A stretch of 63,481 bases of DNA, the filler included, from Diploschistes diacapsis (taxonomy: Eukaryota), in the NCBI GenBank assembly GCA_023645945.1. It is 25 parts of 25 records of this genome, joined end to end, with 100 filler letters (N's around TTAATTAATTAA, not from the genome) between each part and the next. Parts side by side here need not be neighbours in the genome. Positions count along the whole stretch, not along the records: positions 12,026 to 13,641 come from JALAIB010002819.1; 24 more parts are not named here. One strand, given 5' to 3'. Positions 1 to 63,481 of the stretch are shown here, in pieces (positions within the stretch are counted from its first letter, which is position 1; each line of letters opens with the position of its first letter). The position numbers and the translations under genes were made by a program. The notes below the pieces were generated by a model that saw only the letters and a list, made by a program, of their open reading frames with translations, was not told the DNA's origin and ran no database searches.

Positions 1-10
1 GCTTTTATAC

Positions 11-447
11 CTAGAGTCGTGACCCTAGTACCCGAGCAGACCCTAGTTACCGAGCACGTGATACAATAACAAAACTACAATAATAAATATTTAAAGTAAA
101 ATATTTCCAAAAGTAATTAATTTGAAGCCTTATAAATCGAATAATAACTATATCTAATTCTATAGATTTATCTTATTATATCTAATCGCTAGCGTCGACG
201 ACGCTAACGATAAAAAACTTTCCTAAGATAACCAGCTTTACTTTCGGGACTATCTTTTATTTTTATATATTCCAGCAGCTTAAAGCACTGTTAATTTCTT
301 TTTCTTAACCTACTTCTGCCTTTCCTGCCTATTAATCTCGTAAAGTGCTTATTTTTTCGTTTAGCGCGCGTTAGTAGTTTTTATAAAGGTTAAAAACTTA
401 TTTCTTATAATCACGATAATGCGTTTACGTTTCTAACGATATATCGA
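11..447. mobile_element. Terminus of a RIP-degraded DNA transposon with subterminal GACCCTAGTACCCGAGCA repeats
   Basis: Same terminus in reverse orientation at ~60188-60510; related end at ~14549-14600; superfamily not determined. Confidence 0.55.
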
Positions 448-902
448 TGTTATGATCTCTATCTATACAAGGTATACACGAGTAGGATCAAGGTGGGTTT
501 GGTCTCTGTTAGAAGAGGAGTGTGATAGGAGAAAAAGATAGAGTAGTTATAGGTCTTGGACTGTTTTTAAAAAGAAGGTTTTTTAGTAATAAAAATAACG
601 AATATAAATTAATTCCGAATAATAATTAGAGATGTTTATAAAAGTAAATACGTTTTAAATTTATAGAAGCTATAACGACGTTTTTATATAATTAATAACT
701 CTTTTAATAAAGTAAATAAATAAATAAATAAAATTACCGTTCTTTCTTTTTATTTATGATTAAATAGAATGATTTTTTAGACTTTTTACTTATCACGTGA
801 CCCGTGTTACCCTAATTAGACTATATATAAGAAATAATTAAGAAAGTATCCGACTAGCTGTTACGTATTAAGTATTATCGATTAATACCTTGGATCGTAA
901 TA
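448..902 (-). mobile_element. LTR family A, 3' LTR (455 bp); internal 3' region continues 903-1620
   Basis: Ends TGTTATGATC...GATCGTAATA (imperfect inverted ends); purine tract on the minus strand adjoins 902; paralogous to 10754-11925. Confidence 0.85.
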
Positions 903-1620
903 TTATCTCTTTCTTTCAACTTTGTCGGCCCGATAAATACCGAAAAATTAATATAAGTACTAAATAAAAAAAAATTTCAAGTCGTAGGACAACGATATCT
1001 TCTTTATTTTTAATATAAAAGAAATATTTAGGCTTTATTATTCGTCTTCGGGGTTTTCTAAACATATTATTTTATAACTATTATTTATTTTTTTATAATT
1101 ATATCAGAATGCCTTTTATCTCGGTAAAATATGCTCGCTATGTTAAGTCTAATAAGAAGGATTATGTTTCTATTACATGAAAAGTAATTAAACGGACCAT
1201 CCTTTCGAAAAGAGACGAGATCGAGAAAGATAAAAGGCTTATTAACGAGGATAATAAATAAGAAAAAGAGTTGGAAAAACAACTCCGTAAAGTTAAAGAT
1301 CGTCATCTTTAATGTAAACGTCGCATTCGTTATAACCGAAAGATTTTTAAACTAACGAAAGGTCGTACGGACGCGCAGGCGAGGTATTTGGCGGAAAAAT
1401 TAAATTTAAAATCGTTCGAGACGTACGCGAATACTTAAAAAAAAATGCCCTCGGAGTTCGGTTTAGAATTATTAAAGCTAACCGCAATATTACCGGCTCA
1501 GTTAAATTAGTTTTTAAAAGATAAAGTTTTTATCCTTTTAGATTAAATAAGTCTACGGTATTTCCTTATCTTATTCTTATAGTTATTTAAATTTTCTAAG
1601 GGTTCTTATATGTTTTATTC

Positions 1621-1720
1621 NNNNNNNNNNNNNNNNNNNNNNNNNNNNNNNNNNNNNNNNNNNNTTAATTAATTAANNNNNNNNNNNNNNNNNNNNNNNN
1701 NNNNNNNNNNNNNNNNNNNN
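1621..1720. other. Artificial contig spacer N44-TTAATTAATTAA-N44 (first of 24; others start at 3340, 5059, 6776, 8493, 10210, 11926, 13642, 36212, 37924, 39636, 41345, 43054, 44763, 46469, 48174, 49879, 51584, 53288, 54992, 56692, 58390, 60088, 61785)
   Basis: Identical 100-bp spacer with a six-frame-stop 12-mer; flanking contigs are unrelated and sorted by length. Confidence 0.98.
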
Positions 1721-2140
1721 AAAAATTATAGGTCTAAAATCCCGATACCGTGCCGATTATATAAAACATATATAAATTATAAGATACATAAATAACGACG
1801 TTAGAGATCTCGATACCTTAATAGGCAAACCCCGCCTAAATAAAAAGAAAGGGACGAAAAGATCCAACGAAGAACCTTCCGTTAAAAAAAAGAAATGTTT
1901 CGAATGTGGTAAGATAAGTTACTTCGCCCGAAATTACCGATCTAACAATAAAATTATTAGAAAAAATATTCTAACCGCGACAAATCAGTATTATCTTAAC
2001 GTAATTACAAATTACCTTATAAAGGACTGGTTTATAAACGAGTAACCTTAAAAAAACTTATAAAAAAATCGAATAACATAATTTGGCAAACGATATCGAC
2101 GAATCTACTAATAAAGATATCGAAATCATATTTTTATTAA
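1721..2140 (+). pseudogene. Gypsy gag remnant with degenerate CCHC zinc knuckle
   Basis: Translation CFECGKISYFARNY near 1895-1940; homologous to 3440-3666 on the minus strand. Confidence 0.6.
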
Positions 2141-2439
2141 TGAGGCAGATCAGCCTAGGCGCCTGCCAAGCCACCAGGGTCACATGACGGCAGGGTCACA
2201 TGACGGGTGCCAACCGTGCCAAGGATGTTAGGGGGTGGTTGTGTAGGCGGGTAGAACCCGAACCCCGTAGGGCTGGCATTCATATACTATTTATTCCTGC
2301 TATCCTTTTATTTAAATAGTTTCTTCTTTAGCTTTTCGAATCGAGATTTTTTATTTGTAGATATCTAGTTACACGTAAGTCTTCCGGATTAGGTCTAGCC
2401 CTTAGTAGTATAGTACCCCATTCCTGCGCTGGCGTTTCA
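2141..2439 (+). mobile_element. LTR family B (chromovirus-like), 5' LTR, followed by PBS 2441-2452 and a gag remnant to 3339
   Basis: TGAG...TTTCA ends; several copies in the window; downstream sequence matches the reverse complement of 44863-45397. Confidence 0.85.
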
Positions 2440-3439
2440 TATTCGAAAAGCTTATTTTATTTTCGCACTTGTGACGAGAGTTTAAAACGTTAATCGAATC
2501 AAGTATTCGAGTATCCGCGATTATCGAACTCGAAAGTATTATTCGCCGATTTATTATAAACAATGGCCCTCGTTAATAGAAAGGATTAAAAAAGAAAGAG
2601 AAAATTTATAGTACTTCCGACTTTTAAAAAATTAACCGAGATCATAACGGTTAAAAAATACGATTCAAAAAACGAATCGATAGTTAAAAAATAATCTATA
2701 AGGTATCCCGCGTTACGATAGTTATTTATGTCAGGAATTTTCGAGAGATTTAATATGAGCGAAAAACTAGTACGGGAAAGATTTTAAAAGAACCCCCGCG
2801 ACGAATTTAAACGAAAAATATCTTCGTTTAAAGACCCGATAAAGAAATAGGTTAACTGAGACAACGTTATCGAGAACGTGAGGAAGCTATAATCGTAAGA
2901 ACGAGTAAAAGAGATCTATTATCGAACCGAAAAAGAACTAACGAAATTTATTAAATTAATACGTACCTACGTGACAGCGATCGAAAAGATAAATCAACGA
3001 AATAAACTCAAGATTTAACGATTTTAATAGTAATTCGAGAAAGACTTAGTTAAACGAAACGAATTAAAATAGTTATTGAATAGGGAACAAGAGACCCGGG
3101 CCCGCCTAATTAACGAAAATATTGACTTACGAGCAACTATCGAAGAATTTCGCAATCAACAAGAACCCATAAATCCAGCTACGGAGATTAATAACGGAAA
3201 ACGTTTTTCCTCATATAAGCTATCCGATCTATCTTAGTTTATAATAAATCTCGGAAAAAGGTCTCAATTATAAATAATAACGTCGTTTAATTAAAGATAA
3301 ATTAAAAATTAACGATAACCGGTTTAACGGGGCCGACGANNNNNNNNNNNNNNNNNNNNNNNNNNNNNNNNNNNNNNNNNNNNTTAATTAATTAANNNNN
3401 NNNNNNNNNNNNNNNNNNNNNNNNNNNNNNNNNNNNNNN

Positions 3440-3666
3440 ATTAAATCTTCTATAAGATAACTTATAGTTACGTTAAGATAATACTAATTTCTCTCGATTA
3501 AAATATTCTTTTTTACGAGTTTATTTTTAGATCGATAATCTCGGGCGAAGTGACTTATCTTGCCATATTTGCAATATTTCTTTTTTTTAATTAAAGGTCC
3601 CCCGTTGGGTCCTTTAATTCTTTTCTTTTGATTAAAACGGGGTTTATCGATTAAAATATCGAGATC
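3440..3666 (-). pseudogene. Gypsy gag zinc-knuckle remnant
   Basis: ORF 3484-3747 contains KYCKYGKISHFARDYR, a degenerate CCHC knuckle. Confidence 0.6.
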
Positions 3667-3668
3667 TA

Positions 3669-4800
3669 CAGTGAGGTCCCAAAAGTAGTTGGGTATGAAA
3701 ACAACAAAACACGACCCACCAACTTCATCAAGCCATTGCGCGCTCAATAAAGCTTCAATAAATACGCAAATTAGATCATTTTGAAGCTCTTAAACAGTAG
3801 ATAATATTATTATTTAGTTTATCATCTTTGCGCGTCTATATAAGCCTGTATACGCTTCGACATAGAATGAACTAATATAGCAGACAATTCTTACTCCTTA
3901 TCCCCTCAAAAATATCCCAAAAGCTTCTCGAATAATTATTTTTAAAATATTCTTCTTTTTCCCTTTGATTCCGCGCATCGTTTTAAGCTTAAAATAAAGC
4001 TTAATAGTCATTTCTTTGAGAATAGGCCATAGATGTTCGATAGGGTTCAGATCTGGACTATAAAGAAGATAATCGAGCGTCTAGATGCCTAATTCTTTTA
4101 AAAAACCTTTGACACAATTAGTATTATATATAGGCGTATTATCCTGCAAAAATGCCTGTCCAGGTTCGTAGACTTGAGGCATAATAGAGAGGTTCAGCAA
4201 CCCTGTAAATGCACCGCGTAAGTCTTATTGTAGTTAGCTCGTGTCTCGGCGCCGAGAGCTGCTTACCTTTTTAGGAAGCATCTCCGAAAGTGTAGGCAGC
4301 GTCCGCCTACAGAACCGCAGACGTCGCCTACGCTGCGTAAGTCCTAATATAAATAAGCGTCGAGAACAGCCTTACGGCCCTCCACCGACGCATCTATAGC
4401 GTAAAAGACGCCTGCCCCTACGCTCCCAGGCCCTCAATTTACGATTTAAATGATAATAAACGCTGACATTAAATACCGCAGCGTCTATTACCATTTCCGC
4501 ATCCTTCTTACCCCCCCTTCTCCTTTACTCCTTAAACGTGAAATAACCATATTTTAGACCTTTTTAATTATATTCAAAAGAGATGAAATTACTAAAAGTA
4601 TTGTATTTTAATATACTATTTAATTTGGACTAGTCTCTTACCAAAACCCCTCAAAAAGCGCTAGCTACATCTAGACTTACGCAGCGAGCGCATTGCAGGG
4701 TTGCTGAACCTCTCTAATATCGCTTAAAGTAGGTAGTATGTTTCGGCAGTAGCTGTTCGTTCATTTTAGTATTCTTATTATTTTTATTAATAGGCGTTAT
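3669..4800 (-). mobile_element. Tc1-like (DD34E) transposon relic, interrupted by a MITE
   Basis: TA|CAGTG terminus at 3667-3673; minus-strand motifs FLQDN (~4140-4155) and YSPDLNPIEHLW (~4025-4062); right limit approximate. Confidence 0.8.
4185..4716. mobile_element. MITE / non-autonomous TIR element (~530 bp)
   Basis: Perfect 21-bp TIR TAGAGAGGTTCAGCAACCCTG / CAGGGTTGCTGAACCTCTCTA; no ORF; interrupts the Tc1 transposase. Confidence 0.85.
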
Positions 4801-5158
4801 TTTAAGTAATTCGTGTCGTTATGTATCTGGTCCTCGTCTAGCGCGTCGATAGAGCCTATTTTCTTGATTTTAAGTAATAATTCGGGGTCATCCTGAGCGA
4901 TATAGGTCATGCTGTTCATCGTCTCGTTCTGAAGCTTTTGCTTTCGTATATTGGGCTGTAAAATAGGGAATATTGAGCTTTTGGGCGGCATTTTTGAAAG
5001 TATTGACGCTGTAGAGAACGCGGAGGATCCCAGAGCGCTCGAATGGCTTCAAACGGCGNNNNNNNNNNNNNNNNNNNNNNNNNNNNNNNNNNNNNNNNNN
5101 NNTTAATTAATTAANNNNNNNNNNNNNNNNNNNNNNNNNNNNNNNNNNNNNNNNNNNN

Positions 5159-6775
5159 ATGTTATTCGTATTTTATAATTCTAAGAAATGAATATAAAAC
5201 TCTAAAACGATAAATAATTAAAAACGATATATTTCGATAATGCATCTGAAGTAATCTCTATAATCGAAAATTAAGGGAAAAATTCAGGAATTTAGATAGA
5301 ACCAATAGTACTATACACGTCAAGTTAAAATGATACTGCCGAAAGATCCATACAAACGACCGAGATAAACATCCGTGCCATATTTAAGAAAGCGAAATAA
5401 GAATACGCTTTCTAGAACGAAACGATATTAATTTAATATTACATCCGAAATAAGACGATAATAAGATTTAAATTAAACGATTTAATCGCGACGTTTATCG
5501 AACATTAATTAAACGAAAAATCGTTAACAGATTATTTATATCCGTGTCTAAAAGTTAAGATATTATAATAATATAAATCCGAAGTTATTAATTAAACGAT
5601 AAGATAAATTAATAAATAAGGCAATGATTAAGTTTAATAATAAAATATATTAACATCGATAAATAGTATAAGATCTAAATACCCGACTTTAAGAAATTAT
5701 TAAAACTAATTCTGTTAAGTTTTAAAAAATAAAACATTTACTTATTAAAAATTAAAATTATTTAAAAATAATAAGAAAGGCGATAACGTAATATCCGTCC
5801 GGAAGCCATCGGGAGGTTTAACGAACGATTTAGTATCTAATATCGAAAACAATAAAGACGCAGTAACGATAAAGGTAAAAATTTAATTAAACGATATTAA
5901 ATTTTTATTATCTGGACCTACGATAGATCACAGTATTCTAAAAGTTTCTGTTTTCGTTCCCTGTGATTAACCCGAATTAGATAAGGATAGCCGACGGTTA
6001 ATAAAAAGGTTCTTGCGGGTCGAGGTTCTTAGTAATATGTAAGACCAAGCAAGGAACATGCCAAGAGTCGGACAAGCGGCACTCAGGGTCTTAGCTTGCG
6101 GGTACTTGAAGGAGGATTTTGCTCTTCTTATTCTCTCTTCTTCTTTAATAATTAGTCCTAGCATGAATCTGCCCTACGTATAACTATCTTATCACATTAT
6201 CGTATTCTATTTTTTACAGTTCTAATTATTCTACCTTTCTTAAGGACGACGATCCGACAAGATAGCACGTTCTTCGCAACGTACACGTAAGACAAACCCA
6301 CGCAACCAAATTAAAATAAAAGAAAATGAAAGAAAAGAAAGAAATGAACGATCTAGAACTACTTTACTTGATAAAAAGGATTCAGATCATACCGAATAAC
6401 AAGAACGAGACTCGTAATTTAAAGATAAAACATTAATAAACGAATCGCTAGAATAAAAAGATGGTTTCGAATCTGTATTAAAAGATGCATCAGAAACAAT
6501 AAAAAACATATTACTAAAAATAAGATAAGATATGAAATTTAAAGAAAGCTAAATAATAGAAATAAAAAAAGATGCCCTCGTCGAGAAAATAAAAAGAATT
6601 GCTGTTAAAGCAGCATTAACAGCCGAAATGATGTATAAACGATAAGCAAGTTAGGATCATTTAGATACCATTGACCACTACCGCGACATCAAATTAGATA
6701 AATTACCACCCTTCTATAAAAAAATTATTTAAGAACATAACCGTTAAATAACAAATACAGAAAATATGTTTATCA
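5159..6775 (+). pseudogene. Copia-type integrase/pol remnant, with a possible inserted LTR at 5962-6196
   Basis: NDTAERS (QNGxAER-like) near 5328; homologous to 58490-58980 on the minus strand; insert bounded by TGTGAT...ATCACA. Confidence 0.55.
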
Positions 6776-6875
6776 NNNNNNNNNNNNNNNNNNNNNNNNN
6801 NNNNNNNNNNNNNNNNNNNTTAATTAATTAANNNNNNNNNNNNNNNNNNNNNNNNNNNNNNNNNNNNNNNNNNNN

Positions 6876-8492
6876 GTGGTGAAGGGGACCAGTACTTATA
6901 AAGATGAGGAAGTAAAGAATCTGTTATCGCAGCTAGGCTATAACAGCTAGAACGACGTCGGCGCGCTAATAATAATCGAAAAAAAAAAATTTCGCGAATA
7001 AAATTTTTTTTATCGAGATATTTTAACGTCTCGATAATCTTACGTATTATTATTACGAAAGAAAGGTTAATTATAACTTAAATTTAAACGTATTGAATAT
7101 TTAGGGGATTAATTATGAAAATTATCCGATTTCTTTTTATTTATTTCGTAAGCGGGCCCGAAGCGGAGATCTCGTTAAGTTCGATACGGGCAATCTTCGC
7201 GGATATAAAAGTATTTAAAAAAAAATAGGATATTTTTGCGATTATAAAATTTCGTTAATCTTAATATTAACGATTTACGCGCGGTGTTTCGTTAATATCG
7301 TTTTATCGTTTCCGCCGAAGCGGTTTTACGATACGGAACGCAAACGCGTAAATAATTAATAAAAAAAAAACGGAAAGAAATAATTATAATTAATAAAAGA
7401 ATAAACCGTATTACGTTATTTAATTAAAAATATAGCGAACGGGGTCTTTACGAAACGTAATCGGTTTATTATTAAGAGATCGTTATAAGTAACGCGAAAC
7501 GAAAGGTTTTCGAATTTTACGCGGGACGTGGTGTATAATGATAACGATTGTTGGTTTTAGGGATTTAATTTTTTTATTAGGTTCTAACCCCTGGTACGTC
7601 TCGAAAGAAAGGAAATCTTATTTCCGCCGAAGATATTATTTATATAGCCCGAAAAGACGGACGCGCGCGTCGATATGTCGAAAAGTTTAAACGTCTAAAC
7701 GTAAATAGACGAGACGTGCTTAAAAAGTAAACCGGAGGGGATTTAAATACGGATAAACTTCGCTTATTTAAACGCATAGAAACAGGCGATGGGCACAGGA
7801 TCTTAAAGTTTCATATTATGCTGAAAATTAACGCGGAATTCCCGGTCCGCGCATAATATCTTAGGATTTTAGGATATTATGTTCTCCCTTAGTCCGGGGG
7901 GGGGAAAAAGGGGGCTCGAGCGTCTTCAAAATCGTGTATTCCGTATAATTACGGGAGCGTATAAGCTAACCTCGATTGCGAGATTAGGAGCCGAGACTTA
8001 CGTATTTTCGACGGATTTTTACCTAATCGATATAGCGGCGCGTATTTATCGGAAACTCGAAACCAGCGGAATAATAACGGAAATTAAGGAGCGATACGTA
8101 GCAATAGCGAAAAGATTACGATTAAAACGAGGACGGAGAACGGAAATTAAGCCGACGTTAGTTTAATTCCGGGCGGTATAAATAAACGATAAAAAAAAAG
8201 AAAAATAATTAAAAGAATGAATTAAAAAAGAATAAATAAAAAGAACGAAAAAAAAAAAACCAACGGAAAGGACTCGGAAAGAAAACGAGAAAAGGATGTC
8301 GTTATGACATCAAAGGGCCGTAAGGTTCTCGATTTATATTAAAGATTAAAAAAAATAAAAAGTTTAATAGCGATTTAAGTAAAAACTGGTATAAACGGGT
8401 TGAATAAATGTTTTAGAAAATGGAACGTTCTCGGAATCGAATCGCTAAAATATTATTATAATGGCGGATTAGAAACGGTTCGATATATAATT
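6876..8492 (+). mobile_element. Tad/CgT1-like LINE ORF2 remnant (post-RT region and C-terminal zinc knuckle)
   Basis: LQNRVFRIITGAYK...LGAETYV in ORF 7879-8166; TGINGL and ETVR motifs near 8385-8485. Confidence 0.75.
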
Positions 8493-9045
8493 NNNNNNNN
8501 NNNNNNNNNNNNNNNNNNNNNNNNNNNNNNNNNNNNTTAATTAATTAANNNNNNNNNNNNNNNNNNNNNNNNNNNNNNNNNNNNNNNNNNNNATTTCTTA
8601 AATTTTATAAAATTCTTAAACATTCCGTAATTATCTTTCTAACTTCTTAAATATACGTCGAGATAAGGTTTTATTTATGTTAATACGCGGTTATATATGA
8701 ATTTTATAACGAAGATTATTCGTTTTTTTTAATCGTTTATGATATACGGGTTTTAATAGAAATATATTGAAAATTAAAATATCTAATATTTCAATTTCTT
8801 TCGGTTTCCGTAGAACGTTATTAGTTTTATAGTTTTTATAATAGATTTTTTATACGATTTATTTTCGTTAGGTTTATCGTTATTTCCGAGGTCGTCGCTT
8901 TTGGTTTTCGTTGTGTCTTTTATACGGACATCGGTTTCATTTAATAACGTTATTATTCTAAATACGCGAGATATTGCGGATTTAATTATCGGTGGCGATC
9001 GCCCGGTTATATTATTAATAATATTTATTCTTAAAAATGTTTAAG

Positions 9046-9501
9046 TGTTATAATCTTTATTTATACAAAATATACACGAGTAGAATTAAAGTGGATTTAA
9101 TCTTTATTAAAAGAGGAGTATGATAAGAAAAAAAAATAAAATAATTATAGATTTTAAATTGTTTTTAAAAAGAAAACTTTTTAAATAATAAAAATAACGA
9201 ATATAAATTAATCACGAATAATAACTTAAGATATCTATAAAAATAAATACGTTCTTTTTTACGAAGGTAAAGTCGTGTTTATATATAATTAACTCGCTCG
9301 CCGTTTATCGTAAGTTTAGCGAGCGGCGCCCTCGAGGTTCGTCGTTTATAAGAATGAACGTGACCGTCGAGCGGTGACGAAAACTCGCTCGCCGTTTACG
9401 AAAGTGAGCGCGAGCAGTAAGCGCATCACGTGACTTCTGGTCTCGTGATTGATCTATATACAAAACTGGGACGTGCCAAGTCTAGTACTTGGATCGTAAC
9501 A
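9046..9501 (-). mobile_element. LTR family A (subtype 2), 5' LTR; leader/gag continues 9045-8593
   Basis: TGTTATAATC...GATCGTAACA; reverse complement of 52395-53287. Confidence 0.85.
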
Positions 9502-10209
9502 GTTTGAGGCGATCGAGAATGAAGATCTCGATACATCTTAACGGTAATTCCGTTAAACTCGATGTTTTATCTTTAACGGATATTATTATAACATCTACGT
9601 CGACGTCGAATTCATTAACGACGGCTATCTCGCCGCTAACTTATAAAAACATAATGAAATCAGTTCATTATATTATTAAATTTATAGTTTCATTTAATAA
9701 AAGTTCCGGATTTAGTTTTAAAGGTTATCGCTACGTCATCGTCTCCGTTCGTCTAAATTTGAATGGAAATACGCATCGATTCTATTTCGATAATAAATAC
9801 ACGATATCATTCATAAATAAAAAATTCCTACAGAAATATAAGCTTAAGGCGAAGGTACTTACGATACCGATTCCGATGAAGATTATTAACGTTAGAAAAA
9901 ACAAGCATTCGGTTTTGAACTTTATCGTATTAAACATGTTTTTCCCGATCGACGAAAGACGAATTACGCAGATTTAGAAAGAGTTATATATCGTAAATAA
10001 TCTACGAGTAAACGTGTTTATTAATATCGATATATTATATTTAAAATAATTTATTATCGATTTTTAAAAATAAATTACAATTATCGAGAATTACGCCGAT
10101 TTAGAGATTCCGATTTCAATTATAACGTAAAAGAAGATTACGGTTATAATATTTTTTCAAAATATATTTATAATACTTTCGAGGTCGGTTATTTTAGTGC
10201 CTATTATTG
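9502..10209 (+). pseudogene. Gypsy aspartic protease region remnant
   Basis: FYFDNKYTISFINKKFL (degenerate LDTG-type) and YIVNNLRVNVFINIDIL motifs. Confidence 0.55.
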
Positions 10210-10309
10210 NNNNNNNNNNNNNNNNNNNNNNNNNNNNNNNNNNNNNNNNNNNNTTAATTAATTAANNNNNNNNNNNNNNNNNNNNNNNNNNNNNNNNNNN
10301 NNNNNNNNN

Positions 10310-10419
10310 TAGTTCTTTAGACTTAATAAAACACGTAAAAATTAACGATCGTTCAAAGCACATCGATATTACTTATTATCACGTACGAGATCTAATTAAG
10401 CAAAGATATATTAAGATAT
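10310..10419 (+). pseudogene. Copia RNase H remnant
   Basis: INDRSKHIDITYYHVRDL matches the Ty1/Copia RNase H motif. Confidence 0.75.
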
Positions 10420-10600
10420 TGTGGTAGTTGCTGGGCTTGCTTGTGGGTTGCTGCTGGGGCAGGTGTTGCCGACCTCGCTGTCTAGGCATCATCTATGACG
10501 ATGGCGCTTGGCATCTACTGTATATAAATAGATTTTGTTCCAGATTAGCTACCAATCTACACACTTCTTACATTTAATTTTATAAATGATTTGCTTAACA
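10420..10600 (+). mobile_element. Probable 5' LTR of another family, followed by a tRNA-Met-like PBS (TGGTAGC, 10604-10610)
   Basis: TG...CA bounded block interrupting the Copia RNase H; TATA-like motif; single copy in the window. Confidence 0.4.
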
Positions 10601-10753
10601 AATTGGTAGCAACGAGAATGGTTTAATCCTTCTTGTCCCAATGCTGTATTAATATCAATAGAGCTTAATTTTCTACCTAGTTCTACTTATTAGATCAGAT
10701 CTTGCTTCTGAAGTTTGAACTTCGGAAAATTTGCTTTCCTTCCACCTTCCAGC

Positions 10754-11207
10754 TGTTATGATCTCTATCTATACAAGGTATACACGAGTAGGATCAAGGT
10801 GGGTTTGGTCTCTGTTAGAAGAGGAGTGTGGTAGGAGAAGAAGATAGAGCAGTTATAGGTCTTGGATTGTCTCTAGAAAGAAGGTTCTAAAGTAATAAAA
10901 GTAACGAATATAAATTGATCCCGAATAATAATTAAGAATATTTATAAAAATAAACACGTTTTAGATTTATAAAGATTATAATAACGTTTTTATATAATCG
11001 ATAACTTTTTTAATAAAATAAATAAATAAATAAATAAAATTACCGTTCTTTCTTTCTATTTACGACTAAATAAAATAATTTTTTAAACCTTTTATTTATC
11101 ACGTGACCCGTATTATCTTAATTGAATTATATATAAGGAATGATTAGAAAATACTCGATTAATTATTGCATATTAAGTACTATCGATTAATACTTTAGAT
11201 CGTAATA
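10754..11207 (-). mobile_element. LTR family A, 3' LTR; internal region 11208-11925
   Basis: Paralogue of 448-1620, differing mainly by transitions. Confidence 0.85.
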
Positions 11208-12025
11208 TTATCTCTTTCCTTTAATCTTATCGGCCCGATAAGCACCGAAAGATTAATATAAGTATTAAATAAAAGAAAATCCTAAGTCATAAGATAGCAA
11301 TATCTTTTTTATCTTCGATATAAAAGAAACGTTTAGATTTTATTATTTGTCTTCGGGGTTTCTTAAATACATTATTTTATAATTATTATCTATTTTTTTA
11401 CGATTGTATTAAGATGCCTTCTATTTCGATAAAATACGCTCGCTATATTAAGTTTGATAGGAAGGATTGTGTTTCTATTATATGAAAGGTAATTGAACGG
11501 ACCATCCTTTCGAAAAAAGACGAGATCGAGAAGGATAAAAAGCTTATTAACGAGGATAATAAATAAGAGAAGGAGTTAGAAAAATAACTTCGCGAGATTA
11601 AAGATCGTCGTCTTTAATATAAACGTCGTATTTATTGTAATCGAAAGGTTTTTTAATTAACGGAAGATCGTACGGACGCGTAAGCGAGATATTTAACGAA
11701 AAAATTAGATTTAGAATCATTCGAGGCGTACGCGAATACTTAAAAAGGCGTGCCTTCGAAGTTCGATCCAGAATTATTAAAACTAGCCGTAATATCGCCG
11801 GCTTAGTTAAATTAGTTTTTAAGAGATGAAGCTTTTATCCCTTTAGGTTAAATAAGTTTGCGATATTCCTTTATTTTGTTCTTATAATTACTTAAATTTT
11901 CTAATAATTCCTATATATTCTATTCNNNNNNNNNNNNNNNNNNNNNNNNNNNNNNNNNNNNNNNNNNNNTTAATTAATTAANNNNNNNNNNNNNNNNNNN
12001 NNNNNNNNNNNNNNNNNNNNNNNNN

Positions 12026-12206
12026 CTTATATATTAATATATTATTATAATTTAAGGTCTATAAATAGTCGTTAATATTAAATTTTATTAGAATCGAATT
12101 ATTGCGATGCAAGATAATCATTGTTAAGAAAAATCGAATGTAAGATAAAAATAATGATTTGAGATGGCCGGACTCTGGGGGTGGCCGGACTCACCGTCAA
12201 ACACGT
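12026..12206 (+). mobile_element. Fot1/pogo-like transposon right end
   Basis: Ends ...CACGT|TA with duplicated GGCCGGAC subterminal repeats; related end at ~50316-50362. Confidence 0.7.
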
Positions 12207-12284
12207 TAAATTAACAGATTTTCTGTAATACGCAGAACCCAATAAGGGCTAATAGGGGGTATGCCAAGCATATACCAAGGCCCG

Positions 12285-12495
12285 TAGAACGCCCCTACAG
12301 GAATACTACACAACCGGGGGCTGGGCCTGATCCGGAAGGATTACGTGTAGCTGCAATCTGTAGGCTGAATGGTTCAGATTCGAAAAGGTGAAGAACTAAC
12401 TAGGTGGGCAGTAGCGAGGTATGAATACCTCCCAGGTCAGCCCTACTGCCCTACGGGGTTCAACCCTTGAACCCACAAACGTTCAGGATGTTCCA
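12285..12495 (-). mobile_element. LTR family C (related to B), 3' LTR with polypurine tract
   Basis: TAGAAC(=TGGAAC)...GTTCCA ends; minus-strand GGAAAGGGGGATAG abuts 12495; partial copy at 14199-14347. Confidence 0.65.
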
Positions 12496-12620
12496 CTATC
12501 CCCCTTTCCAAACTGTTGCTGTCCCCTAGCAACAAAACAAAACAAAACAAAACCCTTATTCCCTCTTTCCTAGTTCGGATATCTGCTCCTCCCATGCTCT
12601 AATATACTCTTTTCGGCCTA

Positions 12621-12971
12621 GTGCCGAGGATGTTAGGGGGTGGCTGTGTAGGCGAGTAGGACCCGAACCCCGTAGGGCTGGCACCCACACACTATTTATT
12701 CCTGCCACCCTTCCACCTAGATAGTTTCCTCTCTAGCTTTTCGAATGTGAAACGCCAGCGCAGGAATGGGATACTATATTATCGGGGGCTGGGCCTGATC
12801 CGGTGAGATTACGTGTAGCTGGGTATCTGCAGGTAAAAGGTCTCGATTCGAAAAGTTAGAGAGGAAACTATTTAGGTGGAAGTGTGGCAGGAATAAATAG
12901 TGTGTGGGTGCCAGCCTTACGGGGTTCGGGTCCTATTCGTTTACACAGCCACCCCCTAACATCCTCGGCAC
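12621..12971. repeat. Inverted repeat: 126-bp arms (12621-12746, 12846-12971), 99-bp spacer, derived from LTR B
   Basis: Arms are near-perfect reverse complements with a few mismatches, mostly transitions. Confidence 0.92.
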
Positions 12972-13037
12972 AACCGTCATGTAACCCTGCCGTCACGTGA
13001 CCCCGGTGGCTCGGCACGCCTGGGCTGATCTGTCTCA
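12748..13037 (-). mobile_element. LTR family B, complete 290-bp LTR
   Basis: Minus strand reads TGAGACAG...GCGTTTCA. Confidence 0.9.
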
Positions 13038-13741
13038 GCCCGCTAGCGTGTTCTTATATAAGAGCAGACTTTTCGCACATAGAGATAATTCTTTAAAAAT
13101 TATTTTATTAATATAACTATCGTTTAACAGAGATTTAGTTACCGAATAACCATTTATTTATTTTATTATTATACTGTAGTATTAGTCTTTATAATTATAA
13201 CTTCTCTTCCTTCTTGAGAACTACGGTTCGAAATATAACAAATAATTCGCGATCGAAGCGCAATACCCGTCTATAATCATAAAATAGACAGAAATTAGAA
13301 AACGAGTTTAACGAATTATAAACTTTTAACAACCGATTTAAAAGCGAGATAATACCGGAGGAAGAATTTTTCAACCTTGTAGAACCAGAATAAATTCGGA
13401 TAAAAGATATCCGACTATAAGAACGGATAAAAGTACTAAAAATAAAAAAGAAGATATTATAATTTAAAAGACGTTTAAAACGCATCGAAAACGACGTTAA
13501 ACGATTAAAAACTAGCGAAAAACTTTCTGACGCTAACATTTATTTCGACGTTAACGCGACGCCGCTAACTCGTAAGAAACGAGCGAATAAAGATCATTAA
13601 GATATTAAAAATCGTTATCTCAAGCCTAAAAAACTTCTAAANNNNNNNNNNNNNNNNNNNNNNNNNNNNNNNNNNNNNNNNNNNNTTAATTAATTAANNN
13701 NNNNNNNNNNNNNNNNNNNNNNNNNNNNNNNNNNNNNNNNN

Positions 13742-14198
13742 TATTATAATCTTTATTTATATAAGATATATACGAATAAAATTAATATAAATTTAATTTT
13801 TATTAAAAGAAGAATATAATAAAAAAAAAGATAAAATAATTATAAATTTTAAATTATCTTTAAAAAAAAGGCTTTTTAAGAATAAAAGTAACGAATATAA
13901 ATTGATTCCGAATAATAATTAAGGATATTTATAAAAATAAATACGTTTTTTTTTATAAAAATAGAATCGTGTTTATATATAATTAATTCGCTCGCCGTTT
14001 ATCGTAAGTTTAATGAGCAGTATTTTTAAAGCTCGTCGCTTACGAGAATAAACGCGATTATCGAGCGGTGACGAAAACCCGCTCGCCGCTCATAAGAATG
14101 AGCGCGAGCAGTGAGCACATCACGTGACCTCCCGTCCCGTGACTGACCTATATACAACAAAGCTGGGACGTGCCAAGTCTGGTACTTGGATCGTAACA
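13742..14198 (-). mobile_element. LTR family A (subtype 2), inserted into an LTR C copy (14199-14347)
   Basis: TATTATAATC...GATCGTAACA, then AGCTGCAATCTGTAGG as at 12349. Confidence 0.8.
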
Positions 14199-14370
14199 AG
14201 CTGCAATCTGTAGGCTGAATGGTTCAGATTCGAAAAGGTAAGGAAGGAACTATCTAGGTGGGAGGAGGGCACAAATAAATAGTGGGTGCCAGCCCTACCG
14301 CCCTACGGGGTTCAACCCTTGAACCCATAAACGTTCAGGATGTTCCACGTAAAAAAAAAAAAAAAAAAAA

Positions 14371-14600
14371 GAACGCCGTTGCGTTAAACGATTTAATAAA
14401 ATGATAACGAGAAAGATCGAGTTTTCACTTTAATGAAAGTATTTTTTATTATTAAAAGTATTTAGGTTTAAATTAGTAGAAAATCAAAAAATATATGGGA
14501 CTTATAATAAATAAAAAAAGGAAGGGCATTTTAAGTGTAAAAAGCGCTTATGGGTGTTCGGGTACTAGGGTCCGTTCGGTTATTAGGGGCAACATTTTAG
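14371..14600. mobile_element. DNA transposon end marking the AT/GC boundary
   Basis: GTTCGGGTACTAGGGTC repeats as in the termini at 11-60 and 60461-60510; follows a poly-A run at 14351-14370. Confidence 0.5.
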
Positions 14601-15349
14601 CACAAGAAGATGGAAGCTCGGAGAATGCAACGTGGTTAGGGGAGAGTCACGTGAGATTGACCGAGGTCGCGCGAAGACAACACAGTCACGAGACGGTAAA
14701 GCGGCAATCACCTCAGTCCCGCTGGCGACGCAGTTCTGTTTACGAATGGCGTGTCTTTCGACCTCTTTCCATCAAATTGCACACTAGGCGTTACACATGC
14801 CTTCTCGTGATTGTCATCGACTCTTCAGATGGCAAGATCTACAGAAACAGGTAAGGCTCCAATAGCGGCTGCCCTGTACAGCCGGACCTTCACCACCGAA
14901 GCTCGAATCAACTGGAACGTTTCACATTGTTTTATGGTTGCCGGAAAAGAGGTAGAAAAGACTTTGATACTCCGAAAACTCCATCACGAAATGTCATAAA
15001 AGCAGGAGTTCGGGGGTATAGTCCTAGCAGAAAACAAAGCCAGAGGTGCGGGGTGCAGCCGCCACAGAACCTATCGAGTTTTCTACCTGTGCCTTTACTG
15101 AAGAGCATAGCACGCGAGATTATCGGGTACACGATAACTCAGAACAGGCTTCCAATGTACGAGGTCTTGAATATGGGGTCAGGAGTACCTTTGGTCATTA
15201 AGGAAAAAGTTGGATTGATGATAGGCATGTCGGGAGCGACCTGGCTCTATATACACGTCGGCATTATTGGCATGTCCCACTGAAAAGGTAGCCAAATTGA
15301 GTTTCGCATTGGTATATCAGAATTGTTTGACTCTTTCCGCCCATGCATA

Positions 15350-16030
15350 TCAAAAGCAGAGGTAAACAATCACTTTCTTACCGTCCACTAGCGTGACTAA
15401 ATGGGACATATCGACCCCATCGGTGTTCTCCAAAGATGATCCCAGCTCTGATTTAGTCCAAAGGTTGATCATCTCCGACCAGTAGCTGGTTCTTTTGAAT
15501 TCTAATTGGGTCCAGATTTGCGAGAGCTGACGCTTCATCACCAGAGAAGCAGCGTTTTTGTGTATGGCAGCAGAGAAAACCGTGGAGTATCCGTTGAGTG
15601 CTTCATGAATCATACCGGCTGCAGCTGTCTCAACATCCCATGCTAACACTACCTTCGCCTTCGATGCATCGCACAAACCTTGTACGATGTAAATGAAGGA
15701 TATTGACGGGCTGAATTTTGCGAAATCAGAGCCTTTGTGCTGGAAAGCTCTGGAAACCACAATCTTGGGCACTTTGCAGGCTGTATCTGGTTCACAGCAT
15801 ATTCCTGAAGGAATTTGAATCCATGTCCCCATCATGCTTCGACTTGCTGTTTGCATGATAGTCGAAAATTTCTCAACGTGGCATTGGGAGTTGGTGTATT
15901 CCAGGAGCACTGGTTGCCGATTGATGCGAAAGGTCGCTTGCTGAAGCTTGTAGCCCCTTCCAGCTCCAGCCAGGAGGTCGTCGGTGGTGTTGATATTCAC
16001 AGGGTCTGATTCGCTAGCCATGGCGATCAT
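15350..16030 (-). CDS. Hypothetical protein (226 aa), divergent from RLI1
   Basis: ATG-initiated 681-bp ORF in non-RIP sequence; no domain recognised. Confidence 0.45.
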   Translation of the reverse strand: MIAMASESDPVNINTTDDLLAGAGRGYKLQQATFRINRQPVLLEYTNSQCHVEKFSTIMQTASRSMMGTWIQIPSGICCEPDTACKVPKIVVSRAFQHKGSDFAKFSPSISFIYIVQGLCDASKAKVVLAWDVETAAAGMIHEALNGYSTVFSAAIHKNAASLVMKRQLSQIWTQLEFKRTSYWSEMINLWTKSELGSSLENTDGVDMSHLVTLVDGKKVIVYLCF

Positions 16031-16820
16031 GTCCTTGGAGCTTCATCAATAACTGCTCCCAATGGCATATCCAGTAATTCTCACCTTTCCAACAGAGGGC
16101 AGGACTTTTCACAATATCTGCTTCCACGTGTAACTGAAAGGATCCCCGTAATTAAGCCTTGAGCAATGATTCTGACGGCCAAGCTAGAAAAGTAAGGAAA
16201 GTAACGATGTGAGGGGAAACTTGGATGGATGGCACTTCCCGCCATAAAAATGGGGTGTGTTTATGGGTGATATACTTCAAGCTCAACTGACTTTGAAGCC
16301 CGGGCGCAAAAAATGGGAAGGTACCGTTATAACAATCCTGTTTCTTGGATCATGAGCTGGCGGGTGCGTTCCGCAATACTCTGTGTGTATGACAGGAAGA
16401 AGAATGGATTCGGTATTCTAGTAGATACCTGGACAAAACCTGACTTACATCTCGTCTTGGGAAGATCTTCAAGCGAAGCATGTTAAATACCGATTTCAAT
16501 AGTGCAGACGTGGAAAACAAGTAGAATACACATGAAATAAGTAAGAAAAGAGGAGAGTAGTAATGCAGAATACATGATTGGTTGTTTTAGCGACACTTCA
16601 TTATGACGGACTGTCCCTCCATCTTTATACCCCACATCAAGGGCAACTTTGAATTCAATCAATAAATCTCTTCTCCTTCGCCAATTCCTGTTCATTACAG
16701 TCCGCTTGTTTTTCCTTCGTTAACCAAGTCGTGGAGTAGAATTCTTCGCTAGTCTGTTCCAGATTCTAAAGCGCAAAGTACGGTTCTAGCCTCCAAGAAG
16801 CGTCCGAAAGGTACCAAACA

Positions 16821-19452
16821 ATGTCGGACAAACTCACACGGTAAGTAGCATAGCTGGTTTGAAATGACCCCTGCTAATAGCCCTTGTAGTGTGGCGATAG
16901 TCGCTGCCGATAAGGTTCGAAAAGCCACGATTCCCTCAAGCATGAAAGGCAGGACTGATAAACCTGGGTGCGATAGTGCAAACCTAAGAAATGCCGACAA
17001 GAATGCAAGAAATCCTGTCCCGTTGTGCGCAGCGGCAAGCTCTGCATCGAAGTCACTCCAGAATCTCGGATCTCCTTTATCTCAGAGACTCTTTGCATTG
17101 GGTGCGGTATCTGTCCAAAGAAATGTCCCTTCGATGCGATTCAAATCATCAATCTCCCCACCAATCTTGAGAATATGGTGACCCATCGCTACGGGCCAAA
17201 CAGCTTCAAACTTCATCGGTAAGTGCATTTCCGGTCAAATCCAAAGGGAAATTCGAACATGATTTCTTCAGATTGCCCATGCCGCGCCCTGGGAACGTCC
17301 TCGGCCTTGTAGGGGCCAACGGTGTTGGAAAGAGTACAGCCCTCAAGATTCTCGGCGGTAAACTCAAGCCTAATCTTGGGCAATTTGACAACAAAAGCGC
17401 ACCAGACTGGGAAGCCGTCATTCAGTACTTCCGAGGTTCGGAGTTGCAAAACTACTTCACCAAGATCCTAGAAGACGATCTTCAAGCTGTGGTGAAACCA
17501 CAATACGTTGATCAGCTTCCCAAGGCTATCAAAGGGTCCGAGAATAGCGTCAAAGCTTTGATCGAGAAGCAAGCGCAACTTGACAATCTGGATGATGTCC
17601 TAGATACTCTTGAGCTCAGACGTATGCTTCGACCGAAAGCCACTCTTCCCGGACTGACTGAGAGCTACAGATATTTATGACCGCGCTGTACCCCATTTAT
17701 CAGGTGGCGAGTTGCAACGCTTTGCAATTGGCCTGACGTGCATACAGGCTAAAGATGTGTCAGTCATTTCAAGCCTCCTTCCCAAAAACATTGACTGAAT
17801 CTACTTATCTTAGCTACATGTTTGACGAGCCGTCGTCATATCTTGACGTTAAGCAACGCCTAAGCGCCGGCCGCATCATTCGATCCCTTCTGAAACACAA
17901 CAATTACGTTGTCGTCGTCGAGCACGATCTGAGCGTCCTTGATTATCTTTCAGATTACATCTGCGTTCTTTACGGTCGGCCCGCCGTCTACGGAGTGGTT
18001 ACCCTTCCTTATTCGGTTCGTGAGGGCATCAACATCTTCCTTGATGGCTATATACCCACCGAGAACCTTCGCTTCCGAGAGGAGTCCCTAACGTTCAGAC
18101 TTGCCGAGGGTACTGAAGACTACATGGCTGATAGGGTACGCATGTGATATCAATGTCTGGTCTTTCTTGTAACCTAAAGTTGCTGACTTGTTAAACAGTC
18201 TCGTGCTTTCCAGTACCCGGCTATGGAAAAGACCCTTGGCAACTTTAGAGTATGTCCCGAGATATCTCCTTGCCATTTCTCTATCCTTGCTGCAGGGAAA
18301 GTGGTTGCTTTTCAAAAACATGACTAATGCATTCAAAGTTGAGGATTGATGCCGGCGACTTCACTGATTCAGAAATCATTGTTATGATGGGAGAAAACGG
18401 AACTGGAAAAACTACCTTCTGCCGTATCCTGGCAGGTGCCCTCAAGCCCGACGGAACGAAAATGCCAGACATGAAGATCAGTATGAAGCCACAAACAATT
18501 ACACCCAAGTTCGAGGGTACAGTCCGTCAATTGTTTTTCAAGAAGATCAAGGCCGCCTTCCTCTCGCCACAGTTCACGACAGATGTTGTCAAGCCGCTGA
18601 AGCTTGAAGACTTTATTGATCAAGAGGTCAAGAACCTCTCTGGCGGAGAGCTGCAGCGTGTGGTAGGAATACTTCGAGTGTCAAGTATCACAGCAAGCTA
18701 AATCTTCCGGTAGGCGATTGTCTTAGCCTTGGGCTTGCCTGCAGACATCTACCTGATTGATGAGCCATCAGCGTACCTGGATTCGGAGCAGCGTGTTATT
18801 GCTGCCCGTGTTATCAAGCGTTTCATCAGTAAGCCAGTCCCGGGGTCACCCTTCTCTTTCCAATCCTTTTCGACTCTTGAAGACTTGTCGCTCTAAACGC
18901 TTCCTTGACGTATTGGAAAGGAGGAACTGACTTTGACTAAAGTGCATTCGAAGAAGTCGGCATTCATTGTCGAGCACGACTTTATCATGGCTACTTATCT
19001 CGCTGATCGAGTCATCGTTTTTGATGGCAGCCCAGGTCTCGACGCTCGTGCCAACAAGCCGGAGACTCTGCTCTCGGGCTGCAACAAATTCCTGAAGAAT
19101 CTCGATGTGACCTTCCGTGTACGTATTTCTTTTCTTCTCACTGCCGACTTTGGATCTTTTGCGGGGTTGAATCCTTCCAATTTGCTATTGGGAACAATAT
19201 CTTTCATGGAACATACTTGGCTGTTTCCCGCATTGTTGCGAATCCTTTGGTCCGGGGTGCGTGCTAACATCATGGGCTGAAAAGCGCGATCCTCAAAACT
19301 TCCGGCCTCGTATCAACAAGCAGAACTCACAACTTGATCATCAACAGAAGTTGAACGGGAACTACGTAAGTGTAGCCTATTGCGAAGCTACCTATGCGAC
19401 TAGCTGATCCATCGCACAGTTCTTCCTAGAAGATGCGAGCAAGAGTAGTTGA
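16821..19452 (+). CDS. RLI1: ABCE1/Rli1 ribosome-recycling Fe-S ABC ATPase, 608 aa, 12 exons: 16821-16840, 16890-16914, 16977-17218, 17272-17621, 17671-17758, 17814-18135, 18199-18249, 18339-18662, 18714-18828, 18943-19118, 19285-19365, 19420-19452
   Basis: MSDKLTR start; Fe-S motifs [15 protein letters not shown] and [12 protein letters not shown]; Walker [10 protein letters not shown] and GENGTGKTT; two LSGGELQR; exon lengths sum to 1827 nt in frame. Confidence 0.97.
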
Positions 19453-20728
19453 AAGGGCATTCATGAGGATAATTTCCCTCCGCGACGCGATGCGGCGGAC
19501 GCCAGCGTCGAAAGGGGTGGCTTGCAGCAAGCTAGTGGCTCCGGCGATGGAGACGGGGTAGGTTCAGAAGATGGCGACTCGAATGCGGAGGATGACAACG
19601 ACGACAATATCTTGTACCCGCAAGGTATGGGTCCCACAGCCTTACACAGCCGTCCTTGTGCTAACATTAGCAAGGCTTTCCTCGACTACGGAGGGCACCA
19701 GCAATGGCTTCATGAAGTAGAATCACGTTTTCGGAATAACTCCTAGAGAACGAGATGCAGTCGACGTGCGACCTGTTTGCTTGGATTTGGAGTAAGTAGC
19801 CATGTAAAAGAAAAGCGGGAGGACTACAGGGTGGTAGAAGCAGAGTTCGAAAGCGGGTTTGGCATGAAGTCAGCGCGCTTCAGCAGGCGGACGGGAACCG
19901 GTCTTCGCAACAAGACCCGGTCTGGGTAGGTACCGACTTCAACAGGAGGGCCCTGAGTCGCGTACATTAAGGAAATATCTCTAGTAGTAGCAAACGTTGT
20001 GGTAAAGCTTCAATCATGCACTTCTACAAGGACTGAAATGTAAAGCACAGCGTCTGATTGGTGCAGTCTTTAAAGAGGAAATGTCCCACTGGCAATCTTT
20101 ATCATCTACTGTTCTGCAAGTTGTGTGCACGTAGGGACTATAGAACTCACTTTCCATACAAAGGTTTTAAGGGTCAACGACACAATCCATCTATCGGCAT
20201 ATATCAAGAGTTGTTGTATGGCGTCACACTAGTCAGCGCTAACCTTTATCCTAAAGGGTTACTTCGTACAGCCTCTGTCTCGTCATCCAACTGTTAGCTC
20301 GCTTCACTTCTTTCTTGTAAGGCCTGAGGGCCAATAAACTGAAGAAAAGCTGTATGAGCTAACAGTTGGGCAGCGACAGAGGCCATATATATATATATAT
20401 ATAAGCGAGCCAGCCATGACGACATTATGGCTTTCTACTGCGCGCAAGCGCCAAGCTACGGCCAAGCATCTCCCCCCTCCTTCAAGCGATCAAACCTGGA
20501 AAGCCTACCCAAGGGCAGGACACTTCACGGGCACGGAGGTTCAGGGGACACATGACGAGTTCTGTAGCACGCGGGAGTCCTCCGCAATGAGGGGGGAAGG
20601 GGGGTGGGGTGAGAGCACCTCCGTAAATCCATAAAAGTAAACCCACTTCCCGCAACTTCCCAATACCTCATCATACTTTACTACCTCCCACACCCATCAC
20701 TTCCCTCCATATATACATCACCCCAGCA

Positions 20729-21172
20729 ATGGACAAGCTCAAAGACCTCGCCTCCAAAGCCTCCGGCGGCTCTTCCAACACCGGCGGCCCCGCCGCTGCG
20801 GGAAACCAGGGCCAGGAAGATTACCTCGACAAAGGTATCTATCACCTTTCGACTCCCCGTTCTCCCCGATTTTTTTTTTCACTCGATGCCTGGTTTTTTT
20901 TCTCGTTTTGGCTCGCTTGTATCGTGTGTGCGGCGGGATCGACAAAAAGCTAATTGGGGCCCCGGTTGTGCTAGGTCTCGCTGCGGCAGAGAGCAAGTAC
21001 GGAGGCGGGAAGATCGATCCGGCGAAGCAGAGGGGCATGAATGAGAAGGCGACCGACTTTGCGCGGGAGAAGTTCGAGGGGGCTACTGGGTGAGTTGCCC
21101 ATGGTAGGAAAAGGAGGGAGCTTGCTGACGTGATACGGCAGGAAACATGTGCCTGACAAGTTCTCGAACTAG
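20729..21172 (+). CDS. Small hydrophilic fungal protein, 83 aa (exons 20729-20834, 20975-21089, 21142-21172)
   Basis: GT-AG introns with GCTAAT/GCTGAC branch sites; spliced product MDKLKDLASK...EDYLDKGLAAAESKYGGGKIDPAKQRGMNEKATDFAREKFEGATGKHVPDKFSN; TATAAA-like motif upstream. Confidence 0.85.
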
Positions 21173-21542
21173 ATCTGCTGGGGCGGTGCAATGCATGGTG
21201 GTGGCTTGAATCATGATCGTTTCGCGCGGGACAGGAACGTTTTGTTCACTATGATTATTGGTATGGTTCGGATGGCTGCCATTGCTTGTATCGGATTGAT
21301 TAATTTTCAACCGAACTAATCGGTGGTAGCAGTTGTATTGCTAGTACTATGATTCCACACACATTCCATATAAACTCATGTCCGAGAAAGCGTTATAGTG
21401 CTCGTGGTATCTAACCCCCCCAAGATGCCGTTTGCTGCGTCCTTGTATGCTATCCCGTCCCTGTTTCCATCCACGCAACTCAACAACCGTACCAACAATG
21501 ATATACAACGAAGCGAAGAAGTAGAGCCCCAAGGGAGAAAGT

Positions 21543-22192
21543 TTAGTTGAAGTCGTCTCGATTCACTTGATAGGCCATGACCATCATCCACAGGAAGAAG
21601 ACGACTCCTATAACCTGAAATGCGAAGGTTGCCGACCAACAATTACCTGCATGAGTCAGCCTCCAGTCATTTGGGCCATAGCTCCTCCAAGAACTTACAG
21701 ATATTTATTAACGCCAGCCACGCAAGGGTATCGACGCTGACACCCGTGGATGGCGTGCCCATAACGTACGATCCGCAATTCGCATTGACGTTCGTCGGCC
21801 CGAAATCGATGATTGCCGTTTCAATGAGGCCCGTTATCCACAGGACGAAAAGTATGAAGCTGCCGAGCATCACAATTCCCGGCAACAGCATACGGTTTGC
21901 GATGAGGAAGAGTATCATGATTATGAAGGCGAGTGTGAGGGCGCCAACGGTGACCATGTAAGGGAAAAGCCTGTCGTGATTGTTAGCCCGAGACGAGATT
22001 CTGCTTGGCTACTTAGGGAAGTACCCACCATGGAACCCCGAGAGCCATCTGTTGCTGTACCGTCATGAAGTACGCGAATACACCAAGCTCCAATCCCGCG
22101 CCGGCGATCATGACTATTAGCCAGAAATTGAGCTGTGAGTCCGGCCAGTGGTATTTCCGCCGCCGCTCGATGGCAACGATTTCGGTAGGCAT
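21543..22192 (-). CDS. Four-TM membrane protein (MARVEL-like topology), 179 aa (exons 22192-22029, 21970-21699, 21646-21543)
   Basis: Spliced product MPTEIVAIERRRKYHWPDSQLNFWLIVM...GVPWLFPYMVTVGAL...CNCWSATFAFQVIG...RDDFN; canonical introns with GCTAAC/GCTGAC. Confidence 0.88.
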
Positions 22193-23128
22193 TGTGGGAG
22201 GGTTGCGATTGTCGAGGAATCAGGAGGAGTGTGTAGAAGAGTGGTCTGCCCAAGATCTTATAGAGATCTACGAGATAGCAAACTTTGGAGAAATCGAGTG
22301 GTGACGAGTGCGCTCCAATGGAAAGCGGATTGGGCGCCGACACAGAGCGCTGCCGTTTCCGCTTGAAACCCCAAATAGACGTGGCTCGCTCTGGCTGCAA
22401 AGTGTGGTCTGAGATAACAACTGCTTAGATTGCCATCTGTCGGTCCAACTACTGACTGGCGAAAGATACGCCTCGGCGATTCTCGTCGCAAACAATGACG
22501 ATGGAGATGTTGCGGGGATGACGTAGAACGAGGGACGGCCGACGAGGCGGATGATTTGATTGCGCAGCACCAGGCAAGCAAGCGAGCAAGCAAAGTTGAA
22601 GGTCAAGCTGTGGAAGGAAAAAGCCTTGAAGAAAAGGAAGAGGAGTGAACGAACATTGACAGGTAGAAGAAGCAGGAGGTGAGCGTGACGTATGGACAAA
22701 GTTTAGGGTTAAAAGATGGATTGTACGCAATCAAGGCCGCCGCCTTTCTCTTGTCTGGCGGTGGTGGGGCCGAAATGCAGCCATCAGAGGCTGGAGGGAA
22801 ATGTTTGTGGCCGGGATTTGCTTGATGCTGGTTTGGGGCCAGGACAGTTACAGTTGTTGTACCCGGGGGAACTCGCCAGGGGAGCTTTGAGGCTAGTTCA
22901 TTTCTTAGTGTACCTTATTTCTTTTTCGCCCACTCTCCCCTGCAGACAGCAGCTGGACTATACTTGAGCCAACAAGTTTTTAAAACTCAAATTGTGTTAC
23001 CAATCCATTTGTGGATATCTACATGATTGCAAATTATTCAATTCAGAAAAAAAGACACTGGAGACAGACAGTAAGCCATATATGTAAATCATCCAGTAAG
23101 CTCTGCATAGTAAGTAAAAAGCATTATT

Positions 23129-23200
23129 CGACCGACGCAGGACTCGAACCTGCAATCTTCACCACCGGAAAGTGACGCCTTACCATTAGGCCAGCCGGCC
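23129..23200 (-). tRNA. tRNA-Arg(CCG), intronless, 72 nt
   Basis: Acceptor stem GGCCGGC/GTCGGTC; D arm GCCT-AATGGTA-AGGC; anticodon loop TT-CCG-GT; T loop GTTCGAG; T5 run (Pol III terminator) at 23116-23120. Confidence 0.95.
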
Positions 23201-23533
23201 GGGCATAGAAAATTTACTATAGATTTCATCTATATATTGCCATTAGCTCGGGTAGCGACTTTGTGCATTTTTTCTGCCTCCATTCCAGGATATATCTTAC
23301 CCACGTTGATCAGTGTTCAAGCTATTGACTTGGAGAGGTGTAGATTGATTTGTGCTCAAGGTGTCCACAATGTGGGTTGTATACTAGGAATCCGACCATA
23401 CGAACTTTAGGACGATGGAACGGTTCGATCTTCCCTCAAGCTTTGTGAATCATTTACGGAAGAGAACCCTCGCCCAGAGAGCATCATGACCACAACAGGC
23501 TTATCAACAAATGTGACCTGATTGCCGTCAGCA

Positions 23534-26500
23534 ATGGTATCTGCCAGGTCGCTGGGAATCTCAACGCCATTGGCACTTCAATATCTTGTTGCTGAAGGTA
23601 TATTACCACCAGATCCTGCCACGACGGAGTATTCCTGGCACCGTGCGACAGACCAGCCTGTACCAGAAAGCGCTTCTGCTGATGAGCTGGTCGTTACGAG
23701 GCATTGTGTTGTCTGGTCGAAGTATAACACCATATGCCGCGTCCTCAACTTTGAAGTCGAGAACGAACCCGTGACGAGTGCGTTATTTGTGACGTTCCCT
23801 CGAGATGCCGCAGACAGGTTGGATGCTGGTGATACTAGCAGTAATCGCCATGGCTCGCCTGCCTTTGCAGACGCCGATAGACTACTCAACGCCAGGAAGA
23901 GACCCGGCTTGAAGGGTGGTAGTAAGGTACATGAAGCGTCAGCCAAACCCCGTCAAGCAACAAAGGAGCCCATGGCGTCGGAGTTCGAAAGTCAAGCCAA
24001 CGGCCGGGCACTCGTGGTCCTTCTCAAGACCCAAGCGCATGTATGCTTTGTCTCGGGCTCCACTCATGTTGTCAACCTGCCCTTTGAGTCGGCTGGTGCT
24101 TTCGCCACTCCTTTTGGGTTGGTAATACAGCGGGATGTGACCCCTAAGGACAATGCCATTTCATTTCAGATGCCACCAAAGACGCCCGCAAACTCTTTCT
24201 CTGTCTCTCTCCTAGATTCTTTCCAATCTGTATCTAACCTGAAGACCATAGATGGTTTGCAAGACGAATCTCCTCTCTTGACGTCAATGTTCAGATCTTT
24301 ACTCACTTCCACCCGGCGACCAAGTCATACTAAACATCCACACCATGTATATCTTCGGGATCCCTTGACCGAGATGGGTGTGGTTAGGGAAGTAGAAGAG
24401 AACGATGCGTCAACACTGAGTAGGGTCGGGACCAGATTCTCAAATCCATCTCAGCTGCCGGCCGCTGAGAGGGTTGTCTACGTTTCTCCGTATAGCGAGC
24501 TTAGTGAAATGGTAGGTGACTCGAGCTTGTTGCTTGCCCTCAGCTGGAACGCGAGTATATGCCAATATACACTTTGGAAGGTTGTCGAGACCTCCACCGG
24601 GCTCGCCGATAAAAGTAGGAGACGTACGCGAATAAGTAGTGGCACTTCTACTGCACGGAGGCAAAGCTCCCATGGGGCCGGAACAGGGGCAAACACCCCG
24701 GCCTTGAGAGCCTCAATTAACCCGCGAGATAGCTTTGCGTCTTTTCAAGATGTCCAAGGCGATCACTTCCCTCGGAATGACACCGAGCTTGCAAGCCAAC
24801 TAGACCCAGCGTTCGAAAACCCATCTACTACGGCAAAATCATCTAGACGGATAAGCTCGCTGCTTTCACGGACGGATCCAATCGTCACGTCGGATGCCGC
24901 CAGCTTTGCAGACCCTAACCTTGGGCATAGTTTAGGGATGGGTCCACGGCGAGGTCCATCGTTTGGTTCTGGGATCCCGCGGACAAGTTTTGGACATTCT
25001 GGTTCACTCCAAAGCAGACAGCCTAACATAAGCAAAAATGGTCATGCTAATGAGGATAACTCAAGCCAGCATTCAAGTGACACGGAGATGGCCGATAGTT
25101 ACAAAGAGGGAAGTAGTCTGAAGGAAAAAAGAAGGCTCCAAAGCCTCGAACGTGATGTCGCGTTCGTGAGGATTTATTCTTTCGATCCCTCGATGCTTGA
25201 ATCACAGGGTCGAGCCCCCCCTGCATTAGATATCAAGCAAATATCATTTTTCACTATTGAGCCTTCATCAAGCGACCCACAACGTTATAAAGAGTTGACC
25301 GCATGTATCTTCAACCGCAGTACGAAACGCCTTATCGTCATGCCTTTGATGATATCGTTAACGTCGGTGCACAACCCAGGCTCTTTACCACAAGGGAGGG
25401 AAGGTGGGCAGATTCGTGTGAAGCTTCCCCAGATGGCGACCAACGTGATGAGCGTCTGCAAAATCAGAGACGGCTATCGACCTCGTATCATCATGCTGAC
25501 CGAGTCAGAGGACGGCTACGGAACCCTGGTGCTACAATCGCCTGGAAACTTACCTATACCTGTACATTTGCCACCGAAGCTTCTCATACGCAATCCATTC
25601 GATTGTGGTCAAAAAGCTCTTCAGGCGAAGAAGCGAGATGGCGGCCTTAAGAGGGTCCTTAGTGACGGGCTTGATCGCTTGTGCAGTCTACGGCCTTCGG
25701 CGGTTCCGAATCAATTTGATATTCAAGACTCCAAAGGCACCTGGCACTGTCTTGAGATCGACCTATCACCAACCAATAACTTTGTTGCGAAGGCACTCGA
25801 TGTCTGTCGGTTTGTGCTACCGCAGAGTCCAGGTGAACGCGATCCCATTCTGAGGGCGTGGTATGAAACCAAGCGCTGGTTGTTCGAGCATTATGGCGAC
25901 ATTGCGAACCTGGAATGGGCTGCATTCGTCGTTACTCTCTTCTCGATGTTCTCGGTCTACCTCCGTGATCGCTCACGTCAAAGCGCCGTTCGAAGCGGGA
26001 GAAAGACTGGTCTGCTTCGATCTAGCAGTGGCGCTAATATAGATACGGAGAGTTTCGACGCGATGATGCTTTGTGAGGACAAGCTTGGGACGAAAACGCC
26101 TCATTGGTTGGCCGGTAGCAGCTGGGGGTGGACCATGGAGAACTTCTCGAAGGCAGCAGCGGCTAGCACAGAGAAAACACCTCGGTCCTCCTTTCCAAAG
26201 AAGATTGCCTTTCTTCCGGAATGCTTGGGTTACGCCAAGGAGTTTCTTCTCACCGATGCTGGAAAGGCGGCGGTTGGTGAAGACGGCTTTCTGCTAGCTA
26301 CAAAAGCCTCCCATGCTAGTGAGGCCCAGTCTTCTTTCCCGATGCTTCTGGTTGCGCTTCACTTGCTTAGAGAGGAGAGCAAACTTGATGTCTTGTGCTC
26401 CGAATTCGTTCATTCATTGACTCCAATCCTTGCTCAAATCGGCGGCTGGCTCGGGTGCGAAGAGTGGAGCTGGAAAGATTCCTCGTTTTATAGCTATGAA

Positions 26501-29428
26501 AGTGCAGATTTGGAGCGTTGGATATTTGAAAAGCTATCAATAGAGCCATTAACTGTTGCGAAACCTCAGGGGCCACCCCCCTCAATCTTAGAATATGTGG
26601 AAGCAGTTTTCAATGGAGAGTCCAACAAGTCATTTCCTACCTTACTAGATGTGACTCGATCGAATGACCCAGCGTCGGTACAACGTGTCAAGGAGCTCAC
26701 TCCCAGGACCAAAATGCTTCGGGAGCTACTTGATCTCCGGCGTACTTCGCCCTCCGAATTTGTCAGTCGGTTACTGCGCTTGGACTGGAGTCTTCCGATG
26801 ATCGAGTCCTTTCCAGAAGGTGTCGTTGCTCCGCTAAGGTCGGAAATAGTCTCCTGCCAGGCAGAGCCATCTTTGAAGCTCTCGCCAGCTGCTCTGGCAC
26901 TAATCGACCGTCACGACATAGCGATGCTCATACAGCGTAATCAGATCCAGAAACCGCACAGCCGACCCGCCGAAACGCCTTATCATGATGCATTGAGGGA
27001 TTACCATGCCATCTGCAACTCCGCGTTGGAACATGATCAATTAGGATCATACGATGGCTCCGCAGAAATGGATAGGCAAGCCGTGACGCGTATGGTCTTC
27101 AAAGACGACCAAAGATTCTCCGAGGCGGCTAAACTACTACATCCGCTCAGACCAGCAGTTGCGCGATGTTTCCCAGAACCGGATTGGAGCGATACCGATC
27201 TTCTTGAGGCTCAGCAAGAATTAGCCAAGGTTATCGCTATACGTACCCTTTCCGTCTCCCCAGGTCGAGGAATGCTCTTCTACAGTGCACGGTTTCCACT
27301 CCTGACCGAAAAGTTCCCCATTCACGGCTTCACTCTAAGCTGCATCATGAAACCAGCCAATACGACTGTCACGGCTGACAAGAACTCCTATTCTGAAGAA
27401 AAGGTATCGTGGGCTTTCTTTCACGCCGGTGTAGAGGCTGGTTTGAGCATCTCCAAAAATGCAAAAGGACTTGATACGTCCTGGATATTGTTCAACAAGC
27501 CCCGTGAACTGGGCGACAGACATGCTGGATTCTTACTGGCCCTTGGCTTGAATGGCCACTTAAAGTCAATCGCGAAGTGGGTCGCTTTTAAGTATTTAAC
27601 TCCCAAGCATACGATGACTTCCATCGGACTGCTTCTCGGACTCGCGGCTTCGTATTTGGGAACGATGGATACGCTCATTACTCGACTGTTATCAGTTCAC
27701 GTTACAAGAATGCTCCCTCCTGGTGCGGCAGAGTTGAACCTTTCAGCTTTAACGCAAACGACAGGCATCATGGCTCTTGGCCTACTCTATTGTAATACTC
27801 AGCACCGTCGCATAAGCGAAGTAATGCTCTCCGAAATGGAGAATGTGGAGCAAGATGAGTACACCAACCCTTTGGAGAATCTAAGGGGCGAAGGATACCG
27901 GCTAGCGGCAGGGTTCGCCCTTGGCTATATCAACCTTGGCCAAGGAAAGAACTTGAAGGGACTACACGATATGCGCATCGTCGAACGACTGCTCGCGCTT
28001 GCTGTTGCAACGAAGAAAGTCGATCTGGTTCACATTCTGGACAAGGCTACGGCAGCTGCGGCCATTGCAATAGCGCTGGTCTTCCTCAAGACGGAAGACG
28101 CTGCCCTCGCAAAGAAGATTGATGTCCCGGATACGATCCACCAATTCGAATACGTGCGGCCCGACATTTTTCTCCTGAGGACGGTGGCAAGGCATTTGAT
28201 CATGTGGAAAGGCATCACCCCGACAGTGGTATGGATGCAGAAACAGCTTCCTGTTCCTCTAAGAAGGAGAGTCAGGCTGAAACATATTCGTGCGCTCCAT
28301 ACCGGGGATTTGCCACTATACAATATCATCGCCGGACTTTGCCTGAGCATTGGGCTAAGATTTGCTGGCAGTGCAAGACAAGATGTGCGAGATCTTCTTG
28401 GACTCTACCTCAACCAATTCATGCGGATCAGCCGTCTTCCGGCGCTTCACTACGACGGCAGGCTCACACGAATGACCACTAGAAACTGCCAAGATACGGT
28501 GGCTCTTGCGGCAGCATCCGTCATGGCTGGCACTGGAGATATCTATCTGCTGCGTCGCTTCAGAGCGCTCCATGGCAGATCGGACCCGGAAACCCCATAT
28601 GGTAGCCATCTTGCAGCTCATCAGGCCATAGGTGCTTTGTTCTTGGGTGGAGGAACACACACATTCAATACTTCCAATATCGCAGTCGCATCGCTTCTTT
28701 GCGCGTTCTATCCACTGTTTCCTACTAACGTGCAGGATAGCAGGTCGCATCTTCAGGCTTTCCGGCATTTCTGGGTCTTTGCGGCAGAGCCTCGCTGCAT
28801 GATCGTGCGCAGCACAGAGACTCAAAAGCCGCTGTCCATTCCAATCATCGTCACCATGCGCTCCGGAGAGGAGTTCAATTCTACAGCCCCATGCTTACTT
28901 CCAGAGCTGGAGAGAATAGCAAAGGTTCACTCCAACGACCCTCAATACTGGCGCGTCACGCTGGACTTTGCGAGCAGTCCCGATCAGCTGGCGGCCTTCA
29001 AAAGGCACCAAAGCATGTTCGTGCGCCGGCGTGGGCCCTACGATGCCAGCTCGACTGTCTTCGCAGCAACCATGCAGGCGCTCAACGACAAGCAGATGGC
29101 GAACCAGATGAGCATGCAGGCCTTTGAGTGGGTCTTCAACCTGCCGTCCTTTGCTTCGTTCGATCGAGCCGAAAGGATGCTCGTCTTGCCCGCGGAGACC
29201 TCGACGATCCTGCATCTAGCGCATAGGACAACAGTGGTGGATGATAGACTTTCACTGGAGCGCGAGTGTGTTGCGAGTGGCAAGGCGGAAAGGCTGTGGA
29301 ACTTAAGGGTGCTCTTCGCATGGGCCGAGCGGACGCAGAGGGAGGGGGGGCAGATGGCTTGGCTAGGGAAGGACGTGGTCGAGGCGTTGAGGGCAAAGAT
29401 CGGTCTAGTGTGGCGGAAGGACTCTTGA
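23534..29428 (+). CDS. APC1: Anaphase-promoting complex subunit 1 (APC1/BimE), intronless, 1964 aa
   Basis: First ATG at 23534; PC-repeat motifs FHAGVEAGL, HAGFLLALGLNGHL, YGSHLAAHQAIGALFLGGG, HLQAFRHFWV. Confidence 0.96.
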   Translation: MVSARSLGISTPLALQYLVAEGILPPDPATTEYSWHRATDQPVPESASADELVVTRHCVVWSKYNTICRVLNFEVENEPVTSALFVTFPRDAADRLDAGDTSSNRHGSPAFADADRLLNARKRPGLKGGSKVHEASAKPRQATKEPMASEFESQANGRALVVLLKTQAHVCFVSGSTHVVNLPFESAGAFATPFGLVIQRDVTPKDNAISFQMPPKTPANSFSVSLLDSFQSVSNLKTIDGLQDESPLLTSMFRSLLTSTRRPSHTKHPHHVYLRDPLTEMGVVREVEENDASTLSRVGTRFSNPSQLPAAERVVYVSPYSELSEMVGDSSLLLALSWNASICQYTLWKVVETSTGLADKSRRRTRISSGTSTARRQSSHGAGTGANTPALRASINPRDSFASFQDVQGDHFPRNDTELASQLDPAFENPSTTAKSSRRISSLLSRTDPIVTSDAASFADPNLGHSLGMGPRRGPSFGSGIPRTSFGHSGSLQSRQPNISKNGHANEDNSSQHSSDTEMADSYKEGSSLKEKRRLQSLERDVAFVRIYSFDPSMLESQGRAPPALDIKQISFFTIEPSSSDPQRYKELTACIFNRSTKRLIVMPLMISLTSVHNPGSLPQGREGGQIRVKLPQMATNVMSVCKIRDGYRPRIIMLTESEDGYGTLVLQSPGNLPIPVHLPPKLLIRNPFDCGQKALQAKKRDGGLKRVLSDGLDRLCSLRPSAVPNQFDIQDSKGTWHCLEIDLSPTNNFVAKALDVCRFVLPQSPGERDPILRAWYETKRWLFEHYGDIANLEWAAFVVTLFSMFSVYLRDRSRQSAVRSGRKTGLLRSSSGANIDTESFDAMMLCEDKLGTKTPHWLAGSSWGWTMENFSKAAAASTEKTPRSSFPKKIAFLPECLGYAKEFLLTDAGKAAVGEDGFLLATKASHASEAQSSFPMLLVALHLLREESKLDVLCSEFVHSLTPILAQIGGWLGCEEWSWKDSSFYSYESADLERWIFEKLSIEPLTVAKPQGPPPSILEYVEAVFNGESNKSFPTLLDVTRSNDPASVQRVKELTPRTKMLRELLDLRRTSPSEFVSRLLRLDWSLPMIESFPEGVVAPLRSEIVSCQAEPSLKLSPAALALIDRHDIAMLIQRNQIQKPHSRPAETPYHDALRDYHAICNSALEHDQLGSYDGSAEMDRQAVTRMVFKDDQRFSEAAKLLHPLRPAVARCFPEPDWSDTDLLEAQQELAKVIAIRTLSVSPGRGMLFYSARFPLLTEKFPIHGFTLSCIMKPANTTVTADKNSYSEEKVSWAFFHAGVEAGLSISKNAKGLDTSWILFNKPRELGDRHAGFLLALGLNGHLKSIAKWVAFKYLTPKHTMTSIGLLLGLAASYLGTMDTLITRLLSVHVTRMLPPGAAELNLSALTQTTGIMALGLLYCNTQHRRISEVMLSEMENVEQDEYTNPLENLRGEGYRLAAGFALGYINLGQGKNLKGLHDMRIVERLLALAVATKKVDLVHILDKATAAAAIAIALVFLKTEDAALAKKIDVPDTIHQFEYVRPDIFLLRTVARHLIMWKGITPTVVWMQKQLPVPLRRRVRLKHIRALHTGDLPLYNIIAGLCLSIGLRFAGSARQDVRDLLGLYLNQFMRISRLPALHYDGRLTRMTTRNCQDTVALAAASVMAGTGDIYLLRRFRALHGRSDPETPYGSHLAAHQAIGALFLGGGTHTFNTSNIAVASLLCAFYPLFPTNVQDSRSHLQAFRHFWVFAAEPRCMIVRSTETQKPLSIPIIVTMRSGEEFNSTAPCLLPELERIAKVHSNDPQYWRVTLDFASSPDQLAAFKRHQSMFVRRRGPYDASSTVFAATMQALNDKQMANQMSMQAFEWVFNLPSFASFDRAERMLVLPAETSTILHLAHRTTVVDDRLSLERECVASGKAERLWNLRVLFAWAERTQREGGQMAWLGKDVVEALRAKIGLVWRKDS

Positions 29429-30046
29429 ATGCATCTACAGCGCTTCCCGTTCCTAACTGCATAGCGTGGGCGCTTCTGAAGACGGATACGAACAATACAG
29501 CAGGCACAAAGATTCCTACGTTCAAATTATATGGACTTCCAGTCAAGTTCGAGAATGTTATTTCCAAGCGATAGAGCAACTGTAGGTTATGCAAAAGCCT
29601 TGACACCCAAACATTGTATGGCAAGACTAGGATTTTTCGCAGCATTTGGGTCGAACAGGTCCGCTAAGGTTGCAAGTAAATCGCTGCGTTTCCGGTATCT
29701 AGATAAAATAGAATGAAGAAAGTCCATGTCTAATTCCGACCAAGATGTCGGTAGTTATGTTGACGTGCACCTTGTAAAAGTGATTGTATAATAGCTCATC
29801 TTGAACAACGACTTCACATATGTATGACAACACGGGTAGATAGGCGTTTATGTAGTGGGGTCCCGTACCGAGTCTAGAGTTTCACACCAAGGAACTCTGA
29901 GTCTTTCGCCGTACTTAATACGTAAGGCAGCAATGCAATGTCCGCCATCATCAAACCACCACCTTTGGGGACTCGCTCCGCTGGAGCTGAGGATCGAACA
30001 TCTGCTCATCAACCCGCGAGAATCATAATAAGGTTTCCATTCCGCC

Positions 30047-31795
30047 ATGGCCTCCCACAGCGGCGGGGTGAAGGGCGCAGCCCAACCCCTCAACGTCGAA
30101 CAGATCGTCCAAGAAGCCAAGAACTTCGATTATAACCCGCATATTCCTCTCAAATACTGGCTTCGAACGGCGGCGACGCTACTGAGAGAGGCGAGTCCCC
30201 ATTTCTCCTCACACTACGCTCTGCTCTAATTCACCGCAGGCAGAGATCTATGAAGGCGAAGGCAACCAGCAGCAGACCTACCTCTTGCTGTTCCGGCATG
30301 CCGAGCTCGTCATAAACCATCTTGCTACTCATGCAGATGCGGCCTCCCAAGAGAACAAAGCGGGCCTTCTGCAAGCTGAGAAGGATGTCGGCACCAGTCT
30401 GACGAAGCTCGACCGACTGAAGCCACAGATAAACCAGAGGTACGAGCGTTACGAGAAATTGGCTCACAAGCGGGCGGCTGAGGGCGCTGGCAGTGGCCCT
30501 CGCCATGCGCCAAGTGTATCTAGGCGAGAATGGAGGTTTTCAGACCGCGGTAGAAGGTCATCTATCGATCCAGCTGGGATACAATCAATTGCGGCAGATG
30601 AAAACAAAGACCTGGCGGTCAAACTCGCACGCTCAGAGATCAAGAGGAGAGCAGTTGCCAGGAAAGCTACTAGACAGGCCGGTATATCTGAGGAGGTCGA
30701 GCAGGAGAGGCGCACAGCGGGGCTTTGGGGTAACTGGGAAGAGGCCTTCACAAACGATGAGACGGACATGGATCGGGATACTCTGAGCCGGCAGATGCAG
30801 AACGTCAGAATGGAGATCGACGGCAAGAAGGACCGCGCGGGTATCACGCGGCGCGAGTCAAGACCCAGACAGCCAGTTCCACGCCCCCAATACAGCTATC
30901 CCACGGTCCCCGTCAAAAACCAACATCATGACGGCGTCGCCAACTCTCTCCTAGACCAGCGCCAACGTCCATTTAGTTTCGTCGAGTCCGACCAAGGACC
31001 CCCTACACCGCCACCAAAAGACATGTCATCGAGCAGAGCAGCGCCACCCAAACCTGCCAAAACCCCCTTCTCGGACGTGGAACTTGCCACAGTCAGAGAC
31101 CCCAGTCCGGCCTCGGATCTCAAACCGTCAGGCTTCACCTTCAAGCCGTCGGCCTTCCTCGAGAACGGATCTCCCCTCCGCACAATATTCCTACCTCCCG
31201 AGCTCCGGCACAAGTTCGTCACTATCGCCGAATCCAACACGCGCAAGAATCTCGAAACATGCGGCATCCTCTGCGGCACGCTAATCTCGAACGCACTGTT
31301 CATCTCAAAGCTTGTGATTCCAGAACAGAGGAGCACGTCGGACACGTGCGAGATGGTGAACGAGAACAGGCTCTTCGACCACGTGGACGGCGAGGATCTG
31401 ATGGTGCTGGGATGGATACACACGCATCCGACGCAGACGTGCTTCATGAGCAGCAGAGACTTGCACACGCATTGCGGGTACCAAGTCATGATGCCCGAGA
31501 GCATCGCGATCGTATGTGCACCAACGAAGAACCCGGAGTAAGTTTCAAGTGTCCCTCAACGCTACTCTCCATGCGGATGTAGAAACGACCATGGCTGACA
31601 TGTTTCTGTCGTAGATGGGGCGTCTTCCGTCTCACCGACCCGCCAGGAATGCCCTCTGTGCTCAACTGCACGCAGACCGGCCTTTTCCATCCGCATGCCG
31701 AAACAAACATCTACACCGACGCGTTACGACCGGGCCACGTCTTTGAAGCAAAGGGGTTGGAGTTCGACGTCTATGACATGCGACCCGGTATGTGA
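30047..31795 (+). CDS. AMSH/STAMBP-like JAMM metallo-deubiquitinase (Sst2-like), 540 aa (exons 30047-30190, 30240-31537, 31615-31795)
   Basis: N-terminal MIT/USP8-like region; JAMM motifs NLETCGILCG and GWIHTHPTQTCFMSSRDLHTH; C-terminal FRLTDPPG...FHPH; 1623 nt in frame. Confidence 0.93.
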
Positions 31796-34382
31796 GCCCG
31801 GGTTGAGATTGGGGATTGTGCATGCATGTCCGGAAACATCTTAGGGGGAGGCTACTATGGGCAAAAAGAGGTCGGCTGAGGAAGACACACTATTATCAGT
31901 GTGGTATGGACGCACGAAGCAGCATTGATTTGAAGCCCTGGATTTAGCATTGGCGCTCTCCGGGCGTATTTTGGGATGCAGGTAGCATGTATGCATGTAT
32001 GTACTGGAGGGCTGCAGGAGGGCTTCACTTTCTTCCGCTTGCAAAACCTGCTTATACATCCAGTGCTGCTTCTCTGAATATTCGTATTTATACATGTATT
32101 CTTGATTAAGCCAATGTCTTATGAAGTAAGTTGAGCGATATATATATATATATATTGAGCCGTTACGCGCTAAGTAAACTCGCTGTAGAGAACGACGACT
32201 TGTGGCGAGTAAAGACAGAAGTTTTTCTTCGCTCATGCTCCAGCAACCCAGATGTTTCTCCAACCAGAGAACATCATACTTATCAGCACGAAGCTCCTTC
32301 CTTGCGCTGCTGCTCTTTCAATGTCATGTCTAGAGAGCAGGATTATGTTACTCAACGCATCTCTTCTGGCCCAAACCCTTGGTATCTCTGTACCATCGGT
32401 TCAGTATCTGCGCGTTCTTCGTATCTTCGTATTCTGCTCTTCTTTGCGGCGGAAAGCCTGCATAGCGCTATTGAGCTCGGTGGATACTGACCATTTGTTC
32501 ATTACAAGTTCATTACAAGTTCCCAAATACATGTGATTACCCCCTCGAGCGCTTTCACGGTTCATGGGTTGGTTTCCAGTTGCAATGGCATTCAAGCTTT
32601 GTCACGGGTTCAAACCCTCTTTGCTTGGTTGTCGTTGCTCGTAGAGAAAATCTGCTGTGGGGGTGCTGGCGCGAAAGAATGAAGGATACTTGATTTTTTG
32701 CTCGTTTTTGCGTGTCGGATTCGTTCAGAGGATCTAATGCTTCGTCGTTTGCTCTCGCTGTACGGATTCTATCAATGCTACATGTTTATATTCGTTGGAT
32801 TCAACCAGCCTATCTGAGGCAGGGGACCCCTGTGGCTCGAAGCCGCTGGTCTTGAAAGCATCTCTATCAGCAGGTGGCGGCAGCAATCGTTTCGGTGGCT
32901 GCTGAAACAAACAAGTGTTAGCCATAGAAGCAGTCAGCAGAACTTGACCCCGAGACTCGTGGTTACTACCTTATGTTTGGGCCCTGACGCGTCGTAGCAT
33001 CGGGTTGTTCGTTCGCAACATGCACACGAATAGGATAAGGCCACCCAGCGTACAACGTAAGACGACCATCCCCTGCAGAGTGGGCTGGAATTTCGGAAAG
33101 AAGTTGCGGTGCAAAAATGTTGGCAACCCGCAATATGGCGCAACAAGCTATCTAGGGCTTTCCACCACAGAAACGCAAAGTCTTTCGGAGGTTCTACAAG
33201 ATGGCCAAATGGATGGATAAACTTCAATTACAAAGTCCAAGCTTTTGAAGAAGATGATCGTTTTTGTCAGATCTACAACTTGTTTGATATCCCTTCAATA
33301 GCTGTGCGTTGTGGCTGTCGATCCGCAATAAAGCTTGATCAATCGCTTGGGCCTCCATCGCTACCCCGTCTCGGAGTGGTACTTTTCACCAGTGGCTACA
33401 AAGGTATCTTCATTCCCGACAAAGAAGCCCGAACTCGTGGCCTAGCCGAATCATGTTCTGTGCGAGCCCTTTGAGTGGAGCCACGGACCAAGTCAACAAC
33501 CCAAGGTGCAATAAAGGGCATCCAGTTACGACAATGTACTACAGTCCCAGGCGGAGGCGATCAAGGATTGTTGTCGAAAAACGGCACGAGGAGCTGTCAG
33601 CGATAACACTGACGATAACTCTAAGCCCTTGAGCAACTCTGTTTGTTACCTTACAACAGTAGCATTCCAGAGGCACGACCTGCTAGTCCCGAAGCGTAAG
33701 GTGAGCGAAAATCACACATCTCAGGCTCATAGGCAACAGACATCCGGAATTTACGCAGAACTGGGTTAAACCCTTAGTCGCTTTTTGCTCTGTTTCTCCA
33801 AGAACATCCTAAGCAGGAGAAAAACTCGGAGCAGAAGTTTTCACTTTGTTGGGACTCTTCGGATGCAAATCCAATGCACATCAAGCCCTCAGCCTAGTGT
33901 CTCTAGTCAGGGGTTTTAGCATCCTTCGCTCCGTAGCCTTCGGCCTTGTTCTGTGCCCATCAGCCAAACATGTTCTCCGCTTCTTCCCCCTAGTGCTTGA
34001 CTAAACCACTGGCCAATTTCCATTCTTAAAATGGCGTCCCCATCGAGTCAGGGGGTGTGGGTTGTTCTCTGTTGGCGGGCGTGGCGCCCTTGGTATGTAA
34101 GATCTCTTTCTTTCCCACTTTTCTTATTTCTTTCTTCTTTTTCTTGTTAGTTCCCTTAACTTCGAAGCCTTGTGCACAGCCAGTCCTTTCGCAGCAAACA
34201 ATCGCGTTCACTCCTTTACGCGGTGTTTCTGCATTACAATCGTTCGTCACTAGCCATAGTCATCGATTCTAAAACCGAAGTCATCGCATAGACTGCATTC
34301 GTGCTTATCCGTGATCGAGACGAATTCGCTTCCCACAATCTACAATTATATCACGCAACACAAAACAATATAAAAAACCAAG

Positions 34383-35168
34383 ATGAAGGCTTCCATCGCA
34401 ACCCTGGTGCTGGTCGCCACTGCTGCCCTTGCTTCGCCCTCTGCGAACAGGCACAAGCTCTTCCATCGCCAAAACAAGCGCGCTCCTGCTCCGTAAGTTG
34501 CATCAGCACCGAAATTCCTATATGCATCACAAACTAACGGCTCATTCAGTGCAATCCAATCTCGCGAAGCCGCCACCCTGACCGCACTTCTCTCTCCCCT
34601 AGGCATCCCCGCCGTCAGCCAGTCCGCCTCCGTCTACACGGGTACCTCGGGCCCCTACGTCAACACCATCACCAACAACGCCGGCCAGGACGTCGCGCTC
34701 GTTGCCTGGAACAACGGCCAATTCAAGCTCGACAGCAGCTCCCTGCCAGTCATCACCGTGCTGATCCCCAATGGCCAGACCGCCAGCATCTCCATGGCCG
34801 ACAACTACTCGGGCGCCATGACGGTCGTGCATCCCAACTCGCAGCCGTCCGTCTCCGGCATGATCAACGACACTCTGATCGAGATGACGACGGGCCAGTA
34901 CGGCGTCGTCGACATCTCGCGCGAGCTCAACATGGCCGGCAGCGACATCTCTGTGTCTGGAAGCCAGTGCACCACCTCCATGGACCAGTGCGTCTTCACC
35001 TGTCTTAACGGCGAGATCACCTGCGGCTGGGACTCGCCCTACCAGCTGACTAACTGCGCCACGGGCTCCCAGCCAGGTGCGTCGTTCGGCACCTACGCCG
35101 GCGCTGACTCGGGCGGATGCATGATCGAGACCCAGCTCACTACCACCATCAACTCTTTAGCGGGTTGA
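34383..35168 (+). CDS. Secreted protein, 242 aa, 6 C-terminal Cys; resembles Asp f 4-like fungal secreted proteins (exons 34383-34492, 34550-35168)
   Basis: Signal peptide MKASIATLVLVATAALA; KR site; GTAAGT/ACTAAC/CAG intron joins in frame to ORF 34758-35168; strong C-ending codon bias; family assignment tentative. Confidence 0.85.
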
Positions 35169-35830
35169 TTGAATCGGTCGATCATCGCTTTGGGATTCCG
35201 AGCCTGCGGATGTCGTGTCATGTCGTGCTGTTCGGGAGCCTCTTTCTTTTGTGACAATGGGAGTGAGGTGCGTTGGGTGGGATTGGATAGCTGCCGTCGC
35301 TGTTGTTCACTTTGCATGTATGTATGTAGATTCCTGTATAATTCGATTCTTGATACACAACCTTTTTTTTTGTCATTGTCTTGGGTATGTGCTCGCATTA
35401 TCTTCGCGATGACTGATGATGATTGCGGTGAAGCTGTTGAAGGAGCACTCTCGCTTTGCACGATACCGCATCCCGCTGAACCGTAAGTACACATTGCTTG
35501 GGCTGCACTTGTACGCTGTTTCAATGCGTTGATGCCTCTGGAATTGGGTGGGCACTACTCGAAGGCATTTACTTGCTGAATGACTCGCCGCCTCGAATCA
35601 CTAAATGCCTACTATTTGTTCGAGTCGAAGTTTTGCTGATTACTTGAAAAAAACATTACCTCTAAGCCAAGGCGCATGTCGAACTACTACTACGGAGCAC
35701 ATTGCGTTCATCTGGGCATCTGCGCTGGAAGCCATAACTTTTGTCCCCTTTCTCCTTTCTCATTCCCTTCTCATTCCTGTCTCATTCCTTTCCCATCCCC
35801 CTTCCACCTCACTCTTCCCCACGTATCCCT

Positions 35831-36211
35831 TCAAAACCCGTAATCACTGCTCTCCCTCCACTCCGCGATCCTCCTCTCCCACCTCCCGCCCGCTCCTCCC
35901 TTCCTGCTTACACCTTCCTCACACTCCACCTCCTCAACCTCCACCCTCCCGAATACCGCGTCCCGGCCCTGCCCCGCACTCGAGCCATTCTTATACACGC
36001 CCCTCTCTATACCGGTCAAGTAGACATAGCCACCACCAGACATCCCAACACCACCACCAGCCACCTCCGCCCCCGCCCCTGGAACGGTGCCATTTAGCGG
36101 AAAAGGATACACCACGCAACCCACAATCTCGAGCTCCAAGCTAGCAAGGCGGGCGGTGACGGCGTCGTGAATGGCGGAATAGAGCGCGAGGAAGGAGGCA
36201 TAGTTGTAGAC
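35831..36211 (-). CDS. 3' part of a hypothetical gene truncated by the contig end
   Basis: Frame open from the contig edge for 126 codons (VYNYASFLALYSAIHDAV...WRESSDYGF*). Confidence 0.6.
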   Translation of the reverse strand, partial: VYNYASFLALYSAIHDAVTARLASLELEIVGCVVYPFPLNGTVPGAGAEVAGGGVGMSGGGYVYLTGIERGVYKNGSSAGQGRDAVFGRVEVEEVECEEGVSRKGGAGGRWERRIAEWRESSDYGF

Positions 36212-37501
36212 NNNNNNNNNNNNNNNNNNNNNNNNNNNNNNNNNNNNNNNNNNNNTTAATTAATTAANNNNNNNNNNNNNNNNNNNNNNNNNNNNNNNNN
36301 NNNNNNNNNNNACCGTAATACGTAGGAGTATAAATAGATTATTAAGTTTTAAATCTTATCGGTATTAATACGTGGGAGTAGTTGTTTATTGCGTATAAAG
36401 ATTTTATATTTAGATTTTCGTCGTTATTCGGATTTTATAATATGTATAAAAACGTACCGTATTTCTTCGGAGTAGTAATTTAGGTTATCGGGTTTAAAAC
36501 AATTTTAGAAGCGTTGGTAAGGAAGAGAAAATGAACGGATTTTATTGTTATAAAAGAATAAATAAAGATTTTCCGGTCTGAGATTAGGGATGTTTATTTT
36601 CGAGAATGGATCGTAAGGGTAATCTTGGCGCTAAAATAACATTTTTTTGCAATTCGGTTAGTAGAATAGGGGCTTTATAATCCTATAAAAAAGAGCTTTT
36701 TCGGAACGATGATAGAGGAAAAGGTGGATTATTAAGAAGTAAAGAGGTTTGCGTTTCTTTCGGACGAGGAGGAGGAAAGGAAAGAAGAAGAAAAGGATGA
36801 GAAGGATAAAAATAATCTAGATTTTAGTTTAAAGAAGGTAAAATCTAAGAAGGAGGAGGAGGAAGAAAACGGAAATGAGTGGGTAGTATGATAAAAAAAA
36901 AATTAGAAAACCCTAGGGGCTTATAATTATAATAAAAAAAAATTTATTTATTTATATAGTTGTTCGGTTGTCTGCTGGCTTTTTAATAAGTTTGTTTTCC
37001 TGTTTGTTTATTAAATGTTTTCTTGTTTGCGTGCTTGCTTTTTTATGTGTTAATTTATTTATCTTATGTTTTATTATTTGCTTGATTTTGTGATAAATTT
37101 TTTTTGGTTTTTCTATTTGCTTATCTGCAGTTAACTTCTTGCTAATGGTGACGAGACGAGGGAAAAATGGAAGAAAAGAAAGGAAAGGACGAAGAAAGAG
37201 GAGGACGTATTGTTAACTATACCTGTCGGACGGAGTATTTACGGATAATATAAATACAATCGGAGATAAGGATGTTTTTGGATAAGTACCGTCTTTCTGT
37301 CTAGTTATCTTTAGGAAAATGGAATATAAAAGGATAAATCTAGGAGCACGATTACGTCGAAAGAGGAGTATTAAGGATAATAAGTTTCTAAGTATTTTAG
37401 TTATCGGAAAGATATAGGACTACATTGGAATATAGAGATAGAAGGATAGAGATTTCCTATTAATAAGACTTGTGTAAAGTTCGCTATAGGATAGCGAATT
37501 A

Positions 37502-37696
37502 TTAAAGGGGAGGTTGCATCACGAAAAGTTTTTCAAGCAAAAAAAAATTTCTGGCAAAAGTGCCTGTTTCGCGGGTTTCGCCCATTTCGCCAGCTTTCGC
37601 TAAAACGTTTGGCGAAACATGGCGAAACGGGCGAAACGGGCGAAACTGGCGAAACGGGCGAAACTGGCGAAACTGGCGAAACCTGGCGAAACTGGC
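37502..37696. repeat. Probable transposon terminus with tandem 9-bp GGCGAAAC(T/G) repeats (~37611-37696) and inverted TTTCGC copies
   Basis: About 9 direct units; cut by an LTR A insertion at 37697. Confidence 0.7.
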
Positions 37697-37923
37697 TGTT
37701 ACGATCCAAGGTACTAGGCGGTAGTTACTTGGCACGCAACAGCTAGTCGGGCACTTCCCAACCATTCCTTGTATATAGTCTAATCAGGGTGACGCGGGTC
37801 ACGTGATGAATAAAAGGTCTGGAAGACCATTTTATTCCGTTACGAGTAGAAAGGAAGAACGGTAGTTTTATCCATCTATTTATTTATTCTACTAAAAGAG
37901 TTGTTGGTTATATAGAAACGTCG
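37697..37923 (+). mobile_element. LTR family A, 5' part (to contig end)
   Basis: Starts TGTTACGATCC; reverse complement of ~680-902. Confidence 0.8.
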
Positions 37924-38416
37924 NNNNNNNNNNNNNNNNNNNNNNNNNNNNNNNNNNNNNNNNNNNNTTAATTAATTAANNNNNNNNNNNNNNNNNNNNN
38001 NNNNNNNNNNNNNNNNNNNNNNNATTAAATAGTTAGTTTCGAGGCGTTTCGACTGGAATTCAATTAATATTAATATATAATGCTTTAAAAATGATTATAG
38101 ACGGTAATATCTTACTAATAGTTAAAATATATTCGATAGCAGTTATCTATTTTTGTTTTTTTTAATAATTTTTTAATTCGAGTTTGTTTAATTCGAAACG
38201 AAGGCTTTAAAAAAAGAACTATTATTAATATTAAAATTTAACTCGTTTATATTATAGATGTATTCGGGCGCGTATTGTCTTTTATTATATTAAATTATTA
38301 TTATATCGAATTACCGTTATATAACCTCGTAATTTATCGCATTAAATTTATTCGACTCGATGTATCTCGTTTAAACATTAATAATTTCGGGAAATCGTTT
38401 ACGAAATCGTGATACT

Positions 38417-38677
38417 TGTTTGGCAACGTAATGGATATATTGAAGTCTAGAGGTCTTATCCTAGGAAGTATCCTACTGTGTAGACTTTTATACCCCACGG
38501 GACTCGCTAAGTTTCATTGTTTATACTACTCCTGATCGGTCTAGTTCTAACTTCAATATCAATACTAACATTAATAGGCGGGAAGTTCAGTTGAATTGAA
38601 CTTCCTAGTTTAGCTGAACTGAATTTTATGGAATTAGGTCGAGTTTGTAGCCATATTTTCTGTTTATCTGTTTAACA
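38417..38677 (-). mobile_element. LTR family D (Copia), 3' LTR
   Basis: TGTTTGGCAACG...TTTAACA; shared with 41476-41717 and 61522-61737. Confidence 0.8.
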
Positions 38678-41197
38678 TTCTTCCACAGGCGGAACCGTCT
38701 AGTATGTTTAGTCTAATTTAATTTTTTAAATTAAAATCGATTGTTTTAAGACGTTATATTTCGTAATATAATAGCGTTATTTTAAGCGTCGTAATCTTAT
38801 TAGCGACTTTTCCGTAATTTTATCTTACATAACCCTTTTTTCTGACAATATAAAAAGAAAGTATAATATATATTAAATATAGAGTATCGAAGACTGAAAA
38901 TATTTTTTTCTAACTTTTTTAACCGTCGGTCATTATTACCTAGTTCGGATCGATTATAGGGAACAGGCGCCCCTAGGGTGCTGTAATGTACCGTAAATTC
39001 TAGATAATAGGTTTAATATTTAAATAGAATATTTCTTTTTCGATTTTGATTCGTCGTTTTTCGAATAGGAGTTAAATATCTAGATAGATGAACTAGTCAG
39101 TCGATTGAAGTTCAGGTTCAGATTTAATATCAGTTTTTGAACTTTTATTGTCTGAATTTTTTATATCGCAGGCGCGTTTGTTCTTGCCCTTTTGCTTGTT
39201 GCGGATGTCTCAGGATTCTTTTTTCTTCCGTTTCTTATCTTTTGCTGCGATGATCAAACTTCTGAATTCTATAAAGAGTTTATAGCGTATCGCGCGATGA
39301 TTATTATCGTTATAAAGTAGATATCTTTTTAATAAGCTTCTTGAGTTAAAATGACGGCGTCGTTTCTCATCGGATCGGGATCCTTTTTGACGGAATGAAT
39401 ATGCTCCGATTTCCTTTTTTGTTCGTTTCTTTTATTTATTAGTTAATTTATTAAATTATTTATCGAAATCGATATCGGCGGATAAAACATTATCGATCTA
39501 GATATTAATAGCGTCGATAATAACTACGTAATTAGGCGGTAATGCTGCAAGTAGTTATTAAAAAAGAACCTTTAGGGCGTGATTTTTTTATTTATACGAT
39601 ATCCGTTTTAAAAGTTTTATTAAATGTGTCTATGTNNNNNNNNNNNNNNNNNNNNNNNNNNNNNNNNNNNNNNNNNNNNTTAATTAATTAANNNNNNNNN
39701 NNNNNNNNNNNNNNNNNNNNNNNNNNNNNNNNNNNCGTAAATATTAATAATCGAAGGTATTCCGGGATCTAAATTATTATATTAACGTTATAATCGTTTA
39801 AATATTTAGTATATTTATGTATCGATAGATTTATTAATTCCGTAAATGTTTTTTCGAGTTAAATAACGGTTTAAACCCGTTTTCTATACGTCGAATCGAG
39901 TTAAAAGATCTATAAAAGCAAGTACGTTCTGATCGTAAGCGAGTTAAACGTCGAGTATAAGCCGGCGCAGCTCCGGGGTAAAAAGATTAGATATCTATTA
40001 AATATTATTAATAAACAAAATCTTTAGTCTATTAAACAGAAGAGATTTACGAGCTCGTAGACCCGTTTTGTTTTTAGAGCCGAGTAGGTAGTATAAGCAG
40101 ATCTTTTAGAAAAAAGGTCAGAATAAGGGGACCAGATAGGTACCATTTTAGTAGTTATTAGGTTCCGGGTATAGGCTAAACAGTAAATTATAGAAAGAAT
40201 TTCCGACTAAAACTGGATCGTTTTTTATTAATACCGATCGTTAATTTTCCGGAGCTTTATCGCGGGATATACGTATATTAGACGAGATAAAGATACTTTT
40301 AAAAAAAAATTTATAATAATTCTATTTAAGGGATTATTAATTTATTTAAATTATATCTAAAGATAAAGAAATAAAAAAAACATAAAAATTATATAAGCTA
40401 TAAAGAATTATTAAAGAAATAAAAAGATTTATTTTATTAATATATTTATTTTATAAAACCGCTATATATTATAATTTATAAATATACGTAACTTATACCC
40501 GCGTTTTGTGTATTTAAAAACCGATATCGGCCCGTATATTAATTAATCGGGGCCGTGTCGGTAAATTTTTCGTTTAACGGCGGATTTATATCCGTTACGT
40601 TTCCGCGGAGTTAGCGGGGGTATATTAGGATTTCTATAGGAATTTTTGGATAAGCGTGAGTAACGGTTCTGGAGGTTTAGAGTTAAGAAAGAGGAAGGTA
40701 ATTATAATAGATACCTGTGATAGTCCTCCGGGTGAACGGAAGACCTCAGCTTTAGCACCGCGCCAAGGCCGCGGGCCTACATAAGAGGAGTTTTTAGTAG
40801 GAAGTCTCCTACTTTCTTCTCGAGAGATTAGTTCATAAATACTATGACCATTACTACCACACTACTGCATTTTATCCTTGACAGTGACAATAAGGCAGAT
40901 AAGTGGCTATTCGGTGGCTAGATCTCTGCTAGACGATAGATGTATTAATGAAATAACTTCTAAAGAATTATTTCTATTTACGAAAACTTTATTTTTATAT
41001 AATAACACGCTAACGAGCTTTAATATATACTTAACATACTTTTTAATAATTTTTATTAAGTTTTATATATTATAATTATCTTTTCTTTTTTTAAATTTTG
41101 TTTTTAGAACGTTTAATTATCGTAACGTACCTTTATTATTAATTATATAATAATAGATTTCTAACGTGTCGTCAATCTTTTATATTTTAATAATATA

Positions 41198-41344
41198 TGT
41201 TGAGCAGGCAGGCAGAATGCATGGCTGGGAAGTTCAGCTGAACCTATTAGGGTTCTTATTAATCTTAATCGGGAATAATGTAAGTCTATAAGACTTAGTA
41301 GATCCTATTGATATAAAAATTTATATATAGATTATTTCTTTTAA
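41198..41344 (+). mobile_element. LTR family D-related partial LTR
   Basis: Starts TGTTGAGCAGGCAGGCAGAA like 61522. Confidence 0.65.
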
Positions 41345-41475
41345 NNNNNNNNNNNNNNNNNNNNNNNNNNNNNNNNNNNNNNNNNNNNTTAATTAATTAA
41401 NNNNNNNNNNNNNNNNNNNNNNNNNNNNNNNNNNNNNNNNNNNNTCTTAATATTAAGATTAAAATTTATAATAAA

Positions 41476-42409
41476 TGTTTGGCAACGTAATGGATATATT
41501 GAAGTCTAGAGGTCTTGTCACTTATGAAGATATCCTACTGCGCAGACTTTTATACCTTACGGGATCCGCTAAGCCTTATTACCAATACTACTCCCGATCG
41601 GTTTAGTCAGAGTTCTAGAAGATTTAGCTGAATTGAACCTCGGAGTTCAATAGAACTAAACTTCCGACTAGAATTCAATCGAACTTTCAGCCATATTTTC
41701 TGTTTATCTGTTCAACATTCTCCTATAGGCGGAATCGTCCAATATATTTAGATAATTTAATTAAATATCTTTTAGATTAGGTCGAGTTTCTTAATAAAGG
41801 CGTCGTGTTTCGAGTAGTTTAATAGTTTTATAAGCTCGTTAATAATCATTTTATCGATAGGAATATAAGACACCCTAATACGTCTTTATTTAACAAGATC
41901 TCGTACGTGATAATAAGTAATATCGACGTGTTTTGAACGATCGTTAATCGTCGCGTGTTTTATTAAGTTTAAAGAACCAATATTATCACAGAGTAGATTA
42001 ATAATATATAGAAATGATTTTATACGGTCAGAATAGTTAATATCTTTTAAGAATTATAAATATTATAAGGCCTGTTTAGCGGCGTGAGATAAATTAATAT
42101 ATTTAACTTTTATAATTGATGTTGAAACTGAACTCTGTTTTTTATTTGTTTAAGATATTAGTCTATCGTATAACTGAAAGATATATTTGTACGTAGATTT
42201 TCGATCTAACTTGTTTTTCCCTATAATCTATATCGGAATATTCCCGTAATTTTAAAAATTCAGGTTTAATACTAAACTGAATCTTAATATCCTTTATTTT
42301 TCGATTATAGCGGAGTAGTCCCTTTAAAACGTATAAATAATCAATATATAGATTAATTATATATTAATTTAATTTTTTATTAATAAATCAATATTTAATC
42401 TCGTATAGA
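41476..42409 (-). mobile_element. Copia element 3' end: LTR D (41476-41717) plus RNase H remnant
   Basis: Minus strand encodes RKST and INDRSKHVDITYYHVRDLV. Confidence 0.85.
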
Positions 42410-42881
42410 TGAGACAGCCCAGCCCATGGGCCTGCCAAGCCACGGCAGGGTTAATGCCCAGGTGCTTGCCAAGCCACGGCAGGGTCAGGAAATGGTTGTA
42501 TAAACGGGTAATCCCCGAACCTCGGTAGGTCTAACATTCATACTACTTAACAGTATTCTTTTCTTATTTAGATAGTTTCTTTGAAACGCCAGCGCAGGAA
42601 AGGATGTTATTCTACCGGGGACTGGGCCTGATCCGGAAGGATTAGGTGTAGCTTAGGCATCTGCAGGTAAAAGGTCTCGATTCGAAAAGCTGAAAAAGAA
42701 ACTATCTAAATGGGAAGAAGGTACCGTTAAGTAGTGTGGATGTTAGACCTATTAGGGTTCGGGGACTACCCGTCTACACAGTTACTTCTTAATCCTGCCG
42801 TGTCTTGGTAAGCACCTGGGCATTGACCCTGCCGTGGCTTGGCAGGCCCAGCTTGGCAGGTCCCTGGGCTGGGCTGTCTTA
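42410..42881. mobile_element. Partial LTR B (+, 42410-42581) abutting an inverted complete 3' LTR B (-, 42582-42881) with PPT
   Basis: TGAGACAGCCC start; TGAAACGCCAGCG junction; TACCCCCCTTTCC follows 42881. Confidence 0.8.
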
Positions 42882-43153
42882 TTACCCCCCTTTCCAGATG
42901 TTTATGTTTCTTATAAGCGCGATGCTCTTTTTTTAGTTAATCTTTATCTCGATCTTTATTTCTTTTTCTAATTTATTTAAAAGGATACCCGTTGTTTTTT
43001 CGTAATAAATGTTTTTATCTTTTTAAATCTCTTTCAGCGTTATTTTTAATTAANNNNNNNNNNNNNNNNNNNNNNNNNNNNNNNNNNNNNNNNNNNNTTA
43101 ATTAATTAANNNNNNNNNNNNNNNNNNNNNNNNNNNNNNNNNNNNNNNNNNNN

Positions 43154-44296
43154 ACGACATATAGTCCTAACGTAAAAACGATAAAAGTAATACGCGAACG
43201 AGTATCGACGTCTCGTTAAAAAGATTAACCCCGATAATTTAATTTAATTAAATATACGCAATATTAGAACCATTCGAACCTATACGAAACTAAATAATAA
43301 ATAAAACGGTCCTTACAACGTATTACGAAAGTTAAGCGACGTCGATTACGAACTAGATTTGTTAACGTCGATAAAATAATTTAAAACCTTTTATTCGTTT
43401 TTACTTTTAAAAGACCCGCAAGACCCATTAAAGGAACAAACGTATCTTAAATTATCTCCGGTAGAAACGAAGGTCGAAAAAGAATGGAAGCTTAAGGAAA
43501 TCTTTAACGCCAGACGTGACCCCGAACGAGAACTAAACGTCTAATATAAGTACGTTGGGTAAAATAATTACCCGACGATAATTAATATCTTGTTATTAAT
43601 TTCGAAAATACCTTCGATATCTTACGAGAATTTTATTAACTAAATTCCGCAAAGATAAGATCCTTATAACTTATAACGCCTAAGGATAAATAACTTACGT
43701 TAATAAGGACTATAAACGGGAGCGAGGTTTTAAAATAAAACGATATTAATTATTACGACGATTACGTTTTTTTATAGAATCTAAAAGTATATTTAAATAA
43801 AGATACCGTTAAAAGAGGTTTAAAAAAACGATAATATCTATTACGAAAGAACAACGGGTATCCTTTTAAACAAATTAGCGAAAGAGATGAAGATCGAGAT
43901 GAAAATTAATTAAAAAAGGCATCATCGCGTTTATAAAAGATACAAGCATCTAGAAAAGGGGGTAATGAAATAGATCAGTTAAATGAAACAGATCAGCTTA
44001 GGCGTGCTAAGCCACCGGGGTCACGTAACGGTAGGGTCACATGACGGTAGGGTTACACGACGGGTACTAACCGTGCTAAGGATGTTAAGGGGTGGCTGTG
44101 TAAGCGGGTAGGATCCGAACCCCATAAGGCTGGCACTTATACACTATTTATTCCTACCACCCTCCTATTTAGATAGTTTCTTCTCTAGCTTTTCGAATCG
44201 AGACCTTTTATCTGCAGATGTCCAGCTACACGTAATCCTTCCGGATCAGGCCCAGCCCCCGATAGTGTAGTATTCCATTCCTGCGCTGGCGTTTCA
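43154..44296 (+). mobile_element. Chromovirus (Gypsy) 3' end: chromodomain remnant, PPT, 3' LTR B (43966-44296)
   Basis: PVETKVEKEWKLKEIFNARR near 43458-43515 is chromodomain-like; AGAAAAGGGGGTA PPT precedes the LTR. Confidence 0.8.
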
Positions 44297-44516
44297 GAAA
44301 TATGATAATATTATTTTATATTTAGGATATATTATGTATATTTTAGGGTTAAAAGCGAACCTTATATCGGAATAAAAGTTATATAAAATAAACTTACGAG
44401 GAAGTTTTAATTAAGATGGCTTATATTTATATAATAACGAAGGACGGATCATTCTTACGTGCAAAAAGAAGAATGAAGTCTATTACACAAGCAAGATTAT
44501 TAAAAGAGAACATACA

Positions 44517-44762
44517 TGTTATGATCTCTATCTATACAAGGTATACACGAGTAGGATCAAGATGGGTTTGGTCTCTGTTAGAAGAGGAGTGTGGCAGGAG
44601 AAGAAGATAGAGTAGTTATATGTCTTGGACTATCTCTAGAAAGAAGGTTCTCTAATAATAGAAATAACGAATATAGATTGATCCCGAGTAATAATTAGAG
44701 ATGTTTATAAAAGTAAATATAATAAAATTTAAAGAAATAATAATAAATCTTCTTATATAGCT
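44517..44762 (-). mobile_element. LTR family A, partial, inserted in a Copia remnant (44297-44516)
   Basis: TGTTATGATCTCTATC end; flank homologous to Copia sequence at 57840-57950. Confidence 0.75.
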
Positions 44763-44862
44763 NNNNNNNNNNNNNNNNNNNNNNNNNNNNNNNNNNNNNN
44801 NNNNNNTTAATTAATTAANNNNNNNNNNNNNNNNNNNNNNNNNNNNNNNNNNNNNNNNNNNN

Positions 44863-45717
44863 ATATAAATACGTATTAATTCTATTAGTTTCGTCAGTTC
44901 ATCTTTAATTCGTTAATAAATCTTTTTTATTTATTTTTATGATTATAGGTCCATCACGTTTTCGGTAACGTTGTCTTAATTAATTTACTCTTTTATCGGG
45001 TCTTTGAACGAAGATATTCGTCGTTTAAATTCGTCGCGGGGGCCTTTCTAGGATCCTTTTCGTATTAATTCTTCGTTAATATTAAATCCTTCGAAGGTCC
45101 TTAATATAGATAATTACCGTAACGCGGGATATTTTATAGATTATTTTTTAACTATCGATTCGTTTCCTAAATTATATTTTTTAATCGTTAGGATCTCGAT
45201 TGATTCTTTAAAAGTCGGAAGTGTTATAAATTCTTTTTTTCTTTTTTGATTTTTTTTATTAGCGGGGGCTATTGTTTATAATAAGTCGGCGGGTAGTACT
45301 TTCGAGTTCCGGTTATTATGAATTCACTCGAATATTTAATTCGGTTAACGTTTTAAACTTTCGTCACGAATACGAAAATAAAGTAAACTTTTCGAATATA
45401 AAACGTTAGCGTAGGAAAGGATGTTATTTTATCGGAAACTAAATCTAATCCGGAAGGATTAAATGTAGCTGGGTATCTGTAGGTAAAAGATCTCGATTCG
45501 AAAAATTGAAGAAGAAATTATCTAGGTGGGAGGAAGGTATCGTTAAGTAGTGTAGGTGTCAGACCTACCGGGGTTCGGGGACTACCCATCTACATAGCCA
45601 TCCCCTAACCCTGCCGTGTCTTGGCAAGCACCTGGGCATTGACCCTGCCGTGGCTTGGCAAGCCCCTGGGCACTAACCCTGCCGTGGCTTGGCAGGCCCC
45701 TGGGCTGGGCTGTCTCA
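44863..45717 (-). mobile_element. Family B 5' LTR (45399-45717), PBS (45386-45397) and gag remnant
   Basis: Reverse complement of 2141-2900; carries ~31-bp tandem repeats in U3. Confidence 0.85.
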
Positions 45718-47639
45718 ATAACATGGTTTTAAGGTTTATAATTAGATAGTATTTTAAGCCTATTTCTTCTTAAAAGAAGTATAATTATTAATAATACATT
45801 TTAAACATCTTTAAAAGGTAAGTATTTCTTTTCTTATTAATATTTTTATTAATACGAATCTTTACTTTTCGTAATTGAATTTATTAATTAAGGTTTTCTT
45901 TAATTCCGGTTCGAGAAGTATCGTATAATACTTTCTTTTTATTTATCGTAATCGCCATGACTGCGTATAAGCGGAATATGTTAATATACGTACATTCGTT
46001 TAACTTAAAAGTCCATGTCTTGAAATTAATCGTTAAATTATGGATATTTAGCCATAAATTCCTAAAAATAACGTCGTATTTTATCATCTCGATAATAATA
46101 AAAGTAAATTTTTTAATATATTTACGGATTTAGATTATTAACGGAATCGTACGTTTAATAATCTGTTAAACGTTACGATCCGTTACGATTTCGAATATGA
46201 ATTTTTTCTTAAATTCGTAACTTTTTATCTTTAATCGTTATATATATTTAATTAAGATAGCGTTTATTTCGATATTTAAATTAATTAGAACTCGTATGGC
46301 TTATCGATTTAATCCGATTTCGAAAGTAATTTAATTTCGTCGTTTTAAAGCCCGCGTGTTATTATTTATATTTATAATATATAGCTTTTTAGTTTGACTT
46401 ATAATTAAAAGGCTTTAACTTTTTATAAAATTTATTTATTAATTAGGTAGGATCTTTTATCGTAATACNNNNNNNNNNNNNNNNNNNNNNNNNNNNNNNN
46501 NNNNNNNNNNNNTTAATTAATTAANNNNNNNNNNNNNNNNNNNNNNNNNNNNNNNNNNNNNNNNNNNNTTTATTTACTTAACGATCGATTATATGCTTTT
46601 TTTCTTATTTTAATCTTAACATTCTAATTTTTTTTAAGATACGATGGAGCCCTCGTTGTCTGCTCGCCCCGCCGCCCTCCCTGCCGCCGGCGCGGCCACG
46701 TTCGATATGGTCGCCGACAACGATGAGCTGGGTCTTGAAGACCTTATGCTCAACGACGCCCTCTCCGCCGCTCTGGGTCGTAGTATTGTTTTCTCGCCCG
46801 CCCCGACGCCTGCTGCCTCACCGCCCCCTGGCTCGCCTGCCCTCGCCGCTCTCGCCGAGCCTGCGCGGGCTTAGATACCCTTACCGCCGCTACCTGCTGC
46901 GGGGAAGTTTTATAATTTCTTTACGGATCTCCCGGCGTAAAAAACGCGTCTCTTTATTATCGCGGATATCCTTCGGATGATCGTGGCGGATTTTAACGGG
47001 TTTTGGTCTTACGTGGATAATTTTTAAATTTATAATATAATTATCGTGATCCGATCGGAACGTCGGTTATAAATAAATCGTCGCTCCATTTAAAGGTATT
47101 TATTTATTTATTTATTTAATCTTATTCTAATCTATCCCTCAGGGGGCATGTAGGACTAACTATACGTCTTTTCTAGGGAAAAAACCTCTGGGGTACTAAA
47201 ACCTTAGAATTCGGCGTTTACCGCCTTATTGACGATTCGGTTCCTATCCGTTCTTACGCCGCTTATGGTATCTTGTTGAGGTGTTATTACCTAGTTAACC
47301 GGGATATCGTAAAGTAGAAAAAACGTAAGGTTATATTAAATTAAACGGCCTATACGTATAATTTAATCGAAAAGAATTCGGATCCCTTACGGGTCTATCG
47401 TTAATTATTTTTAATTTAATCTTCCTTAACATTTTAATTCTTCCCTATTATATAAGATATAGAAAATAATTATATATTAAACCGTTTCTAATTCGCCGTT
47501 ATAACGATATTTTAGCGATTCGATTTCGGGGACGTTCTATTTTTTAAAATATTTATTTAACCCGTTTATACCGGTTCTTACCTAAATCGCTATTAAACTT
47601 TTTATTTTTTTAACCCCCGGTATAAATCGAGAATCTTAC

Positions 47640-48173
47640 GTCACCCCGATATTATAACGACATCTCCCTCTCGTCACTTCTTCGAATCCCTTCCGTTAGT
47701 TTTCTTTTCTTTTCATTTTTCCGTTCTTTTTATCCATTCTTTTTTTATTCATTCTTTTATTCCTTCTTCTTCTTTTTTTTTATCGTTTATTTATGCCGCC
47801 CGAAATTAAATTAATATCGATTTAATTTTCGTTTTCCGTTCTCGTTTTAATCGTAATCTTTTCGTTATCGCTACGTATCGCTTCTTAATTTCCGCTATTA
47901 TTCCGTTAATTTCGAATTTCCGATAAATACGCGCCGTTATATCGGCCAGATAAAGATCCGTTGAAAATACGTAAGCCTCGGCTCCTAATCTCGCAATCGG
48001 GGTTGGCCTATACGCCCCCGTGATTATGCGGAATGCACGATTTTAAAGACGCTCGAGCCCCTCCCTTCCCCCCCCGGATCTAGACCGCCACGGTTCCGCC
48101 CATGTCCCGCCTCCGTACAGCATACTCGTTCTCATTCCTGCGCAATATACTTGACGCGCGCCCCGTAGGGACT
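47640..48173 (-). mobile_element. Tad-like LINE ORF2 remnant
   Basis: Paralogue of 7890-8320; ARQVYCAGMRTSMLYGGGTW motif. Confidence 0.75.
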
Positions 48174-48273
48174 NNNNNNNNNNNNNNNNNNNNNNNNNNN
48201 NNNNNNNNNNNNNNNNNTTAATTAATTAANNNNNNNNNNNNNNNNNNNNNNNNNNNNNNNNNNNNNNNNNNNN

Positions 48274-49364
48274 TATGAAAGAAATATATATAAATAAGTT
48301 TTTATATATTAATTTAAAAAGAAAAAGTCGTTACGTCGGTATCTTTTAATTCTTAGTTAATTTAAGAAGGCGATAGAACGTTAAGATATTAAAGATCCTA
48401 AAAACTATCTATAAATATCATGTTATTGTTCGGGTTTCTAGCCGTTTCTACTTTTTTATTCAATTAATTAGTAAGGTATTTCGTTTATTTGATAGATTTC
48501 CTTTCGGTTAGTTTGAGAGTTTTTCGGAACTTCTCTATCCGGGCCTTATGTTTTATCAGTTAAGAAAAGAGTTTTCGTCTTTTTTTTTCTTTCGACTTTA
48601 ACCTAGATTCTGTTTGAGCGCGTATTCTGTCCATAATTTTCCAGGATGTCGAAACATAGTTCTTTCGATTAAGACGAGCGTATCTTTCGTAGCGAGAAGA
48701 AATGAACGGCATGATAATACAGCGGTGTGAGATTGAATAATGGAAATAAAAAAAATCAGCAATTTTATTTGATTGAAGGATACGGTTGGTAAGTCTATAA
48801 TTACGAATAATTAAAAAAAACATCGTTATTTTATAATATAGGATTTTTTTTTATTTAATATTTATATTTATTTTTCGGAACTTATCGGGCCGATAAAACT
48901 GAAGGAGAGGGATAATATTACGATTTAAATAACTAAAACGTAGTTATTTAGTAACGTTATAGTGTTAAAAGACATTATTTAACCTGTCGTTATATATAGC
49001 TAATCATATGACTAATAAATGGCTGCCGATAGATATTTATTAAAAATAGATTTATCGATAATAGACTTTTGTTAATAATAGCGTTGTCGCGATAGCTTTA
49101 TTGTCGGCGACTGGCTGTCACCTTAGGCTATATAAGAACATCGTTATAACCTCTATAAGGACGGGCGTGTTTAGACCTTATGTTATCCTAATAGATAAAT
49201 TAATGTAATATTGATATCCTTTATCACCTAGTATACTTCTAGAGATTAATATAGACTCGTATTTGATCTTCTTCTTCTTCCTGCCTACATTCCTCTCCTA
49301 TACGAGATCAAACCTATTTTGATCGATACCTCGTGTCTACGTTGTAGAGATAGAGATCATAACA
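48274..49364 (+). mobile_element. LTR family A (subtype 3) 3' end: internal region, PPT (~48901-48915), LTR 48916-49364
   Basis: GAAGGAGAGGGATAA|TATTACGAT...GATCATAACA. Confidence 0.8.
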
Positions 49365-49978
49365 CACAACCTAACAAAACGATACCGACGATTTAACTAA
49401 TAAAAATACCGAAACCACGTCTTCACTAATTATAATATTAATTACGCAGGTTTTAAAAAATAACGATATTCCGAATCTAAATATAACGGAATACAAGAAA
49501 TCGGCTTAAACATACGATCCAATTCTTAACGCTAGACCAAATATTCGAGAACCTTTAGGAACTAACTTAAGCGAAAAAGCAACGTACGCGTTTCGTATTT
49601 TAAAAAAAGTTATAAACAGACACGAATACCTTCGAAGAAAAGTTCTTATCGTTAATAATCGGAAACATTTAAATCACATACTTTTCGACAAATATAAAAA
49701 CTTCGGATGCGACTACGTCAGATACGAAATACTAACATACGTCCTTTACAGAAAGATAATCACCAACGCAACATTCTAACGATATTATAAAGAAATATTA
49801 CGAGATAATAAACACGAGAACCATTATCTCCTATACGACTGCAAGACAAAGGAATGTCCAGTCGGTATACATAACGAANNNNNNNNNNNNNNNNNNNNNN
49901 NNNNNNNNNNNNNNNNNNNNNNTTAATTAATTAANNNNNNNNNNNNNNNNNNNNNNNNNNNNNNNNNNNNNNNNNNNN

Positions 49979-50360
49979 TGTTTAAATTGACGTATATTAA
50001 GTTTATAACGCTTCGTAAAGAAACCCGAGAGCAAAAAACGCTTCTTAATAATCGTAAAAAACGTAAATTAGGCAAACGAATCGAATTAAAAGGTCGTTTT
50101 ATGTGTAATATAAACGAAGTTTTTGAAATAGTAATTTGGATTAAATCGAATCGAATAATTTCGAAACGATTTATAACGCGTAAAAAACGTTATCGCGTTT
50201 CTAATATCGAGAAAGATGAAGAAAAAGAAAATAGATTCGATTTAAATCGATTAGATTCTAATTGTAACGAATAGGTTATATTTAAAAACCGTAGAATGTT
50301 AACGGTAGTGATTTGAGGTGGCCGGAATCTGGGGGTGGCCGGAATCCCCGTGAAACACGT
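49979..50360 (+). mobile_element. Fot1/pogo transposase C-terminus and right TIR
   Basis: RKKRKLGKRIELKGRF in ORF 49987-50274; ends CACGT|TA. Confidence 0.7.
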
Positions 50361-50659
50361 TAAATCAACATTTTCTAACCGCTAGGTAAACGAGATAAAC
50401 AATACGCCTAAATTTTTTTCATTTTACTATCACGTACCGACTCGATAAATAAATCCTGTCGATATTGCGTCACGCAAAATAAATTATTATAAGAGAAATT
50501 ATTAAATTAATAAATTATTATTTATTTCAAAATAGAAATATAATAAATTAAATAAATTATTCGTTATATTATACCGAAACGTGTTTATTAGGATATCGCA
50601 GGCCTTTTAAAAAGACGTCGCGATGTTCCGAGAATTTAAAAAATTCCGTTCTAAATAAA

Positions 50660-51230
50660 AAAAACCGGAAGGCGAGAACAACGATAATACACCGTAAATT
50701 TATCGTAATTTTAATGAAAACGCCGTTTATTTAAAAAAGCTTAAAAAATGTTATTAATTCTTAACGTGCCTGGGTTAGAAAACCCGGAAAGCGAGGACGA
50801 CGGTAAGACGCCGCAGGTCTATCGTAGATTAATAAAAGCGTTTCCTACTTAAAGAAGCTTAAATAAGATATGATTAATTCTTAATAAACCTAAGCTAGAA
50901 AGTCCGGAAGGCGAAGACGACGATAATATACCGCAGATTTATCGTAGGTTATTAATAGAAGCGCTATGTACTTAAGAAGGCTTAAATAAAATATTATCAG
51001 CCCTTAACGTGACTGGGCCAGAAAACCCGGAAGGCGAGGACGACGGTAAGACGCCGTAGGTTTATCGTAGGTTAGTAAAAATACTATTTACTTGGAAGGA
51101 TCCGGATAGAGTATTATTAGTCCCGAGTGATATGCCTAGGTCAAAAAACCCGAAAGGTGAGGAAAACGATCGAATATCGTAAGTTTATCGTAAGTTAATT
51201 AAAGCGCTATCGATTTAAAAAGGGTTAATA
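50660..51230 (+). repeat. Five-copy ~116-123-bp tandem repeat inside a Gypsy pol remnant (50363-51583)
   Basis: Unit AAAACCCGGAAGGCGAGGACGACGGT... near 50661, 50779, 50898, 51022, 51145; paralogue on the minus strand at ~62200-63100. Confidence 0.8.
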
Positions 51231-51683
51231 ATGAAATATTTATTTATTCCGCGAGTATTCGTGAAAGATATCACGAGGCGAGAATTTACCGATGTTTTAC
51301 CGACGGGGAAGCTATTCGACTTAATACGTACCTTATATATAACGAACGATTTTATTAAGAAAAAAATACTTTTTTTATCGTAATCCATCCGTATTAATAT
51401 CGTAACTAAAACGGTATAATATTATGATAATATAAAATTATTATATCATAAAAACCGCATATACGTTCTAAAAAACGACGGTATTAAATCGGAACTCTTA
51501 TAATTAATTCACGATTATAAATTATCGAATTATTATAACGAAAAACGTATTTACGAACTTATAACCCGAAATTTCTATTAAAGNNNNNNNNNNNNNNNNN
51601 NNNNNNNNNNNNNNNNNNNNNNNNNNNTTAATTAATTAANNNNNNNNNNNNNNNNNNNNNNNNNNNNNNNNNNNNNNNNNNNN

Positions 51684-52394
51684 CTATATAAACTTATTAA
51701 AGTTCACGACGATAAAGAAATTTAATCCTAAATAGTTTCGCTGGTTAAAGATTCTCGGACGATATCGTTTCACGATCAAAAAGATCATAAATAAAGTAAA
51801 CGAACGAGCTAACGCGCTGAATAGACGGCCAGATTATATAATAAAAAAACCGCGTCAAGCTAAGCTATTAAAGATTAATGATAATAAATCACTTATAACA
51901 AATTTTCGAGAATTCATAACAGTTATAAATATCTTAAAAGATTAACACGAACAGTATCCAGTAACACGAAAGAAGCTACAGATTCTTACTAAAAGAATAT
52001 AAAACTATATACGATAACACCATAATCCACCGAAATATGGACATAAGGATATCACGAATATCATCAAAACCATTTAACGAAACTATCATTTCGAAAAAAT
52101 AAAAAAACAAATCACGGACTTTATCAAACAATATAAGAATTACCAGAAGAATAAATACTCTACGCACAAACGATACGGGATTCCATAAACCATTAAAAAA
52201 CCAAATTAATCATAAAAGATAATCACGATAAACTTTATAATTAAACTATCAACATCCAAGGATCCAATAATAGATATTTCATATAACAGCATTTAGGTCA
52301 TAATAAATAAATTTAATAACAAACTTTACTACATATCTTTCAAAAAAGACTACACCGTAAAACAATTATATCATATATAAATGGATCGGGTTAT
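51684..52394 (+). pseudogene. Gypsy RNase H/integrase remnant
   Basis: NERANALNRRPDY motif and degenerate integrase N-terminal motifs. Confidence 0.6.
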
Positions 52395-52849
52395 TGTTAC
52401 GATCCAAGTACCAGACTTGGCACGTCCTAGTTTTGTATATAGATCAGTCACGGGACCAAGGGTCACGTGATGCGCTTACTGCTCACGTTCATTCTCGTGA
52501 GCGGCGAGTAGGTTGTCGCCACCGCTCGACGGTCGCGTTTATTTTTATAAACGATAAGCCTCGGGAGTACCGCTCGTTGAATTTACGATAAGCGGCGAGC
52601 GAGCTGATTATATATAAGCACGACTCTATTTTCGTAAAAAAGAACGTGTTTACTTTTATAAACATCTTAAGTTATTATTCGGAATTAATTTATATTCGTT
52701 ATTTCTATTATTTTAGAGCTTTCTTTCTCGAGATAGTTTAAAACTTATAATTATTTTATTTTCTTTTTTTGCCATATTTCTTTTCTAATAAAAACTAAAT
52801 TTATCTTAATTCTATTCGTGTATATTTTATATAAATAAAGATTATAACA
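52395..52849 (+). mobile_element. LTR family A (subtype 2), 5' LTR; leader continues to 53287
   Basis: TGTTACGATC...GATTATAACA. Confidence 0.85.
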
Positions 52850-53387
52850 CTTGAACACCCTTAAGAATAAATATTATTAATAGTACGACCGGGCGATCGT
52901 TATCGATAATTAAATCCGCATTATTTCGCGCATTTAAAACAATAACGTTATTAAATAAAATCGATGTCTCAATAAAGGATATTGCGGAAGCTAAAGGCGA
53001 CGATCCCGGAAGTAACGATAAATTTAACGAAAATAAATCGTATAAAGAATTTATTATAAAAGTTATAAAATTAATAACGTTCCACGAAGATCGAAAGAAA
53101 TTAAAATATTAGATATTTTAATTTTCAATATATTTTTATTAGAACCCGTATATTATAAACGATTAAAGAAAACGAATAATTTTCGTCGTAAGATTCATAC
53201 GTGACCGCGTATTAACATAAATAAAATTTTATTTCAACGTATATTTAAGAAGTTAAAAAGACAGCTACGAAATATTTAAAAATTTCGNNNNNNNNNNNNN
53301 NNNNNNNNNNNNNNNNNNNNNNNNNNNNNNNTTAATTAATTAANNNNNNNNNNNNNNNNNNNNNNNNNNNNNNNNNNNNNNNNNNNN

Positions 53388-53756
53388 ATTCGCGTTTATT
53401 TTTATAAGCGACGAATAAGCTTTCGTTACCGTTCGATAATCTCGCTTATTCTTATAAACGGCGAGTCTCGAAGATATCGCTCGCTGAATTTATAATAAAC
53501 GACGAACGAGTTAATTATATATAAGCACGGCTTTATCTTCGTGGAAAAAAACGTGTTTATTTTTATAAATATCCTTAATTATTATTCGGGATCAATTTAT
53601 ATTCGTTATTTCTATTATTAAAAATCTTTTTTTTTAAAGATAATTTAAAACCTATAATTGTTCTATCTTTTTTTCTTACCACACTCCTCTTCTAACAGAG
53701 ACCAAACCCACCTTGATCCTACTCGTGTATACCTTGTATAGATAGAGATCATAACA
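53388..53756 (+). mobile_element. LTR family A, 3' part
   Basis: Ends GAGATCATAACA. Confidence 0.8.
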
Positions 53757-54137
53757 AACGTAAAGGAATTATTAACGATTTAAAACCATTCTTAATATTC
53801 TTAAATAAATTTTTTTTAATAATCTAGAAGTTTTTTAAGCTTAAGATAACGATCTTTAACATTTTAATGATTTTCGTTCGCTTAATTCTTACGAGTTGGC
53901 GGCGTCGCGTTAACGTCGGGATAAATATTAATATCGGAAAGTTCCTCGTTAATTTTTAACGTCGTTTTTAATGCGTTTTAGACGTTTTTTAGATTATAAT
54001 ATCTTCGTCTTTGCTTTTAATACTGTTATCCGTTTTTATAGTCGGATATCTTTTAACCGAATTTATTTTAATTCTATAAAATTAAAAGTTTTATCTTTCG
54101 GTATTATCTCGTTTATAAATCGGTTATTAAAAGCTTA

Positions 54138-54504
54138 TGAAACGCCAGCGCAGGAAAGGATGCTACTCTACCAAGGGCTGGGCCTGATCCGGAAGGATTA
54201 GGTGTAGCTTGGGCATCTGCAGGTAAAAGGTCTCGATTCGAAAAGCTGAAGAAGAAACTATCTAGGTGGGAGGAGGGCACCGTTAAATAATGTGGATGCC
54301 AGCCTACCGGGGTTCGGAGATTACCTATTTATATAACCATTTCTTAACCCTGCCGTGTCTTAATAAGCACCTGGGTATTGACCCTGCCGTGGCTTGGTAA
54401 GCATTTGAACATTAATCCTGCCGTGGCTTAGTAAGTATCTGGATATTAACCCTACCGTGATTTAGCAGGCCTAGCTTAGCAGATTTTTAGGCTGGGCTGT
54501 TTTA
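54138..54504 (-). mobile_element. Family B 3' LTR with PPT; internal region continues to 54991
   Basis: TGAAACGCCAGCG end; four ~31-bp ACCCTGCCGTG repeats; internal region paralogous to 43154-43965. Confidence 0.85.
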
Positions 54505-56273
54505 TTACCCCCTTTTCTAGATGTTTGTGTCTCTTATAAGCGCGATGCTCTTTTTTTAGTTAATTTTTATCTCGATCTTCACCTCTTTTTCTGATTTGTT
54601 TAAAAGGATACCCGTTGTTCTTTCGTAATAGATGTTTCTGCCTTTTTAAACCTTTTTTAATATTATTTTTAATTAAATACGTTCTTAGATTTTATAAAAA
54701 AATATGATCGTCGTAATAATCGATATCGTTTTATTTTAAAGATTCGTTCCCGTTTATAGTTTTTATTAACGTAAATTATTTATCCCCGGGTAGTATTAAT
54801 CACGAAGATTTTATATTTTCGAAATTTAATTAATAAAATTTTTATAAGATCTCGAAAATATTTTCGAAATTAACGATAAGATATTAATTATCGTCGATAA
54901 ATTATTTTATTTAATGTATCTTATATTAAACGTTTATTCCTCGCTCAGGACTTCTTTTAACGTTAAAAATCTTTTCGATTTCTTATTCTTTNNNNNNNNN
55001 NNNNNNNNNNNNNNNNNNNNNNNNNNNNNNNNNNNTTAATTAATTAANNNNNNNNNNNNNNNNNNNNNNNNNNNNNNNNNNNNNNNNNNNNCGATTAAAT
55101 AATCGATAAATAAATAAAAATACCCGATTAATCGTTAAAAATAATTACCGAAAGTTATAATAAAATAATAACGAATTTAACGAATTTTTAATCTAATTCA
55201 CGGTACTTATTATCGAAATAAAGATCCCCGAAAAAGATTAAATATTAAATATTAGAGAAAAGTTGGTCGATCGTTTCTAAATTATCTTTCTAAATAGAAA
55301 CCCCGAGACGATACGAGAGATAAAAAATGAATTATATATGCTCGACCGTTATTTAAAAGTAAAAAACCGTATTAAGACGATTACTTTCGCGGCCAATACC
55401 CGAAACAATAATTCGTATATTATTCGTCTTCGGAGGATCTTTATCTCGATTATAAGTACCGTGGATTAAATAAGAAATTCGTTAAATTCGTTATTATTTT
55501 ATTATAACTTTCGATAATTTTCTTTAACGATTAATCGAGTATTCTTATTTATCTATCGATTATTTAATCGTTTAAATAATATTTCGGCGGAAGTTATTCG
55601 ATTAATCGAATTTTCGTCCGTGAAGGTTTTTACGTAATTAAACGTTGTTTCCTTAAAACGAGAAATCATGTACGTTATTTAGTCGTCGGTCCCGTTGAAT
55701 CGATTATCGTTTATTTTTAACTTATTCTTGATTAGACGACGTTATTGTTTATAACTGAAATTTTCTTTAAAATCTATTATAAATTAAGATAAGTCTGGTA
55801 GCTTATACGAGAAGAAGCGTTTCCCGTTATTAATCTTAATAGCTGGATTCGTAGATTCCCGTCGGTTCCGTAATTTTTCGATCGTTGTTTGTAAATCGAT
55901 GTTTTCGTCGATTAAACGGGCCCGGGTCCTTTATTTTTTATTTAATAATTATTCCAGTTCGTTTTTTTTAGTTAAATCTTTCTCGAATTATTATTAGAAT
56001 CGTTAAATCTTTCGTTCGTTTTATTGGTTCGTTTCCTTTACGATTACCACGTAAATACGAACTGATTCTATTAATTCAATTAATTTATTTTTAATTCGTT
56101 GATAGATTTCTTTTACTCGTTTTTACGATTATAAGCTCATCACGTTCTCAATAATTATATCTTAGTTAACCGATTCTTTCGTTGGATTTTTAAACGAAAA
56201 TCTTCTTCGTTTAATATTATCGCGGAGATCTAACTAGGCTCGTCCCGATATTGATTCTTCGTTAACATTAAAT

Positions 56274-56691
56274 TGTTATGATCTCTATCTCTACAAGGTA
56301 GACACGAGGTATTGATCAAGGTGGGTTTGGTCTCGTTTAGAAGAGGAGTGTAAACAGGAGAAGAAGATAGAGCAATTACAGGTCTTGGATTATCTCTAAA
56401 AAAAAGGTTCTAGTGATAGAGGTAACGAATATAAATTGATCCCGAGTAATAATTAGGGATATCTATAAAAATAAACATACTAGAATTTAAAAGAATTATA
56501 ATAAAGGTTTTTATATAATTAATTACTTTTTAACGAAATAAATTAATAAATATATAGAATTACCGTTCTCCCGTTTTATCTATAAAAGATAAAATAGCCT
56601 TTAAGGCTTTTTACTTATCACGTGACCGGCGTTACTATGATTGGACTATATTCAAGGAGTGGTTGGGTTAGGCCCGATCAGCTGTGAAGTG
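56274..56691 (-). mobile_element. LTR family A variant inserted in a gag remnant
   Basis: TGTTATGATCTCTATCTCTAC end. Confidence 0.75.
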
Positions 56692-56791
56692 NNNNNNNNN
56701 NNNNNNNNNNNNNNNNNNNNNNNNNNNNNNNNNNNTTAATTAATTAANNNNNNNNNNNNNNNNNNNNNNNNNNNNNNNNNNNNNNNNNNNN

Positions 56792-57954
56792 CTCTAGATG
56801 ATTCTATATCATTTACTCTTACCGGTTTAGGTTCAGTTTTAAATAAAATATCTGAACAATGGAAGAAAGATTAATCTAAAGTAAACTATTAAATTATGAT
56901 CTATACAGGGAAAATCGATTAAGAACGTTTTCGTGGTTTACCTATTACGAAAGCTAAATAAGATTTTTTATAAACAAAATACCAGGCGATTATTGAACCT
57001 GAACGTCGTCAGCTGAACCTTAAGTTCGCCAATTATAAAGTTAAAGAAGGCACGACTATTTAGAGAGTATAAATACATTTAATAAAACTTTTAAAGAAGC
57101 TATCGTATAAACGAATCGAATACGCCCTAAAGATTCTTTTTTAATAATTATTTACGACATTGCCGCCTAATTATAAAATTATTGTCGACGTTATTAATAC
57201 GTAAATCGATAATGTTTCATCCGTCAATATCGATTTCGATAAATAACTCAACAGGCTCACCGATAAATAAAATAAATTAACAGAAGAAATTGCAGCATAT
57301 TTTTTACGTCATAATAAATCATAGCACCCTAAAGGCTCTCGCTCCCAGAAACGATCCGACGAAAGTCGACGCCGCCATTCTAACCCAATAAAAAAATGTT
57401 TATATTATAAAAACAATAATTATCGCGTAATATAGTATAAACTCGCTAAAGAATTTAAACAAATGATTATCGTAGCAAAAGATAAGAAGCGGGAAAAAAG
57501 AAAAGAATCCCGAAACATCCGCGACAAGAAAGATAAAAACAAGCGTGCCTATAATACAGAAGGTTTAGACGATAAAAATTTAGAAAATTCAAAATCTAAA
57601 CCTAAACCTGAACCTTAATTATATAATGATGAAATTAGTAATATAGTTAAAGACGTTATTATTAATAGTAAGATTATTTTTATTAAATAAATCGATAATA
57701 CCGGCGCTTTATTATATATAATTAATTAGTTACATCTGTTTTGAAACCTAATTCCAATTCGAAGATGATAAATCAAAGTCGAGAAAAGAATGCTTTATTT
57801 AGATTATATTAGGAAAATTAAGTTAAAATAAAGTAATGACGTTCTGTATTTAGGATATGTGATGTATGTGTTTGGATTAAAAGTAAATCTCATATCGGGA
57901 TAAAAGTTATATAAGATAGGATTACGGGGGAGTTTTGATCAAAAAAGTTTATAT
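56792..57954 (+). pseudogene. Copia gag-protease remnant
   Basis: TLPPNYKIIVD; degenerate zinc knuckle near 57397; NTGA (DTGA-like) near 57697. Confidence 0.65.
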
Positions 57955-58389
57955 TAGGCTGGCCGTCACTGACACTGACAGTGTCAGTGTCCGTGTTTTA
58001 GATTTTTTAGCTGCGGTGTCCGTGTCCGTAGATTCACGGAAGTGCAGTATCCGTATTAGTATCAATATTTTAAATTTTTTAATTATAGTGTTCGTGTCCG
58101 TGGATTTACGGAAATATAATGTCCGTGTTAGTATCCATGTTTAAAAATTTTTAATTGCGATATCCGTATCCGTGTCTTTATCGTAATATAGTGTCCGTGT
58201 CCGTCTCCGTATTTAAAAAAAATTTTAAAATAAAAACGTGAAAAATAAACGTGATAATTTTAAAAATATTAAAAAAAAAGTATTTTCGTGCTTTTACTGC
58301 AGTATAATGTCCGTGTTAGTAAATTTATAGAAATATAGTGTCCGTATTAATATCCGTGTTTTAAATTTTTTAATTGCGGTGTCCGTGTT
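57955..58389. mobile_element. hAT-like non-autonomous element, partial
   Basis: Starts TAGGCTGGCCGTCAC as at 62404; TGTCCGTG repeat array. Confidence 0.75.
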
Positions 58390-58489
58390 NNNNNNNNNNN
58401 NNNNNNNNNNNNNNNNNNNNNNNNNNNNNNNNNTTAATTAATTAANNNNNNNNNNNNNNNNNNNNNNNNNNNNNNNNNNNNNNNNNNNN

Positions 58490-60087
58490 CTATGAATGTC
58501 CGCTCGCTATGCATATACCTTATAGATATTATCTATTAACGACTTTTCGCTTAATTAGTGCTCGATAAACGTCGCGATTAAACCGTTTAATTTAAATTTT
58601 ATCGTCGTTTTATTTCGGATGTAATATTAAGTTAATATTATTTCGTTCTTGAAAACGTATCTTTATTTCGTTTCTTTAAATATAACACGGATGTTCATTT
58701 TAATAATTTATATGGATCTTTCGGTAATGTTATTTTGGCTCGACGTATATAATATTATCGATTCCATCTACATTTCTAAATTTCTCTTTTAATTTTCGAT
58801 TGTAGAAATTAATTTAAATATATTATCGAGACGTATCGCTTTTAACTGTTTACCGTTTTAAAATTCTATATTTACTTTCTAGAATTATAAAATACGAACA
58901 GCATCCTTTCGAATCTTATAGAGGATAACTTAAGTTTTTCGCGAATAGTTGTTCATAATTTTTATAAGATACTGATTGTTATTAAATACCTTTAAGAACG
59001 GTTCATAAATATCGATGTTTATTAAATGTAACGGCGGGGGTAGTGCCTAATAGGGTAGCGCTATCCCACTGAGCCAAAAGACTAACACAATGCTTTCAAG
59101 AACCCCGAAGCACTGTTTCCCTATTACACTATATATAGATGCGTGGCTGTGGTAGCAGGGGGACCTGAACCCCAGGGCGCACCTTTGGGCGTTACAGCTA
59201 TCTTCCTTTTTTATAATACTAATCTTCTAGTATCTGCCACGTCTCACATAACGTTTCGAGTATATTGAATATTTTAAGCCGTTTTTAATATTTACTTTAT
59301 AGATTTAGAGGCTGGGTTATTTAACCGCATTTAAAACTGATCGTATGTTTTATATAACGTTAATCCCGTAGGGTAGCACGCTTAACCGTAGCGTAATAAA
59401 TTTAACGTATTGTTTACGCTTATGCTTGAATTAACGATCTAAGGAATAAAAGCATAACTATAATAACGGAGGTAGTGTCTAATAGGGTAACGCTATTTCA
59501 CTGAGTTAAAAGATTAATATAATGCTTTCAGGAACCCCGAAGCACTGTTTCCTTATTACACTATATGTAGGTGCGTGGCTGTGGCAGCAGGGGGACCTGA
59601 ACCCCAGGGCGCACCTTTGGGCGTTATATTAAATTTAAAATATTTTATTTATATTTAATTAACGTACGGTCAATCTGTTGTTTAGTTTTAGTTAATTAAC
59701 ATATCTTATACGTATAAGATGCGATACGGATAAGATTAGCGAGAGTTATAATTTCGTATAGGTTTTAAAGCTTCTTGGGTCTTATATAGGTTATACGTGC
59801 ATATCATAGTTGATAACTGTTTTTGTTAAACTGAACTTTTGGGTTCAGTTTAGGTTTAGGTTCAGTTATTGGGTACGTAATTGTTTTATACGTATATTCT
59901 TGTTTTATAACTTTGCTCGAGTAATAGATTTTATTCTTTTTTTTATATATAAGAATGATCCGACCGTCCTCGTCCTGTAGATACAAGCTTTTTTAATTAA
60001 AATTCTTTCGTAATTCTGTTTTGTATACCTTTTATCCCGATATGAGGTTTACTTTTAATCCAGACACGTATATTATATATCTTAAAT
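58490..60087 (-). pseudogene. Copia GAG-pre-integrase/integrase remnant hosting a TRIM-like element
   Basis: QL*YARITYIRP (LWHxRxxH-like), LHLINID, RLDN, QNNITER on the minus strand. Confidence 0.7.
59027..59628 (-). mobile_element. TRIM-like miniature LTR element (LTRs 59027-59196 and 59459-59628; TSD TTAAA)
   Basis: Two 170-bp direct repeats with TGTAAC...GTTACA ends; 262-bp non-coding core; 5-bp TSD; minus-strand purine tract at 59197-59212. Confidence 0.88.
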
Positions 60088-60758
60088 NNNNNNNNNNNNN
60101 NNNNNNNNNNNNNNNNNNNNNNNNNNNNNNNTTAATTAATTAANNNNNNNNNNNNNNNNNNNNNNNNNNNNNNNNNNNNNNNNNNNNGCTAGATAAGAGA
60201 GGCAGATGTAGGTTAGGAAAAAAAGATTAATAATGTTTTAAACTATTAGAATTTATAAGAATAAAAAGATGATCTTAAAAGAAAGGTTAGTCATCTTAAG
60301 GAAACTTTCTAGCGCTAGCGTCGTCGACGTTAACGATTAGGTATAATTAAATGAATTTATAGGGTCAAATATAGCTACTATTCGATCTATAAGGCTTTCA
60401 ATTAATTACTTTTGGAGATATTTTATTTTGAATATTTATTATTGTAGTTTTGTTATTGTATCACGTGTTCGGTTCCTAGGGTCTGTTCGGGTACTAGGGT
60501 CACGATTCTATAGGACTTTCGATAGTATCTAGAACCTTCGGGTCTAACTAATTGCTTGGTTAGAAACAAATCCATTTAGATTAATAATCTGACAGAACTA
60601 ATATTCATAAATACAGGCCTTTTGAATTCAACATTGTGCAGATATGCAATTGAAATTGGCATAAGGCTTATAAACGAATCTAATACGAAAAATGAGTGTA
60701 GATGGTAATGAATCAAAATAAAAAGTAAGTTGTGTATAATAAATATTAAGCGCCATGT

Positions 60759-61151
60759 TCATTGCGATACCGCCCCGCGACATTCAATGCGGCAGCGAGG
60801 GCAGGAATATTTGATAGAGCCGGAATTAGTGGCGGAACTGCGTCTGTGTTGATGGCAGAGATTGCGGCAATTCGGACAAATGGGCATCAAACGGCGCTGT
60901 AATGGGGAAATATTGTTAATAGTTTCATCGCCGTTCCGCGGTGCGATATCATAAAAAAAATCCTCGTTTCGAGCTGATAAATGATTGTGTCCGATATGAT
61001 TTAAGAAAGGAGGATTAGCTTCGACTTCAGGGTAAGCGTTACGGACGTAAAGATGGCGGGGTATATATTGTGTATATGTAGTAATAGGATAAAAGAGAAT
61101 TAATAAGATCAACCTAAATATGGTCGATAGAAGATTGAATGAATAAAACAT
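60759..61151 (-). CDS. Small secreted Cys-rich prepropeptide (130 aa), effector-like
   Basis: Intact ATG-TGA ORF; hydrophobic N-terminus; repeated xxxRN pro-region; RR site; 6-Cys C-terminal peptide. Confidence 0.7.
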   Translation of the reverse strand: MFYSFNLLSTIFRLILLILFYPITTYTQYIPRHLYVRNAYPEVEANPPFLNHIGHNHLSARNEDFFYDIAPRNGDETINNISPLQRRLMPICPNCRNLCHQHRRSSATNSGSIKYSCPRCRIECRGAVSQ

Positions 61152-61521
61152 TCTTAATAAAAGTAGATTGACTGATTTTGGTTATGTTAAAAAGTGGAAG
61201 AGGGGTAGCCAAATAGGTAATAATGGTTAGGGGAATATCTGTTGAGTATAATAATAATGTATTATTATTGTGGGAGGTAGTGAAATAAAGATAAAGATAA
61301 CGCTAGTAAAGGTAAGAGGTGAGAGGTCTTTTATAGACATATTTTACCTAACTAACGTCTAATGATTAATATACATTTAATCTCCCATAATGTTGGATTC
61401 ATAATCCAACATTATACGCCTCATAATCCAACATAATAGTGAATCTAATTTATCCAACAAAGTGGATTTAATTAGCCTAAATATTGGATCCATGGTTTTA
61501 ATATTATTAGATTATTAATCT

Positions 61522-61737
61522 TGTTGAGCAGACAGGCAGAAGGCATGGCTGGGAGTTCGACTGAATTCTAGAACGAGGTTCAGTTCAGCTGAACCTTCTG
61601 GAATTCCGACTAGACCGATTTAGAACTAATGCAGGTAGTAAGGCTTAGCGTATCACACAAGGATAAAAGTCTATAAAGTAGGATAGTTTCCTAGATAAAA
61701 CCTCTAAACTTCAATATATCCATTACGTTGCCAAACA
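61522..61737 (+). mobile_element. Solo LTR of family D with 5-bp TSD AATCT
   Basis: AATCT|TGTTGAGC...GCCAAACA|AATCT. Confidence 0.9.
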
Positions 61738-62403
61738 AATCTAATATTTAGATTAATGATTAAATGATCTAGACTATTTATAATNNNNNNNNNNNNNNNN
61801 NNNNNNNNNNNNNNNNNNNNNNNNNNNNTTAATTAATTAANNNNNNNNNNNNNNNNNNNNNNNNNNNNNNNNNNNNNNNNNNNNATAAATATTGTATTCG
61901 AAATAGAATTTTACTGTTATAATGATTTCATTTATCGTTAATAGATACGATTTTAATTATATTGTTCCTCCGTTATATATACCGACCGGACATTCTATTA
62001 TCAAATAATCGTACAAAAGATAATAATTCTAAGTTATCATAATATTATACCGTTTTACCTACGATACTAATACGGATGAGCTACGATAAAGAAAATACTT
62101 TCTTTTTAATAAAATCGTCCGTTATATATAAAGTATGTAATTAAATCGAGTAGCTTTTCCGTAAATAAAACATCGATAAATTTTCGCCTCGTGATATGTT
62201 TTACGAATGCTCGTGGGATAAATAAGTATTTTATTATTAATTTTTTTTAAATAAATAACGCTTTAGTTGACTAACGATAGACCTACGGTATTCAACCGTC
62301 ATTCTCGCCTTTCGGGTGTTTTGGCTCAGGCACATCAAGGGCTAACAATACTGTATCTAAGTCTTTTTAATTAAATAACGCTTTTATTAACCTGCGATAG
62401 ACC

Positions 62404-63043
62404 TAGGCTGGCCGTCACGGACACTAATACGGCCGTGTCCGTGGCACGGACACGGCCGTGGCAGTATCCGTGTTTTGAAATTTTTAGCCGTAATGTCCGT
62501 GTCCGTGCTTTTACTATAGTATAATGTCCGTAGAAGTATCCGTGTTCTAAAAATTTTAATCGTAATATCCGTGTTCGTATTTTTACTGTAGTATAATGTC
62601 CGTGAAAGTCTCCGTGTTTTAAAATTTTTAATCGTAATATTCGTATTAATGGATTTATTATCGTATCCGTGCATTTATCGAAACATTTTTAAGTAATATT
62701 TATTTTTTAATAGTTTTAAAATTATTACGTTTATTTTTCACGTTTTTATCTTTTTATCGTAATATTTCGGTAAATTCACGATTATATTTCGATAAATTTA
62801 TTATAATATAATATCCGTGGTAATATCGTGTTTTAAAAATTATAACGGTAATATCCGTAGAAATGTCCGTGTTTTAAAATTTTTAGTCGTAATATTCGTG
62901 TCCGTGCTTTTATTGTAGTGTAGTGTCCGTGGAAGTATCCGTGTTTTAAAATTTTAACGGTAGTGTCCGTGGCAGTGTTGTGTTTTAAAAAATTTCTCGG
63001 TAGTTGTCCGTGGAAGTGTCCGTGGCACGAAACGGCCAGCCTA
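62404..63043. mobile_element. Complete non-autonomous hAT-type element (640 bp)
   Basis: 12-bp TIR TAGGCTGGCCGT/ACGGCCAGCCTA; perfect 8-bp TSD GATAGACC; interior made of TGTCCGTG repeats. Confidence 0.92.
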
Positions 63044-63481
63044 GATAGACCTACGGTATATTACCGTCGTCCTCGTTTTCCGGGTTTTTTAATTTAGGGC
63101 GGAGTTTTCTAAACTTTCGCAACATCGCGGCGCCCTTACGCAGGGCCTACGGTATTATATTAAATATATTTCGGTATGATATAACGGATAACTTATTTAA
63201 CCTAACAAGCTTTTATTTTAAAATAAACAATAATCTATTAATTTAATAATCCGTTTCGTAATAATCTAATTTTCGTAATGATATATCGGTAGGATTTATC
63301 TTACCGAGACGGTGCGTGATAATAAAATTAAAAGAAGTCAGGCGTATTATCCAGCTTATTTACTTATCGGTTAAAGAGTTTTGATTTATAAAACCCTTTA
63401 AGTTATTATGGTCCGTAAAAACCTCGATAGCATATCGAGCGTCTTCCAGATAATACCTCTAATATTTTAAAACTTCTATAA

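What the first reader, a model, noticed from the sequence alone, without database searches (positions are those of the whole stretch)
12621..13037. Fossil fold-back of a self-priming retrotransposon: LTR-PBS continued by an inverted copy of its own U3
Seen on the minus strand: a complete LTR B (13037-12748), one spacer C, then the PBS ATTCGAAAAGCT (12746-12735). Instead of the leader found at 2453 and 45385, the sequence continues as the reverse complement of the LTR's upstream part to 12621. This gives a hairpin with 126-bp arms and a 99-nt loop. The junction base matches a native LTR/PBS junction, not the LTR-internal continuation (CGAG). Inference: plus-strand strong-stop DNA (U3-R-U5-PBS) snapped back through the self-priming complementarity, was extended and was integrated; intramolecular template switching in the chromosome would give the same result. 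A transcript would form hairpin RNA against the family's LTR promoter, a possible built-in silencing trigger. I know of no description of this structure but cannot search.
Basis: partly seen in the sequence, partly recalled or inferred. Interest (0 to 1): 0.8.

Follow-up and report, generated by a model that had tools for sequence, protein, structure and literature searches.

The report
Fold-back fossil inside chimeric mini retrotransposon
A real LTR-plus-inverted-LTR hairpin turns out to be part of one tiny, integrase-inserted hybrid retrotransposon, best read as a fossil of reverse transcription that mis-primed on the element's own self-primer sequence.

Summary
Arms 12621-12746 and 12846-12971 are 126 nt, 119/126 complementary, with a 99-nt loop. 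On the minus strand the order is LTR B (13037-12748), spacer C, 12-nt PBS, then the reverse complement of B's own U3.

New here: the fold-back does not stand alone. It is the left part of one 753-bp insertion (13037->12285) flanked by a 5-bp target-site duplication, CGGGC. An uninterrupted, RIP-mutated copy of the host repeat lies at 40896-41075, and public contigs join 12279 directly to 13038. The right part of the insertion is about 124 nt of internal 3' end with a polypurine tract, then an LTR of a different, related self-priming family (A, 12496-12285).

Best reading (about 0.55; about 0.75 for any reverse-transcription origin): the PBS 3' end of plus-strand strong-stop DNA primed on the self-primer copy in a sense LTR. 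It copied 114 nt of U3, jumped to a co-packaged family-A minus strand, and integrase inserted the product.

Nested insertion and assembly artefact are unlikely. The silencing-hairpin idea is untested. A second LTR/inverted-LTR junction (42410-42881) lacks a PBS and is ambiguous. No read spanning the junction and no second copy could be obtained.

The parts
13038..13042 (-). Left copy of the 5-bp target-site duplication CGGGC, the last bases of host repeat Q
   Evidence: The empty-site paralog has CGAGC once, at 41014-41018.
12748..13037 (-). LTR B (290 bp, TGAGACAG...GGCGTTTCA), acting as the 5' LTR of the mini element
   Evidence: It is 81% identical to the LTRs at 2141-2439 and 43984-44296.
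12846..12857 (-). Self-primer sequence p in LTR B (AACTTTTCGAAT; family state AGCTTTTCGAAT), complementary to the PBS; it ends the direct arm
   Evidence: The native RNA fold pairs p with the PBS.
12846..12971 (-). Direct arm of the inverted repeat (LTR B positions 67-192)
12747..12747 (-). 1-nt spacer C between LTR and PBS (native arrangement)
   Evidence: The spacer is T in the RIP-mutated native copies and C in a native family-A LTR-PBS contig of X2 (table 7).
12735..12746 (-). Primer-binding site ATTCGAAAAGCT, which is also the first 12 nt of the inverted arm
   Evidence: X1 contigs branch to the native leader exactly at 12735.
12621..12734 (-). Reverse complement of U3 of LTR B (positions 180 down to 67), 114 nt
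12510..12620 (-). Low-copy segment read as the last part of the internal region of a family-A element; it holds the PPT-like run GGAAAGAGGGAATAAGGG at 12570-12553
   Evidence: Summed contig depth is 350-590 here against more than 10,000 in the LTR parts in X1 (table 2).
12497..12509 (-). Polypurine tract GGAAAGGGGGATA directly upstream of LTR A
   Evidence: aligns with GGAAAGGGGGGTAA upstream of three other 3' LTRs.
12285..12496 (-). LTR A (about 212 bp, ends GGCGTTCTA). It belongs to a related but distinct self-priming family (p = ACCTTTTCGAAT at 12389-12378) and acts as the 3' LTR
   Evidence: A second A-type copy at 14348-14199 starts its homology at the same base. An X2 contig shows a native A-type LTR end-C-ATTCGAAAAGGT.
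12280..12284 (-). Right copy of the target-site duplication CGGGC
   Evidence: (joints 12279->13038).
40896..41075 (+). Uninterrupted (empty-site), RIP-mutated paralog of host repeat Q
   Evidence: It is colinear across the insertion point; one search counts 21 of 25 differences as transitions on the left flank, and 59 transitions of 71 substitutions on the right flank (163 of 180 bases aligned).

Best explanation
The fold-back is a fossil of a mis-directed plus-strand transfer during reverse transcription of a self-priming (Tf1-like) LTR retrotransposon.

In these families the PBS is complementary to a 12-nt stretch (p) inside the LTR, at the presumed start of R. Plus-strand strong-stop DNA (U3-R-U5-C-PBS) therefore carries, on one strand, both p and its complement at the 3' end.

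Proposed steps (all inferred from anatomy):
1. The PBS 3' end did not pair with the 3' end of the minus strand. It paired with p on a sense LTR strand, most simply its own (snap-back, 99-nt loop), and was extended for 114 nt, copying U3 backwards.
2. The growing end then switched to minus-strand cDNA of a related, co-packaged family (A), about 124 nt upstream of that family's 3' LTR. It ran to the U5 end, and the minus strand was completed on it.
3. This gave a 753-bp double-stranded molecule with a proper U3 end (family B) and a proper U5 end (family A).
4. Integrase inserted it into a host repeat and made the 5-bp duplication CGGGC.

Shown directly: the sequence order, the target-site duplication and empty site, the hybrid LTRs, and the diverged arms.

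The locus is most likely inert today. It lies at the edge of a RIP-mutated block and has taken G-to-A changes in the direct arm only.
For: 1. Exact junction. LTR end, native 1-nt spacer and the 12-nt PBS are followed without a gap by the complement of the bases just upstream of p. Native copies in the window and 6 X1 contigs branch off exactly after the PBS.

2. The family is self-priming in design. p/PBS complementarity is 12/12 in the native copy at 2141-2452 and closes the R-U5 fold in both the MFE and the centroid structure. p and PBS covary between families: B has AGC.../...GCT, A has ACC.../...GGT. The PBS has no tRNA-type TGG start.

3. One integration event. CGGGC flanks 13037 and 12285. 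The flanks, with one copy of the 5-mer, align colinearly to 40896-41075. Contigs join 12279 to 13038 with 5 shared bases: 5 contigs in X3, and 1 related joint in X1. Loose ends at 12284 continue into the left flank: 4 in X1 and 7 in X2.

4. The LTRs of the unit belong to different families. R-U5 is 76% identical with indels and U3 is unrelated. A normal cycle cannot give this; a plus strand that ends on another minus strand can.

5. Known enzymology of the model element:
- RTs including Tf1 RT can clamp 3' ends through 2 nt (PMC3035444, passages).
- Snap-back self-priming of strong-stop DNA is known in vitro for HIV-1 minus-strand DNA (PMC6088434, passages).

6. The arms differ at 7 of 126 positions, all in one arm, which rules out a sequencing or assembly palindrome.
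Against: - There is only one instance. The junction pattern was found nowhere else in the window and in none of the JGI metagenome contigs, and that collection does not hold the family at all.
- No contig or read spanning the junction was seen.
- The U3 copy stops at LTR position 67, not at the 5' end of strong-stop DNA. A simple run-off snap-back is therefore not what happened, and an extra internal switch without demonstrable homology must be assumed.
- Two cDNAs of different families in one particle are assumed, not shown.
- No RT or integrase gene of the family is in the window: 0 RT, integrase or gag hits among 144 ORFs and 9 read-through frames.
- The transcription start is unknown.
- A DNA-level double template switch gives the same sequence.
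Confidence: 0.55

Rival explanations
1. Extended self-primer. The source RNA started upstream, inside U3 at LTR position 67. RNase H cleavage at the p/PBS duplex therefore left a 126-nt RNA primer instead of 12 nt. Plus-strand strong-stop synthesis copied the whole primer, giving PBS plus antisense U3, and ran off at the RNA 5' end. A forced end-of-template switch to the family-A minus strand followed.
For: It yields the same sequence and explains why the arm ends at 126 nt rather than at the U3 end. It also turns the second jump into a strong-stop-type end-of-template event, which RT clamp activity favours (PMC3035444). The target-site duplication and hybrid LTRs are explained as in the main reading.
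Against: There is no evidence for an upstream start site and no RNA run was available. It is not known whether RNase H would cut an internal p/PBS duplex. Nothing marks LTR position 67 as special in the sequence.
Confidence: 0.12
2. Ectopic plus-strand transfer onto a pre-existing antisense LTR-B fragment. This fragment would be nested near the 3' end of the co-packaged family-A element. The PBS end found a p sequence on the A minus strand and simply copied what was there.
For: The same junction is expected, because p is the only 12-nt match the PBS needs. LTRs nested in antisense inside other elements do occur in this window, for example 43984-44296 inside the 45717-42582 region.
Against: It requires a special template that is not seen. 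The only other family-A sequence in the window (14348-14199) is a truncated LTR. The arm is nearly identical to LTR B of the same unit (119/126, and 126/126 before the later one-sided changes), as expected if both came from one molecule.
Confidence: 0.08
3. Chromosomal origin. A hybrid B/A element was integrated first. Later a replication or repair error replaced its interior: hairpin formation at p/PBS, copying back into U3, then a switch forward to the 3' end (fold-back, MMBIR-type).
For: The p/PBS stem and the present 126-bp hairpin are stable as DNA. The sequence outcome would be identical.
Against: It still needs an unusual reverse-transcription product (different LTRs within one target-site duplication), plus two further DNA-level switches with precise use of the PBS end. 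Cellular polymerases switch templates far less readily than RTs (established knowledge; in PMC3035444 the two cellular polymerases tested lacked clamp activity).
Confidence: 0.1
4. Ordinary juxtaposition. An LTR element inserted into, or beside, an inverted LTR by integrase, by autointegration, or by Rad52 single-strand annealing of a PBS tail, and later deletions trimmed the rest.
For: Autointegration gives LTR ends joined to inverted internal sequence (PMC7197481, passages). Tf1 cDNA can insert at PBS homology without integrase (PMC11042837). A second LTR/inverted-LTR junction of this plain kind exists at 42582/42581.
Against: In the finding, the LTR terminal CA is not joined to the target; a native spacer and PBS intervene. 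The base next to the PBS is C, whereas an inverted LTR would give G. The flank beyond 13037 is host repeat Q, not the rest of an LTR. The 5-bp duplication pairs the two outer LTR ends. The break in the inverted copy would have to fall by chance at one particular base of a 290-bp LTR.
Confidence: 0.05
5. Assembly or sequencing artefact (fold-back chimera).
For: No independent read across the junction was obtained. Only short contigs were laid and none listed spans it.
Against: The arms differ at 7 of 126 positions, with a one-sided G-to-A pattern. The shared exact word between the native path and the inverted LTR is only 12 nt. The unit has a clean target-site duplication and an empty-site paralog.
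Confidence: 0.03

Closest known systems
Self-primed reverse transcription of Tf1, Tf2 and Tj1 (Schizosaccharomyces) and the Tf1/sushi group
   Same: The PBS lies 1 nt from the 5' LTR. It is complementary to a 12-nt stretch inside the LTR at the presumed start of R, and it is not tRNA-like. The target-site duplication is 5 bp. In Tf1 the PBS persists as a single-stranded 3' tail on cDNA (PMC4600332; PMC11042837).
   Different: No pol gene of the family is visible here, so Ty3/gypsy membership is untested. The transcript 5' end is not mapped. The fold-back product itself did not turn up in six full-text searches.
Self-priming (snap-back) of HIV-1 minus-strand strong-stop DNA through the cTAR hairpin
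   Same: The 3' end of a strong-stop DNA folds on an internal complement, is extended by RT, and gives a product that cannot make the normal transfer (PMC6088434).
   Different: That is the minus strand, it was seen in vitro, and it is blocked by nucleocapsid. No integrated product is mentioned in the passages I read. Here it would be the plus strand, using the PBS/self-primer pair, and it would be rescued by a second jump and integrated.
Recombinant LTR elements from co-packaged RNAs (template switching, inter-element strand transfer)
   Same: The product is a mosaic of two related families made during reverse transcription (PMC6894440).
   Different: Standard models give two identical LTRs. 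This unit has two different LTRs and almost no interior.
Autointegration 'suicide' products (inversion and deletion circles) of Ty1 and SISYPHUS
   Same: An LTR lies next to inverted sequence of the element itself (PMC7197481).
   Different: Those junctions are at the LTR terminal CA and are circles. Here a PBS intervenes and the product is a linear insertion with a target-site duplication.
TRIMs and other miniature non-autonomous LTR elements
   Same: It is 753 bp with two LTRs, a PBS and a PPT, and no coding capacity.
   Different: TRIMs have matching LTRs and many copies. This unit has different LTRs and was found once.

Membership tests
Self-priming (Tf1-type) LTR retrotransposons | PBS complementary to a sequence in the 5' LTR at the start of the transcript | tested here: met
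   The match is 12/12 (AGCTTTTCGAAT / ATTCGAAAAGCT) in the native copy at 2330-2341 / 2441-2452. It covaries in family A: ACC... / ...GGT. The stem closes the R-U5 fold. Whether p is the transcript start is untested.
Self-priming (Tf1-type) LTR retrotransposons | PBS directly downstream of the 5' LTR and not complementary to a tRNA 3' end | tested here: met
   There is a 1-nt spacer in the three B/C-type LTR-PBS junctions in the window (2440, 45398, 12747). The PBS lacks the TGG start of tRNA-type sites; that criterion is recalled knowledge.
Self-priming (Tf1-type) LTR retrotransposons | mRNA 5' end equals the first base of the primer, with RNase H cleavage after it | not testable with these tools
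   No RNA run was listed.
Self-priming (Tf1-type) LTR retrotransposons | Ty3/gypsy-type pol (PR-RT-RH-IN) | tested here: inconclusive
   Among 144 ORFs there were 0 RT, integrase or gag matches; 6 had weak unrelated hits below cut-off. Nine stop-read-through frames gave 0 families. The copies are RIP-degraded and appear to hold only a gag-like leader ORF.
Self-priming (Tf1-type) LTR retrotransposons | 5-bp target-site duplication | tested here: met
   CGGGC at 13042-13038 and 12284-12280, present once in the empty-site paralog.
Snap-back (self-primed) strong-stop DNA product | The inverted copy starts exactly at the 3' end of strong-stop DNA (the end of the PBS), at the internal complement | tested here: met
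   The arm starts with the PBS and continues into the bases upstream of p.
Snap-back (self-primed) strong-stop DNA product | Extension runs to the 5' end of the strong-stop DNA (U3 base 1) | tested here: not met
   The arm ends at LTR position 67, and 66 nt of U3 are not copied. An internal switch or a shorter template must be assumed.
Nested insertion into an inverted LTR | The rest of the target LTR and a matching duplication lie on the other side of the inserted element | tested here: not met
   Beyond 13037 lies host repeat Q. The duplication pairs the outer ends of LTR B and LTR A.
Autointegration product | LTR terminal CA joined directly to an internal target | tested here: not met
   A spacer C and a 12-nt PBS lie between the LTR end and the inverted sequence. 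This feature is met at the other junction, 42582/42581.
TRIM / miniature LTR element family | Two matching LTRs and multiple copies | tested here: not met
   The LTRs are of different families. The junction pattern was found once in the window and 0 times in JGI metagenome contigs.

The most novel reading that the evidence does not exclude
Self-priming retrotransposons may carry a built-in failure mode. Because the PBS is the complement of the start of R, every plus-strand strong-stop DNA can prime on itself. Such products would be made regularly. Some would be rescued by a further jump and integrated as LTR-hairpin loci, and these loci (antisense U3 driven by an LTR promoter, or hairpins in read-through RNA) would seed small-RNA or repeat-induced silencing of the family. 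The second inverted-LTR junction at 42410-42881 would then be a decayed second case.
Probability: 0.12. Interest if true: 0.8.

Novelty: new variant of a known kind. Interest (0 to 1): 0.55.

Why it matters
Self-priming is used by Tf1-like elements from fungi to vertebrates. Its costs are little explored.

This fossil suggests one concrete cost. The complementarity that starts minus-strand synthesis also lets plus-strand strong-stop DNA mis-prime on a sense LTR. The fossil also shows that such a product can still reach the genome, through a second jump onto a co-packaged relative, as a hybrid miniature element with an internal hairpin.

The prediction can be tested directly in the Tf1 system: look for PBS-to-antisense-U3 junctions in particle cDNA. 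The finding also offers one route to LTR elements with unlike LTRs and to inverted-repeat loci in repeat-rich fungal genomes.

As a single, probably inert fossil it has no demonstrated effect on the host.

Tried and rejected
- Whole genome: none is held for this window, so no genome-wide count of such junctions was possible.
- Public runs: one search listed 5 runs: lichen metagenomes, a rock metagenome and 'organism A'. The best holds 0.33 of the words. No RNA holder was listed.
- Laying reads: 4 runs were laid and 3 gave thousands of short contigs of the repeat families. None listed spans the junction, and X4 laid nothing. The junction is therefore neither confirmed nor contradicted by reads.
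- JGI metagenome contigs: the junction pattern gave 0 hits. The LTR-end-plus-PBS pattern gave 5 loci; read, none of the 5 shows the LTR sequence around the match and their GC is 0.52-0.63, so I judged them unrelated. The family is absent from that collection.
- Conserved 21-nt LTR block: 0 hits in viral contigs. In prokaryote genomes there were 4 hits, all with bacterial record titles; I did not read these loci.
- Pfam on 144 ORFs and 9 read-through frames: no RT, integrase or gag, so the family could not be classified by protein.
- Empty-site paralog for the second junction: none was found in the window with a transition-tolerant search. The flanks GTTAT / TCTAT match at 3 of 5 positions, or 4 of 5 allowing one transition, which is not decisive.
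- Inverted repeat 55092-55227 / 55435-55570: I saw no LTR sequence in it.
- Earlier scan notes: three look-ups returned nothing.
- Literature: six full-text searches found no description of an LTR-PBS-antisense-U3 product or fossil. Subscription-journal papers are mostly not searched. Atwood-Moore et al. 2006 could not be opened and is cited only as quoted in PMC11042837.

Full report
**1. Setting**

The window has a GC-normal gene block (about 14-36 kb, GC 0.46-0.56) between two AT-rich blocks (GC about 0.3). The AT-rich blocks have RIP-type dinucleotide indices: TpA/ApT is 1.10 and (CpA+TpG)/(ApC+GpT) is 0.56-0.59. The gene block gives 0.70 and 1.26. Paralogous repeats differ almost only by transitions.

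Public runs that hold part of the region are labelled lichen metagenome, rock metagenome and 'organism A'. This fits a RIP-competent ascomycete. No whole genome is held. Paired 44-nt runs of N interrupt the AT-rich blocks about every 1.7 kb.

**2.

The repeat finder gives arms 12621-12746 and 12846-12971, 126 nt, 94% complementary, with 99 nt between them.

Read on the minus strand:
- LTR B runs from TGAGACAG at 13037 to GGCGTTTCA at 12748.
- The spacer C is at 12747.
- ATTCGAAAAGCT occupies 12746-12735.
- The reverse complement of LTR B positions 180 down to 67 follows.

Two native 5' LTRs in the window (2141-2439 on the plus strand, 45717-45399 on the minus strand) have the same LTR end, a 1-nt spacer and the same 12-mer. 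They then continue with a shared leader and a gag-like frame. In run X1, six contigs follow the window down to 12735 and then branch into that native leader (table 7). The point where the inverted U3 begins is therefore exactly the end of the PBS.

The junction pattern occurs once in the window and in 0 of 100 shuffles. The strand folds as DNA at -156 kcal/mol, z = -22.

**3. The family is self-priming in design**

The 12-mer after the LTR is the exact complement of AGCTTTTCGAAT inside the LTR, about 33 nt downstream of a TATTTAT motif. When the native R-U5-PBS is folded as RNA, these two 12-mers form the closing stem in both the MFE and the centroid structure. The overall energy is not exceptional (z = -1.75; 10 of 200 shuffles fold as well).

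A related LTR family (A) has ACCTTTTCGAAT in the LTR. One X2 contig shows a native A-type LTR end followed by C and ATTCGAAAAGGT (table 7). This is a compensating change on both sides.

This is the arrangement defined for Tf1 and Tj1 (PMC4600332, passages).

Not shown: the transcript start, and a Ty3/gypsy pol. Pfam found no RT, integrase or gag among 144 ORFs or 9 stop-read-through frames.

**4. The key new result: one 753-bp insertion with a target-site duplication**

- The 120 nt upstream of LTR B (13157-13038) have a paralog at 40899-41018.
- That paralog does not stop there. With transitions tolerated, it continues colinearly into the sequence that lies downstream of 12280 in the finding's locus.
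- CGGGC is present at 13042-13038 and again at 12284-12280. The paralog has the 5-mer once (CGAGC, 41014-41018).
- Independent contigs agree. Five X3 contigs join 12279 to 13038 with 5 shared bases, X1 has a related joint, and loose ends at 12284 run into the left-flank sequence (4 in X1, 7 in X2).

Everything from 13037 to 12285 is therefore one insertion into a host repeat (Q), with a 5-bp duplication of the kind integrase makes.

**5. Anatomy of the insertion (minus strand)**

| Part | Coordinates | Note |
|---|---|---|
| LTR B | 13037-12748 | 290 bp |
| Spacer | 12747 | C |
| PBS | 12746-12735 | 12 nt |
| Antisense U3 of B | 12734-12621 | 114 nt |
| Low-copy segment | 12620-12510 | 111 nt |
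| Polypurine tract | 12509-12497 | GGAAAGGGGGATA |
| LTR A | 12496-12285 | about 212 bp |

- The polypurine tract aligns with the tracts upstream of three other 3' LTRs.
- The 5' limit of LTR A is supported by a second A-type copy (14348-14199) whose homology starts at the same base. It is also supported by the jump in summed contig depth at about 12500 (table 2).
- The 3' limit of LTR A is supported by the native A-type LTR-PBS contig.
- LTR A and LTR B share a conserved R-U5 core (76% identity with indels) but have unrelated U3 regions.

The unit therefore has a B-type 5' LTR and an A-type 3' LTR. A normal replication cycle cannot produce that; standard models give two identical LTRs (PMC6894440, passages).

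**6. What this excludes**

- *Nested insertion into an inverted LTR.* The flank is host repeat, not the rest of an LTR. The duplication pairs the outer ends. The base between LTR and PBS is the native C, not the G that an inverted LTR would supply.
- *Autointegration.* This joins the terminal CA directly to a target (PMC7197481). Here a PBS intervenes.
- *Integrase-independent annealing of a PBS tail to genomic homology* (PMC11042837). This could make the junction but not the duplication at LTR B's U3 end.
- *Artefact.* The arms differ at 7 of 126 positions. All 7 are changes in the direct copy (6 G-to-A and 1 C-to-A in LTR sense), while the arm keeps the family state. The direct copy lies next to the AT-rich, RIP-indexed left flank (13038-14000: GC 0.25, indices 1.12 and 0.36). 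I read this as leakage of RIP-type mutation after insertion; that reading is an inference.

**7. Most likely mechanism (inferred)**

Plus-strand strong-stop DNA of a self-priming element is U3-R-U5-C-PBS, and its 3' end is complementary to p on the same strand.

1. If the PBS end pairs with p and is extended, the product is exactly LTR-C-PBS-antisense U3.
2. To become an integrated fossil, the molecule must regain a U5 end. The sequence says the growing end left U3 after 114 nt. It continued on a minus strand of family A, about 124 nt upstream of the A LTR, and ran to its 5' end.
3. Completion of the other strand gives a 753-bp duplex with U3(B) and U5(A) ends.
4. Integrase inserts it.

Supporting knowledge:
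- Each RNA of a self-priming element brings its own primer, so two cDNAs in one particle are plausible (inference).
- About half of Tf1 cDNAs keep the PBS as a single-stranded 3' tail, and Tf1 RT adds extra bases (PMC11042837).
- RTs including Tf1 RT can start synthesis from 2-nt 3'-end pairings (PMC3035444).
- Snap-back self-priming of strong-stop DNA is established in vitro for HIV-1 minus-strand DNA (PMC6088434).
- That plus-strand transfer is usually intramolecular in retroviruses is recalled, not checked here.

**8. Variants and rivals**

- *Extended primer.* The arm's end at LTR position 67, not at the U3 end, is the main misfit with a simple snap-back. A long self-primer from an RNA that started at position 67 would explain it as a run-off.
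- *Nested antisense fragment.* A pre-existing antisense B fragment in the A template would make the event an ectopic but otherwise normal PBS-directed transfer.
- *DNA-level double template switch.* This would follow integration of a hybrid element and gives the same sequence, but it adds steps.

I put about 0.55 on the snap-back version, about 0.75 on a reverse-transcription origin of any kind, about 0.10 on a chromosomal origin, and the rest on juxtaposition or artefact.

**9. The second junction**

The window holds another LTR followed by its own inverted U3. It consists of a polypurine tract at 42895-42885, an LTR at 42881-42582, and then directly the inverted LTR from about position 186 back to base 1 (42581-42410).

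- It has no PBS.
- The terminal CA abuts the inverted copy.
- The inverted copy ends exactly at the LTR terminus.
- Copies differ almost only by transitions (25 transitions and 1 transversion over 155 nt between LTR and arm).
- The number of U3 tandem repeats differs between the arm, this LTR and the 5' LTR at 45717.

This fits an ordinary integrase-made junction (nested insertion or autointegration) at least as well as a snap-back from the U5 end. No mate junction or empty site was found. I do not count it as a second case.

**10. Function**

None is shown.

- Transcription from LTR B would start near 12857 and give R-U5-PBS-antisense U3, an antisense RNA to the 3' U3 of family transcripts. 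It would not give the full hairpin, which needs read-through from upstream.
- The locus sits in a RIP-affected block.
- No RNA data were available.

**11. Limits**

- Only one instance.
- No genome.
- No spanning read.
- No protein-based classification.
- The family is absent from the searchable contig collections.
- No description of this structure turned up in six full-text searches, but most subscription-journal papers are outside that library.

Noticed in passing
window 42410-42895 (minus strand): A second LTR is followed directly by its own inverted U3. The order is PPT, LTR 42881-42582, then inverted LTR 42581-42410 ending exactly at the LTR terminus. There is no PBS at the junction. It fits nested insertion or autointegration as well as a snap-back.
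   Followed up: partly
window 1805-2026 and 3446-3667: A 222-nt inverted repeat (79%) brackets the 5' LTR at 2141-2439, its PBS and about 900 nt of gag-like sequence. The LTR fragment seems to sit between inverted copies of its own upstream flank.
   Followed up: no
window 12856-12941 and 13038-13160: All 7 differences between the arms are changes to A in the direct LTR copy. That copy borders the AT-rich left flank (13038-14000: GC 0.25, RIP-type dinucleotide indices), and the inverted arm is untouched. This looks like leakage of RIP-type mutation into the edge of the insertion.
   Followed up: partly
window 1621-13741 and 36212-61884: Paired 44-nt runs of N separated by TTAATTAATTAA recur about every 1.7 kb, only in the AT-rich blocks (48 runs, 2112 N in all). 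They appear to be masked stretches, not biology.
   Followed up: no
window 14199-14348: A truncated family-A LTR lies exactly at the border between the AT-rich block and the GC-normal gene block.
   Followed up: no
window 5159-5541 and 58522-58904: Read-through translation shows a degraded integrase-core-like stretch, copia-like by eye. It is unrelated to the self-priming LTR families and got no Pfam hit at E <= 0.001.
   Followed up: no
window 57973-58223, 62450-62955, 50708-51073: Tandem arrays with 72-nt and about 122-nt periods lie in the right-hand AT-rich block.
   Followed up: no
window 55092-55227 and 55435-55570: A 136-nt inverted repeat (91%, 207-nt spacer) sits in AT-rich sequence inside the internal region upstream of the 3' LTR at 54507-54138. 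I saw no LTR sequence in it.
   Followed up: partly

What the first reader, a model, noticed from the sequence alone, without database searches (positions are those of the whole stretch)
60759..61151. Intact effector/toxin-like prepropeptide gene in the repeat compartment, apparently being reshaped by RIP leakage
Seen: the only non-TE-looking intact ORF in the small contigs, between a DNA transposon end and a solo LTR. It has a hydrophobic leader, three pro-repeats (LYVRN, LSARN, IAPRN), LQRR, then a 43-aa basic peptide CPNCRNLC...CPRCRIEC. Known: LxAR/KR pro-domains are Kex2-processed in fungal secreted peptides, and effectors often lie in RIP-affected AT-rich blocks. Inference: YVRNAYPEVEAN reverts by transitions alone to YARDAYPEAEAD, a Kex2/Ste13-style spacer, so RIP has changed the pro-region while the Cys core stayed intact. 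The two CxxC pairs could bind zinc or form disulfides.
Basis: partly seen in the sequence, partly recalled or inferred. Interest (0 to 1): 0.7.

Follow-up and report, generated by a model that had tools for sequence, protein, structure and literature searches.

The report
Orphan secreted peptide gene, lichen fungus
This is a real gene for a small secreted cysteine-rich peptide in a fungus from a lichen; it is wedged between mobile elements and looks like the more mutated, possibly fading copy of a two-gene family, a familiar situation in fungi although the peptide itself has no known relatives.

Summary
The ORF is real: 60759-61151 (minus strand), 130 aa, single copy, matched base for base over 60481-61110 by a contig of a lichen-metagenome run. 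It has one paralogue in the genome (42% identical) sharing the leader, four LxxR sites and all six cysteines; no outside homologue was found. The pro-region belongs to a class of LxxR-D repeat pro-domains with many members in this genome. Selection sparing the Cys core is not shown: distance from the repeat explains it equally well. New point: a Copia-type LTR begins 33 bp upstream of the ATG, where the paralogue has its own leader and TATA box, so this copy may be silenced or LTR-driven. It matches no transposon zinc-finger pattern tested. Best reading: a Kex2-processed prepro-peptide releasing a 43-aa cationic six-Cys mini-protein, zinc ribbon somewhat likelier than three disulfides; expression, fold and activity are unshown. 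This is a new member of a known kind. The bolder lead is a set of secreted zinc-finger-like payloads in a lichen fungus.

The parts
60759..61151 (-). Intronless ORF, 130-aa prepro-peptide
   Evidence: paralogue G000:C1252 42% identical; run contig identical over 60481-61110
61071..61151 (-). Predicted signal peptide (codons 1-27); most AT-rich part (GC 0.25 vs 0.40 in paralogue); -3/-1 positions Thr/Thr vs Ala/Ala in paralogue
   Evidence: cleavage site inferred from alignment, SignalP not available
60891..61070 (-). Pro-domain (codons 28-87) with LxxR-type sites at R37, R61, R72 and dibasic RR at R87; conserved motif blocks, divergent linkers
   Evidence: blocks 14 of 18 and 13 of 21 identical; linkers 2 of 11 and 4 of 10
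60762..60890 (-). Predicted mature peptide, 43 aa, net +6, six Cys as Cx2Cx3C-x17-Cx2Cx3C; internal RR at 103-104
   Evidence: six of six Cys aligned with paralogue
60595..61184 (.). 590-bp single-copy island holding the gene
   Evidence: no full match elsewhere in the genome; flat depth 30.6 against hundreds to tens of thousands on the flanking repeats
61185..61784 (-). LTR of an abundant family (TG...CA, about 510-550 bp, 5-bp target duplications), same sense as the gene, 3' end 33 bp upstream of the ATG; cut by the contig end; no primer-binding site next to the gene
   Evidence: Ty1/Copia label rests on a recalled primer-binding motif seen beside two other copies
61327..61335 (-). TATA-like TATAAAAGA inside the LTR, 184 bp upstream of the ATG (paralogue has the same 9-mer at -151 in its own unique DNA)
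61522..61737 (.). 216-bp solo LTR of another family nested in the upstream LTR, target duplication AATCT
60511..60594 (-). 84-bp terminal fragment of a second LTR of the same family (other subtype by eye), 164 bp downstream of the stop codon
60188..60510 (.). End of a TA-flanked terminal-inverted-repeat DNA transposon inserted in the downstream LTR
   Evidence: 13 of 13 copies shown end at the same point followed by TA; one 1.6-kb copy has both inverted ends; 35 matches at E<=1e-60 among 40 scored

Best explanation
A genuine gene of a two-member orphan family in a lichen-associated ascomycete, encoding a Kex2-processed pro-domain (K2PP-type) precursor. Inferred route: the leader takes it into the ER and is cut after residue 27; Golgi Kex2 cuts after R37, R61, R72 and R87, with Ste13-type trimming of the XA/XP spacer; a 43-aa cationic six-Cys mini-protein is secreted and acts on neighbours in the thallus (bacteria, other fungi or the photobiont). 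I put the fold at about 55% zinc ribbon (C92/C95/C117/C120 as ligands, C99 and C124 possibly paired) and 45% three disulfides. This copy has taken more C>T/G>A change than its paralogue, strongest next to an LTR that inserted 33 bp before the ATG, and is about as likely to be fading as fully active. Shown: sequence, paralogy, motif conservation, flank anatomy, mutation bias. Inferred: secretion, processing, fold, target, present activity.
For: Paralogue keeps start position, no gaps over codons 1-87, four LxxR-type sites and 6 of 6 Cys; dN/dS 0.39 and 0.28 in the two motif blocks, 0.52 over codons 1-87; 40 identical residues against 33.6 expected from permuted substitutions, P=0.028. Aliphatic P4 with Arg P1 fits the extended Kex2 motif (PMC8528282); XA/XP runs are the Ste13 signature (PMC6339444). 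The same pro-repeat vocabulary occurs at 21 of 70 loci examined for one pattern and once in 63.6 kb of evenly picked contigs. Transitions: 49 C/G-to-T/A towards this copy, 17 towards the paralogue, p=1e-4; small contigs have CpA o/e 0.50 against 1.09 in the gene-rich contig. Sub-threshold Pfam hits of both tails are mostly zinc-binding domains (IBR E=0.081, zinc ribbons E=0.07-2).
Against: No signal-peptide predictor, peptidomics or assay. All family and fold hits are below cut-off; AlphaFold2 models are weak (pLDDT 55.7 and 64.1) and the tail model is helix plus hairpin, not a ribbon. The transition excess is not CpA-specific (CpA 11 of 24, CpC 12 of 34, CpG 10 of 40, CpT 15 of 31), the ORF's TpA/ApT stays at 0.31-0.86, and with two sequences the direction is unrooted. 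Non-synonymous C/G sites changed towards this copy as often as synonymous ones (29 of 83 vs 19 of 43, p=0.34), so recent purifying selection is not detected; an open frame over 87 codons would survive by chance in 9.6% of permutations. An internal RR at 103-104 could split the tail.
Confidence: 0.55

Rival explanations
1. This copy is a young pseudogene: the LTR insertion cut the ORF off from its promoter and RIP-like mutation is eroding it; only the paralogue works.
For: LTR end 33 bp from the ATG, inside a leader that aligns with the paralogue's; polyadenylation-like AATACA inside the LTR at -112; 11 of 20 non-synonymous and 6 of 12 synonymous C/G sites changed in the leader, Ala to Thr at both -3 and -1, Gly to Arg at 13; Ste13 spacer interrupted at position 43.
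Against: No stop or frameshift in 130 codons, five stop-prone codons and six Cys codons intact; the LTR supplies a TATA-like box in the right sense with no ATG between it and the ORF; genes in RIP-affected blocks are often expressed in Leptosphaeria (PMC3105345).
Confidence: 0.4
2. The mature part is a disulfide-stabilised, defensin-like cationic antimicrobial peptide that binds no metal.
For: Even number of conserved Cys in a secreted peptide, net charge +6 and +5; model is helix plus hairpin and its top structural neighbours include AtLURE1.2 (Z 3.0, rmsd 3.8, 35 aligned) and mytilin (Z 2.4, rmsd 4.2, 33 aligned).
Against: Those Z values are far below the chance range the tool states (7-8); neither paralogue has the CxC motif of the cysteine-stabilised alpha-beta fold, and gamma-core-like matches fall at non-equivalent positions.
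Confidence: 0.3
3. LTR promoter takeover: the copy is expressed from the inserted LTR, with new regulation.
For: LTR in the same sense as the gene; TATAAAAGA at -184 against -151 in the paralogue; no upstream ATG after it.
Against: The LTR is itself mutated (78-83% to the closest copies), interrupted by a nested LTR and in AT-rich DNA; no transcript evidence.
Confidence: 0.15
4. The ORF is transposon-derived: a TE zinc-finger fragment, or cargo of an LTR-gene-LTR element.
For: LTRs of one family flank it in direct orientation; the paralogue also has this LTR family about 660 bp downstream.
Against: Single copy; no gag CCHC or C2H2 pattern; no primer-binding site or polypurine tract beside the gene, the two LTRs look like different subtypes, and the leader aligns with the paralogue's up to the junction.
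Confidence: 0.04

Closest known systems
K2PP effectors (Kex2-processed pro-domain; SnTox3, ToxA, SIX1/4/6), PMC8528282
   Same: Signal peptide, N-terminal pro-domain, LxxR or dibasic site before a compact Cys-containing mature part.
   Different: Several tandem LxxR-D repeats rather than one pro-domain; 32-43 aa payload; lichen-associated host; cleavage and activity untested; no sequence similarity found.
Magnaporthe oryzae AVR-Pii / ZiF effectors (10.1101/2023.10.18.562914), AVR-Pi9 and MoHTR1/2 (PMC11901910)
   Same: Small secreted proteins with a zinc-finger payload (AVR-Pii, MoHTR1/2) or six Cys with two LxAR-like motifs (AVR-Pi9).
   Different: The ZiF ligand spacing Cx2Cx12HxC is absent from both paralogues; this is at most an analogy of design.
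Small secreted proteins in RIP-affected AT blocks of Leptosphaeria maculans (PMC3105345)
   Same: Orphan Cys-rich secreted gene among degenerate TEs, AT-shifted, RIP leakage proposed.
   Different: Here a paralogue exists and gives the direction; the ORF's TpA/ApT is low; an LTR sits in the leader; symbiotic rather than pathogenic setting.
KEX2-processed repeat proteins with STE13 signature (PMC6339444)
   Same: Repeated Kex2 sites, one followed by XA/XP dipeptides in the paralogue.
   Different: The repeats are spacers in front of one C-terminal payload, not repeated identical cores.
AFP / BP / NFAP2 antifungal proteins (PMC13525654, abstract only)
   Same: Small, cysteine-stabilised, secreted fungal proteins.
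   Different: No Pfam, PDB sequence or fold hit to them; Cys spacing differs (spacing of those families recalled).

Membership tests
K2PP effector | N-terminal signal peptide | tested here: inconclusive
   Hydropathy peak 3.0 at residues 11-19 and helix in the model; paralogue has an AxA site, this copy TxT; no SignalP
K2PP effector | Pro-domain ending in KR/RR or LxxR | tested here: met
   LQRR at 84-87 here, LQAR in the paralogue; three more sites conserved
K2PP effector | Pro-domain removed by Kex2 in vivo or in vitro | not testable with these tools
   needs peptidomics or a Kex2 assay
K2PP effector | Effect on a host or partner | not testable with these tools
   no assay possible
ZiF (AVR-Pii) effectors | Cys-x2-Cys-x12-His-x-Cys zinc site | tested here: not met
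   pattern absent in both paralogues (ligands)
C4 zinc ribbon | Two Cys knuckles joined by a hairpin, one zinc bound | tested here: inconclusive
   Knuckle spacing present in both; Pfam hits below cut-off; low-confidence model not a ribbon; no significant fold match
Cysteine-stabilised alpha-beta defensins | CxxxC on a helix bonded to CxC on a strand | tested here: not met
   CxxxC present, CxC absent in both paralogues; motif definition recalled
KEPs (KEX2-processed repeat proteins) | Repeated near-identical peptide cores between Kex2 sites | tested here: not met
   Segments between sites differ in length and sequence; single Cys payload
TE-encoded zinc finger (gag CCHC, C2H2) | Cx2Cx4Hx4C or C2H2 pattern within a multicopy element | tested here: not met
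   No pattern; single-copy island
RIP leakage | C:G to T:A excess in unique DNA next to a repeat | tested here: met
   49 vs 17, p=1e-4; GC rises from 0.26 next to the LTR to 0.52 at 315 bp; unrooted
RIP leakage | CpA context preference matching the genome's repeats | tested here: inconclusive
   Repeats are CpA-depleted (o/e 0.50) but the gene's changes are spread over all four contexts; pro-region CA+TG 14 against 22 expected

The most novel reading that the evidence does not exclude
This lichen fungus secretes a modular repertoire in which a shared LxxR-D repeat pro-domain delivers many different zinc-binding mini-proteins (this C4-ribbon-like pair, a C2H2-like plus CxxC-CxxC payload on G000:C904, a CxxxxH-CxxxxH payload on G000:C3837), kept beside transposons and turned over by RIP and LTR insertion: a symbiotic counterpart of the blast fungus's zinc-finger effectors, aimed at the photobiont or the thallus microbiome.
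Probability: 0.2. Interest if true: 0.65.

Novelty: new member of a known kind. Interest (0 to 1): 0.35.

Why it matters
Lichen fungi are thought to use effector-like secreted proteins on their partners (10.1101/2024.08.16.608140, passages seen), and my two searches for this class in lichens found no paper. The gene pair gives two short, synthesisable natural peptides to test, and a paired example of how an LTR insertion and RIP-like mutation act on a secreted-peptide gene in a symbiont, a process described mainly in plant pathogens. Alone it is one orphan gene that may be fading. The larger value is the pro-repeat class, whose motif could be used to mine lichen genomes for small payloads that gene callers miss or miscall (the database holds the paralogue only with a wrong, longer start).

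Tried and rejected
Homologue searches: no hit for the ORF in the 5.8-billion set; only the paralogue's N-extended gene call in the 1.84-billion set and with the two-sequence profile; 0 of 129 pattern matches confirmed in metagenome contigs; no usable Atlas hit for either protein. The third own-genome hit (C1082, E=0.13) is an off-frame match inside another gene. PDB sequence searches gave only chance-level matches (best E=0.0076 summed over six repeats of a designed zinc-finger protein, none significant alone). Fold searches: nothing at E<=0.001 or Z>=5; no family is excluded by this. Expression: no RNA holder listed. The displaced native promoter was not found. The LTR-cargo idea was tested and rejected (no primer-binding site or purine tract beside the gene). 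The LY[AV]RD pattern is not enriched genome-wide (90 matches, 96 in the reversed control); class members were picked by context, by eye. Identity values for the downstream LTR fragment were spoiled by an alignment artefact, so its subtype is by eye; the context count on LTR copies in the same call was uninformative. Earlier scan notes: none. Literature searches with no hit: lichen + Kex2 + mycobiont; lichen-forming fungi + small secreted + cysteine-rich + transposable elements.

Full report
Observation. The window is a string of contigs joined by N spacers; the finding lies on a 1597-bp contig (60188-61784 = G000:C2041). The ORF is on the minus strand at 60759-61151 and encodes 130 aa with the leader, three repeats, LQRR and 43-aa basic tail described. 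2 of 2000 dinucleotide shuffles of the 590-bp unique island gave so long an ORF. A contig of run X1, labelled lichen metagenome, matches 60481-61110 without a difference at flat depth 30.6, while the flanking repeats reach hundreds to tens of thousands; X1 may be the source sample, so this confirms the assembly rather than adding a second occurrence. A housekeeping gene of the window has its best relatives in unnamed assemblies (75-81%) and one named hit in a lichen-forming ascomycete (59%). The host is therefore most likely a lichen-forming or lichen-associated ascomycete; the taxon is not fixed.

Paralogue. The genome holds one clear relative, G000:C1252 (119 aa, E=4e-21, 42% identical), and the reciprocal search finds only this pair. 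The two align without gaps over codons 1-87 and share all six cysteines: Cx2Cx3C-x17-Cx2Cx3C here, Cx4Cx3C-x10-Cx2Cx3C there, each with an aromatic residue two before the fourth Cys. Identity is concentrated around the Arg sites (14 of 18 and 13 of 21) and low in the linkers (2 of 11, 4 of 10); dN/dS is 0.39 and 0.28 in those blocks and 0.52 over codons 1-87; 40 identical residues exceed the permutation mean of 33.6 (P=0.028). So the family has been under selection as a protein. Outside the genome nothing was found; the single database hit is the paralogue called with a longer start.

Pro-domain. Both proteins have aliphatic-x-x-Arg at 37, 61, 72 and 87, which fits the extended Kex2 motif (PMC8528282, first third of the text read). 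In the paralogue the first site is followed by four XA/XP dipeptides, the STE13 signature (PMC6339444, passages); here the run stops after two. This vocabulary is common in the genome. The pattern LY[AV]RD gave 90 matches against 96 in the control, so the count alone means nothing; I examined 70 loci covering 77 of the 90 matches (13 not fetched) and judged 21 by eye to be acidic pro-repeat proteins, 8 of them with a hydrophobic N-terminus in the same frame. One more turned up in 63.6 kb of evenly picked contigs. After Arg, Asp stands in 48 of 69 sites and Asn in 2; removing the one Asp per locus forced by the pattern leaves 27 of 48. Most of the members with a visible start lie in GC-balanced DNA, so the class is not confined to the repeat compartment.

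Mutation bias. Over codons 1-87, 49 differences are C/G in the paralogue and T/A here, 17 the reverse (p=1e-4), with 31 transversions. GC is 0.25/0.42/0.53 in leader/pro/tail against 0.40/0.54/0.61. Twelve amino-acid differences are explained wholly by such changes towards this copy, three towards the paralogue. The 24 small contigs show RIP-type depletion (CpA o/e 0.50, gene-rich contig 1.09), but the gene's changes are spread over all contexts (11 of 24, 12 of 34, 10 of 40, 15 of 31), its TpA/ApT is below 0.9 everywhere, and two sequences give no root. RIP leakage (PMC3105345, passages) is the best label, not a proven one. GC climbs with distance from the upstream LTR (0.26 to 0.52 at 315 bp), and in the tail CA/TG is undepleted even without the Cys codons (14 against 15.7 expected), so distance explains the intact core as well as selection does. 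Non-synonymous C/G sites changed towards this copy at 29 of 83, synonymous at 19 of 43 (p=0.34); the reverse direction gives 11 of 64 and 6 of 29, so the test is weak, but it shows no recent selection.

Flanks. Downstream, the contig begins with the end of a DNA transposon: 13 of 13 copies shown stop at one point followed by TA, and one 1.6-kb copy has both inverted ends. It sits in an 84-bp LTR fragment ending 164 bp from the stop codon. Upstream, another LTR of that family starts 33 bp from the ATG and runs to the contig end, interrupted by a 216-bp solo LTR with an AATCT duplication. Of 8 full-length candidates extracted, 3 have exact 5-bp target duplications and one a 4-of-5 match. Two other copies share internal sequence beginning with a motif I recall as a Ty1/Copia primer-binding site, which makes the LTR's sense that of the gene. 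Neither LTR next to the gene has such a site or a purine tract, they look like different subtypes, and the short leader aligns with the paralogue's up to the junction: two independent insertions, not captured cargo. The paralogue keeps about 250 bp of unique upstream DNA with TATAAAAGA at -151; here that region is displaced, and the LTR offers the same 9-mer at -184 with no ATG after it, but also an AATACA at -112. With Thr in place of Ala at both -3 and -1 of the predicted signal site, a silenced or fading copy is about as likely as an active one. No RNA data could be laid.

Mature peptide. Pfam gives only sub-threshold hits, mostly zinc-binding domains (IBR E=0.081 for the paralogue; zinc ribbons E=0.07-2 here). 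AlphaFold2 is weak (pLDDT 55.7 whole, 64.1 tail) and shows a helix plus hairpin; fold searches found nothing significant, the best being AtLURE1.2 at Z 3.0. Gag CCHC, C2H2, ZiF and CxC patterns are absent. The two knuckles with an aromatic before the second resemble zinc ribbons as I recall them; six conserved Cys in a secreted cationic peptide fit three disulfides. I put 55:45 on zinc. Two unrelated genes met by chance beside the same repeats add weight to zinc: G000:C904 has leader, four LxxR repeats, a predicted 46-bp intron and a payload with a C2H2-like motif and CxxC-x17-CxxC (Pfam best E=0.016, below cut-off), and G000:C3837 has the same design with two CxxxxH motifs after a predicted intron. 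Neither intron is verified.

Comparison. It works like a K2PP effector and resembles in design the blast-fungus proteins AVR-Pii (zinc finger; 10.1101/2023.10.18.562914, passages), AVR-Pi9 (six Cys, two LxAR-like motifs) and MoHTR1/2 (PMC11901910, passages), without being a member of ZiF. Effector-like secreted proteins are reported for Xanthoria parietina, and that text does not contain the word Kex2 (10.1101/2024.08.16.608140, passages and term counts; its supplements were not seen and may list such proteins). PMC13525654 was seen as abstract only. Two searches for this class in lichens returned no paper; the library lacks most subscription journals.

Verdict. Observation confirmed; interpretation partly supported. 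A new orphan member of a known kind, with a good paired signal of RIP-like erosion and an unnoticed LTR insertion at the start of the gene. Interest 0.35. The bolder reading, a repertoire of secreted zinc-finger mini-proteins in a lichen fungus, has probability about 0.2 and would merit 0.65.

Noticed in passing
L008 365-848 + (G000:C904:2177-2660): Leader, four LxxR repeats, predicted 46-bp GT-AG intron, then a C2H2-like motif and CxxC-x17-CxxC; between an LTR and the same DNA-transposon end; no paralogue of its first exon found.
   Followed up: partly
L036 minus strand from base 940 of the reverse complement (G000:C3837): Leader, LxxR-D/N/E repeats, KKRR, predicted intron and a payload with two CxxxxH motifs; an LTR of the same family ends 185 bp upstream of its ATG.
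   Followed up: partly
L032 1537-1800 + (G000:C1336): 88-aa secreted-looking ORF with LLVAR followed by a Cys-rich part, about 590 bp from a solo LTR; no Pfam hit.
   Followed up: partly
L122 minus strand (G000:C3801:1-1300): Pro-repeat protein with an XA-dipeptide run, LLQRR and a six-Cys C-terminal peptide of different spacing.
   Followed up: no
L050, L053, L064, L071, L099, L113, L114, L115, L130 and others: Large class of acidic LYARD-repeat precursor proteins with unrelated basic or low-complexity payloads, up to five motif copies per gene.
   Followed up: partly
L085 minus strand (G000:C1571): 82-aa ORF with leader and YTR/LSARD repeats much like the paralogue's pro-region, in AT-rich DNA, without a Cys payload in frame.
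   Followed up: no
window, 24 small contigs: Repeat DNA shows CpA o/e 0.50 with CpG o/e 2.05: strong RIP-type depletion that leaves CpG over-represented.
   Followed up: partly
window 9519-9977 +: 152-aa AT-rich ORF with weak retroviral aspartyl-protease hits (E=0.019, below cut-off): probably a degenerate retroelement piece.
   Followed up: partly
L018 440-1811 (G000:C35): Two copies of the LTR family in inverted orientation about 340 bp apart, one next to internal element sequence.
   Followed up: no
window 57973-58386 and 62450-62971: 72-bp tandem-unit repeat family inside an element with short terminal inverted repeats.
   Followed up: no
window 23534-29428 + and 30768-31541 +: Ordinary housekeeping genes on the gene-rich contig: an APC1-like protein (label recalled) and a STAM-binding-protein/JAB domain gene.
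   Followed up: partly
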